From NCBI GenBank assembly GCA_973895155.1, contig OZ316891.1:5861708-5925707 (forward strand): DNA of 64,000 nt, given 5' to 3'. The notes beneath the pieces were generated by a model. The model made no database searches. It was not told where the DNA came from and saw nothing but the letters and a program-made list of their open reading frames with translations. The position numbers were made by a program, and so were the translations under genes. This DNA comes from Marsupella aquatica. Taxonomy: Eukaryota; Plantae; Marchantiophyta. Positions 1 through 64,000 of this stretch are shown one piece after another. Position 1 is the stretch's first letter; the number at the start of each line of letters is the position of its first letter.

Positions 1-1790
1 TGGAAGGTGAGGGGTCGGAAAATTGTTGCTCCTCCTTGGGATTTAGTTTTGGCAGTTTATTTAGTTTTGTGGTCCATTTGCTAAACCTTCTTGAGTAAAC
101 ATTTTGCTGCATGCTAGATTTTCAGGGAGAGTGCAATGGAACAAGAGAGAAAGATGTTGGCTATCATGGTCCTTTTATGCCAAAAATAAAATAAAATTGT
201 GAAAGATGTTTATTACCATTTACAGTTAGAGCATGGTCACTATGGTGCATCACCTTTTTAGAATTCAACTTGCAATGAGCCCCCACTTGTGCTGGTGTCA
301 AGGCCTATGTTTATTGTATTTACATACTTTGCACACTGCAGCCGTCTTTAGCCTCTCAAGACCCTTTCAAAAAATATGTAGAACTACTATATAATTATGT
401 CTACAATGAAGCCCATTTTTTCAAGACTGAGGTAAAATGTACATGCTAATGCTTGTGACATGGGCCTTGACAAACAATGCCTCCACCAGGATCAGCCTGC
501 CAACCTGGGTTACCCGTAGTTACCATTACAAGTAATTTTTCCCTGAAATTGTGGAGTGCACCGGCATGGTAGAGGAGAAGAGCAAGTGGAATGTGAAACA
601 AGGGGGAGGTCTTGGACAGTCCCCCCCTTATATATGCCAGTTGTGGTTTAAATAGATTAGAGACATCACCAAGGATACAATTATATAGCTCATGTCAAAC
701 AAAAACAGGCATGATTGTAAAAATAAGAGTTTATCGCCAAGAAGAGGGAGGGCAACAGGGCTTGAATGTCAAAAGAGGCCCTAAGTGAGGTATGGATTGG
801 CCAAGAACATAAAATGGTTTTATAGCTAGCAAAGAATCTTAGAGTCTATTTCTACACATTCTCTGTGAGAATGAAACATCCAGAATGTAAGAGCCATAAT
901 CAAGATCTTCCTTATGGGTGTGCTTTGACTGGCCCTAATGCATGCAATCCCTCCAGATCACCAGTGAGCCACAAAAACAGAAATCCTCCTTCATTCTCAT
1001 GATCTCATCAGTATCCCAATCAGCCATTTTTTTGTGGGCAAATATTCGCCAAAATATTACCTAGAGAAGGGGCTGGCAAATGATACTCAGGCTAAATTCT
1101 GCAAAAAATTCCAGCCATTTGCCACATCAGGATCAAGGGCTGGCATCATTTGCCAGCAAGTCTTAGGCAAGATAAGTGCTGTTCGCCTACTGCTCATTAC
1201 AATGCAGTGTACGTAGTTGCCGGTCACTGACAATGAGCTAGCAGAGTTTTCCCAAGAATGAGCTAGCAGAGCTTAGAAGTTTTCCCAATAAATGAATTTC
1301 TCAGTTTCTATTAGAGAGAGAAGCTGTTCAACTTACCATTTGCCACCTGAGTGCATTGCTAAACTTTGGGATCCCGTCTTTTTTTTGTCCTTCGTCCCAA
1401 TGTAAAAAAGCTCCTGGGTGGGAAAGATCTACAGTCGTTGGATTCAATTAGCTGTTTTCCTTGACCATTGATGGAGGAAATGTGCACCCTAGCACATATG
1501 TGCTGCCCCATAAATACCCTGGCCCGACTCCCTATGGGCCGGCCCTCCTTGCACCGTAACCCACGGGCATAGGGCTCATCCCACGGGCATAGGGCTCATA
1601 AATATAGAGTAGCCAACTTTCTTTATTCCATAGGCCAGTTGGGAGCAACCTTGGCTACTTTTTCAAATACAGAAAAAAAGAGTCTGATCCCAATTCTTCA
1701 AAATGACCATCCGTCCTTTCCTTGCAGTGCCTCAATCTGTTGGCCCCTCCATCAAAGTGGTGACAAAGGTATCGAGAGCGAGAGAGAAAA

Positions 1791-2005
1791 AGACAGAAGA
1801 GCCTCCTTCAAAGTATCGAGAGCCAGAGAAAGAAGAAGACAGAAGAGCCCTCCTTCAAAGTTTGGAGAGACAGAGAGAAAGAAGAAGACAGAAGAGCCCT
1901 CCTTCAAAGTTTGGAGACACAGAGAAAGAAGGAGACAGAAGAGCCCTCCTTCAAAGTTTCGAGAGACAGAGAAAGAAGAAGACAGAAGAGGCGTCCTCCA
2001 AAGGA
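1791..2005. repeat. ~47-bp purine-rich tandem repeat (about 4.5 copies) upstream of the DnaJ gene
   Basis: Unit AGACAGAAGAGCCCTCCTTCAAAGTTT(G/C)GAGAGACAGAGAAAGAAG starts at 1791, 1837, 1886, 1933 and 1980. It explains the spurious overlapping ORFs at 1639-2208. Confidence 0.9.
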
Positions 2006-2299
2006 GTTCGCAAGAAAGAACTCGAGAGATGGAGAAAGAAGAAGACAGAAGAGGGTACGAATGCAATAGACAGCAAGTCAAGACACTCTCGTTTCGGATC
2101 ATGGGGGCTGGTGATGACTGTATTAGATGCTGCTGCTGCTGTTGCTGTTTCCAGCGATTACCCCAATTGGGTCGAATGAGATTCAGCACTAGTTGGGAAT
2201 TGTGGTGAGAAGTGGTGCAGGAGAGAGGACCCCTTTCTTGACTCTCTGTGTGTCGTTCAGCTGGGATTGTTGACGGGGAGAAAGAGGAAGAAAGTTAGG

Positions 2300-4826
2300 A
2301 TGGACCGAGAGGAGATGGACGATAGGCGACGGCGACCGAAGCCCGGAGACCCTCCTGACCCGAGGAAGGACCGGTTTACGACGGGCTGGAGCACGACGTT
2401 GGTGGCTTTGTTCATCGGCGCTGCAATAGTATGCACGTCCTGAAACCCTTGTCTTCTCTGTCTGCCTTTTGTGGGCTGTCGTATCTTTGTCAACGCGAGT
2501 GTCTGTTTCTCTCGTTCAGTTGGCGTGCTACGGTGCTGAAGCTGTCGTCAATTGTTATTTCTACGGAGCAGACCTTTACACACGATGGGCTTGTTTTCGT
2601 TCAGATTGGCTCAGTTATTTGCAGGATTAGTTGTAGTTTTTTTTTTTCTCTCAAATTGTAGTTTGGCTTTTGCAGCTCCATTGTTACTGAATTAGGGTCT
2701 TTAGTGGCTGGCGAGAAATTAAGTTCTGGCCAATAGCAGTCAATCGGCAAATATTGCATTCTATAATGAGGTTGGAAAGTTTTCTTTTTCTTTTTGACTG
2801 CCGAATTCCTGTGAAATCATTCCGGTCGCAAAATTGGGGAGCTTCTCTGAAAAAAGTGATGGGGTCTTTGTCCAAGTGCCTTTGCAGATTTCGCACCTGG
2901 CTTCACAGCCTGGTTTTGCAATGTTTTTGGTGGCATAGTAGGCGTCGTTGGCATGAGAAATGCTAGGTAGTCGTCGAATGACCGGCTTCAAGCGAAAGCA
3001 CTGATATTGTCGGCACAATTCCGTTCCAAGTTCCACGAAAATCTAATTCCACTGGATTCAAGAAACGTGGATTGAAGCTCAAGACACGGTTCTTATCGTG
3101 AAAATTCCATATAAGATTTCTACAAATAGTCACTCTTACGCATTCAGAGAATCGCCTGCAATATTCTCATATCAGATATAACTTTTTCATGTCACCTAAA
3201 GTTCAACTAGCGAAATGAAACATGGAAGGAGACAATCCGGTTACGCTGGAAAATTAGAGTCAGTCTCCGACTTTCTAGAGTAGTGGGTTTACATTCAATA
3301 TGTTGATCTCCTGCTTTGGATACCAGGCAGTTGTTAGATTGACGGGCTGTCTCTTGCCGAGTGCCGAATTTTGGGTTTAGAGGCGAAAGAACGATTGGAA
3401 AGTCTCTAGGAAAGAAATAGCTTGCTAGATTGCTTGAATGTGGGAGCTAACTTAAATCTGTTGTGCTTACAATGTTCCAGGTTGGGAACATTATGTCTCT
3501 CCGCAGGCGTTTAGCAAACTTTCATAAATATAGCGAGGTACTTCGTTTATCCGTTCTTTGTAATGTTTCTGAGTCTTTGGGGCTCTGATATGACAGGCAA
3601 TCACCGAATTAGAGTTTAAATTATGCTTTACTGCAGAGATGGGTCTTGTTTCGCCCAATTTAAGGTAGTGGTCCTTAAAGTTTTCGTGTTGGACAGCGAT
3701 TAGAGACTAGCAAATATCACTCTCACAGTGAGCCTGGATAAGGGGATCCGTTTTGGTGGCTGTCTTAGGTCAGTGACTGTGAAGGAGAAATGGACTTCAT
3801 TCTATCAAGTTGGATAGATGACAAGCTGATTACATTAGGTTATTTCATCAATGAACTACTTGACTGTCAATTTTGAACGGCAGTTAATAAATCTTTTGGT
3901 GGAATCTGAATGGTGGAAGGGCAACAGTGCAAGGTCTGGTGCAACTTCACGGCAGGATACCAGTTCTCAGCAGCAAGGGAGGTCGCAGCAGCAGGGGCGG
4001 CATAGTTTTCACCAAGTGGATGGAGCTGAAGCTAGGCGAATATGGGCGGAGCATGTCAGGCAAATGGTACGAAATAGCAATATTGCCTGTTTCCGATATA
4101 TAAGTGATTTTTACATTGGTACCAACTTAAGTGCGATGTTGGGTTCTTGAACTTAATAAGTCGATGGTAAGGTGTTTGTGAGCAAAAGTTCTGAGGATCC
4201 CCTGAAGGTCGGCTGAAGTGGATCTTTCCTAAAGGTTCATAAGAAGTCTCAGCAAAAAGTGGAAAGTCACATACTGTGGGAATTCAAAGAGACGATCTTC
4301 GAACGCGTGTTAAGGAATATTGTCAGTTTGCAACTGAGTAAAAGCTTCTGGCAGAACTGAGTGGGGTGCCTTGTGAATTATGTTATAGGAACTCCTCAGG
4401 CGCAGGCAAGAGGCCTTTGACCGAGAGAGAATGCGCTACAAAAGAAACTATGACTCCTGGCAGGAGCGTCATGGGGACAAGTGGGATTGGAGGTGGCAAG
4501 GAACTAGGTGGGAATGGCAAGGAGAAAGCGAGCGAGTTTGGCAAGAGGAATCAGCCGATAATTGGCGGCGTGAAACTCAACGAGAAAGGCAAAGGAGCAG
4601 AGCGGATGCTGAACCTTCAAGGGGGACGAGTAACCCACAACATTATGCTGTACTAGGTCTCGACCCCTCAAGATCTTATACTGAGTCTGAAATTAAGGCT
4701 GCTTTCAGGGCAAAGGCTCTCGAGTTCCACCCTGATAGAAACACGACAAACAAGGCCGAGGCAGAGAAAAAGTTCCACAAAGTCATGGAAGCTTACAATG
4801 CTTTGAAAGGGTCAAAGTCAAAATAA
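2300..4826 (+). CDS. DnaJ/Hsp40 type III protein with an N-terminal hydrophobic segment and C-terminal J-domain; 4 exons: 2300-2428, 3481-3537, 3884-4066, 4389-4826 (~268 aa)
   Basis: All introns are GT..AG and phase 0. The joined frame reads MDREEMDD...WSTTLVALFIGAAI/VGNIMSLRRR.../...EHVRQM/ELLRRRQEAFDRERMRY...HYAVLGLDPSRSYTESEIKAAFRAKALEFHPDRN...AEKKFHKVMEAYNALK, a J-domain with the HPD motif. Confidence 0.85.
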
Positions 4827-6138
4827 AATCTTCTGAATCAGTGTTCGGAGCTCTCATGTGCAATTACCTCAGAGTTAGGCAATTCTTTGTGGCATTGGTT
4901 TCCCTTGTCGCCAAATAGGAGCGACCTTCTGACATTGCTATGCAGTTGCTTCAACTGCGTTACCTCTACAGGAACAAGCAAGGCGTTTTCACAAATTCTC
5001 ACCTGTCTGATGAAGAAGGGATGGTCCCTGCTCTTCCCATCTATCTTCTGTTATGCTCAAGTCCTACTCCGTCAGGATATTGGGAAAAATGGTAAACGAG
5101 AAGGGTTACATTTCCAATCAATGTATGAGTTTATTCATGATTATCCAGTGATTATTTCTGGGTTAGAAATTTATGAAACTAGACACCAGCGAATGTAAAA
5201 ATGGCTTCAAGACTAACTCACGAGCAAGACATCTGGGCAGCCTCGGCCCCTACATTTTCGTTTAGCAAGGTTACAATCAACGGCAACGTAAGGACACGTA
5301 GTCTAGGCATCAGTTGCCAAGTGCATGTCAGCAGCCAAATGTATGGTGCAATTGGCAAACACTACTGTACGGGCACGTAGTGTAGATACAGATCGATCAT
5401 TATTATTAGGTGGTTTGTAATGCCATCATGATTGCACTTCTTCGATCGATTTCCCCTTCTCACAAGTATGTACTTTTTATGTGTGAGAAATGAAGTACGT
5501 TATGCAAATCATTGAGCTGTCCAGTGTTCGTCGTGTGCAAGGGTTACAATACCTCGATCTCTCGCTCGTATCCTATCATATCCCCAACAGAGGGGAGAGG
5601 GCAACCGCAAGTCGGCCCATTCATCTCACGTACTCGCCAGCTCCCACTTTATATTCTTATTGATAGTTTTCTCTGTATCTCCTCTCGTCTTGTGTGACTG
5701 AACTCTGTTGGACCCAAATTAGTTGAAAAGCGAGGTCGAGGCGACAGGTCTGAAGGCCATTTCGAGCTCGACACTACAGATCTGGCAGTTGAGGGTGCGA
5801 TCGAACAGGTGCTTAATTTAGTTTTGGGTTGTGGTGTCGATCTCTGAGACGACGAGGACTGCAATACCCAGAGACATTAATTGGCGCGGATACATGGAGT
5901 CTAAAGTACGGTAGGAGGAGCAGCTATATATGTTCGGGTGATTTTTCTTTACAGACTTTTGTTGAGCTACGAACTTTAAACTTCTTTATAAAGAAACAAT
6001 CTTCATCATCGCTTCTACGCTCAGTTAACGGCCTCTGGATTTCTCGATGTCAAAATTTTAGATTTCGTTTGTACAAAAATCATCTTCGTCATCGTCTTCA
6101 TATCGGTAGAGTTCTTCGACTTCATAATCATCAAAGTT

Positions 6139-6348
6139 GTGTTTTGCCTTGCCTCTACTTTCTTCTCCTTATCACCAATTTACAATACTGGTCTGGGCTT
6201 TTTCATTATCTCCTTCCTCCTGGCTCTCATCCTCATCGTCGCGTGTTTTACCTTGCCTCTACTTTCTTCTCCTTATCACCAATTTACAATTCTGGTCTGG
6301 GCTTTTTCATTATCTCCTTCCTCCTGGCTCTCATTCTCATCGTCGTCC
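6139..6348. repeat. 104-bp direct tandem duplication (2 copies)
   Basis: GTTTT(G/A)CCTTGCCTCTACTTTCTTCTCCTTATCACC...CTCATCGTCG at ~6141 and ~6245. Confidence 0.9.
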
Positions 6349-9300
6349 CCGTTTGGTTTCCATAGAAACAGAGATCTGCGCCACAAAAGACCAAAATTTC
6401 AGAAAGGTTCGTTTCGACGAGGCCAGGCCAGGTTAGTTTCGAAGAGGGTTGCTAATTTAAAAGCTGAACTCATGAAAGCTTCCATAATCCTGCACCGTGT
6501 CAAGACAATAATAAACAAAGCCACGAAAATATCAACATAGCCATTACCGGCCTTGCGCTAAAGGAGACCATAGCATCTTGTGACAGACGGAGTTTGTGCA
6601 CTGATGCAATAGTTAATACGTTTCCACGACCTCATCCACCAGCTTCCAATTGCTGATGTCAAGAAATGCCATTTCAATCATCTCCAATGTCGGCTCCTGC
6701 CTATCAAACTATAGTTTAACCAAGCCAATGCAAAGAGCCCGTGCAAGAGCTCCTCCAAGGAAAAGACCAAAGTCAACAGCCCGAGAGTGTAGGCATCGAT
6801 GAGAACTATTGACAATCAGCATCTATTGAAATCGTGACTAGACAATCTCCCGGCTTGGCTTCTTCAAATCCCTGAAAAGATAGTCCCAGACAAGTCAATG
6901 GTTTCCTGAAAATAGCTGTCATTATCTTCCTACCAGAAATCGGAGAAAAGCACGCTCAATCCACGACTCTCGGATGTGAAGCTCGACCAACTGTGTTCAT
7001 CAAGCACTGGAAATCCCAAATTCGAGCCTGTGGTGAATTGGCCAGGATCACTAGGCGTCAGTTACCTGAAAAGGTAGCTTGCATGAAGAGCCGGGCATTC
7101 TTTTACTTATAGATTCCGTCTTTGCATTCAATTGCTACTGGAAGGTGACCCAATGCATAATCAGCATACGTTTCCCAGTGTGAATACGTACACGGCAAAA
7201 GACGCTAAATTTTCAATGTTCCCAATCAAGAGCGAGGAATCCTTCGCACAAAGATCAGTTTGAAATTCATTTTTCGTTACTATTCAGACAAACTCTCAGA
7301 TTATTTTCGACACACAACAGCACGACCTCCTCTTGCAAGGCAGCAAACCCAGAGATAGACAATAGGAAAACATGGAAGGTGTCCAGATAGTCGAGAGATT
7401 TTATTATGTGGTCATTACAAGTTAAGCATATATCTGAATCTACAGGATTGCAGTTCACAGCCACGATCTTTGCGCCCAGCATCGCCCTTGTTTTTCCGCT
7501 GCTTGACCAGTACGTCCGCGAATCTACCATGATGATCAAACCGGGGATCAAACAGCACTCAGCAATGTGGCTCCTGCAAGTTATCAGGGCTACTATCTTG
7601 TATCTAAATAATTTGCCATTTGAGTTTGAATCAATGGACCTGTGGCCGGTCTTTTGTAGAGGAAGCTCCAATGAACACTTGCATGTTAGCTGGACAGTTA
7701 ATCCTCGATAACTCCTTTCGCTAAGAGGTCTTCCACCCAAGAACATCTTCCCTCCTACGTGAACAAAGAGCACCTACGTGAACAACAGCACCAACTGGTA
7801 CATGAGCCCAACGTTCTCTACTGCCAACACAACATTTCCACTGGGAATTCACATCCATTGCATTCATCATCTTCCAACTTTCATGATGGACCTGAAATGC
7901 AACTTTCAATTCAAGAGGAGCAAAGTTTAGAAAAGAATGACAGGCAAATTAGGGTGTCTGAGGTCAGAAAATGAGACGGTAGTTAAATTGCCTGACCAGA
8001 TAAAGTCCTGCATCATCACGTTTAACTAAGTCTAAAGTCCTGCATCATCACGTTTAACTAAGTCCTGCAGGGCAAGAGTATACATTGCATTGTCAGAATG
8101 ATCGAGCAGCCATTGAATTCATTTAAATACCAGCCATCAGCATTCACCGTTTGGATGACATCCGGTCTCGAAATTATTAGTCAGTCCAGTTCGCTGTAGC
8201 ATTTGAAGCTGGCTGACTATAAATCAAACCGCGACGTTGTAGACACGGTGAAATCTGCGAAGTCACCAGTTAGGCCACGAAAGATATATATACATGAACA
8301 GTCGCAGCATACATATCATTGAACGTCACTATTAAACAGAGTTTCATATTAATGATTACGAGATTATCTTGCCACGGGGGAAGAACTCGATATGCTTTAA
8401 TTAAGCGCGTCTCTACTGTGTCAGAGGATGGGTGCGGCATCCAGATTAATGACTAGTGACATCTTCCTCTGTACGCATCGATCAGTAACAACGAGTTCAT
8501 TTCGGTTGCAATCGTAAGCATAGAGTAAATCGTTGCAGAGTAGATAGTGGGTGCGATAACATGATTGCTATGAAGCGCTAAGAAACTGAAGGATAACTTA
8601 TTGCAAGAGCAATATATCATGTTCTCGGTTTGAGACATACACCAGACTATTGACCGAAGCCGAAGCGACATGATTCAGGTACCGTAATGAAGATGTAAGA
8701 TTAAACCAAACCTAAACCAAACCCTAAACCCAAAGCTAGCAGGTCATGCATTCAGGAACTAGGGTCACTCCATAATCAGCTGAAATCCGGTCTTGATGTC
8801 ATTATGGTGTACTGTGGCCCGAAAGTAGTAGGCAGAGGTCTTTAGAACTGTAGAAGAACAAGGCCCACACCAACACAAAAGGCCGACCAAGATCCAACCC
8901 AATCGGCACGAATTGCAAAAGCTACCAGAAATCATTCGAGTAACCCCAGTACTGACAGAATGAAAGTGGATCTCAGGCAGGTGGGATCTTTCAACAATGC
9001 CTGGTTGACAAGCTATCTATATTTGATACTGGAAACTGACTAGAGACAATGATGAGAGCCGCACCCTGAAGAATATACCACGAAGAGAGTAGTGACCCCA
9101 AGGGTCAACTGAAGGCAAAGTTCAGGGACCATGTAAGTTCTCATTGGGACGCGAAATTACTTCTACAAATGATTTTAGAAAATTGTGACATTTGAGTATG
9201 AGGTTTGTGGAAACGCACGGGACAATGTTTGTGTTGAAACTTTGTCTACATTAGGTCTGATCGAGCTAGCAGGCAAGTACTGTCTCAGGTCGACAAAAGC

Positions 9301-9721
9301 GAGCATAAAAAGCCCGGGTATGTTTGGATCTGAATACCCCAATGCAAACAACTGGAGAGTGACAGCCACCTGATCGGGCAACCGATTCTGGTGCATACAT
9401 GTGCAAGTCTTCATCGTGACATAAAAGCCCCAAAAGCGCCACTTACGATTTAGGAAAACATACATCTCAAAAGGAGGAATTCGCCCCTAGCTAAATAATA
9501 TCATAAGCAAAGCCATTAGCAGCTTAACCTCAACATTTATCTTACAAGTGTCATCATCTGCCGCAGCAATTACTCAAAAAAGAAGATTTCATTCATCATC
9601 TGTCCTTCATCCGCTGCCACTGAATTACATGCAGCTTCCATTTTATCCAAAAAACTTGTAGTAAAAGCGAAGCTATGTACAGCCTGATTCTGTTGGTTCC
9701 GAGTAAATACACTTAATGTGC

Positions 9722-9976
9722 AGCTAGTCTTCATCGGCTCAATGATCGAAGAGAATCTCCAGACTGCTCTTGTTGGACTGCCGCAACACCAGTAACTTCA
9801 GTTCCATTGACGAGAGTCTCCAGACTGCTCTTGTTGGACTGCTGCAACACCAGTAACATCAGGTGCGGAAACCAACACCAGTAACATCAATTCAATGATG
9901 AGAGTCTCCAGACTGCTCTTGTTGGACTGCCGCAACACCAGTAACATCAGGTGCAACACCAGTAACATCAGGTGCG
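9722..9976 (-). repeat. Tandem triplication of the 3' end of permease copy 1
   Basis: TCTCCAGACTGCTCTTGTTGGACTGC occurs three times (~9756, ~9816, ~9905), with multiple ACACCAGTAACATCA units. Copy 2 has this block once. Confidence 0.85.
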
Positions 9977-11292
9977 GAAACCTCCTTGACGCGCAATATG
10001 TGCCTTCCATGGTTGAACCAATGAAAGGTCACATAACAGAGTACGTAGATGAAGCCGACCAAGGGGACCAGGTAAGAAACTTTGGTGGTAATTAGATCTG
10101 CAATGGCACCTTGAATTGGAGGGAAGACTGCGCCACCAGAGACGCCCATGACCAAGATACCAGCTGCGCTGCGGGTGTGCTTACCAAGGTTTGCTGTACC
10201 GAGAGCAAAGATGGTGGGATACATGGGTGCTTCAAAAAAGAATAGAGCAATCAAAATACCCACAGCAGCTTTGCCAGAGCCTATGCAAACGTAAGCGTTG
10301 AATGCAATGGCTGCCGAAGCATAGACCATGAGCAAAAAATCTGCCTGGAAGATAGTTGCCAGTGCTGTGGCTATAAATCGGCCCACAGTGAAGGTCATGA
10401 GAGCATACGACAACAAGTTGGAGGCGCTAGATGACGTGAAGCTTGCATTCTCCGTAGCGTAGTTGATAAAGAACGAGGCAGCAGTGACTTGAGCTCCCAC
10501 ATAACAAAACTGAGCAATGAAGCCAAAGATCATGTTGTACTGCTTCCAGATGGGGCCTTGGCTGATCTCCTCGCCAAACTCATTTGTAGCAAAGCTCTCA
10601 ACAGTAGAAGACTCCAACATTTCATTTGAGACTTCGGGGAGCTTGGTTACCAAGAAGAGAACTGCAATGGCAACACCAGCACAGGCCACAGCGAGATAGA
10701 CAAACTGAACGTTGACCAAGTTGTTTGCATTTGCTCCGCTGAAGAAGAACTTCGAGGCAATCAAGGGGCCGATGAAAGAAGCCAAGCCGTTCCATGATTG
10801 ACAAAATTGTAGCCTAGCCGAGGCAGATGCAGGATTACCAATTACCACTGCATATGAATTGGCAGCTGTCTCGAGAGTTGCAAGGCCACAAGCGATGACA
10901 AGAGTGCACACACAAAAGCCAGCAAAGGACATCAATCTATGGCTGTATGTGCTGAAGTGTGCCGTGGGCCAAAAGAAGATGGCGCCAAGAGAGTAAAGGC
11001 ACAGACCCATGAGAATAGTGACTTTGTAACCCTTACGCTTCATGACCGCAGCTGCAATTGGTGAGAAGATTAGGTATCCTCCACCAAAGTAGACCACTTG
11101 AAGACCTGTGGATTGAAGTTTGGTGATATTCAGAACTACCTGGAAGTGCTTGTTGAGTACATCGAGAAGTCCATACGAGAAACCCCAAAGAAAGAAGAGA
11201 GAGATGACAAGGAAGAGAGGGAAGATGAGAGCTCTACCCTTGAGAAACCCTGCCGCTAACGGCTTTGTAGAGATAGGCAAACCACCAGCCAT
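9892..11292 (-). CDS. FucP-type L-fucose:H+ symporter-like MFS permease (FHS family), intronless, 466 aa, fungal-like; intact copy 1
   Basis: ATG at 11292 (MAGGLP...). About 12 hydrophobic segments. Motifs LFFLWGFSYGLLDVLNKHFQ and ATLETAANSY correspond to E. coli FucP LFFLWAVANNLNDILLPQFQ and GCLETAANPF, with the Asp46 and Glu135 equivalents retained. FCYVGAQV and GGAVFPPIQG are also present. Confidence 0.9.
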   Translation of the reverse strand: MAGGLPISTKPLAAGFLKGRALIFPLFLVISLFFLWGFSYGLLDVLNKHFQVVLNITKLQSTGLQVVYFGGGYLIFSPIAAAVMKRKGYKVTILMGLCLYSLGAIFFWPTAHFSTYSHRLMSFAGFCVCTLVIACGLATLETAANSYAVVIGNPASASARLQFCQSWNGLASFIGPLIASKFFFSGANANNLVNVQFVYLAVACAGVAIAVLFLVTKLPEVSNEMLESSTVESFATNEFGEEISQGPIWKQYNMIFGFIAQFCYVGAQVTAASFFINYATENASFTSSSASNLLSYALMTFTVGRFIATALATIFQADFLLMVYASAAIAFNAYVCIGSGKAAVGILIALFFFEAPMYPTIFALGTANLGKHTRSAAGILVMGVSGGAVFPPIQGAIADLITTKVSYLVPLVGFIYVLCYVTFHWFNHGRHILRVKEVSAPDVTGVAPDVTGVAAVQQEQSGDSHH

Positions 11293-11520
11293 GATGTCTA
11301 CTTCGACCGCCTTCAACGAATAAGCTACTGGAACAAAGAGTACACGCAGAAAGCCTCACTATCAGCTCCCAAACAAAGGAAAACGCTAAAGGAAATGCCT
11401 GCAGGAAGGAGACACCCTCAGCTAAAGGCGCAAGAAAGATCTAGACACGGAGCAGGATAGCTTGCTAAGACTAGTGAGAAACAAGATGGAAAGAATGAGT
11501 TTGGTCGCTTCTCAAAGTCC

Positions 11521-11527
11521 TTATATA
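11521..11527 (-). promoter_or_regulatory. Putative TATA box of permease copy 1
   Basis: TATATAA on the minus strand ~230 bp upstream of the ATG, conserved in copy 2 at 17822-17828. Confidence 0.55.
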
Positions 11528-13469
11528 CCTGCAGATGAGACATGGATGAACGGATCCCAAAGTACTCGCTACTGACTCCTTACACACGATTGTATCGGCT
11601 GACACAAGGATCAGAAATTGTACTCCGTAACTGACGATTCAGCTGACACACGGATGAGAAAATGTTTTCCTGAGTAACGACGTACGGAGTCTTTACCATT
11701 TAGTTAGGGATAGGATCATGATTGATTTTCTATGACAGGCAAACAACAACAGGAAATGACGTGTCTCTTCTAATTTTAGTTTTTTAGGGTATTGCGGCTA
11801 AACATTTTGAGGATAAATAAATAAGCGCCAGAAAACTCGTTTTTAAATTTATTATGACAATGAAAGGCTGGATGAGAGAGGTAGCAGTACCCCTGGATAT
11901 GTTAGTCTGTGAGGGGGATTCTGTGAGGGGAAGAATGTCGTAGTTGAAGATCTTTGATAGCTTTTTTCAATTGCACCAGTACTTGATTTGTTCATAGTTT
12001 CCAAATGCTCGAGACTACTGTATATAAATTTTAATTGCCACATTTCTAGAAGCAAGAAAACCTCGAACTTTCACATTGGATCCCATTCTCATGCTTAATT
12101 CGAGCACAGAAATCTTGCAAAGTCTGAAGATCGGATTAAGCATGAGAATGGGTGACAAATTATTGTAAGTAGGTTGGTCCAAGTAAATATGCTTAGAAGT
12201 CATCGAAAGAGTACAAAACCCATGAGAGGAGCTCCTACTCAACAAACCTGCAGTACTCCGAGCAGCTTTAGCTGTCATTGAGATATTCTTAGAGGCGCGA
12301 ACTCTTTATCCAGCAGCAGATTAAGCAAACCTAACTTGTCTGCAGAGAAGATCAGTAGACGAACAGCCAAGGTCTGAAGCAATACGTACGTGCATGTGAA
12401 GAGCACCCCCCAGAGCAGCCTGCCCACAAGTAAGGAGCCTACCAAGGTGGTGGGCATGGGCGATCAAACCACCTGGCCTATGCTTTCACAAACCTAAGTG
12501 TGAAGAGCAAACAAGCGGACATGCAACCAATAATCTAGGTGAGAGGCTCTAGGAGCAAAGAGCAGCCTGGCAGAAGGGAAGGGGGTACCGAGGTGGTTGG
12601 CAAGGGTGATGATATCATCTAGGTTCCATAAATTTATTGGCTGATGGATCGAAGATACGATTGAGAGCCCGCACGGATAATTGAACTTAGCAGCGCGCAG
12701 CACATACTGGTGCCATACTTGAAGACAAACACGAATGTAGGGAGTATCTCGATCTAGCAGCAGCGCTGGTGCCCTCTGGTGCCATACCAGCCTTAACTTT
12801 GTACTCAAGAAATGGGATCCTATGGACTTCTGGATTTGGGACCTCAAAGCTGAGAGCTGCGCCATCTGTAGAAAAGTATAGTGGGTCCTTTGCGCTGAGT
12901 GACAGGCTAGTTTATCTACAACAATCAACAGTGCCAAGTGACTAATTGCAACTATATATATGCTCAATTATATAATGTCCATTCCCATATGCATTGTATC
13001 TCTCTGCGGCTGAAGAGGCGAGTGATACAAGTGTCTCTACATAATAGCAAAAGGGAGCTTGCACAGATTGATCGAGTATGTAGACCCAAGTACTAGGTGT
13101 CAAGTCTGGTTCCTTCAATACTGTTGGCTATGGTACGTGCCTTAAGACCGTTATCAGGAAATTGGTTTCTGAGTACACCGTCCACATAATATAATAGCAC
13201 AAGAACTTGTCTTGGGTTTCATTTGTCTTCTTCAGGGCTAGGAAGGGACAGTCACATTTGGAGATGAAGAAGTCAGTAATTTCCCCTTGTGACATGACAT
13301 CGATCATACTATTTGTCATATTAATTATAACGTACTACTGTGTTCTGAAATTGTTTGCCTCAATTTATAAGGTTTTTTCCCTGGCGTCTACCCAAGCTAT
13401 CCAAGTTTTGTATAGACGAGCCTGAATGCCCATTTTTTGAATTCAAATGGAAATCAGGACAACAAGCAT

Positions 13470-13610
13470 GCATGATTATCATTTGACATACATCATATCC
13501 ATTCATGAGTCTTTCCATCCATACAGTGGGGCCATAAAATTATGGTCTAGAGGCTTCACTCTGGAAACCTAAACCCCAACTCTAGTTTGGGGTTTGCACT
13601 TTATAAATAT
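13470..13610. repeat. Dispersed repeat, inverted copy at ~34010-34146
   Basis: CATGATTATCATTTGACAT...TATGGTCTAGAGGCTTCACTCT...CCCCAACTCTAG matches the reverse complement of 34010-34146. Confidence 0.7.
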
Positions 13611-13937
13611 TAAGATGTTGTTTGATGCTGTTGTAAGTATAAATTTCTCTGTGTTGGTCAAGTGCAAGCTAGAAGGGTAATAAAGGAGGCACAAAGGACT
13701 AGCTCAAAAAGGAGAGGGAAAGGACTAGGAATGCCATTAAAATTTAGTTGAGCACATTGCCAAAAAGGTTAAGCACGCTTCCAAAAGATTTGGGACACTT
13801 AAAAAATGTTGTGTACACTTCCAAAAAGATTGGGCACACTTGCAAGATCTAACCTTTCAATCTCATCAAAACAATCCTTACCATTCCATGTAACATTTTG
13901 GTCTTTTTGTCCTCTAGTGATTATTTTGAATATGAAC

Positions 13938-14226
13938 CTCGGGGGTTTCACTTCCACAAAAATGGCACATCACGTGTGACGGAGGATAGGGTCGTTTTAT
14001 TGGTTTGAAGGGAAGATTTAAGAATTTTTGTAGAAGAACAAGAGTGTCTTTTAAATTCAATTTTGAGACTTATAAGAACATTAGGGTCTTTCTAACCAAA
14101 TATATTCCAAGAATATTCCAACTTTATAGGGATTGAATTTTTTTTTTTTTTTAACATTTTAGGGGGTCCGAGGCCTAAAAACGTCGCAAGGGATGGGGGA
14201 GGCATCCATATAGTGAGACCCCCGAG
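13938..14226 (+). mobile_element. MITE, ~290 bp, 14-bp TIRs and 8-bp TSD (hAT-like TSD length)
   Basis: TIRs CTCGGGGGTTTCAC ... GTGAGACCCCCGAG. Flanks ATATGAAC (13930-13937) and ATAAGAAC (14227-14234). A homologous inverted copy lies at 41073-41342. Confidence 0.8.
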
Positions 14227-17200
14227 ATAAGAACCCATGTACTTTTTGTGGAGAAAATGGAGATCCTTTTAGCCCGGGTACACAACTCTTGTATAATAGC
14301 AGGGGTCTACATTTTTATATGGACTAAAAATTAGTTATGAGAAAAATTAAAATTTGGAAAACTTGGGTTTGTTGTGCAGTTAGTTTTGTGTTTTGATGAC
14401 TTGTGAAATATAAGATCTAGAAGTCTATTGCAACTTCAGGCATTTAGCAATTATCTAGTCAGTCTTTCAGAATGCCCCTAATGAAGCCTACATCTAGTTT
14501 GGAACTATCTACACAAAGTGCAGTTTATACATGTGTGTCACAATAATAAGTTTTGGCACATACAAGCTTCTTATTTGGAGAGAAGCACAAATATGCAAAG
14601 AGATGTTGAAACTTATGCTATAAATTTGACCTACTTTGGAACCATTTCATCCTTGATCATGCCTTTTGGAGTAAAGGCTGGGAATTAACCACCAATCAAT
14701 AATTTCACTAATTCTGAAAATTCTTTTTTCCAAAGTGGCTCGGTGAAATTTCCAAATAGTATAGATCAATTGTCCAAAACTTGGAACTGGAATTTCCAGA
14801 ACATTGTTTCAAGTTTCCTAAAGTCCAATCAAAATTTCCAAATCCATGTAGTCCTGCATGTCTGTAGCATTCACTTTTGGCATAAGAATTTGGTGGAGAT
14901 ATGTCACACATGACCGGGCACATGACTAATATCACAGAATCAAGGCTTTGAAATTAAATGCACTATTTCATTATTAGTCACTAACAGGCATAGAGAAGTC
15001 CATAACATTTCTATAAGTCCTTGTAATAGAGCGCTATGAATATCCTAGAACATCCCATCAATTATGTTGTACAAATCTCCAACTTCCTACATAATGATCC
15101 TAGAATGTCCCTCACTCTAGGCTCTATAATACATATTTGAGCAAGTAACTTTACTTTATGACTTAGTTATTAACCTTTTTATCTCGGTTGCAAGCTAGCG
15201 TCTCTAGGAAACAAGTTTTTAAAATTAGAAGCAAGGTCCATAGTTTTTGAACTTCCCAAACAAATCCCCACTTACTTGCGTATATGGGCCAGAATGACCA
15301 TCAAGTAGAGCCTTTGCCATGTCATTGATGTTATGTTCACTCAAATCCTCCATCGATGGACCACATTGCACAATATTCCTTACATCCCAAGAAATCTTGT
15401 CTGCCGTGTGATCAATCAAGGACGGTAAAATTATCCCTAATGCCAACAACTTGGTGCCCCAAGATTAAGTGAGTCCCACAAAGATAGTGCACGCTCACTA
15501 AAGATGCCAAATTAGTGGTTTGCATGAGAGCCATGGGATTGATAAAGACATGATGCAAAGTGGATGCCAAACTGTGCATGTTTGTTGTTGATACAACAAA
15601 CAATTAATTAAAGACATCCCCCAAACCATGCACTAAACACGCTCATAAGACTGTGTCTCAGTTATTGGACATGGTGGCCAGGTGGGCACTATGGCAGAAT
15701 AGAGTAATCATCAGGGTAATCATTAGAGATCTATGGTTCTCAATGCGGAAGGCAAACAAAGAATCTTCCTTGAGAATGCTGTATAGAACGTGTGGGAAGA
15801 TGGAGGTAGCCAGATACCTGCTAAGAGCTTGTCAGGTGAAGGTTATGCACATTGTATTATCGATCCAGGGGCTTTGGGTTTACATATGACATGTTTGTTG
15901 ACTTGTGCAACTCCTTATCAAACATTTTTCAAACATGTGTGTTAATCTGAATGAAGTTCAGCCCAAGTACCCCATCAATTTTTGAGGTATTACATACTCT
16001 AAATCCCTGGGTGCCACCTCAGACACATGCATGAACGCCTCCAATTAGACTACATCCTCGAAATACCCCAGAAATACCCCCACACAAGTGGGATATGGAC
16101 CATCCTCACATAAGGGAATTGGATGGTGTGCATAAATTGGATGGTTGCAATACACATTATCCAGAATAAATGCATGGGTGCCATCTAGACACCTGGGTGC
16201 CTCCAACTAGACCACATCCCAAAATACCCTCAAAAATACCCCCAGCGGTATCACTAGATATGTAGGTTGAAGACACCATTTAGTGGATGATAATGGGAGA
16301 AAAACACACCATTCAAGAATCACCCTGGCCGCACTAAAGTGGAATGGTTGTACATAGGGTAAATTGCCTGGAAGTACATAGGGGAAAGATTGAAATACAC
16401 AAAATGTAATATTAATTATAGCCTCGTACATGTGGGTTTACATAGGTGATTTGGCAGGAATCCCTACTTCTTTGTTATCAAACAATGAATTCCCAGCAAA
16501 ATATTGGGAAATTCCCTGCACTAGTACCATGCATACCCTCCTAGTGTTTATGATATTATTTATCAGGTGTTGTGAGATGACATTCAAATTTGGATTGATG
16601 GAAGTCTATATATTTAACAAACATACTATATGTCGGTAATAATCATCAAACATTCTAGCATTAATTTTAGACTTTGAAGCTTTCCTTATACATGTCCTTC
16701 CAACTGGACTTCAAACACACTTGAAAGTACTTGTCATGCCATAGGTCCTAATCATTTCAGAACTCAAAATGACTTCAAAACATGCATAATGTTACTTAGA
16801 CAATTAAACTTTATCACCTTGTAGCCTACCTTAGTCCTTGACACTTGTGGATAGACAGATCGAAGTAAGGAAGTGGTGCGTTAGGCCTTAAATACCTAGT
16901 TAGTCTTTCCCTATAACCCACCATTTGGCCCTGAGGGAGGAAGGAAGGAATGACTTACTGAATTATGGGCTACACAACCCAATTTCATGGGTATCATAGT
17001 GGGGGAATCATTAAATTTCATGTATTAATTTAAGATTGAATAAAAATATCCAGGACATATTAACGGGGTTTTGCTGCCCCCACCACTCCCGATTAGAAAT
17101 TGACCAAACGGCTCAGATTTTGCCAAAGATTCTTGGAGATTGAAGCGCTGGCTTCTTTGAAAGCGGATGGAACAGGCCGGGAACAGGCCCTGAATACTGC

Positions 17201-17821
17201 TACAGTACCTTCCTCAACAGCTCCGGGATGTAAGTATATAGTCTGAATGAATTTGACACAAAATTCGAAAGGGGCCAAATAATGCATAGTAGCTTTTTAA
17301 ATGTCATCCACTTCTAGTTTGAGTGCTTGACGCTTGCCAAGTGTAGCAATAAGAGCCCGAATAAGAGGGGTAAGTTGATGGCCCTCAACTCCCATCCTTG
17401 CTCTCCCTTTCATGCCATATCCCCCTGACAGACTAACAAATCCAGAGGTATCGGCTAACCGGGCTCTCATCCAGCCTTTCATTGTAATAACAAATTAATT
17501 TAGAGACGAGTTGCCTGGGGCTTGTTTATTTATCCTCAAAATGGTTGGCTGCGGTATACTACAAATTAAAACTAGAAGAGACAAGTCATTTCCTGTTGTT
17601 GTTTGCGTGTCATACAAATCAATCATGACCTTATCCTAACTAGGTGGTAAAGACGACACGACTTAGTTAGTCAGCAATACATTTTCTCATCCGTGTGTCA
17701 GCTGAATCGTGAGTTACTGAGTAGAATTCCTCATCCTTGTGTTAGCCGATACAATCGTGTGTAACAAGTCAGTAATAAGCACTTCGGGAGCCGTTCACCA
17801 TATATATCTCAGCTTCAGCGC

Positions 17822-17828
17822 TATATAA
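17822..17828 (+). promoter_or_regulatory. Putative TATA box of permease copy 2
   Basis: TATATAAGGACTTTGAGAAGC is shared with copy 1 and lies ~235 bp upstream of ATG 18062. Confidence 0.55.
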
Positions 17829-18061
17829 GGACTTTGAGAAGCAAACATACTCATTCTTTCCATCTTGTTTCTCTTTTGTCTCAGCAAGCTATCTGTTCCG
17901 TGTCTCCATTTTTCTTGCGCCTTCAGCTGAGGGTGTCTCCTTAATTCCTGGAGGCATTTCCTTTGTTTGTGAGCTGATAGTGGGGGGAACCTGATAGTGG
18001 GGCTTTCGTGTGTACTCTTTGTTCCAGTAGCTTATTCGTTGAAGTGGTCCAAATAGACATC

Positions 18062-19428
18062 ATGGCTGGTGGTTTGCCTGTCTCTACAAAGCCGTTAGCC
18101 GCAGGGTTTCTCAAGGGTAGAGCTCTCATCTTCCCTCTCTTCCTTATTATCTCTCTCTTCTTTCTTTGGGGTTTCTCGATGTACTCAACAAGCACTTCCA
18201 GGTAGTTCTGAATATCACCAAACTCCAATCCACAGGTCTTCAAGTGGTCTACTTTGGTGGAGGATACCTAATCTTCTCACCAATTGCAGCTGCGGTCATG
18301 AAGCGGAAGGGTTACAAAGTCACTATTCTTATGGGTTTGTGCCTTTACTCTCTCGGGGCCATCTTCTTCTGGCCCACGGCTCACTTCAGCACATACAGCC
18401 ACAGATTGATGTCCTTTGCTGGCTTTTGTGTGTGCACTCTTGTCATTGCTTGTGGCCTTGCAACTCTCGAGACTGCAGCCAATTCATATGCAGTGGTAAT
18501 TGGTGATCCGGCATCTGCCTCTGCTAGGCTACAATTTTGTCAGTCATGGAACGGTTTGGCTTCCTTCATCGGCCCCTTGATTGCCTCGAAGTTCTTCTTC
18601 AGCGGAGCAAATGCAAACAATCTGGTCAACGTTCAGTTTGTCTATCTCGCTGTGGCCTGTGCTGGTGTTGCCATTGCAGTTCTCTTCTTGGTAACCAAGC
18701 TCCCTGAAGTCTCAAATGAAATGTTGGAGTCTTCTACTGTTGAGAGCTTTGCTACGAATGAGTTTGGCGAGGAGATCAGCCAAGGCCCTATCTGGAAGCA
18801 GTACAACATGATCTTTGGCTTCATTGCTCAGTTTTGTTATGTGGGAGCTCAAGTCACTGCTGCCTCGTTCTTTATCAACTACGCTACCGAGAATGCAAGC
18901 TTCACCTCGTCTAAGGCCTCCAACTTGTTGTCGTATGCTCTCATGACCTTCACGGTGGGCCGATTTATAGCCACAGCACTGGCAACTATATTCCAGGCAG
19001 ATTTTTTGCTCATGGTTTATGCTTCCGCAGCCATTGCATTCAACGCTTACGTTTGCGTAGGCTCTGGGCAAGCGGCTGTGGGTATTCTGATTGCTCTATT
19101 CTTCTTTGAAGCACCCATGTATCCCACCATCTTTGCCCTGGGTACAGCAAACCTTGGTAGGCACACCCGCAGCGCAGCTGGTATCTTGGTCATGGGCGTC
19201 TCTGGTGGCGCAGTCTTTCCTCCAATTCAAGGTGCCATTGCAGATCGAAACACCACCAAAATTTCCTACCTGGTTCCCTTGGTCGGTTTCATCTACGTCC
19301 TCTGCTATGTGACCTTTCACTGGTCCAACCATGGAAGGCACATTCTGCGAGTCAAGGAGGTTTCCGCACCTGATGTTACTAGTGTTGCACCAGTCCAACA
19401 AGAACAGTCTGGAGACTCTCTTCCTTGA
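18062..19428 (+). pseudogene. FucP-type permease copy 2, frameshifted by a 13-bp deletion at 18178/18179
   Basis: Copy 1 reads GGTTTCTCG-TATGGACTTCTCG-ATGTACTC and copy 2 reads GGTTTCTCG-ATGTACTC. The ATG 18062 frame stops at 18205; the remaining frame is open to TGA 19428. Confidence 0.85.
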
Positions 19429-20156
19429 GCCGATGAAGGCTAGCAGCACATTAAGTGTACCTACTCGGAACCAGTAGATGTTTTCGAAGTGCACTTGATT
19501 AATTAATTGTAGGAATCAGGCTGTACATAGCTTTGCTTTTTGTGTATATTTTCGATGGGATGGAAGCTGCATGTAATGCAGTGGACTTGGAGATGGATGC
19601 ACCAGAATTAGATGGCTATCACTCTCCAGTTTTTTAGGGTATTCAATTCAAAAACATACCGCGGCTTTTTTTTTATGTTCACTTTTGTCAACCTGAGACA
19701 GAATTGGCATGCTAGCTCGATCCGGGGCAGGGCTCGATCGACCTAATGTATACAACGCAAGTTTCAATACATAAATTATCCGTGCGTTTCCGCAAACCTA
19801 ATAGTCGATCAGATGTCACAAGCTTCTAAAATCAATTGTAAAAGTCATTTCACATCCCAATTAATATATGAGAACTTGCATGATCTCTGAACTTTGCCTT
19901 CACTTAGTCCTCGGGGTCACCACTCCCTTCGTGGCACATTCTTCAGGGTGCGACTCTCATCATTGCCTCTCCTCAGACTCCAGTATTACATATGGATAGG
20001 CATATATTGTTGAAAGGTCCCACTGCTCGAGATCGACTTTGCCACCAGCTAGTCAGTATTTGGGTTACTCGGGTTGATTTCTGGTAGCTTTTGCAGTTCT
20101 TGCCGATTGTGTTGGATGTTGGTCGTACTTTTCTGTTGGTGTGAGCCTTGTCCTTT

Positions 20157-22295
20157 GTGACATTGACTGCTTTTCATCCACCAGGGAATCAACTTGAGCT
20201 TCAATTGCTTTGTGGATATGCTAGTGCTGCCAATCACAAGGCAAAACTGTCATGTCCCCATCAAATTTATCCTACCATATGTGGGCCTTTTAGCTAGTTT
20301 ATTAATGTTGGCGTTTCTAAATCCTACCTACAAAAACGAAAATCCTAGAGGATTTGTATGTTCCCTGGTAATAAGTGGGGTTTGCCAAATCCCTCGTGTT
20401 CATCTAGGGATTTGTACACTTACCTACAAACACCAAAACTGCCCAGAATCTATAAATAATGTCAATGAGTTCTAAATGGGTAATGATGCATGAAATGGAT
20501 GCTTGCACTCTATTACAAAATTTCCGACATTGCTATATGATTGCTATATATGATCAAACCATTGTTAGGTTATTTTTTCCATGTTTTTTAGCATCAATTA
20601 CAGTTTTAATGTACTCTTACAATAAGACATTTATCAGAATAGTTACCCTATGGATGATTTCCAAACCCCTTTTGCCAAAAAATAATCCTTGCTTTTGATT
20701 TATTTGTTTTACCCCTTTTAGAGAAAAGTCAGGTTAGATATAAAGCCAATCCCCAACAATGGCGGTCCGAGACATAAGTATTGCAATGGCTTTTTTCGCA
20801 AAGCCTTTGATCTGGCTGCAGTTGGCTCGTTTCTTAAGTTTGTGTTCAGTCTTTAAGACGCCCAAGCACTTAACACTCTGTCAGGGAATTGAACATTGAT
20901 CGAATGTTCAGTGAACACTGGACAGCCTTCCAAGCAGAGTAAACCCATCTAAACCCACCACTCTAGAAATGTACAAATTATTGGCCACAACATTTACGGA
21001 GGAGCTAGGCCGAGCTGTGCTCCCCCTCTTGAAGACAAAGACAATACACAGCCGGGAGTAAAAAACTAGCTGAACACGCTGAGGTCCACGTGTAGAGCCG
21101 AGAGTTTCAAAATACGCACAATACAGCACAATACACTGAGACTGAGAGCACGGGCAGTTGTGTCTGCATGATCGAGAAGAACAAGTTCCAATCCAATAGG
21201 TTCAAAGCTTCTGCACTACATAGCTCAATATATAGTAGGAGTTCATTCACTTCAATTTCTCCAGAGTGCAGTCTCGATGAAGCCCACTAAAGCATGTGAC
21301 AACAAAACAGCGAGCAGAATATAAGTCGATCAATTCAATCATTCATCCAACATGATTGCCATGACCAACAAGGATATCAACTCACAAGTGGGGGAGCACT
21401 TCGGGACTCTTAGTGCCTCCCTGGCCTTCAACGTCATAGAATTCCAAACCCAACAGATTCCCTAGCTTGAAGCTGCAACAGCTCCATCCACCAAATTTTT
21501 GTAAGCTTTGACAGTAAACAACTAGTCTCGATCAATACAGCCACTGAATTGCCAGCAGCCTGTCCATAGCCGGCTGAAAAACCAAGTAGCAAAGCAAAAA
21601 AATTTGAATAACATTTGGAGGCCAATACAGCACACAGCATCGAGCAGAGCACCAAACACATAGCAGCAAATTAAAACAAGCAGCACCGAGCACAAGCCCC
21701 AGCAGCCCGAGGCCAAATTGCTCCAAACTACCTAAGGCCAAAATAGTACAAAACACCGAGCAAAAAGAGCAGGCAAAACCAAGGCTGAATCCTACCAAGC
21801 ATGGTCCAAAGGAGAGAGCCCGAGCAGCCTACGGCCAAAAGAATAGCTAGCACAAAGAGGACCGAGCAGTAGCGAGAATGAGAAGACCACCAAGCAGCAG
21901 CAGCACTGAGCAGCTCGCATCCAGCAGCATCATGCAAGCAGCTCGCAGCATCCAGCAGCATCATGCAAGCAACTCGCAGCATCCAGCAGCATCGATCCAG
22001 CTGCGCCTAGGGAGCCCCACAGCAAGCTCCCCACTGAAGTTCAGCCCCATCGCGAGCTCTCTCTCCACACACCACATCTATCTGAGCAGCATCCAGCAGC
22101 AACGAGTTCTGATCAAGCAAGTGACTCGGGCCAAGGACAGTGAGAGCACATGCACTCTTGAGCATGGACTTACATCAAGTAGTGACTCGATCCGAGCACC
22201 GTTGCGAGAGACAGAGAGACAGTGAGAGCACAGCTGGAGCATGAACTAACGTCGAGCAGCGAGTAGGTACGTAGCTTTTAGCATTGAAAGATGCA
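20157..22295. mobile_element. ~2.1 kb insertion present only in the right arm; unclassified, containing a dispersed repeat and a CAG-rich tract
   Basis: Absent from the left arm. CCTTT lies on both sides (20152-20156 and 22296-22300), a possible TSD. 20260-20520 resembles 24630-24900, and a GCA/CAG-rich tract spans 21850-22260. No TE coding domain was recognised. Confidence 0.55.
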
Positions 22296-24163
22296 CCTTT
22301 TGTACACTTCTAAAGACCTCTGACTACTACTTTTATGGGCCATACCACAATGATCTGTCACTACAGAATTGCAGCTGATTATGGAGAGACTCTAGTTCCT
22401 GAAGGACCTGCTAGCTTCGGGTTTAGAATTTGGGTTAGGTCTAATCCCTAAACCTAAACCAAACTTTAAACCATATATAGTCCCCGCTACTTTCTAACCA
22501 ACAGATAGCTCAAAGGGTATCCCTCTAAGGTATTCACAATGGTTGTACGTAGCAGCCCTGCAACTTCTTTTCAAGTCTTGCATATGCATCTTCATTACGG
22601 TACCTGAAACAGGTTGCTTTAGGCTTCGGCCAGTAGTATGGTGTAGGTCTCAAACCAAGAACATGAGTGCTCTTGCAATGAATTATCCTTCAATTTCTTA
22701 GCGCTTTGTCGCAACCATTTTATTGCACCCAAAAAACTACTATACAACGATTTCCTCTATGCTTACCTCTGCAACCAAAATAAACTCGTTGTTACAGATG
22801 CGGAGAGGAATTAAGATGTCACTGGTCATGCACTCCAAGTAATCTGAACCCGCACCATCCTTTGACACAGTAGACGCGCATGTTGAGTTCCTCCCCCAGT
22901 GTCAGGCAGGATAATATATATTGTAATCTCAGGAGACATGGAGAATTGCAGGTGTGATCTCCAAAAATAATCAATCATTGTAACCAACCAGAGGATAATC
23001 GGAGAGGCTTGGGGGCCAAATGGAGCAATTCTAGAGGATGTTGCTGCTGAGTAATTTTCTTTACACTTACTACATGCCCGAGTATGTGACTATTGTATAA
23101 TAGACAAGGGTCTACATTTTAATATGGACTAAAGACTTGAATTTTAAAAAAAATAATTTAAAACAACTTTGGTTTTCCACTTTTATAATGTTTGAAGCCA
23201 TATAAAAGGTTTGGTTTTCTTATTTTCCACATAACAGAAAATATTCCTAAACTTGTTGTAATTTTTATTAAAATATTTTGCATATTTCAATAAAAATCCC
23301 CCAAAGCTGGCTAGTTTGGTTGTAGACCCCTGTATTAAAAAACCATACACTTTGGTTTTGATCAACTTTTTCCATATCAAAACAAGTTCAATTTTTTAAA
23401 GTTACATTTTAGTTTGGATTATTTAATTTAATAGACTAAATTTAGGGTTTATAAATTAATAAAATTATGATGAGCTTCTCAACCGCTTAAAACTAGGCTT
23501 GACGTTGGGTAATTTGGGGGGGGGGGGCTCTGTTGTCCTGCCGAAACTACATATGCCTCGAGATTATATTCATGGGAACACATAAGAGAGCTTAATTGAA
23601 CTCTAAGCCCATCAGTCGTACCAAGGTTCCATAGTGTAAGCTCTTGTCATCTCTCAAGTAGCTCTATAATAATGAGCCTTAGTTTCACTTATTCTAGCAA
23701 GCACCACTTAGGATATAGTGTGCAATGAACTTAGTTAGCCTAGCTACACTTATATTATAACCCTAGACGTAAGAGTAAACAATGTAAAATTATATTTTAA
23801 TAGTTTTCTCCAATTGGAACTAGTAGACATAAATTTTCTTCCAATGTGTGTGATCCGTAGTTCATTGATTTGGAGTGCATCATATCTACAGTCCACTTGA
23901 TAGTGAATCCACCATGCCCAACCTGAGTCTTCCAATTGCATCCAAATCCCGATCCAAATGATGCAATTGCTCTGTATGATTTTGCCAAAAACAAAATTGT
24001 TTAATCATAATATAGAGTAAGTAGATTCCAATGTTATTTCATGTATCTTTCAAGTATGTGATTGCTATGAAAGGATTTTGAACCCGACCGCAATATTTCT
24101 AGGTGATTATAGTTATTGATGGATCAGATTAGATTGACTACAACGTAATTGTCTGCGTGCTAC

Positions 24164-24448
24164 GTCGGGGGGTTCACCTTATGAAACTGTTGTATACCAT
24201 GTGCAAACGCCCCTATTTAATCACTCTCTCAAACAAGAATAGGAAGCTCCGGGGGAAGCTCAAAAAACTCACCAATCATTTATTGACAGGTGGCAAGCAA
24301 TGAATCATGTGATGACAATTGACACATTTTGAATTGTTACCCCCTTATTTCCTCGTTACTTTTAAGTACTTCCCTAAAATGAATAAAACGCCCCTTACTT
24401 CGTTCGCACATGCATGATGTCAACATTTGTGGAAGTGACCCCCCCGAG
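24164..24448. mobile_element. MITE-like element with TIRs related to the 13938/41073 family
   Basis: TCGGGGGGTTCAC...GTGACCCCCCCGAG with ~45 bp imperfect inverted ends. No clear TSD. Confidence 0.55.
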
Positions 24449-26599
24449 AGTGAGTGTACTTTCAACATATATTAAGTTTGGAGTTCGTCAGTTGAGAGAT
24501 ACAAGATTTTAGTAGATATAAATGAAACGTCACATGGTCAATTGGATATAAAACCATTATAATGAAAGAGTTAAAATCTTGCCTTATGAAAATGTGAATT
24601 GCATGCTTCCCAGGCTGGACTTAGCCCTTGACTTATCCTACCTTATGTGGGGTTGTTACCTAGTTTGATGCTGATGTTCTTAAATCCTTCTTACAAGAAA
24701 TGGGATTCTGAAGGATTTGTATTTCCCCTGCGAATAGTGGGGTTTGACAATTCTAGACTGTCATATGCGATTTGTATAGGCTTACCTACAAACACTAGAA
24801 CTGACCATCAATCTTTAACCATAATATCAATTTTGGGCTATGAGTTTTAAATGGGAAATGATACAGGCATGGGATGGATGCATGTGCTCTACTTACAAAA
24901 TAGAATTGTTCACAAAATTAAGAAATCAAAATCTAAACATTATTTAGTGAAAAAAATATTTTTCCTCATTAGCTCCACTTTGTTTTCCTACTTGGTAATT
25001 TCCTATATTTGAAGTGGGGGATACCGGGCTACCATTTAATATGGGAGTGCATCTCATTTACACACTTTTAATTTTTTCTCAACTGCAGTGTCAGCTTACT
25101 CCGGAAAAGGGTCCATAAGTGGGGGTTTTACTGGCAATCATGCGTGGGAGTGTGTCCATTTATGAATGTCAATATATTCAAATAAACTCAATTTTTTTGG
25201 AATGTGGTCCATGGAGGTTTCAAAGATCAACCTTGTGGTGAGCACTATGGTCTATGAGGGCCTCACATTCGTTTGTAGTTCGATCAAAAAGTGCAAGTAT
25301 TTTCTTTAATTACTGCCGGGCCAAGAACCAAGAATCAAGCTGTGAGACTTAGGAAGTATCGTGAGAGAGGGTGTGTGACATATTTACACAAGGTCCCCCA
25401 AAAGTGAAGAAGGTGGTGTGAATTTGGTCCAAAAGATGCACCTTTTTCCGCTTTGACCGGGTGACCAACTTCGGTAAGACTTTAGTGAAAATTAGTCAAT
25501 AAAAAAGCACTACGCAAGGTAAGGGCAATCGTCTCAACCAGAACGTGTCGACTATGTCACAAGTAGCCATTTCTCAAGTTAAGTCAATAATGATCCAAGA
25601 TTGGCCCATGTACTTCTTTTGACCACATTAAACTTGATCGGGAGTGAAGAAGTTCTAAAGCCGTCCCATGATTGTGCGAACTCATAGACTTGTGTCAAAC
25701 GTGGGCAGTGCGGTAGAAGTCCACCAGCACCTGTACTAGCAGGAAGTCTTAGTTGGTTCCAACCTTTAGGTCGTGGTCCATGACTTTAATTTAAGACACT
25801 AGTGTTCTAAAGAGGTGCTCCACCGTCAAACTTTGGAATTCTAGTTTACACTAGATCGATACAACCTGACGGAGGAGACGGGAAAACCGGCTGAATTTGA
25901 CGAAATCCACAATTCATGCATGTCCGGCCCATGCTATTGTCCGACTCCAGTGATGAACAAACCGAGACACTCCATACTCATTTGCACATGCACACTCTAG
26001 ATTTTAGAATATTGTCGGACTCCCATGATGAACGAGCTCAGATACTCCATGCCGAGTTGCACATACTCGAGATTTAGAAATAGTGCAAATTATAGATACT
26101 TTTTTTCGTCAAGTCCGAGCCTCCAAAAAGTTTGTCCTACGCATATTCCTCTAAAGGCTAATCACCAATCGAATTGTTAGTCCGGGAAGGCGCCTTTCTT
26201 GAATTGAGGTAACGAAACTTTTCGGTTCGGGTGATCGGAACCTGTCTAAGCTCAACAGCAAATGGATAGTCCCAGGCTCCGTAGATTTCTCCTGACCTTA
26301 CTCTGCATAGCAACTAATTAATACGTGTCCAGTTGTTACATGCATGGGCCAAGTGCTCCGGCTCTGAACATGAGTCATGCCCTTGAGGTTCGAACGTGAT
26401 TCACTGTGATTACAGTATGTTTATTTTTTGAAGGACTATGTCACCTTTGTTTGACACGACGTTTTGTCTTCTTGCTGCGTCACATTCGACGTTCGTCTCT
26501 GGAGAGTCTATTCGGGCGATTGTCCCGGCTTTGAGATTGCGATCTAATTTTTTCGAAAGACAAAATCGTTCAGCTTATACTTTTCGTATCTTAATTTTT

Positions 26600-26699
26600 T
26601 CGATTGCTCGGACCACAAGCAATTGAAGTCAAGGGAAAAAGAGATTATTTCTCGCATCTTAATTTTTCCCTTGACTTCAATTGTGGTCCGAGCAATCGA
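26600..26699. repeat. Near-perfect inverted repeat (37-bp stem, one 4-nt bulge, 22-nt loop)
   Basis: TCGATTGCTCGGACCACA(AGCA)ATTGAAGTCAAGGGAAAAA pairs with TTTTTCCCTTGACTTCAATTGTGGTCCGAGCAATCGA. Confidence 0.9.
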
Positions 26700-27450
26700 T
26701 CCCTATTGCTCGTGTAAATTGAAGTTGCAATCAATTGAAGTCAGATCTATTGAGGGTCAATTAAAGTCCGATTATATCATTTGAGGATTAATTGAAGCTA
26801 GTCCGGTTGATATATGGCTTCCATGTTGACCTTAATTTAGGCTCCTAAAGTTGTCATCAACGATCGAGCCTCAGATGCAGCGTAATCTTCAAAGAGCATG
26901 GCTTTCAATATCTGATCCATTTATCTGGTCGAGTAGAATGTACTGGGTCACACAACAATGACTTTGAAGCAAGCCTACGGAAGGAATACACGTACGAATG
27001 ATTGTACGAATCAGAGTAAAAATATTTATTTTTGGAGAGGGGATAGCTTCACATACTTTCCGGGGCAAAGATATCGCATTAACCCTATCCGGCGAGGATT
27101 CGAATTTGAAGTCTACGTCGGTTTGATGGTTGGAGTTTCAGGTTGTACAAAAGACTCCTGAGTCTGAAATCTTTCCCAGAATTTGAAAGTCAATCAAGAA
27201 GCTATGCAACCCAGGGTCGTTCACCGTGTCTTCAGAAGGTGCGTGCACGTGTGTCGGGTATTGTGTATATATATATCATTACCCACCTCCGGAAAAATAT
27301 CAGTCAAGATTCAGCGGAAGACATCACAGTCATGATTTAGCGATTCTCTGGTGCCTGTATAGCCAGTCTGACTAATTGTTCGGTCTGATCGCTTGTCTCG
27401 AGCTCCGTGTAGTTTGATACGGTTTATGAAATAATTACTCTTCGTAAAAC

Positions 27451-27458
27451 TATATAAA
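27451..27458 (+). promoter_or_regulatory. Putative TATA box of the GDSL gene
   Basis: TATATAAA 70 bp upstream of ATG 27521. Confidence 0.55.
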
Positions 27459-27520
27459 AAGTTTGTTCCTCAGAAGTATTACCTGTAGCCTCATAACTAC
27501 AAGCTACGTAGCTGAGCACC

Positions 27521-30500
27521 ATGTCTTCAGCGCAAGTTCGAGCGTTCGGGGCAATTGTGGTGCTCGGCGCCGTGATGTCCATAGCTATGACTGCAGTCCA
27601 TGCTGAGTTTTCTTCTTCCAATCCGTCCTGTCCAACAGGTTTCGCTAACTTTGGAGACTCACTGACCGACACTGGCAATACCGCTGATGTGTTCCCCTTC
27701 ATCACGGATGCGGAGAACCGCCCCTATGGCGAGACATTCTTTGGGAATCCTGCAAAACGATTCAGCAACGGGCGTCTCGTGCCCGACTTTTTCTGTGCGC
27801 TCTTCACAATTTACTACTTTCTTATCTACTACTTTCCTAGCTAGAACTTGGACTATTGTCATGCACCGCCCCTGGCTCTAGGGAAGCATCGATTGGAATG
27901 AGGGCAACATGAACTGACACAAATCAGATTATGCTTTGAATAATTTCAAACCTTTTCAGTTTTGGAACACAGTACGTCATTGAACGTTCGCGTCTTCTAG
28001 AGCTTTTGGCGACCCCTTTATTTAGGTTTTCGTTAGTATTTATTTTACTAATAAGCATTGTTTGAATATTTACAGCTCTAGCTTTCAAGAAGCCACTACT
28101 GGATGCGTACTTTTCAGTCGCTTCATTCGACTACGAATACGGGGTGAACTTTGCAAATGCTGGAGCAACTGCGGCTTTCAGCCCTAATGCAGTTACGCCG
28201 GTGTCCCTAACACCTGTGCAGACGAGTCAATTCATCCGATTTCAGAACAGCGTGGCAGCTACTCAAAATCAAATCGGTACGTAGGGCGATCAAACTTACG
28301 GGGTTCTCACAACTTTCATGCTAGCCACTATACAACCACTACCAGTAGAATTGAACGATGCTGAGTTAATTTAGATATTCTAACTGGTAATATTGCCCAG
28401 TTTAACGCGAGGTCGTTGGAGGTGATTCAAGGCATGATAATGTCAATGATATATTTGACAAAATGTCACAATAATTACCCGCAAACAGGAATGATTACTG
28501 ATTCAAAAGTGGTAAACATAGCTGGTTTCTTGAACTGGAACAAAAAGGTCAAAGCTTGACAACTCTGTCAGACAGTATTGGTCTCCCAAGAAAAATTGTA
28601 CTCACTTATTTATCATTATTCGATATATCACTCGGATTCGGTAGTCCGTCAAAATTTCTTCCCATTAATATAATGATCGAATACTTAGTCCGTCGGAATT
28701 TTTTCGCATTAATATGGTTTTCATTCTGGTTTTCTGGCGATCAACAATATTCTGAAGAGGATGCTACCAGATACCTGCAGATTCAGTCTTCGGGTACAAC
28801 CGACGAAGGCTTCAGTATCTGAAACAAGGAAGCATATGCAGTCCGGGCCGAAATCCTGAGAATTTTTTATCGATATGGAATGTTCGCTATCATTGAACAA
28901 GGTTTTCAAATCTGCCAAATGATTAAAGGTTCTCTCTCTGCTGGCATGAATTGCAGGATGTGTTGATTTCAAGGAAAAATTGCCCAGTTTGACGACTCCA
29001 TGGTCCAGTTGGCTGTACACTATCGCCGCTGGCGGTAATGACTTGTTGCCTCCAATCGAACAGGGTGTACCAGTCTCAGTAGTCAATGATACCCTTGTAC
29101 CACAAGCAGTCAACGGAGTTGTGGCTGCAATCGTTGTAAGTATATCTGATGGGATGCTCGTCCTTTCAAGTAAGAAGTTTCTGAACATCCATGCCAGCCC
29201 GCAACGAGCAGCCAGTGTGTTCGACTTGAGAACCTGTATTACATAGACTAACTTGGCGAGCAGACGATAAATGGAATGATAGCGTATACATGTTTCTATT
29301 ATTTTCCCGTATGGCATCGATCTTGGGAAGACTTTAGAAAGCACGAATAGCTGATTCATTTAAATTGGTGGCAAAGCGTCGCAAATTAACTTGAAATGCA
29401 ATCCTAGTGGGTCAATGTTTTAATTAGACTTGATTTCAAATGCGGCATCACATATCTGTTTGGCACATGCCAAATTGCCAATGCTAGAGCCTTCTATCTA
29501 CCAGAAGTACGCCTTCACCTGGTTCTGTTAATTAAAGAATCTCCACAGCTTTGTTATTGGAAGCTCAATATACGTTGCGTAACATGCCTTCTCGCCAATG
29601 TACATGCAGACTCTGTACCAGAGGGGCGCACGACAGTTCCTAATTTTCGGCATTCCTGCCAGTGGCTGTTCGACTGTCATCCTCACTTACCTGAGAAATG
29701 CAAACAATTCAACAGACTTTTTGGGCTGCAACATTGCTGTCAATAGCGTTGTTCAGCACTTCAACAGTCTCTTGCTCTCTAATATTAAATCTCTACGCCT
29801 AAACTTAACGGGAGCCAACATAGCTTACTTCGACTACTACAGCGCCAACATTGCGATTATTTCAAAACCCCTCCCTTTCGGTACGTGTCACTTCTATTGG
29901 TTTTTGCCCTATTTGTGTTCTCCCGTGAAGTGTTGACCTATGTTGTCCCTGCGGGAAGGTTTTTAAAAGATGTGATGATAGCAATGCAAGGATAACGGCT
30001 TCAGATATTTGTTCTTGTCCTGGTTTACGGTCCTGGATTAGATTTACATGCAGGTACGCCGTGAGACCCGCGCTTTCTAATTAGCAGCGTTTAACATATA
30101 TACGTACTGACAGCTACCTAGATGCCCTGACAGAGGTGTGCTTACAAATTGGTGAGGACAGAACTAGAGCCTTGTCCATATATCGTGACGCTAATTTCGA
30201 GCCTTCCTGTCCACTCTTGCATAACAGGATTCGATCCTGCGCTGACCACGACAGCTTGCTGCGGAGCTCCTGGAGTGGGGACTTTGAACTACAACCCGGC
30301 TGTGACATGCGGGCACCCAAATCTGGGCTCGAACAACTGTAACAACCCAGATCAGTATGTAAATTGGGACGGTGTACATTTCACGGAGGCTTTCTACCGG
30401 CAGATTGCTTCCTTTGCCTTGAATGGCCAATACACTGACGGGGGCATCAATTATGTGAAACTCTGCAACCTTGACTTTTCAAAGTGGGGCGCCGGAGTCA

Positions 30501-30550
30501 CTTTCCAGGGGGCCTATCCTCCCCAGAAGTGTAACAACCTATTTACCTGA
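27521..30550 (+). CDS. Secreted GDSL/SGNH esterase-lipase; 5 exons: 27521-27794, 28076-28276, 28957-29135, 29610-29880, 30228-30550 (415 aa)
   Basis: Signal-peptide-like N-terminus. Block I FGDSLTDTGN, PYGETFFG, RFSNGRLVPDF, GVNFANAGA, block III AGGND, TACCG and catalytic WDGVHFTE are present. GT..AG introns give 1248 nt in frame, the typical plant 5-exon GDSL layout. Confidence 0.93.
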
Positions 30551-33500
30551 TTGTCTTGTGATATTGAAGCCGGAAACTTGCTACCCAAGTTGAAGTCACG
30601 GTTTCGAAGGAAGTTTATTTATTACGTCTTCAACAGGCTAGGGATCAAAGACTGGTATCACATAGGCACCTCACTTAGCACATATAGTACGATATTGATT
30701 GGACAGGTGTGTTTTTTCTCTTCGATTACAGTAATAAGACTGGCTCCCATTGCCAATAAAAGCTATCGGTAACATATATGCAGTAAAATTCGGCTTATTT
30801 CCACGTACGCGAAGCAGAAGCCAGAGGACACTGACTAAGTTTTATCACTTCATGGTTGATGCGAAATTGACATCCAATTATTGTAAGAAATTTAATGGAC
30901 TCTCTATGTTGCATGGAAGAAAAGTCTATTTTCTCAGCGTAGCTAGAAGTTTCCAGAGACATATAGCCTTGTGGCACCAGAGTTGTGATACCCTAGCTTC
31001 TTCCAAATTAACTTAGGACAAAACGTAAATGTCCCGCCATACTTCTCTGGCAAGGCACAAATCATTGAGTTATTAATAACACCTGGCTAGCTACCACTGG
31101 AGTCGACCCGGCCCATGTACTAATTAACATATTAGTAGATAAGTCTCTAATTAAGTTTCGTTATTTCCAGGATAACAATCCCCAACTAGAGATGTAGAAG
31201 AAGAAGAGATAGCTAACGAAAGCTGTTGCCCGGCCAGGAAGTTGAAAATTGGACTGGTCAACATTGCAAAGCACTTAAAATCTTAGAGCTTGCGAAAATT
31301 CAGTTGTGATAGAATCATATTGATTAGATTGTGACTAACTAAAATTTACAATTAAACTCCTGTCATGTAGCATATCCTATGTGCAGATGGTAAGTCTGTA
31401 TAGCATAAATGGTGGAGGGAGGATTATGGTATTAATAGCATGGATGGTAGAGGGAGAAGCACTTTAGATGCATGTATGGTACAGGGGAAGACTTCGCCCT
31501 TTTTCTTTCTGCTTGAAAGAACGTGCATCCACATAGCTCTCTTGGAAAATATCTGGGGTGCATACTTGGGAGGAGCTTAAATTGCACAATGAAGAATCCA
31601 CAATTCCTCCAACATGTTATGACTGAGGGGGAAGAAGGCAGTTGAGTGACCAAAGTGCTGCCTCTACCCCCAAAATATAGACCCCAAAGTATGGCAAGTA
31701 GTTGGACACATGGACCAATCATAAGGCAAGATGTAGCATAGATTCCCCATCAACCTAAAAAAATGGGAACTTGAGTCTACTTTCTATCTTATGTGGAAAA
31801 ACAAAGAAAATCAAAATTTAGAATTGACTAAAAAAAAAGTGAGAACTTCAAAACTCCAGGTTTTAAAAAATTATTTAATTTGTATTTTACAGCCAACCTT
31901 TAAGTACATATAAAATATATAGCTCTGCCTGTTATCCAAGGGTTACTTATTTAGGAACCAGGTTTGTGTGAATATGTGTGTGTCACAAAAAAATTGCAAT
32001 GTCTCAAAATCACTCCCATAAATTACTTATCAAGTATATATTCTCTTTTTGACCTATTCAGACCCATACTTTAAGGAAGTTCACATTTTTTCCGGTGGAG
32101 GGAAGTCAAAGTATAAGTATTGACCCATAGATTAGTGACCCTCTCATAACCCACTTCTAGGTTTCTCCTCCCTTTTTCCTGAGTGGATTCTTAGGGAAAT
32201 AATAAATTCTAAAGAATCATCCACAACATGAACAACCAATTACCAATCATCTAGAAAGTTTGGTGTAAGTTACCTAGAAGAATTAACATACTGTTAGTTT
32301 CATGGTTGGGGTGAGAGATTAGGAATCAAAAGATTAGGAATCAAGACTAGGATTTAAGAACACCAATAGCAAACTAGGTAAAAATCCCACATAAGCTAGA
32401 ATAATTTCATTTCCTCTCGGGGTTCTTACGGCTTTCCTTTGATCCGACCCATCACACGTAAATAGGTGTAGGGTTTTTTATTGTCTTCCCGATTGTCTTT
32501 AGTAATTAAAAGACTTTTAACTTTTTGTGTCCGGAGAACATTAGGAATTCAGTTTTGAGAGTTCTACTAATCACATATTGTTTATAAAACCAAAAAATGA
32601 GAATATTCCAAAAATGTTCCAAAAACTTAGGGGTAAATTATCCCTTAAAAAAAGTTTAGTTGTACTACTTGAGTTTTAGGGTGTTTATTCCCCAAAAACT
32701 TTGCACATGATATTGGAGCCCCCTCTGAGTGAGGCCCCCAAATATTTCCTACCCGAGGAGGTGACAGTTCTGCCTTGCATTCGTGTTGGACAGAAGGATA
32801 TGTGCCATGCAAGGTGCCATGCCTTTGAGACGTTCCTACAACCCAAAATATTCTTCAAGGAGAGATGGGGCAGAAATGTCTTCAATTCTAGTTGTGGAAG
32901 TGATAAGTTGCCATTGTTAACCCTGGCTTTAGAATCAACTAGAATAACTATTACAGGATCATCTCACTAAGTGTATATTAACCTATCATTATCTAAGCTG
33001 TCAGTCATATTAGATACAAGCCAAGATACAAGCCAGAAGCCCTATTTTCTACCTATGGTTAATTGGGGTGCAAAAGTCAGGTTTCAATCTTAAGTAAGTT
33101 TAGTTGCAAACAGATGAGTATTTTCTACCTCAGCTTGTCGCGCGGGGTGTGGAAGTCAATTCAAGTTTCAATCTTAAGTAAGTTTAGTTGCAAACTGATG
33201 AGTTGACAACTTAGTTTGTAGTTGCAATCTTAAGACTTATTATTGAATGACACCAAAATGGTCTTTGGATTTCCAGGTGTCTGTTTGAATCTAGTCTTAT
33301 ATTATGACAAATCATTGACACAATTAAGGAACCCTTTTGAAAGTACATAACTTGGCCTGACTTGAGGTATTTGCTTGATGGGATCTCAAAATAAAAAGTG
33401 TTAATTGATAGGACCCTTGAGATTTTGGGTATGTCACTTGATTCAAGGTGATTCAAGGTCAATTAATAGTCTAAATCACTCATGGGTCCTGTCAAGTAAC

Positions 33501-35456
33501 ATTTTTCATTTGCGGGTCTCATCAAGCAAATATCTTGGCCTGACTTTAATTCTTTCTACAATATTGGAAACCCTTGTCTTCTTACCCTTGAGGTAACTAT
33601 GTAATCAAGACGGGTAAAACTATTATTGCCTGGCCATATATATTGAATATATGTAGATGTGATACAAGTGAGAAAACTGGTAGATAATGATGTTTTACAA
33701 TTCAATATATTGAGAATGGCATAGTTTATATATCACAGCACTCTGCAACTACACAACAACCTGTAAAGAATTTCAGTTGATGGCATTGTGATGCATGAGC
33801 TGGGAACCCAAAACATTTTAAGGTGTAATCATTGCAACCTGCGTAGGGAAAGGTAGTTTGCAAAAATGTTAGTTAAGTTGGAAAACCAGGATTTGCAAAC
33901 TATACAGTCTAAAATTTGATTTGTGGTAGGGGGAAAAAATATCTAGCTATGTATAAAAGAATCAAGGTTAATTTTGAATTCTTTAGCAAGGGTCCCTCAA
34001 CATATCTTACTTATAAATCTCCAACTACAAGCTAGAGTTGGGGCCTAGGCTTCTAGAGTGAAGCCTCTAGACCATAACTCCATGACTCATCATGTGGATG
34101 AGAAAACTCATGTCTATGATGTATGTCATGTCAAATGATAATCATGATCGACTTGCTTTTTGCTATGATTTTTATTTATATTAAAAACTAATCTCTATGG
34201 TCCCACCATATTATATGTGCATAAGTGGGATGTGGGATAGAAAAACTGAAAGTGGGATGTGCATAGAAAAGAGTACTATGGTATGTTATGTATGATTATT
34301 AAAATGATGATATGCATGATAATTTTTGTATCGTTTCATTAACCTTCAAAACATGTGAATAAGGAATATATTTTGGTGACATTTTTATTGTCCTCTCCAT
34401 TATTCACGTTCAAGAACGGGTAGTCGGGGCTAGTATAAAGAATCATTCAAGAGATACAATGAATGAAGGTCTCTCTCCCATCTCTTTGTTGACTTTTTGG
34501 GAGGACACTTTAAACTGGTAGATTCCAAACTGTTCAACTTGTTCCAAATTTTGTTCAACGGTCACCCAAAGGTATATTAATCAGGACTTTTAAGTGCATA
34601 TGAAAGGGACTTAAGTGGGACATCCTTCAATTTACTTTGCTTCACGCCAAAATATTGGTTTTACCAGTTTATCAGAATCTCCACCTTATTACCAACCCTG
34701 AAGACTGTCTTCATATCCACAACTTAGCTGATACAGGCATGTCTGAAAGTGGTCTTGTCTCAGCTCTTTTTTTATCCCATATATCCCAAGACAAATATAG
34801 CTATGCAAAAGAGGTCTCCACCCTGAATGTTAGTGTCAATTAGAACTCGAAGCCAAGCATGAATGTCCACTATTGGCATCAAAACATTACATTGGACTTT
34901 CACATCATGAGGTAAAATCACAATTCACTCATGTCTTTCAAATTGTCACTGCAAGTTGTGATATGAAGTAATCAAAAGACACTCTTTGGGATTTTTACTT
35001 TTAATTAGCTTGAGAAAGTGATATGCTCCGGGATATGCTAGCTTGTCAGCTGGAATCTAATTCTCAATGCAAATGTTCTTTGGTCGACTAGACAAATAGT
35101 TCTCTTCCCCGCAGAGGTAGATGAATGTACACTATATATCTCCACCGTTAAGCAAATGAAACAATTAATATTAATAAAGTTTTTCAAAACTGAGAAGCTG
35201 TTTGATCCTAGTGCAGATGACTAGCTAGTAATCATCTGAGAACAAAAAATAGGATCTATCGCAGCAGCCACTACATTAAACATATCTCAATTTCAACTCT
35301 CTGCGGCTGTGCATGATCTATGCTTCAATAAAGATAGGTTTCGCACAAACAGTAATTCCGGCTTTTCAAATTTTCGACATCTTTGGAAAATGTCTATAGG
35401 GACTCACTGACTTAATCCTATCATGTCTATAGGGACACACTGACTAAATCCTATCG

Positions 35457-38075
35457 TCATTGAGATACTGATCCTGATCCATGAAGATACCGACAAGCTG
35501 AACGAGACCTCACTTGTGTTTTGGAAGGGCTCACCCTAATTGGACGTGAGCCAAGAACAGCACCACGGCAGCTCAGAGCAGCTACAGCACTCTCAGGGCT
35601 CAAGAATTCCACAAAAGCAATTTTCGTGAGTTGATCGCTGTCCACCAGCAGTCTCAAACGAGCAACCTGCCCACAGTGAAATTCAAAAAATCGCTTCACA
35701 ACCACCTCAGTTGCCTTTTTGTCAATATTTGTGCAGTAAACGGTAGATGCACACGTTTCCCTCTCATCGTCAGACCTAGGAAGAAGTCTTGGATTCACAG
35801 GTAGCACTGCAGTTTTGGAAGGCAAAACGGTTATAGGCTGACAACTATCCAACATCATTCCTGTGAGCCTCAATGCTCTAAGTGCACCATCCTCGTCAAC
35901 AAACTCCACAAATGCAGACCGAAGTGGGGAGTCTTGGCACCCCGATATGCGGCAATCCACAACCTGTCCACAACCCTTGGAGATAAAGATAGCCGCAAGT
36001 TGCGTTTCCGTAAGTTGTTGGTTGATGTCCAGAATGTAAACAGTTCTTCGAATTTTATCTTCCAAGATACTGTCTTCCCTATGTTGGGGCCGATCGTTCC
36101 TGTGTCCATTCCCTGTAGATGAAGATCCCGCTTGTCTTGCAGGAGAATCTGAAGAAACAAACCTAGAACGTGGAACAAACTCCATTGCAAGTGGATTCAG
36201 CTTGTAAAGCCTTAGGCTTTCATAACTTGCGTTATGCCCCTCTAGTGCAGTTTCTTCCTCAACTCCTGCTTCTAATTCCGCACCCTCCCCGCTTGCCTCA
36301 GAACCTTGAGTAACCATTGCAATATCATCTAGTGCAACACCTTCAGCCCCCACAGCGGTTTGAGTCCCCATTCCATTCTCATCGAGTGCGGCACCCTCCT
36401 CAGTCGTTGTCAGAAGGGCTTCAGTCTCCAAGCTATCGGCATCTAGCGCGGCACAATGCTCACTAATCTTCGTGCATCGAGTCACTAATATTCCACGAGC
36501 ATCCAGTACAACACCTTCCTCTCCTGCACACTCCTCACTTGCGTCGGGGGATGGACTCACCATTTCTTGGGCATCCGGCACAACACCCTCCTCTTCGGCA
36601 CACTCTTCAGCTGGCTCTGGGCATGGAGTCGCCATTCCATGGGCATCCGGCATGACACTTTCCTCTTCGGCACACTCCTCAGTTGCCGCGGGGCATAGAC
36701 TCACCATTCCATGGGCTTCCGGCACAATACCCTCCTCTTGCGCACACTCCGCTTGTCTTGCAAGAGAACCAGAAGCAAACCTAGAAGCTGTAACAAACTC
36801 CATTGCCAATGCATTCAGCTTGGGCTTCCTTGTGTTATCATTATTTGGCCCATGCCCTTGTAGTGTAGTTTGTTCCTGAACTCCTTCTGCTTCTAATTCA
36901 GCACGCTCCCCGCTTGCCTCAGAACCTTGAGTTGCAATGGCATCTAGTGCAACATCATCCCCCACAGTGGTTTGAGTCCGTCTTGCAAGAGAACCAGAAA
37001 CAAACCTAGAAGGCGCACACTCCGCTTGTCGTGCAAGAGAACCAGAAGCAAACCTAGAAGCTGTAACAAACTCCATTGCCAATGCATTCAGCTTGGGCTT
37101 CCTTGTTCTATCATTATTTGGCCCATGCCCTTGTAGTGTAGTTTGTTCCTGAACTCCTTCTGCTTCTAATTCAGCACGCTCCCCGCTTGCCTCAGAACCT
37201 TGAGTTGCAATGGCATCTAGTGCAACATCATCCCCCACAGCGGTTTGAGTCCCCATTCCATCCTCATCTAGTGCGGCCCCCTTCTCAGTTACCACAACGG
37301 CTTGAGTCTCCAAGCCATCGGCATCTGGTGCGGCACACTCTTGATTTATCTGTGCTGTGCATCGACTCACTAATATTCCATGAGCATCCAGTACAGCATC
37401 TTCCTCTTCGGCACACTCCTCACTTGCTTCGGGGCCTGGACTCGCCATTCCTTGGGCATGCGGCACAACACCCTCCTCTTCGGCACACTCTTCAGTTGGC
37501 TCTGGGCATGGACTCGCCATTCCATGGGCATCCGGCATGACACTTTCCTCTTCGGCACACTCCTCGGTTACCTTGGGGGAATGACTCACCATTCCATCGG
37601 CATCCGTCACAACACCCTCCACTTCGGCACACTCGTCAGTTGCCTGAAGGCATCGACTCACCATTCCATCGGCATCCAGCACCACACGCTCCTGCACTAC
37701 ACGCTCCTCAATTGCATCCGGGTATCGAGTCACCATTCCATCAGCATTCAGCACAACACCCTCCTCTTTGCCACACTGCTCAATTGCCAATGGATATCGA
37801 GTCACCATTCCACCGAATTGATTCCCCACTCCATTGACGACATCTAGTGCAGCACCCTCCGCGGCTTCCACAGCAGTTGAAATCCTTACTACAGCAGCCA
37901 CATTATTTGCAACAGGACCTTGAGTTGCCAGCCCATCTCCAAGCATATCTTGTGGGGGTGGCGACTCAAGGGGTGAAGATATTTGCTTGCGAATAGCAGG
38001 CCCTAACAACTGACCTGCCTGTGGGGCACCGTGAATCTGCTGCCGCTCCTGAGAGGGTTCTAACTTGTTTGCCAT
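35457..38075 (-). CDS. Poly(A)-binding-protein-interacting CID8-13-like protein (PAM2 + 2 RRM) with a long acidic repeat N-terminus; intronless, ~872 aa
   Basis: PAM2-like KLNALAMEFV twice and KLNPLAMEFVP once. RRM1 IRRTVYILDINQQLTE...CGQVVDCRI...AFVEF, linker VLPSKTAVLPVNPRLLPRSDDERETC, and RRM2 TVYCTNIDKK...IAFVEF...PIRVSPSKT match the CID11/12 pattern. First ATG at 38075 (the ORF track starts at GTG 38120). Confidence 0.85.
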   Translation of the reverse strand: MANKLEPSQERQQIHGAPQAGQLLGPAIRKQISSPLESPPPQDMLGDGLATQGPVANNVAAVVRISTAVEAAEGAALDVVNGVGNQFGGMVTRYPLAIEQCGKEEGVVLNADGMVTRYPDAIEERVVQERVVLDADGMVSRCLQATDECAEVEGVVTDADGMVSHSPKVTEECAEEESVMPDAHGMASPCPEPTEECAEEEGVVPHAQGMASPGPEASEECAEEEDAVLDAHGILVSRCTAQINQECAAPDADGLETQAVVVTEKGAALDEDGMGTQTAVGDDVALDAIATQGSEASGERAELEAEGVQEQTTLQGHGPNNDRTRKPKLNALAMEFVTASRFASGSLARQAECAPSRFVSGSLARRTQTTVGDDVALDAIATQGSEASGERAELEAEGVQEQTTLQGHGPNNDNTRKPKLNALAMEFVTASRFASGSLARQAECAQEEGIVPEAHGMVSLCPAATEECAEEESVMPDAHGMATPCPEPAEECAEEEGVVPDAQEMVSPSPDASEECAGEEGVVLDARGILVTRCTKISEHCAALDADSLETEALLTTTEEGAALDENGMGTQTAVGAEGVALDDIAMVTQGSEASGEGAELEAGVEEETALEGHNASYESLRLYKLNPLAMEFVPRSRFVSSDSPARQAGSSSTGNGHRNDRPQHREDSILEDKIRRTVYILDINQQLTETQLAAIFISKGCGQVVDCRISGCQDSPLRSAFVEFVDEDGALRALRLTGMMLDSCQPITVLPSKTAVLPVNPRLLPRSDDERETCASTVYCTNIDKKATEVVVKRFFEFHCGQVARLRLLVDSDQLTKIAFVEFLSPESAVAALSCRGAVLGSRPIRVSPSKTQVRSRSACRYLHGSGSVSQ

Positions 38076-38880
38076 TGAATTTTCTGATGTCTCTATAGAC
38101 GCGAGAGAGTCAGTTCTCACGACGACGAATTAAGCAAGTTTCTATCGAAATCGAAGTTTCTATCGAGTACTCTCTCTTCTGATGTTTCTATGACGAGAGA
38201 GAGTCAGTTCTCATGAAAACGAAGGAATCTTCTATAGAGGTCCCTCCTCTCTAGTTCTCATGAAGGTCTCTCAGTTGACATGAAGCAGAAGGAATACTCT
38301 CTCAGTTGACATGAAGGCGAAGGAAAACTCTCGCGCGCTCTCGCTTTCTCTCCTGTGCAGCTAAACTGTGAGACTCCCCGATAGTCATATCTCATACCTA
38401 AGGTCCCCTTAAATATCTACTGTCCCCTCACTTACAGCCCCTGTTAGAGGAGCATTCGAAGCTTTGTTACCACATCTAGGTTCCCTGTTAGAGGAGCATT
38501 CGAAGCTTTGTTACCGCATTAGGTTTGACTGATACTTGACTGATCAGTTGGGAGACCTTATATATGGTGATCTAAATTTTAACGTGTAGCAAACTAGTGA
38601 CCCCTGGTAGCAGGTCATTGAGCCTGATATGCACTGTATTCACTGCCAAGCCCAAGGATAAATTTAAAAAATCAAAATAATGCTTTTATCTAACTAAGTG
38701 TTGTGTGCAAGAACAATGGATGAGTAAGTTCCTTCTCAAAGGAACCAATATTTTAAGCTTAGTTTATGAATTTGGAGACCCCATGGAGCACAAGGTTGGT
38801 TTATGAATTTGGAGACCCCCATGGATCCACACATTTCCCAAAATTTGAACTTATTTAATTAATTGTAATAATTAACCCAA

Positions 38881-39967
38881 TTGCATCCATTACCAATAAT
38901 GGGTTTGGGATATCGATGGAGTTTGGACTTTGCTAGTCCATTACCTTTTACCCAACGTCATAATCAATATGTGTTGGTTATGGTGGATCACTTCTCCAAG
39001 TGTATTGAACTAGTGGCATTGCTAGATAAAACTAGTGGAGGAGTGGCTATCACATTTTTGAATCGAGTACTCAGTCATTTTGGAGCACCAGCTGAGGTGT
39101 TGACTGATTAGGGCACGGAATTTCACGGAGAGTTTGAGGGTTTGTGTGAGCAAGCTCTTATTGATCATTGTTCTATTTCTCGTGATCATCCTGAGACAGA
39201 TGGATTGGCAGAGAAAGTTGTGCAAAACGTGAAGAGCTAGAGGATTGCGTAAGTATGGCTTGTAGGTTGATCATTTGGGAGATTGGGATCTCCAGCTACC
39301 TTGGTTAGCTATGGGCTACCATTTCAGTCAACAAGCATCACTTGCATCCTTCTCACCTTATTTCTTGCTCTATGGTAGAGAGCCAGATTTGCTAGCAACT
39401 ATTCATCGTGATGTGGCAATTGTTGTGGATTTGGATGATCTTGATGTTTGGGTCAAGGTGTGTTCAGAGAGGGCACAAGTTTTTGAGAGAGTCATGCCCA
39501 TGGCCTTTGAAAACCTTGTCATTGCTCAACATCGTGATACTTTGAGGTATGTCATTATTCGTGGAGGAGGTTATCGTGCGAGGATTCGACGGTTTCATCC
39601 TGGTGATTTTGTTTATTTGCAGCAAACAGCACCAACGACACTTGATGTGACCGTAGGTCGGACAATCTTACGTGAGTGTGAAGTGTTGTCTTCTGGTGTC
39701 CTAATGTTGGAAGGACGTGATGGTATGGTTTGGAAGGATCATGTGCGCAATTGTGCACCATGTCATCTTTCAAACCATTGATGGTATCATAGATCCAAGT
39801 TTGGCTCAAGTTCGTGTCGGCTTGAAGTGTATGTTGTGTGGGTCTGCTCAAGGAGCAGCCAATATGTTGATTTGTGATAAGTGTTCTAGATGATGCACAT
39901 GTCATGTTTGACACCACCGTTGGAGGTGATTCCTAGTGGATCATGGTTGGGTCCTCAATGTTGGTGA
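38881..39967 (+). mobile_element. Degenerate Ty3/Gypsy integrase core with a C-terminal PHD finger
   Basis: WSLDFASPLP..YVLVMVDHFSK..FGAPAEVLTD*GTEF..HPETDGLAEKVV..WDLQLPWLAMGY..SPYFLLYGREP, followed by CMLC..MLICDKC..HMSCLTPPLEVIPSGSWLGPQC. Stops and frameshifts are present, and RT and gag are missing. Confidence 0.9.
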
Positions 39968-40140
39968 AGTCGACTAGTTATCATTTGTGTGCTCATGGAA
40001 AGTATAGATTACAGGAAGGTGATCAATGGGCTCACTTGCACCCGGCCTCCTGATCTTCACACTTAAAAAAGTGTATACCAACCTTGTAGAACTTATGGCT
40101 AGCTAGAGTTAGAGGACCTCACTCCTAACTAGGAGGCGAT

Positions 40141-40549
40141 TGTGGGTTTTGGACATGTGTAGATAGCAGTTCCACTTGTACTTCATTCTCTTATGTTTGT
40201 GATATTGATTGTGATTATGCTTAGATGTGTGTGACAAGCGATGTATGTTGTGTAGCAATATGTATGCGCATGACATGGGAGATCTAGATCCTAAGTAAGG
40301 GGTTACTTACCGGAGTGTTTGGTTGCTTACAGTGCAGACAGTGAGGACCGTGGAGCGATGATCGTGCTAGAGAGCGAGTGCGGCTTTGTATGGGAGGGGT
40401 CGTTGGTGGTGTTGAGGGCACCAACTTGCTTGCTTGAGGAGTTCCGTGGAGGCGTCCGGGCACCAAGGGTATTTAGGCGTGGGTGTTGGGATTGGTGAGG
40501 GCACTGGGTGGCAAGGTCCACCACTCTAGTTAACCCAACCTAGTCCACA
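40141..40549 (+). mobile_element. Putative 3' LTR of the Gypsy remnant
   Basis: Begins TGTGG after the purine-rich AGGAGGCGAT and ends CCACA (inverted termini). There is no second LTR in the window to confirm it. Confidence 0.45.
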
Positions 40550-41072
40550 AGTGAAGTTTGTTCTAACTACAATTACAATCATGACACTATATCTAATCTG
40601 ACTAAGATCCTAACACAATATTGGGTAGCCTACAAGTCCATACCAAACTTTACCCCAATTAGGGTAAGTTGGTTTTGCCAAAACATAATCCTAGTTGAGA
40701 TATTTTCATTATTGAGAAATTAAGGAGGGGTCAAATTGCCATTTCAAGCCCTATAGGGCTTGCTATAAGGAAATTGTTTTGCCCCTCATAATTTGGAATA
40801 TACTTGCAATTTGGTTTTCTAAACCCTATCTTTTGTTATAAGTCTCAAAATTGGATTTCAATGGCCCTAGTGTTCTTCCACATAAATTTTAAGTCTTTCT
40901 TTCAAACCAATAAATGGCCATATGTTTTGTTGCATGTGATGTGCCATGTGTAAATTAAAAACCATCGGCTCCGAACTAGACAGCAAATGCGGAACATGAG
41001 AGAGACACTCAAATGTTCCAATGCGGAACATGATGTTACACCCCCAATTGCAATCTCCCTCCAACCTATACC

Positions 41073-41342
41073 CTCGAGGGTCTCACTATATGGATGCCTC
41101 CCCATCACCTATGATGTTTTTTTAGGCCTGGGACCCCCTAAAATGTAAGAAAAATTATTATTTTTCAACTCCTATAAAATTGGTTAGAAAAACCCTATTA
41201 TTCTTATAAGTCTCAAAATTGGATTTAAAAATCCCTATTGTTCTTCTAAAAAATATTTTTAAGTCTTGCATTCAAACCAATAAAATGACCCTATCCTTCG
41301 TTGCACGTGATGTGCCATTTTTGTGGAAGTGAAACCCCCGAG
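41073..41342 (-). mobile_element. Second MITE copy (family of 13938-14226) with 8-bp TSD
   Basis: TIRs CTCGAGGGTCTCAC ... GTGAAACCCCCGAG. Flanks CCTATACC (41065-41072) and CCGATACC (41343-41350). A further partial internal copy lies at ~40820-40950. Confidence 0.8.
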
Positions 41343-41350
41343 CCGATACC

Positions 41351-41702
41351 CCCTAAGGGGCCAAGATGTGTAGGCCTAATCTAAGCGAATCTTATCCTAA
41401 TGAAATCCAGGGTAAACTAACCCTAGTAAGGCCAAAGTAAGACAGTAGAAATTGGGAACTCGAGCCAATTCCTAAGTAACAATCTCCACCTTGACTCCAG
41501 TTCACACAATGAGTCAAATGAAACACAATATGTAACTAAGTAACATATCTACATGATAGTCTCTGGTTTGGCCCTAACATCAACAATATATAGACAATGA
41601 TTATTTAAAGCTATTGGTTGGTAAAACTTTGGGAAGCATGTCTGTCACATTTTCCTCTGAAGCCACCTTCTGTAGAAACATATGCTTCGTCTCAATCACT
41701 TG
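41351..41702 (-). mobile_element. Ty1/Copia 3' remnant (RNase H C-terminus, PPT, start of 3' LTR)
   Basis: The minus strand of ~41600-41700 translates as VIETKHMFLQKVASEENVTDMLPKVLPTNSFK*, matching the Copia ..ENPADMLTKPLP..F end. PPT CAAGGTGGAGAT is followed by TGTTAC at 41481. Confidence 0.7.
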
Positions 41703-44700
41703 ACGGATGAAGTGGCAATCACATGAAGATTACGGAGTGTCTTCGCCCGTTGTGATCGGGCCGACCCCGTGCTCATGCCTAGGCCCTCAGATCCCGTTGT
41801 TGCCTGGGACCCCCGATCGGCCAAACCCGGATCGAGTTGTAACTCATGCCCCAAGCGTCCGTTGCCCATGGAGTGAACTCCATTTGCCTTGGGCCCAAGA
41901 GGAGCTCTCACTCAAGCCCTCAAACTCAAAATCCGTCCGAGGGTCCGGACGGTTGACCTTGAGTCCGGCCCTTTCTACTTGACCCAACCAGCTTTCAGCT
42001 AGTCTAAGTCTTTATTGTGTGTCACCAGCTTAGTGTCTTGCCTTCGCCAGTGTCACGCCCCATTGCCCACAAGTCCCCCCATGCTAAGTCCTCCCCAAAT
42101 GGTTGTTCCGGGACTAGACCATAGGCCGGGGAGAGCTCGACGTCGGAGTCAGCGACGTTAGAGCTAAGTGTTAAAGTAGTCGAGTTCCGCAGCTCATACC
42201 CTCAAAAATATTTTTGAAAATTCTGTCTTAAATTAATATTATCAATATTGGATTAGAAAACCTATGTTTGTCCACACAAATTTAATATAATAAGCTTTTC
42301 ACTAAACTATAATTATCAAGCAGGTTCTGCCCTCCCACACCCACATTGCTTGTACATGGTTGAGTCAACTCAACAATACAAACCGGGGATGGATGTCATG
42401 CAATTTGTTTGTAGACAGATGTAGGGGCCCATACTAGTGGGGAAGAATTGCATGTCATATGGGGTTAGTCTTATCCCATTAAGCTAACCCACTTACAAAA
42501 CGGGGGCCACCGTCTAATGAATCATGCTTTTTTGGGGGGCTAATTTGACTAGTTTGAGGGACAAGGGTTTATCTACTCATTATAATATACAATCCCGCTT
42601 TTTTTCCTTATCGTCTGCTTACAAAATGCACTTTTGGAGGGAACTCATCATAACCCTTGGATTTAAAGCCTAAATATCCGTGTCCATGAGATCTGGTGAC
42701 AGGAAGAATAAAGATTCTGTCACTCTATCCTAGCTTAGGACATAGATGCGCTTCCACCCACACCTGCTTCCACCCACACCTAGACTATGGCACTGACATC
42801 CATATAATTATTCTAATATCAAGGTGATTGGAAATTGAATGTGAGTTGACATGTGGCTATAATGGGTAGGTGGGTCTAACAAGAAAATCTAAGTAGACCC
42901 CACATCACTTTTGTACACATGCTTGCCCCATTCACATAAAGTAAACTTATACAAAAAGAACAATACAAATTAGAGTTTTGAGTTGAAACCACATTATTCA
43001 TAGGAAAGTGGAAAAAGGCTATTGAGGGGAGAACTAAATTTCTTATTTTTTCTCTCCTCTCTATGAAGTATTTTTTTTCAACTTACATTAACACTAAATA
43101 CTAAATTCTTTTTACCAATAACCATATTGACCAAGGACACAATGGCCCCAAACATAAAATGGGCACAAAAATGAAATGGTCACAATGATAATTGCTTGCA
43201 ACAATGAAATAGTTGCAACAATAAAATGGCTGTAATGACCATTGTGCAGCGCATGGGCAATGGGTTTATATAATTACGCTATCCTGCCTAAAAGCTTCCG
43301 TGCAATCACTCGACATCTTAAGCTTCTGTGCAAATCAACTTCATATCTTTATCGCTTCAATATATTTTTCTCTCCTCGACATCTTTTATCACCCCAACAT
43401 CTTTATATCACTTTCACTTACCTTCACTTTTTTTATCACCTCGACATCTTTCGATCACCTCAATATCTTTCCTGCAATGCAGAGGCACCGGTCTACTAAA
43501 ACTATGTTACCCTTACAAGAATTTGGTCGCGTGGTCTCTGTAAGAAGTAACTTCGTACCTTCCCCCCTGGAGGTTCTTCACAGATTGTACCTGCTCGAAA
43601 AGCAAGATTCATACCTTTGCTCTTGGATCCAATCGAACCCAAGATGTGGGAACTTTTTCGGCTCGATTCAACGGCTGGCCTTCTGACACAGAGGTTTTCC
43701 CTCATAAAAAGAAGGAGAGCAACCATCACAACAGGGACATATGAAAAGAAGCAACAACTTGAGGCTCAATGCATCTCAGCTCAGCTCATGACAGTCAGGT
43801 TCCTCAACACCATCGCAGTCCCTTCCGAATCTGCCGATCTGTGCCTCTTGCTGTTGGTGCTATTAGTGAGCAGTTAGAAGGCACAAAAATCATAATGGTG
43901 AGGCGGAGAGAGTGATCGAGCTCCTGGAGGTACCAAAGCATTGTGCTTATGAGCGGCAGGATCGTGTTGGCATCTCTTGTGCTGGTTGTGCTCTTCTCAA
44001 AGTCCGCAAGAATGGTTTTCATTGAGGTGCCTCTCTCACTCTCTCCCTCTCCCTCTACACATCATCGTTCTATGGTCAGATGCACATTTTAGCCAAATGC
44101 TGCCTGTCGATTGGTCTCTTGCTCGTCCGTGCATTGGAGTGGGATCTCCCCTGTCCCTTCCTCTCGTTAATTAAAGGGAAGAGGCCTTGTTCGATTGTTA
44201 TGTAAACTTGTACATCCTCTGTGTATGTCGGGTTGTCCGTCCCTCATTCAATCGGTCTCTCGTTCTCTCGCATATTCTGGAAGATTGATATGGTTGATAT
44301 GTGTCGTGTTGAAAGGAATGTTCGATGATGTCGGTCATAAACTCTTTGTCCAAGCGTAGGGCGCCATTCCTCTTTACATGTATTGGGTTGTTTCTCTTTT
44401 GTGCCCTGTTCTGCCTGAATCTTGAATTTTGAATTGGTAAGTGGACGAGAACTCTTTTGTCCACGCACAGGGCGTCAATTCTCGTTACGCATATTGGTTT
44501 GTTTCTCGTTTGTGCCCTGCTGTGCCGGAATCCTGAATTAGTACGCGGTCGAGAATCAACCTGCAACAGGAGATGTACAGTGAAAATCTACAGCTCGGAT
44601 GTGTGCTGTGAGCTTCGACTTCGACAGCCCAGGTTCTGAAATGTCAAATGGGGAGTCTCGAATGGCTTCCGCTTCAGCTGGATTGTATCTTCAGACGCCT

Positions 44701-45004
44701 CCGATAGTAGCAATTGTGATGAATCTGGAGGGATTCCACGTTTCGGATTCCGAAGACATTTTAGTCAGTCTTTCAGATGAAGAAACCGGCCAATGCAAAA
44801 CGCACGGGATCAACTTTGTGCATGAAGCTTTTCCCCTGGAATCGCGTATAAACCAGTTCGCATAGAAGCGATTTTCCATAATTTTGCGTGAAGATTCGAT
44901 TGCGCAATTTGGGATGGCCGTAAAGCTGCAGCAGGCCATATCTGACTTGGGCTACCAACTCTCTCATCTGACTTGTCGACCGATACGCAGATGGTTGTCA
45001 TTTT

Positions 45005-48000
45005 ATGCACTTTGTCACTGAATTGCGCGACACCTTCACAAAATGCTGTCGATGTTCTTTATCCTGTTTTGAGTTGGATCTACCGAGTGATTTGGTCAAA
45101 TGGGAAGTGTGCCTTGTATCACTGGTAAGCTTTATTGCCCTGATTATTCGACAAAACTTAAATCCATAACGCTCATTAGTACGGCTACTGACGTTTGCGG
45201 TTTTGACTGCAGGCGTACAGAGCGGCGGGGTTTCTCTCCTATGGCACCCTGAACTTCACTCGATCAGCATTCTTGTACAGCTTCTCAGCCACCTTCATTT
45301 ATATGTTTGATAACGTCCATGTTTCTTTCCTAACTCGTGGCGACAATCGCTTTACGCTCTCCATCTCCGATTGATTGAACAATTATACGCTCGTGAGCAT
45401 TCAATTTCTGTTAAATCTTTGACGTGGTTCCCAAGTTGGAGCGGGTTGTGCATGCAGACTTTGATAAGGTGTTAAGAAATATTCTGGCGTGAATTTTCAA
45501 TTGCGGTGATACTATCTGTAATTCACAGACTTTCTCGAAATTTGTTATCAATGGAATGCAGGAAACATGCCAAGAAGTTCAAGGAGGAGGACACGCAGAC
45601 AGACATGACTGGAAAAAACTGTATCATAACTGGAGCCAATCAGGGCATCGGCTATGCCACTGCTGAAGCCCTAGCCTCCAGGTATCCATTGGACAATAGT
45701 GTGCCCCGGGTGAACACACTGCTCACTTTGTGTAGATTAAGCTGCCCTTAGCGATAGCTCTGGTTGGTCTCCTTACGCATATCCTAGGAGATATCAGGGT
45801 TTTTGTTGACAACAGTTAAGGAACACTGCAGAACAGAAGATGCATGATAAGACAGTTTCTGCACTCTCCTGCTTAAAAATGCTTTCTCGCTTATGCTCGA
45901 GATGATCGCTTACTCATTGGTACTGTTTACAGGGGTGCAAATGTTTATCTGGTTTGCCGTAGCCAGGCTAAGGGAGAGAAAGCTGTTTCGGACATTAAAG
46001 AAAAAACAGACAACCAAAATATCACTCTTGAGGTAATCATGTAATTGATTGCTAAGTGCGCTTGGTGGTTATTGTATCCTGGTCACGGTCTTTCAATGAT
46101 CCAGTTAATCTTTACTGTGTACGTTTAAGAGGCTAGATAGGTTCCTGATTAAAAGAGCAAGCAAGTTACAGGCGAGACATCTGCAGTGATTTATTCCAAC
46201 GTGATGGTATTTTGCAGGTCTGCGATTTATCTTCGATGCAGCAGATTAGAGACCTTGCAACAAAATATGCTTCCACAGATCAACCGCTTCATGTATTGGT
46301 ATGCTGCTTTCAATGACAACAGCACGTTCGCTTCATGGAATTTATTCGCCACTACACCCTTATGCAATCACCAGGAATGAATTTGTCTCAAAATTCAGCA
46401 TGCTTGTTACCGTATGGATGTCTGCTTGAGCTGCACGAAATGAAGGGAACAAGCGAGTTGGGGATTGGTGGAAGTCTGAATGTTTAATGCCGAGACAATA
46501 TTTCAAAATGGTGAATCCTTGACTTCATCTTTATTCAGGTGAACAATGCGGGATTAATGGAGAATGAGAGAGTAACCACTGCTGATGGGTAAGGAGTCCT
46601 TATCAGAGAGATCCATTCGTACGGCATTGTCATGTTCGGTATAGGGAACCTTTAAGATCATCCGTCTGATGTCTATTTGTAAAAACCTCAATGTCTAAAT
46701 GTTCATTATCACCTTCTCTTTTTGAAACCCTTCCCCTGTTCAGTTCTGATCAAGGCTGGGGGCTCAGGGCTGGCCTTTTCAGTCTCATTATAGGTCCAAT
46801 ATAACCCCACTCTGGAAATTTTCCTGGAAGTGTGGCAACCTTATATTGTACAGGATAGAGTTCCCTGGTTCGTCTTCATGTTTGTGAAAAATAACTGAGT
46901 CCATAATAACTGTTACCTCGCATGTTACAAGCGTGAGGTTTTGTGTTCTAGTAAGAGAAGTCTGTTTTTTCCTTGGACAGGTTGGAGATGAACTTTGCAG
47001 TGAATGTTGCGGGCGTGTATGCCCTTACAGAGTTACTCATTCCTGCACTTGAGAAAGCAGCACCAGAGGCACGCGTGATTAATGTTTCCTCCGGAGGAAT
47101 GTATACGCAACCCCTCTCAACATATTTACAGGTGCATCGTAGAAAGAGGGCTTGCAAAGCTTCCATTTTTACGAAAATGTTATTTTTGGCAACTATATGG
47201 TACTCCCTCAGGGAGAAGAGATGGATCGTGGGAACTTAACACAACAGCGATGTAGATTGCGCTTGAGACTTGCCTAAACTAAAGTATCCATGTTTTGTTC
47301 TCATCAAAGTAACCCACATACAGTAGTATCTTACAAGCACTCTGTTCACGTAAATTAGATTCTGATCCTCATTTTTCGCCGGAAATGAGCTAATAACTGT
47401 ATTTGAATATTGTTTTAGATCGTAAAGAGTGTTTGGTACGCCATCTACCCAAGTATTTCGACAAGATTTGATTAGTCATCTGACCACTTGAAAATCTTGT
47501 TGAGGTCGACATGGCTTCTAAATTAGAGGGGACTTGTGGTCTTTGCAGTATGAGGACCAAAAGAAGATGGATGGTACCAGCCAATATGCACGAAACAAGC
47601 GAGTTCAGGTACACACCACTTTCCGAATCTAGCGTTGTAGGTGTTCTGCTGCTGTATGATACAACAAAACCAAGGTTCAGATATGACCCTCGTGCAGGTA
47701 TCTCTTCTGATTCTAATGCTGAGGGGTGTCCTTGTCATCGTCGTAACATACGTGTTCATGAAATTGTTCGTTTTCTGGCAGGTGGCACTTGCTGAGCATT
47801 GGACTGAAGTGTATGGTTCAAGGGGTATTAGTTTCTACACAATGCATCCAGGCTGGGCAGACACGGGTGCGCTGCAAAAAAGCATGCCATCCTTTCGAGA
47901 GAGGTGCTAAATCTGTGGCCTACTTTCTGTGTTGATATTCGAGTCAGTTCTCTATGTTGTCTGCCTGTAGATTCTTGCCTAATTGAATGCAGGCGATAAG

Positions 48001-48405
48001 AAAAAGTATTTTTAGCCTTGATTTTGAACCGCGGCACATGTGTGCATTGCTTCTTCCTCTCTGGCAAAATGCTTTTCCTTGCGGTCCCTACTGGTATACC
48101 AACTAGTTGTAATTCATTGTCATCACAGTTGAACTGATCGCTACCTCGTGATAACTCACTCCACTTCATAATTGTGTATTGTTGTGAGCAGAACTAGTTC
48201 TCTCTTGCGAACAGCTGAGCAGGGAGCGGACACAGCAGTATGGTTAGCACAACAGCGCCCATCCCAGCTACAACCTGGTGGTTTCTACTTTGATCGTGTT
48301 AAATCTAGCAAGCATCTCCCTGGCTTTCATACATCCTACTCCCCTGATCAAGTCACCCCATTGATCTCAGCCATACGCTCCTTATGTGGACTGCCCTCAG
48401 ATTAG
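45005..48405 (+). CDS. DHRS12-like short-chain dehydrogenase/reductase; exons 45005?-45124, 45213-45274, 45562-45681, 45933-46032, 46218-46298, 46539-46588, 46981-47131, 47549-47608, 47782-47903, 48192-48405 (first exon uncertain)
   Basis: TGANQGIG Rossmann motif, VCDLSS, LVNNAG, VSSGGMY, catalytic YARNK, MHPGWADT, LRTAEQGADTAVWL and FYFDR. Intron phases are consistent from exon 2 to exon 10. Confidence 0.92.
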
Positions 48406-49294
48406 TGTGCTTCAAAAGTTTTGCTTACAGAAAATGTAAAGAAGATTGCTATCTCCAAAGTATATCCCAGACAGCCTTTGATACTGTGCTGGACCTTAAA
48501 TTTGTCATACGTCACTAGTTAAATTGGTGTACTGTGTGGATATGTTACAACCACGTTCCATGTATAAAGTTTGTTTTGGGACCTGAACGTCGAAATTGCA
48601 TTTTTCCAGTATTGTGGTATTGGTCGTAATAGGAAATGTCAACGTTTAACTTTTCCATGATTAATGTTCTGCCCTTGAGTAATCTATTTTGAACTTTCTA
48701 GTGAAGTTGACTTACACCCTCATAGGTAAACAATATGCACTATGGTTTTAACAGTTGTCAAACACCTTGTATGTATTCAAGAGTCTGTTCAAATAAGGTC
48801 CTGATGCCTGTGAAGTTCATGCAGTCGTTCACACCCGGCTTCGAGGCTTAGCAAAAAATGCTACACCTGTTCTTTACTCTCTGTAGAGTTGTAGCACTTC
48901 ATTTTATTTACTTTGAAGAATGATTATGATAAAAAAAATGGATCACGGTAAGTACAGCCACTCAAAATAGTTGTCGCTGAGCAGATGCGAGGCTTGTGTA
49001 AAGTATATATATGAGAAAGGTGGTAATAGTTTGTAAAGACCTCACAGGGATACTGGATATCTACTGAACTTTGCGTTCAAATCTGGAGAGTCAACCTTGT
49101 TTTGTTCATTCCGAAGGACCTACCTGTCTACTTATGTCTTCCAGTTTTTGTCAAGAACTCGGAAATATTCCAGCTTTCTCTCGCTCCAATCTGTTGGAAG
49201 TAATTTGATACAACGGTTTTGATACAATTTGATACAACGTAATTTGATACAAAGTTCATCCTAAAGCAAATGAAAACACCGCCATTCAACAGCA

Positions 49295-50030
49295 GCCGCC
49301 CCTGTTGAATCTTCTTGAATTAAGAGCAGAATGATGTCCCACTGGTAGTCTACCCTGTTATTGAACTGGTTGCCAGAAATGCTGACGACCTCGTTGTCAC
49401 AAATCATCACGGTAGACAAGATAGGTTAGAAAATGGTCGCTCCTTCACGTTACGAGTGTACTTCCAATCCAATCTACGATTCTTGTCGAGAGGGAAATAA
49501 TTCCACAGGATTTACGCACTTCGGATTCCAATCTACGTCTTATCGAAAGCGAAATCATTCCATTCCAACCCCTGTTGAATCTTCGTCAATTCAGAGCAGA
49601 ATGGAGAATCCCTTATACAACGTACTTCCAATTCAATTTACGGTGCTTATCGAGGAGGAAATCATCCCACTGGACATGGACTTCCACATTTCATCTACGG
49701 TTCTCATTGAGAGGAAACTCATTCCATACCAACCCCAGTTGAATCTTCTTCAATTCAGAGCAAAATGGAGAATACCTTCTACACGGTACTTCCAATTCAA
49801 CTTACGGTGCTTATCAATCATTCCACTTTTCATCTACGATTCTCATTGAGAGTAATATCATTCCATTCCGACACTTCGTCTACGATTCTCATTGAGAGGA
49901 AAATTATTCCATTCCGACCCTTCATCTACGATTCTCATTGATAGGAATATCCAGAGATTCTCATTGATAGGAATATCCAGAGCAGAATGGAGAAAACCCT
50001 TCTACAATGTACTTCCAATTCAATTTCCTG
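49295..50030. repeat. Degenerate tandem repeat cluster (~165-bp and ~35-bp units)
   Basis: Recurrent CCCTGTTGAATCTTC..CAATTCAGAGCAGAATGGAGAA, TACTTCCAATTCAA and CATCTACGATTCTCATTGAGAG. 49340-49450 also resembles 53115-53205. Confidence 0.75.
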
Positions 50031-51350
50031 TGCTTGTTTTTGACATTTTTCCACGGGACACCTCTGCATTTTGACATTGTACCAGTTAACAGGTTACGGG
50101 TTTGGAGTTGAACGATTCATTTGTGCCTGTGCGAATTTCATTACCATTCTTTAAAGTAAATGATATGAAGGACTTCAATGTTTGATTTTCATTGTGAGAC
50201 CTAAATGGAGTTCAGGCCTTCCAGAAATTCGCACGCGCCGGTTACGGCACGGGCGGGGGTTTGGAAATAGTTTTCAACCAGCAATTGACGCGTCTCGGTT
50301 TCACCTCACTAACTGCGTCATTGCCCCAAGCGCAAAGATGCCAGACACCGTAGGTTTCTCAGCCTCTTGTAGTCCCTCGTCCTGCTGGTGCGTGATGCAA
50401 AGACCAATGCTTATGGTCTTATCGATTTTCACGTTACTCTCGTCCTAAACCCGTCTGCCCGCATGTTTGACAGATTTCGCAATGGTACAATATGGAATTC
50501 TACCCCTATGTGCAATGCCCAAAATGTAGTGGCCAGAGGTCATCTACAGTACTGTAGGAGGCCAGCCTGTTTGACGGGAATTAATGTGGGAGTGCTCTAA
50601 AAGGACGTCTCAAACCTTTGGGTTCGCAAAAAGATGCCTGGCCCAAACTTACGAGTTGATGGATATTTATGCACTGTGACAAGCTTTTTTGCATCTGCCA
50701 CTTTAATTCCAGGAAAGCAACCTGGACCGTGACCGGAGGCAAAACTGAGAGGCTTGAGATGGACAATATTTCAACCATTGATATCTCAGGCCATTTCTTG
50801 TTGATGGACAACATTTCAACCATTGATATTGTTTGGGGTTGACAGCACCAGCTGACAAACACCTCAAAGGCTGGATGTCCGAAGCTTCAGTGCATAATCA
50901 AGCATGAATCTTCGTAGGAAAAGCAGGCCAGCGGCCAAGGCTGCCAATAACTTCCCTCCCTACACAAACGCTTACTCCCCTTTTTTCCCTTTGTAGTTTT
51001 AGGGGAGGTCCCCATCTATAACCCCCTTGCAAGTTGGCCAGGGGTTCTAAGCCTCATAATCCCAGACACTCTGGCCAAGTCTCAAATTTTATGTAAAAAA
51101 AAATGTCAGTGGATATGCTTGCTAACTCATGGCCTGTTTGGGGGCCATGGCTGTAACCCACTAGGGCTCACTGCCCTCAGGGATTACAGCCCATAATCCC
51201 CTCCAGGCCATGGGTTACCCTACACCTTTCCTTCTCTTTCACGCTACATCCTTTATCCTCCCTCTCAATGTATTTTTTACTGTCCCAGTCTCATGTTTTT
51301 CTTGTATGTTTCTGAATCTGAATCTAGACAATCCTACCCTGTAAGATAAC

Positions 51351-51500
51351 CGCGTGTTAAATCTACGTCAAGTTAATGCGGTCCGTACACCAGAACATAA
51401 ACCAATACACTATATTTCTGATTTATAAACCAAATGATTTGAACTACATGTGTTTTGGTTTATGTTCTGGTTGTACGGTTGACGTAGATTTAACGCGCGG
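51351..51500. mobile_element. ~150-bp palindromic mini-element (MITE-like); two inverted copies at ~52505-52650 and ~52664-52810
   Basis: Ends CGCGTGTTAAATCTACGTCAA ... TTGACGTAGATTTAACGCGCG with internal inverted CCAGAACATAAACCAA / TTGGTTTATGTTCTGG. Confidence 0.7.
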
Positions 51501-52504
51501 TTGGAAGATATGACCAAGATTGGGAATCCCAAAACTATTGATTTCACTTTCCTCAATCAATACGGTGTATTTCAAGGTATGTTAAAGAGGACCAAGTTAC
51601 TTATAAGTGCCAAACAAAGGACACTAGAGTAAAACCAAAAGAGGTCCAAATAATACAAACATGAAAGAAGAGGGCAAAAACTCCCAACTAGGAGATTCGC
51701 AGGTGGAAACTCGTTGTAGTAGTATCCCAAAAAGGTGAGCGCATTGAACTTGGATTTGGTCTATAAATAGATGTGGTTTAAGCTCACTTCGAGCCCTTTC
51801 TCAATGGCTGTGATGGATAGCACAAGTATGCTGCAATGGATAAGGCAAGAATTAGCATATAATAATATACCTAAACCCTTTCTGAATTTATTCCTTTGTA
51901 TATTTGTACAAGGTTGTGAGACATTACCCCGGGTGAAGCCACAGAACCCCTGGCCCAGCCTGGCCTGGTGATTATGAAATTTGAATGAGAAATAAAGTAA
52001 AGTGCAAGTGGCAGAGACAATGACTGACCTGGGGATTATGAAATTTGAACGAGAAATAAAGTAAAATGCAAGTGACAAAGCACCTCTAGACTAGACTTTT
52101 GGTATGTAAAATTGAACTGAATGTTGTGTTAAAGTAAGTTCACTCAGGTTTTATGCTCACTAACTCATCCCCACTAACAAACCAGACTTCTCTTTTGTAA
52201 AACTGAACTGAATGTTGAGTAAAAGTTCACTCAGGCTTTACCTTGGGTAACTCATCCCCAATGTCGGGTAAAAGTTCACTCAGGCTTTACCCTTGGTCGC
52301 TTTACCCTCGGTAACTCATCCCCGAGCTAGCTAACTCTTCCCCACTTGGGGATAATGGCTGTAACCCCTCGGGCTCAGCGCCCTTGGGGGTTAGAGCCCA
52401 TTACCCACCCCCTCTTGGCAAATGGATTACCTTACACATCATTGGGCATTGAAAGCCATAAAGCTCTGCCATGGAGAGGGTTTGGACTAGTGGCATGTAT
52501 ATAT

Positions 52505-52925
52505 TGCGCATTAAATCTACGTCAACCTTACAACCAGAACATAAACCAAAACACATGTCGTTCAAATCATTTGGTTTATAAATCAGAAATATAATGTATT
52601 GGTTTATGTTCTGGTGTACGGCATTAACTTGACATAGATTTAACACACAGTGTGACATGACCATGTGTTAAATCTACGTCAACCAACCGTACAACCAAAC
52701 ATAAATCAAGACACATGTCTTTCAAATCATTTGGTTTATAAATCAGAAATATAGTGTATTGGTTTATGTTCTGGTGTAAGGATCACATTAACTTGACGTA
52801 GATTTAACCTATTAACTTGACGTAAACTTAACGCATTAACTTGACATAAATTTAACATGCGGTGTGACACAGGGATGTAGATTTAACGCATTAACTTGAC
52901 GTAAATTATTTAACACGCGGTGTGG
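52505..52925. repeat. Two tandem copies of the palindromic mini-element followed by amplified terminal units
   Basis: Reverse complement of 51351-51500 twice, then about 4 TTAACTTGAC(G/A)TA(G/A)ATTTAAC-like units between 52788 and 52920. Confidence 0.75.
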
Positions 52926-54381
52926 CACAGTTCGGAATCGATTTGGATTCTTGTGCAAGAGTGGGCACTTGTCAAAATAACTTCGGAATCGATTCCTTCA
53001 CATTTGAACGATCACAGGAATTTGACGCCCTGCGATTGGGAATCGAACAGGATTCGAAGTTAGTGAAAACCGGGAAAATTCAAGTGCATGTGATCATCGC
53101 TAAGACTTTGCTGTCCCACTCGTAGTCGACCCTATCATTGAACTGGTTGTCAAAATCATCACAGTGAACACGATCTGTTAGAAATTGGTCGCTTCCTTTA
53201 CGTCATTACAATGCGATTAGTGTGCAAATGGGGTCAGCTTGGCCACCATGCCGTAATTTGCTGGAGGTGTCGGGTGTCAAGATTAGTGTAGTCGAACTAG
53301 CTCGATGCCAATTTGTAGCCTGCATTGTACATACTTCTGGGAAGCCGTGGGATGGAAACTTTGCTGCCGATTCATTTCTTTTTCCATCCAACTAAATCGA
53401 AGAAAAGTTCATACACTGGAACGAAGAAACTGGTGGGATTTTGGAAAAGTGATGCTTTGAAATGCATGATTGGATTCCATTGTCCTCAGTGTCTCCGCGA
53501 ATTAAACGCTTTCTAACTGTAGAGTATCGGGAGCCTACATTCTGTCAGGGTCAAGAATACAATTGAGCTCGTCCATTTCAGTCTGTCAGTGAGCTCGAAA
53601 TGACGAAATCGTGATATCCGTTGAACATCCTAATTGGCGTTAATTGTCCGATTGCAACGGACTATTTCAGTCACTCGAGTCACGTTCTCGAGCGAGCTCA
53701 CGTAAGTAGGGGAGAGCTCTGATAATCTCTCCAAGATAAGTAGTCCTTGTCTACAGTAAGCTAGATGGCAAATGTCTACTTGAAAGTCGAAGCGAAATAA
53801 TAATTCGGAAACATTTCCTTACCCGTGCCAGGTTTTCCCTTGAAGATGATTGTCACAACCAACTGCCCCAATAGTGAAGACGTTGTTGCGAGTCGTCCCG
53901 ATGGCGATGATAATTCAGAATTGTGACGATGAAATGATTGTCACAACTACCATCAATGACGACGACAATTGTCAAGAAGTGACAGTCCCCATGGAAAGAA
54001 ACAGTCATCACTTGATGTGACTCACAATGAGATAATTATCACCAACTTTTCTAGTGTAGACGAGTGTCAGCAGTTGTGCCAATGAAGTTCCCTGTCAAAA
54101 TCGTCCAACCGAACTTTATTCTACAGTTTGCTCCGAGAAAGAGACTGTAGCCCAAATTGTTCCAACGAGGATGGTTGTTTCAAATTGTCTCAATCAATAT
54201 GATTGCCAGACATTGTCGTAATGAAGAATCAGATTGTGACCCCTTGTCCCACCGAAGGTGATTGTAGTCGACTGTCGAACTGTGCCAATGAACATGACTA
54301 CAGCGAAATACTTGTCTCAAGGAAGATTTGGCACAGCTCGAAGGCGCTCTGGGCCCTGGACGGACCATTTCGGGCAAATCG

Positions 54382-55185
54382 TCACGTTTCATAAACTAGT
54401 ATAGTTGACGAGAACACCGTGTTCTCAGAAGACTTGGCCCGAGGGTGTGGGAATTTCGGCGGAGAATGAAGCTCTTGAAGGTGCATCTGCAATGCTGGAT
54501 TCGCGTGGAAGATCCCCGTCACGAACTCCACGTGCTCTTCAGCAGAAGGAATCGAAGATGTGACGCTGGGACGAACCCTAATGGCCTCAATCCATTTGTG
54601 TATTCTGGGAATCTCCATCTGGCCAGGAATGACAAAGCCGTCAAACTTCTCCAGAACCAGCAGAGAAGTGGAGAAAGGAGCGAGTACCGCATCGAGATAC
54701 CCGAATTCGAACCCAGTAAAGAAGGGCCCATCGACGGAATAACTCATCATTGCTGCGTCCACCATTCGCACGAACTTGACGGCACTCTCCATGGTCGCTT
54801 GCTTCAGGGGACAGCCGGGCTCGAGTTTCATGCAAGTGTCGAAGACCGAACTGTACCCTCGGTGAAGGAATTCGGCCCAGAATCTGACTTTGGCTCTCTC
54901 GTAAGGGTCCTTGGGCATCAGTGCAACGCTCTGTGGAAACACATCTTCCAAGTACTCGAGAATGACCAGCGACTGTGAGAGCGTTCTTCCGTTGTGGATG
55001 ATCACCGGAACCTGTCTGTAAACGGGATTCGTTTCCAGAATGAGCGTGGGCTTTTCGGGCAAGGTGACGTAGATGGGCTCGAACGGAATGCCCTTCTCCA
55101 ACAACGCTATCTGTATGCGTTGCGAATAAGGACTGCAGCTGTGCATGATCAGTTTCACCTCTACATCTGAATTGCTGCCCATCAT
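54382..55185 (-). CDS. Glutathione S-transferase, tau-like, intronless (267 aa)
   Basis: SPYSQRIQIALLEKGIPFE, LILETNPVYRQVPVIIHNG, SQSLVILEYLED, LMPKDPYERAKVRFWAEF and PFFTGFEFGYLD (N-capping box) match the GST tau pattern. Confidence 0.9.
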   Translation of the reverse strand: MMGSNSDVEVKLIMHSCSPYSQRIQIALLEKGIPFEPIYVTLPEKPTLILETNPVYRQVPVIIHNGRTLSQSLVILEYLEDVFPQSVALMPKDPYERAKVRFWAEFLHRGYSSVFDTCMKLEPGCPLKQATMESAVKFVRMVDAAMMSYSVDGPFFTGFEFGYLDAVLAPFSTSLLVLEKFDGFVIPGQMEIPRIHKWIEAIRVRPSVTSSIPSAEEHVEFVTGIFHANPALQMHLQELHSPPKFPHPRAKSSENTVFSSTILVYET

Positions 55186-57349
55186 ATATATACAGCCGAT
55201 TTCTCCAATGCTCCCACTTTCACGAACTGTTTGATTTGAGCTTCACCCACCCTTCAACTCGCTCACTACACTAGATAAACTTCATTTGGCAAGATTTAGA
55301 GCCACTCGCTCACTGGACTAGATACACTTCATTTGGCAAGATTTAGAGACACTCAGGTTTCTGTGAGAAGGAATTCAAGGAAAAGAGACACGGAGATGAA
55401 CACATGTGAACAGATCCAGCTATGCTGAACTAGAAATCGTTTCTGTGAGAGAGAAAGAGAACGAGACAGAGAAACACGCGTATGAACAGATCCATCAATG
55501 CTACAATGCTGAACGAGAAATGTACAGTTTCAGCAATGCGCAAGATTCAGGGAGCCAATTGAGCATGTTTTGCAGAAAACCAAGACATCAGCACGACAAT
55601 TGGATCGAACACGAGCTTAAAATTCGGAGCTATTAAAATCCTTGAACGAGCGCACTGGCTCCCTCTTCTCAACTTCAGCTTGAAAAAGCCTTCGTACCAA
55701 TTCTCTGTCCTGAGAGGTTTGCGGGCAGATTGAGGACTGGACCAGATCAGCACAGAAATCAAAGGCGAATCGAGAGCGCATAATTACATGTGATCCATGG
55801 CACTGAGTGCTCTCGCTTGGACCCACGTGACCCGTGCTGTACACGATAGCACGACGATGAAGAACTCTCCCTCCAATCTCGATCTCGACGGATCTCACTC
55901 ATTACTACTGTACTGCTGCAGCTGTCAATCGTGGTGAGTGGGTGGTCAGGTCCATCCTTGATCCTTTATTCCTTATGCGTTCCACAGCTTTGAATGTGGA
56001 GATGAAGCTTCCTTTGTGATATTCGTACTCGAGGACCAGCCCAGGCCAGGCTTGGCCGTTGAGCAGTACTCTCTCCCAAGTGGACACCTTTGACCTTACT
56101 GTCCTGTTTTTTATTAATTAACGTGTATCCTAAACAAAATTAAGTATCAACCCGTCCCCAGTTCCTATTTGGGGTCAATATAAATTCCTATATGGGTTTT
56201 CATTGTCATGTGACAACTCACTATTGGCTAGCTTTAACTTCCCAGCCCCCTTCTTGTTGCGGGACACAGTTGCAGGTGGGTTCTCATTGTCATGTGACAA
56301 TTCAGTATTGGCTAGCCTTAACCTACCCGCCACCCCTAGCCCCTTGCAGGGCACACTTGCAGGTCTGACAGGGGCAAACCTGCTTTGTTTTCACTCCACA
56401 CTCCCCTCACAAAAACCTGACACTTTTGAACCTCATTTTTACTTATGAAAATGCAGTGGGAAGGGCAAGTAGGCCCGAAGGTGGTGGCAGCGGGTTAAGG
56501 CTAGCCAATATTGACTTACCACATGGCAACGGGAACCTGTATATGAGTTGATACTGACCCAAGTGCAAAATGGGGGTTGGTTACTTGATAATTTATTTTG
56601 TTTTGGGGGGCAAAGGGGGCATGTTAGTAATATTGGGTAGTTTAGAGACATGTTAGTAAAAAGCTCTTTCAGTTTACCTACCACTAGGTTTTAGTTTGTT
56701 GTTGGCTTTTTAGTATTATTTTAGTTTTTGTGGGATACTCCTTGATTTGCTGTGCGTAAATGGTCTTTCCCTTTCCCTTTCCCTCCCTTTATTGAGTTAT
56801 TTTGCCTTTGGGATCATGACTCCCAAATTTGGCGTGCCTGTCTTTTGGGCAGTGTGATATGTATAGGAAGCCTCCCACTTTAGTGAGGACTGGGTTCTCC
56901 TAGACTGCTACCTGAGATAATGTATTACTGTGACTTGTCACATTTTTTAATCAATTAATTATCTCAATGCAATTTGTTGCTCTCCTGGGTTAAGTGACTT
57001 AAGTTTGGGAGGGAACAAAGGTTCTGAATTGGTAACCATTTCTAATCCATGTTGCTAAAATTCTCATAATCTTGTGCTAGAAATCTTGTCTGGGAAAAGT
57101 TCTCTTATAACCTCTCCTATAATCCTTGGTGTGGCATTTTTGAATCCCGGCATCCATGACACATCCCTTGACTGAAAGCGTATAGAGCAACTCGTATTAT
57201 CAAATTCAAAGAGAGGAGTCTTTGCCATGGTAAAGGATTCTAGAAATACTTAGAGAGATTGAACTCTACTTCAGTAGTTACTCAACCATAAATCCCTCAG
57301 TCAGTTTTCTCTTTGTATTTCTGGGATGATTATGAGATTTCAATCTTGT

Positions 57350-58546
57350 GGCTAGCCCGTCTCAAGGGTTGTCCGCTTAAATTGGGTACAATTTTTGGGT
57401 CGATCTAGAGCAAAACGACACTCAAGGGTTATGCTAGTCAATCAATCGCCACTTGGGGGCCATGGCTATAATCCCCTCTCTGGCTAGCCCATCTCAAGGC
57501 TTGTCCAGTTTCAGGTGCAATTCTCAGGTCGATCAAGAGCAAAACTACACTCAAGGGTTACACTAGTTAACCAATGGCCACTCGGGGGCCATGGCTATAA
57601 CCCCCTCTCTTGCTTGTCCCTCTCAAGGGTTGTCCAGTTCAGATGCAATTTTCAGGTTCATCTGGAACAAAACTACACTCTAGGGTTACAATACACTGCC
57701 CACCGTGAACAGTGTGAGTATAAATAGCGTGACACCAAAATTAGAGTGACTTGCATTAAATTGTGTGAACATTTTTTTTCTAACCCAAATCACACTCATT
57801 AAGTATGTTAAGGGCTGTCTTGCATGTGCAAGAGTCCTGAAAAAATGCAACCCTTAGCAGCCCACAGATGTCGGGAAAAAGTGTGGACCCAGGATCTAAA
57901 CACAATCAAGAATACCTTATGTGTGAAGTGCTTATTGAGTTGGGGATCTACTGCCATTTTGTTTTATTCAAAGTTCAAAGTCCGGGACCTCAAGGGCCTG
58001 AAAATTTCCAGCCCGTGCCCTTGTATATCCTCCAAAGACACCATCAGGACTGCCGGCTTGTCGCTTCGTATAGAGATGCCACGGGTTCATTTGAGGGCCA
58101 AAAATCAAAGGACCTTGCACATGCAAGATGGCCCTAAGTCACACTGTTTTCTTTTGTATTGAGAGTCAGCTTGAGTCTCAATTTTAGCAGGGACCTCAAT
58201 TAATGAGACCAAAAGTATGACTTCTTGTGAACTGTAACCAGTGCAACACCTGAATAATGTGAGTCATGCTATTTCATGTGAGACTTAAAATTTAAAGGCC
58301 TACGCAATTAGTGTGAGTAACACTAATTGCCGTGGAGAGTGTAGTTAACCAATGGCCACTCTCTGGCCGTGGCTATCACCCCCTCTCTAGCTAGCCTGTC
58401 TCAAAGGGTTATCCAGTGCAATTTTCAGCTTCATCTAGAACAAAACTACACTGAGGCCATGGCTATAACTCCCTTGCACCCACTTCCCTAGGGATTACAT
58501 CTCGATTACATCCCGTAACCCTCTTGGGGAAGGGTTACCCTACACC
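57350..58546. mobile_element. Unclassified repeat with ~129-bp sub-repeats ending in GGGTTACCCTACACC
   Basis: CTCAAGGGTT...CTAGAGCAAAACTACACTC...GGGGGCCATGGCTATAACCCCCTCTCT occurs ~2.6 times at 57350-57690 and once at 58340-58470. The same terminal block recurs at 51120-51226 and 52330-52438. Confidence 0.55.
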
Positions 58547-58677
58547 AAAACTTTGGAAGTTGTAAAATGAATTCCAGCACTTCTCTTTGGGTTTTCCGAA
58601 CTCCTCACAAGTTACAAATGTGATGGATGATACACGACGGATTTTAATCGAAGTCTCTCGTGCCTTCTTGTCAATGA

Positions 58678-59241
58678 ATGATGCTCACAACACTCGCAAG
58701 ACCTCTCCTTTTCTCGTCCTTCTCGACGATGATGTACCCGAATCTAGTCATAAATCCTCTAGTGATAAATCCTGCCTACAATTTGTCGCGCTTCTTCACC
58801 CACATCGGATGCACGCCACGCCACCCACAGCGAGCTTTCTCCCCTCTTCAATCGATCTCTTCTCGTAGCTGCTGCAGCAGAATGTTGTCGACCTCGACCT
58901 CGTCCAGCGCAGGCGCAACGCTGAAGAACGAATACCTCGTCATCGTACCGGACCACCCCAATTCGCTGCAGACGCGCCTGTCCTTGCGCGAGAAGCATCT
59001 CGAGAACGTCAAGCCTCATGTGCAGGCTGGATCCGTGCTCTTGGGCGGCTCGATTCTCTCCCGCCACCCCAAGGAGGGCGAGCAGCCGGACATGGTGGGC
59101 AGCGCGATGGTGATCAAGGCGGAGAGCGAGGAGGCGGTGCGGGAGTGGCTGGCTGCCGATATCTATGCTAAGGGCGGCGCCTGGAATGTGAACGAGGCCA
59201 AGATCTACCCGTTCCGCTCCGTGGTCAGGACAGCTATGTGA
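58678..59241 (+). CDS. YCII/YciI-related (dimeric alpha-beta barrel) protein, intronless, fungal-like, with an N-terminal extension; alternative start at 58882
   Basis: EYLVIVPDHPNSLQTRLSLREKHL...LLGGSIL...MVGSAMVIKAESEEAVREWLAADIYAKGGAWNVNEAKIYPF fits the YciI R-x-x-H-L and D-x-Y pattern and closely resembles ascomycete YCII proteins as I recall them. The core is strongly GC3-rich. Confidence 0.85.
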   Translation: MMLTTLARPLLFSSFSTMMYPNLVINPLVINPAYNLSRFFTHIGCTPRHPQRAFSPLQSISSRSCCSRMLSTSTSSSAGATLKNEYLVIVPDHPNSLQTRLSLREKHLENVKPHVQAGSVLLGGSILSRHPKEGEQPDMVGSAMVIKAESEEAVREWLAADIYAKGGAWNVNEAKIYPFRSVVRTAM

Positions 59242-62200
59242 GAATGAAGGATGGAAGGGAGGGCCTAAATCTTCGTGGCAAGGGAAGCGATTTCAGGAGC
59301 AAACCTAAATCCGTTCGGTTGTTGTAGCTTGAGCTTTAAATGCAATGTGGCTGATTCTTTGGCAATGCTGCCTCGCCTGAATGGAGGTAACTCTAATGCT
59401 ACGAAGCAAAGCGTAGCATTTGCGCAAGAGAACTGTAATCAACCACACTTGTTGTGAAAACTGTACTGTATACTACTGATCCTTGTATAATAGATTAAGT
59501 TAACATTTTGAACATCACACTTGTTACGTCACAGCAGTGGTAACGTAGAGTCCTGCACCTGTCTGCCTTGTTGTTAGAACCTTTTACTAGGTTCTAATTT
59601 TAAGTGTTCTTGCGTCAACTGTTCTTTGGGATACACATGTTGGCTTGTGTCTCTTCTATTTCCTTGATTGCAGTACTGTGTTGTCCTATCTTTAGGAGGT
59701 GAATTAAATCAAGTAAGGCGAGACCTTTATTTGCTTGATTTTAGACCGAATATTTTCTATTGCAGTCGGTATGAAACCGTTGAAGGAAATAGCTATATGA
59801 AGCAAAGCGGCGGTTATGAGTTATGAGTGTGCTCACTTGCTCATGTGTAACTCATTCAGCAAATCCACTTCTCTGGAGACTCAAGCTGGTGTCCTAGAAA
59901 TGTATTCAACTACTGCTGGACCACAATTCAGTTCACAGTTTCAAGTAGCCATGGTCGATTTCAAGTGCTCCATGTTTGGTCTATGTTTCGTTAAATGATG
60001 GGCTTTCTTGTGGTTGTGTGGTCCGCATTGAAATGAGGATGGGTTCTAAGCTTGGCTTACGTTGTACGTCTAATGTTGAGCGTGATCCCCCGTGAAGTTC
60101 AAGGTATTCTAGTCGTTTTTGTAGATGTCGTTGGGTTCCCTTCTTAACCTCAATGGACTTCAACCAGAATGGACGATATGGGTCTCTCAATTTTCGTCGT
60201 CGAATTATCAATTAGGAACAAGACTTCTTTTCGTGGGCGAATTCTGTTTTCCAAGGTAATCCTAAACACAATTGCTGTATTTTTCCGCTTGTGTATTTCG
60301 AGACCTGGGTGAATGTGACATACATCCGAGCTCAATGGACGTGAGATAATGCCAAAGCAAATGTAAACTTATAGAGTTGGCTGCCGTTTAGAATCCACTT
60401 TGAGAATTGGACAGATTGTGAAATTCTTTTCCTTTGAAAGATTTTTGTCCAGAATTTCGATCGTTTCTAATCCTGCTAATCGACCATAACATGTCATCTC
60501 TTCTTAATTATCCAGGGTCGGAACCTCGAGTTGTCCGTGATACAGGTCAACCTGGCTTTGTCTACAGACGAACTGGAGAGAGTATTGGCTTATAGGGTTC
60601 ACGATCTCATGCTTCTGGGTTTTCACGATTTGCCCATCTTGAGCTTTGGTCTGGTCCTTGCATCATCTAGACGCACACTATCTCAAGGACAATACATCCA
60701 ATTTTGCCTCATCGTTCAAATTTTCAAGATAATGTGGCCAAGTTTCCAAAATCTATGTACTCCCTTCTCTATCAATGCAAGATTTCCCTTCAATGCTAAT
60801 CTTCTCCTATCGAGTTTCATTGTTTCATATAAGGCGACGCCATAATGTGCGAACTAAACAAGGATATCTATAGCGAAGAGGTCAGTATTTCCATATCCCC
60901 TCACATGTAAGGCCTCTACAATTGGGAGCCAAGCTCGTGTGAAATTCGTTCTTAATATTTCTCAACTTAGGGTATCTTGCACTTTTCAAAGGCACATCGT
61001 CGATTGTTGGTGTACCATATGCGGGACATGCGTCTAGCTATCAATGACATTCACCATTGGAGGTTCATTTAGAGCTCTGATTCCAGTCGACGTTTATTGA
61101 TGTTCAGCTCTATTGGCTTATCTATCAAGCTAATTTTCTGGCCCTAAACCAGTAAGATGGAGAATAAAATTGAGCTAAAATTTGCCATCAACGTTGTAGT
61201 TGTCTATAAAGGTATATCGTGAAGAATGACGAGTGTCCTAGGACGGAATTGGGTTGGCTACCTCCCTCAAATAGAGTAAATAGCGCTCAGTCTGTCACTT
61301 GAGTAAGAGATGAGAAACCTATGACAGAGCACGGATCAAGGCTGAATGGCGGAGGATGGGCGTTCAGAGGGATGGGAATCCCTTAAAAGAGTCGTCTTAC
61401 TGAGGGCAGATATGGAAATCCCACAACGAAGAACGGTCAAGGCCAAGAGAGTCTTCTTATGGCAAATTGTCTACCAGATAATGGATCAGGCAGACAGGGG
61501 GCCAGGTAGAAGCAACCTTTCGTCGAGATGTATCTGCCAAAACAACCTGAGGTGATTTGAGATAAAAGAGGAACAGACGTTTAACTTCCAACATCACAAC
61601 CTTCCTTCTAAAGAGATGTAGAAGATGAAGTGATTGATGTACAGTAAATGTAAGGCACAGCACTAACCACTTCTGCAACACAATGAAGCCTGTTGGAAGC
61701 AGATCCTTTGTCACAAGACGTACCAGTGAATAGTATGCCTCTTGGGATCTTCTCATGCCATAAAAGCATTGAAAGGTGAAGTACTCAAAAACTGCGGATG
61801 CATTGTGACCATTGAGATCTTTAAAATCGCATTGCACCCCTTGAACACATCAATTCCATGCCTCATGGTTCTCCTTTTCAAAGTGGACAGTCACAGGTCT
61901 TCTACTCTCATGTCTTCTTCGACCACAAGTGAGAGCAATGGAATGGAGTGCTTATATTTATGTGAGGCACAAAGCAGATTATAACCTACTTGATTGTAAC
62001 CTAATTGATGCTTGAAGATAATCTAAACACCGTGCCTCTGAGTACAGCCAATTTAAACAAGCACAGCTTTTAGGGCAAAAACCTTTATCAGTAAAGTTGA
62101 TTCAGTCATTACCCAAATGCTTCTGGGGATGCAACTATATTGGATCTGAAACTCTTGTGAACGAGACAATCATTTTTGCAAACCACAAGTAAAATTCACA

Positions 62201-64000
62201 ATGGCAAATGAGCCAGCTCTAGTCCAACATATTTGGGGAAGGTGTGAATTTTTGCACTGCAAGGATGACACTTGGATACAAATGCAATTCAGGCAATGCC
62301 CCTGAGGTAACTTCATTGAGAATGCTGACACCCCAGAGTGCTTAACTTCTACATGGAATATTACAAATCTACTCTGAACAAACACTGCATTGGTTATTGT
62401 TACTTTCATGGTTGCCAGCAGGTGAATAGTTAACATTTTAGTTAAGCTTAGAGCGTCTAGGTCTGGATCAATACCTGCAAAACATCCCTACATCCCTACA
62501 TAATGTTCTATGACTGAACACCATGCCGCATGTGACCCAAAAACCTAAGTGAGTCATTACAGAGATTATTTAAGAGACAAAAGGGGAGGTCAACCATCAC
62601 ACTCATGATCTTCTCTGCTTCTATAATCTAATTTATTTGTATATGTATCTAGATCTACTACAGAAAGTAGTAAAATTCAACTCTGTTCAGTCCTCAAAAT
62701 ACTCACCCCCATCAAATGTTAAATCAATCTGCAATTTTGATAGAACCAACCTTTCACCTCTAACACTGCATTTGCAAGGTCAAACCGAAGTACAGAAAAT
62801 GCATGATGTGCTCACCAGATCCTTTTAATACACACGGCACTCAAGCATTCATTGATTGATGCCCTTGATTGTCTCTTTAGTACGTCTCAAATAATATTCG
62901 TTGATATAATTTTGGTTATCGTCATAGAGGTTGCCATACCTATTGAATCGAAGGAATTGCAGAAACTTATATAAATCAATCTCTGCTGATGGTAAAGAAC
63001 TCCTTTGAACAACATTGAAAGGTTAGAACATAAGTTGTTGTGATCTATTTATTTTACCCTTAGAATTGTTTGTTTTATTTATCCTTTTCCCCCCTAGTCT
63101 ATGGCCTACTTTTGATATGCCGTATACTTTTAATCCTAAACCTATGGTGGGTCTCTTCACAGGATTGACTAAGTTTCAATTTTCTGATGATTATCGTTTT
63201 GCATAAACATTCAGCTTATCCACATTACACAGCTTACTTTTGTGGGGCATATCAGTCCACTTAATCAGATTATGGTTGTTTATAACTCTAAACCTAAACT
63301 GGACATGAAGTGTGTACAATTAAATAAATTATAATTCACTGGATTGGGTTTCATTAAGTAACTTTAGTGAGGCTAATTAAATCATTATATACAATTGCAT
63401 TATGAAATGGATTCAGAAAGGAAGTTGGTGATCATTTCTGTGAGATAATATGCCCTTCTCTACAAGGATCTTATTGGTGGTTTGAACACATCTTTTAGCC
63501 AAACTCCCCGAAGACTCAAATGATTGGAACGAAACCAATGTTATATTTATTATTCAGAATATCATTGCAACTAGAAGTATCTTCTTGACATGTATACTAA
63601 AACCTATCTTCATTTACTTGAGTTTACAATACAACTGTGCGGTCTTTAAATAGGTGCTGAGAAAGTGCCGAGAACACTCAGCCGTTTGGCTGTTCCTACA
63701 TCTGTTAAACATTTTACAGAATAAGGGCCTTCTCATTTCGCTTCTCGAGCTGTAGCCTCGTTTTGGTGAGCTCCCTTTTGCCACTAAATCATTTTTTGTA
63801 TGGTGTGCACTTGATTTTTGCAAACTAACACAACTCTACTCCTAACACTCAGCGCGCTGCAGTAAATGATGCTTTTCTATGTTTAAGTACTCAATGCAAG
63901 ATCAGTCAAACACACTTTCATAGAATTTCTGGGGTTTGAAAATCTCAAGTTGGGTTTTTTAGACGAGTTTTCATATCCGAAGTCCCTATCTATGTCATTA

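Follow-up and report, generated by a model that had tools for sequence, protein, structure and literature searches.

Evidence for a fungus-derived FHS-family transporter gene maintained in a leafy-liverwort chromosome

Exploring a 64,000-nucleotide stretch of the Marsupella aquatica assembly (contig OZ316891.1; hereafter the window), we asked how an open reading frame resembling fungal L-fucose permeases came to lie among plant genes, and whether it is kept there. A sequence-only reading had described an intact, intronless 466-aa MFS frame with fungal-type motifs between genes with plant introns, and had proposed a fungus-to-plant transfer. The frame and the motifs quoted for it are present, and the four-exon DnaJ gene and the multi-exon GDSL gene confirm the plant introns of the neighbours (Table 1). 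On sequence grounds the data support well a fungus-derived, selected FHS transporter in a liverwort chromosome, a kind of transfer already known from a moss.

Table 1. Features of the window, in order of position (position 1 is the first letter of the window)
Feature	Position	Strand	Description
DnaJ-domain gene, host neighbour	2300..4826	+	4 exons, GT-AG introns, 268 aa spliced
Local repeats derived from the C-terminal coding segment	9694..9970	-	extend beyond the stop codon; X1 contigs break here
Copy 1, intact FHS/FucP-family MFS transporter gene	9892..11292	-	466 aa, intronless ORF, 12 predicted membrane helices
Upstream region co-duplicated with the gene	11293..11919	-	86% identity between copies, gaps excluded
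Putative core promoter TATA box TATATAAG	11520..11527	-	235 bp 5' of the ATG; no intervening ATG
Very high-copy host repeat between the copies	13150..14600 (approximate)	.	depth in thousands, runs X1-X3
Copy 2 upstream region	17419..18061	+	TATATAAG at 17822-17829, identical to copy 1 TATA box
Copy 2, inverted duplicate, frameshifted	18062..19428	+	13-bp deletion after codon 37
GDSL lipase gene, host neighbour	27521..30500 (end approximate)	+	multi-exon
GST gene, host marker	54382..55185	-	best named match Calypogeia fissa, 75%
YCII-domain gene, host marker	58678..59241	+	intronless; best match C. fissa, 75%

Family, fold and coupling residues of the predicted protein

The 466-aa protein scored 48.4 bits against Pfam MFS_1 (PF07690; cut-off 33.4), and its structure model, built on a 130-sequence alignment (pLDDT 89.8), has 12 long helices. 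A fold search with this model returned MFS proteins, with E. coli FucP on top (TM 0.70/0.78) and ahead of the next match by seven orders of magnitude. By sequence, the only solved relatives were the two E. coli FucP entries (PDB 3o7q and 3o7p; E 1.6e-48), and the closest profiles were those of FucP/GluP (TIGR00885, E 1.7e-66; TIGR01272, E 6.6e-43). The protein is a member of the MFS and of the FHS family (TC 2.A.1.7, FucP domain). Beyond the fold, it shares with FucP the residues W36, D44, E141, Q165, N168 and Y358, which align to W38, D46, E135, Q159, N162 and Y365, in agreement with the earlier statement that the Asp46 and Glu135 equivalents are retained. D44 occurs in 120 of 121 homologues, and E141 and N168 in all 121; the roles of FucP D46, E135, N162 and Y365 are described in the accessible parts of PMC3824880 and PMC3417520. 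The protein is unlike FucP in its identity of 29%, in its score on the FucP profile and in several pocket-side residues: N42, N43 and N45 of FucP are replaced by Y40, G41 and L43, M361 by E354, Q364 by M357 and I391 by V384, all of them residues common to the fungal homologues.

The sequence-only reading had named the protein an L-fucose permease; the family stands, and L-fucose would be one of several candidate substrates. On TIGR00885, the FucP equivalog, the protein reaches 225.1 bits, below the curated cut-off of 280.4, as does the fungal orthologue P0007 (224.9). The model is a bacterial one, so the low score weakens "is FucP", not "works like FucP". Aspergillus niger RhtA (FHS, TC 2.A.1.7), the one fungal FHS member for which we found a characterisation and, by that account, the first eukaryotic member to be validated, carries L-rhamnose without competition by L-fucose, and FHS members carry various sugars (PMC5161314). 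Because the score lies under the TIGR00885 cut-off and RhtA, a rhamnose carrier, gave no indication of using fucose, we take "fucose" as a family label only. By description, RhtA and the window protein are both FucP-domain MFS transporters of fungal type; the name Aspergillus is absent among the best 120 matches, and RhtA probably belongs to another subfamily.

Placement of the gene among the fungi

The homologue search scored 7997 candidates, 6912 of which passed E 1e-20, and the best 120 were listed. Organisms were named for 60 of these 120, all 60 of them ascomycetes. Helotiales headed the named matches, and the first 11 named, at 77-83% identity, are Leotiomycetes (class checked for three). 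No plant name appeared among the best 120 of the 6912 matches, which reach down to 67% identity and include 60 rows without a name. Of ten more distant representatives, the nine with a name were one ascomycete, six basidiomycetes, one chytrid and one mucoralean; homologues from the last three groups, at 42-55% identity, diverge below the transporter gene. In a tree of 35 rows under LG+G4, rooted on four bacterial-type rows, the gene fell inside an ascomycete clade with an SH-aLRT of 100, and forcing it outside all named fungi was rejected (p-AU 0.00024). The 60 nameless matches could hide plant sequences and in this way favour a vertically inherited streptophyte transporter that was lost in most plants; with the outside-fungi placement rejected and the more distant fungal homologues branching below the gene, we give vertical inheritance practically no credence. 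The check for a streptophyte clade was thus negative, and the proposal of a transfer from a fungus into a real plant chromosome held up.

Within the ascomycetes, LG+G4 placed the gene among Leotiomycetes in four of six tree runs (SH-aLRT 86-94); the mixture-model runs gave a weak or open placement, the 48-row tree being a polytomy. Three other arrangements were not rejected by AU tests: a Leotiomycetes group that excludes the gene (p 0.24), a sister position of the gene's group to every named ascomycete in the clade (p 0.53) and a grouping with Dothideomycetes (p 0.055). We consider Leotiomycetes (Helotiales) the likeliest donor class, a choice held with moderate confidence. A direct Hyaloscypha donor was not supported, grouping of the window copies with H. 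finlandica giving a p-AU of 0.023, and of 0.13 when the proteins P0027 and P0033 were added. These two, each a single Logan protein, are the stable partners of the window copies (support 97/87 in the 48-row mixture-model tree) and share seven and nine rare residues with the gene (median 2). Long-branch pull between them and the gene is possible, because some unrelated rows also share 7-8 rare residues. As a set, the window-specific residues occurred in none of 150 distant representatives. The plant copies are fast-evolving: their stem measured 0.19-0.34, and Helotiales tips about 0.05-0.2. Synonymous sites were at or near saturation against all four fungal loci compared (pS 0.65-0.78), which means either an old transfer or an unsampled donor.

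The locus in the plant chromosome and its two copies

Identity of 77-83% to Helotiales, colonisers of leafy liverworts, is also what fungal contaminant DNA joined into a plant assembly could give, and the sequencing runs bear on this. Six runs were matched, and five of them, from three studies and with two organism labels, hold 20-94% of the words; these five (X1-X5) cover 30 of 30 bins of the gene and its flanks. In X1, possibly the window's own sample, eight flank contigs without differences had depths of 18-26; depth was about 24 on one copy and 16 on the other. X5 belongs to another study: there a contig at 10291-11764 differed by 4.1% and seven flank pieces by 2.3-6.7%, so that gene and flanks diverged together. 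Run X6 (organism C, share 0.05) was not counted: its pieces are short, they cover 17 of 30 bins and some of their loose ends resemble fungal homologues. The contigs listed in X1-X5 break at repeats, and the longest bridge takes in coding sequence and 470 bp of its upstream side (X5). None of those listed reaches from the coding sequence into any spliced plant gene, a point in favour of contamination; linkage comes from the assembly and from the patterns of depth and divergence, which in X1 and X5 are flank-like and speak against the chimeric join that the sequence-only reading had wished to see checked.

Composition and context gave the same picture. The two copies had CpG observed/expected ratios of 0.49 and 0.47; the window as a whole stood at 0.59, and the fungal-type loci, 18 of 18, at 0.72-1.19. 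CpG is a soft marker, as the GC-rich host genes GST and YCII keep 0.93 and 1.04. Neighbours of fungal-type loci, sought in the window with 1312 segments against 26 eukaryote-type loci, gave no match. The gene is flanked by plant genes and present in related plants. With the same stretch found in three studies, a high-copy host repeat lying between two copies that have diverged, host-like CpG depletion and the synonymous saturation against fungal loci, fungal contamination of this locus is unlikely, and for a contaminant joined into the assembly we see a very slim chance.

The host markers further along the window point to a leafy liverwort other than Calypogeia fissa itself. GST had seven matches, and the four that are named are all C. 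fissa, a leafy liverwort (Jungermanniales). The YCII gene lies 3.5 kb from GST; the accession numbers of their C. fissa orthologues differ by two, on one scaffold as on a second, an adjacency that matches the GST-YCII order in the window. The YCII gene is itself 69-75% identical to eight environmental proteins, its only named fungal match being Hyaloscypha variabilis (50%), and from sequence it is possibly a second, older fungal-derived gene common to Calypogeia. Elsewhere in the window, an intronless 872-aa ORF (35457-38075, minus strand) with two PAM2 motifs and RRMs is of the plant (streptophyte) poly(A)-binding-protein-interacting type, has a long acidic, repeat-built N-terminal part and is likely a retrocopy. 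A retrotransposon integrase remnant lies at 38872-39781 (plus strand; Pfam rve, E 2.3e-7), and two weak short-chain dehydrogenase matches at 45476-47236 (plus strand; E 0.004 and 0.002) are probably exons of one spliced gene.

Two structural claims of the earlier reading stood in part. The TATA box is indeed identical at both copies; this carries little weight, because 30% of 8-column windows in the duplicated upstream region are identical between the copies anyway, and we rejected its conservation as evidence. Compared with fungal loci, the upstream region of copy 1 had no match among the matches listed. The ORF does lack introns, but this is not distinctive, since the GST, YCII and PAM2/RRM genes are also single long ORFs. 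L008 and L016, fungal genomic loci 6 and 13 kb long, show no gap of intron size; among 12 eukaryote-type transporter loci, seven have intron-sized gaps, in varied places, two long genomic ones have none and three are uninformative or short. Because two long genomic loci of this type also do without intron-sized gaps, retroposition is not needed as the cause of intron loss.

The second copy that had been announced exists, broken by a frameshift. The copies lie head to head, and the blocks 9892-11919 and 17419-19428 match at 89.5%. The 13-bp deletion in copy 2 is flanked by short direct repeats, and the remaining ORF, 376 aa from 18298, is without helix 1, including D44, and most of helix 2. Inverted homology also extends beyond the gene (8405-9409 against 19584-22879, 74-79%); this shows that duplication took in a larger block, which insertions have since split. 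Part of the high-copy repeat between the copies (13938-14226) matches 41073-41342.

To the question of maintenance, the comparison of the copies over 453 codons gave 49 synonymous and 15 replacement differences (dS 0.167, dN 0.015, dN/dS 0.088; binomial p 1.5e-18). Because all differences between the copies arose after duplication in the plant genome, this selection acted in the recipient: the protein was kept by purifying selection inside the plant genome after duplication. The terminal branches of the two copies are near equal in the tree (0.025 and 0.029), which suggests that copy 2 broke recently. A real transfer that is now silent or decaying, with selection in the past only and copy 1 following copy 2 into loss, appears improbable. 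The frameshift of copy 2, the repeat-expanded tail of copy 1 and changes at fungal-invariant sites (E82A, V170L and R375S, in both copies, alter residues near-invariant in fungal orthologues) would fit decay, but copy 1 has an undamaged frame and every proton-coupling residue, replacement changes are few and alike on both branches, and the gene is kept in related plants of two other studies.

In organism B the gene region (10067-11764) is covered by single contigs at raised depth in X3 and X5: 62.8 in X3 against 27-37 for identical flank contigs, and 7.2 in X5 against 4.2-5.4 for the flanks. These gene contigs carry a mixture of copy-1 and copy-2 letters, which suggests that the two copies in organism B were homogenised by gene conversion. 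Across 2500-17000 of the window, some X3 contigs are identical to it and others differ by 1-5%; the X3 source is a hybrid, polyploid or introgressed relative.

Known cases, proposed history and substrate

The sequence-only reading had set the gene against angiosperm sugar transporters, a frame that does not fit: the host is a liverwort, fungal genes are common there, and the transfer of an L-fucose permease to a moss was already published. The accessible part of Dong et al. 2025 gives a mean of 229 transferred genes per bryophyte species (PMC12513842), and that of PMC12454661 documents the repeated independent capture of one gene, NAS, in bryophytes. As in these recurrent captures, a few-intron fungal gene lies here amid plant genes, is lineage-restricted and belongs to a function acquired repeatedly. 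For the Physcomitrella L-fucose permease, a table row and the legend of Fig. S51 in Yue et al. 2012 state an ascomycete origin (GI 167997115; PMC3493653), confirming Richards et al. 2009, and Yue et al. enter the gene under mosses only. The permease of Physcomitrella (Physcomitrium) patens and ours are alike in transporter family, in the direction from ascomycete to bryophyte and in the proposed sugar-uptake role; ours differs in its liverwort host, its 77-83% identity to Helotiales, its local inverted duplication and the measured purifying selection. We found no liverwort case of L-fucose permease transfer in the literature, a search whose scope ended short of most subscription journals and of the HGT tables of Dong et al., which may list this gene; the word fucose is absent from the main texts of PMC12513842 and PMC12454661 and from the accessible portion of PMC11228847.

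Are the moss and liverwort genes then one transfer or two? A single ancient one, with an early bryophyte as recipient and loss across most lineages, would make our gene an orthologue of the Physcomitrella permease. The moss gene is likewise ascomycete-derived, the sister position to the clade's named ascomycetes is not rejected by the AU test, and with plant copies evolving this fast a moss orthologue could rank below the best 120. Set against this, no plant name appears among those 120 of 6912 even though C. fissa proteins in the database match two neighbours at 75%; the LG+G4 runs place the gene in Leotiomycetes, with the mixture-model runs weak or open; the moss gene is moss-only in Yue et al.; and independent capture has the precedent of NAS. 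We regard one ancient transfer as unlikely, and a transfer independent of the Physcomitrella one as probable. It would be the second capture of this fungal sugar-transporter family by a bryophyte, probably an independent one, now with selection measured in the genome, and capture more than once would indicate that this way of taking up sugar is truly beneficial. The general picture is unchanged, fungal genes being already frequent in bryophytes.

Together, the data make it quite probable that the leafy-liverwort chromosome holds an old ascomycete-derived FHS/FucP gene whose product is predicted to be a proton-driven importer of simple sugars. In the history that we propose, a piece of DNA with this one gene would have entered the gene-poor stretch between the DnaJ and GDSL genes, where no credible family was found between 4.8 and 27 kb (148 scanned of 282 six-frame segments of at least 60 aa). 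The inserted gene would then have come under the TATA promoter and been duplicated, copy 2 breaking recently. A preprint describes rhizoids of leafy liverworts as home to a helotialean fungus, Hyaloscypha hepaticicola (bioRxiv 10.1101/2025.04.01.646537). Such Hyaloscypha would be a plausible contact for transfer, with the reservation that the gene is not grouped with Hyaloscypha.

For transport, the analogy with FucP (PMC3824880) suggests that D44 would take the proton first. D44 would then hand it to E141, freeing Y358 so that sugar binds, and the sugar-loaded halves would rock inward. The plant plasma membrane carries a proton gradient able to drive such transport, and this gradient would drive uptake here. 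The cargo would be 6-deoxy sugars or pentoses (L-fucose, L-rhamnose, L-arabinose, D-galactose) that cell walls, litter or microbes release. By judgement, we would tentatively put a monosaccharide other than fucose or rhamnose first as the main substrate, fucose somewhat behind it and rhamnose as a weaker candidate. Among the Pfam matches of 107 ORFs beside 17 eukaryote-type loci there were no fucose-pathway families and hence no clue to the substrate. The imported sugar would find a use in the salvage route by which plants turn fucose into GDP-fucose. In Sclerotinia, expression of the orthologue SS1G_08328 rises 4-6-fold at a late stage of plant infection (PMC5372324), an induction that fits the use of plant-wall sugars. 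We found no functional test for the large fungal subfamily of the window protein; the short single exon and its natural broken twin make an easy assay, which would give that subfamily a substrate.

A wider scenario is speculative, and we think it rather doubtful: that a moss, leafy liverworts and small animals each acquired the same fungal FHS sugar/H+ symporter family in a separate event, the one in liverworts being old, including P0027 and P0033, coming from rhizoid Helotiales and giving partial mixotrophy on deoxy sugars. If true, the borrowed fungal transporter would let the plant draw such sugars from litter, from wood or from its interface with symbionts.

Some homologues of the family turned up in other settings. 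Three, at 61-64% identity, lie in AT-rich DNA (flank GC 0.28-0.35; L003:93-1391, L006:2110-3501 and L015:536-1947). The one in L003, whose source is likely a bdelloid rotifer, adjoins ICA69/arfaptin and UAA-transporter exons with short introns, an animal-type context. These homologues stand apart from the window gene in maximum-likelihood trees, and grouping them with it was not rejected (p-AU 0.14). A Lipomyces protein, P0041 (75%), falls amid filamentous-ascomycete sequences in the trees, a possible fungus-to-yeast transfer in the same transporter subfamily.
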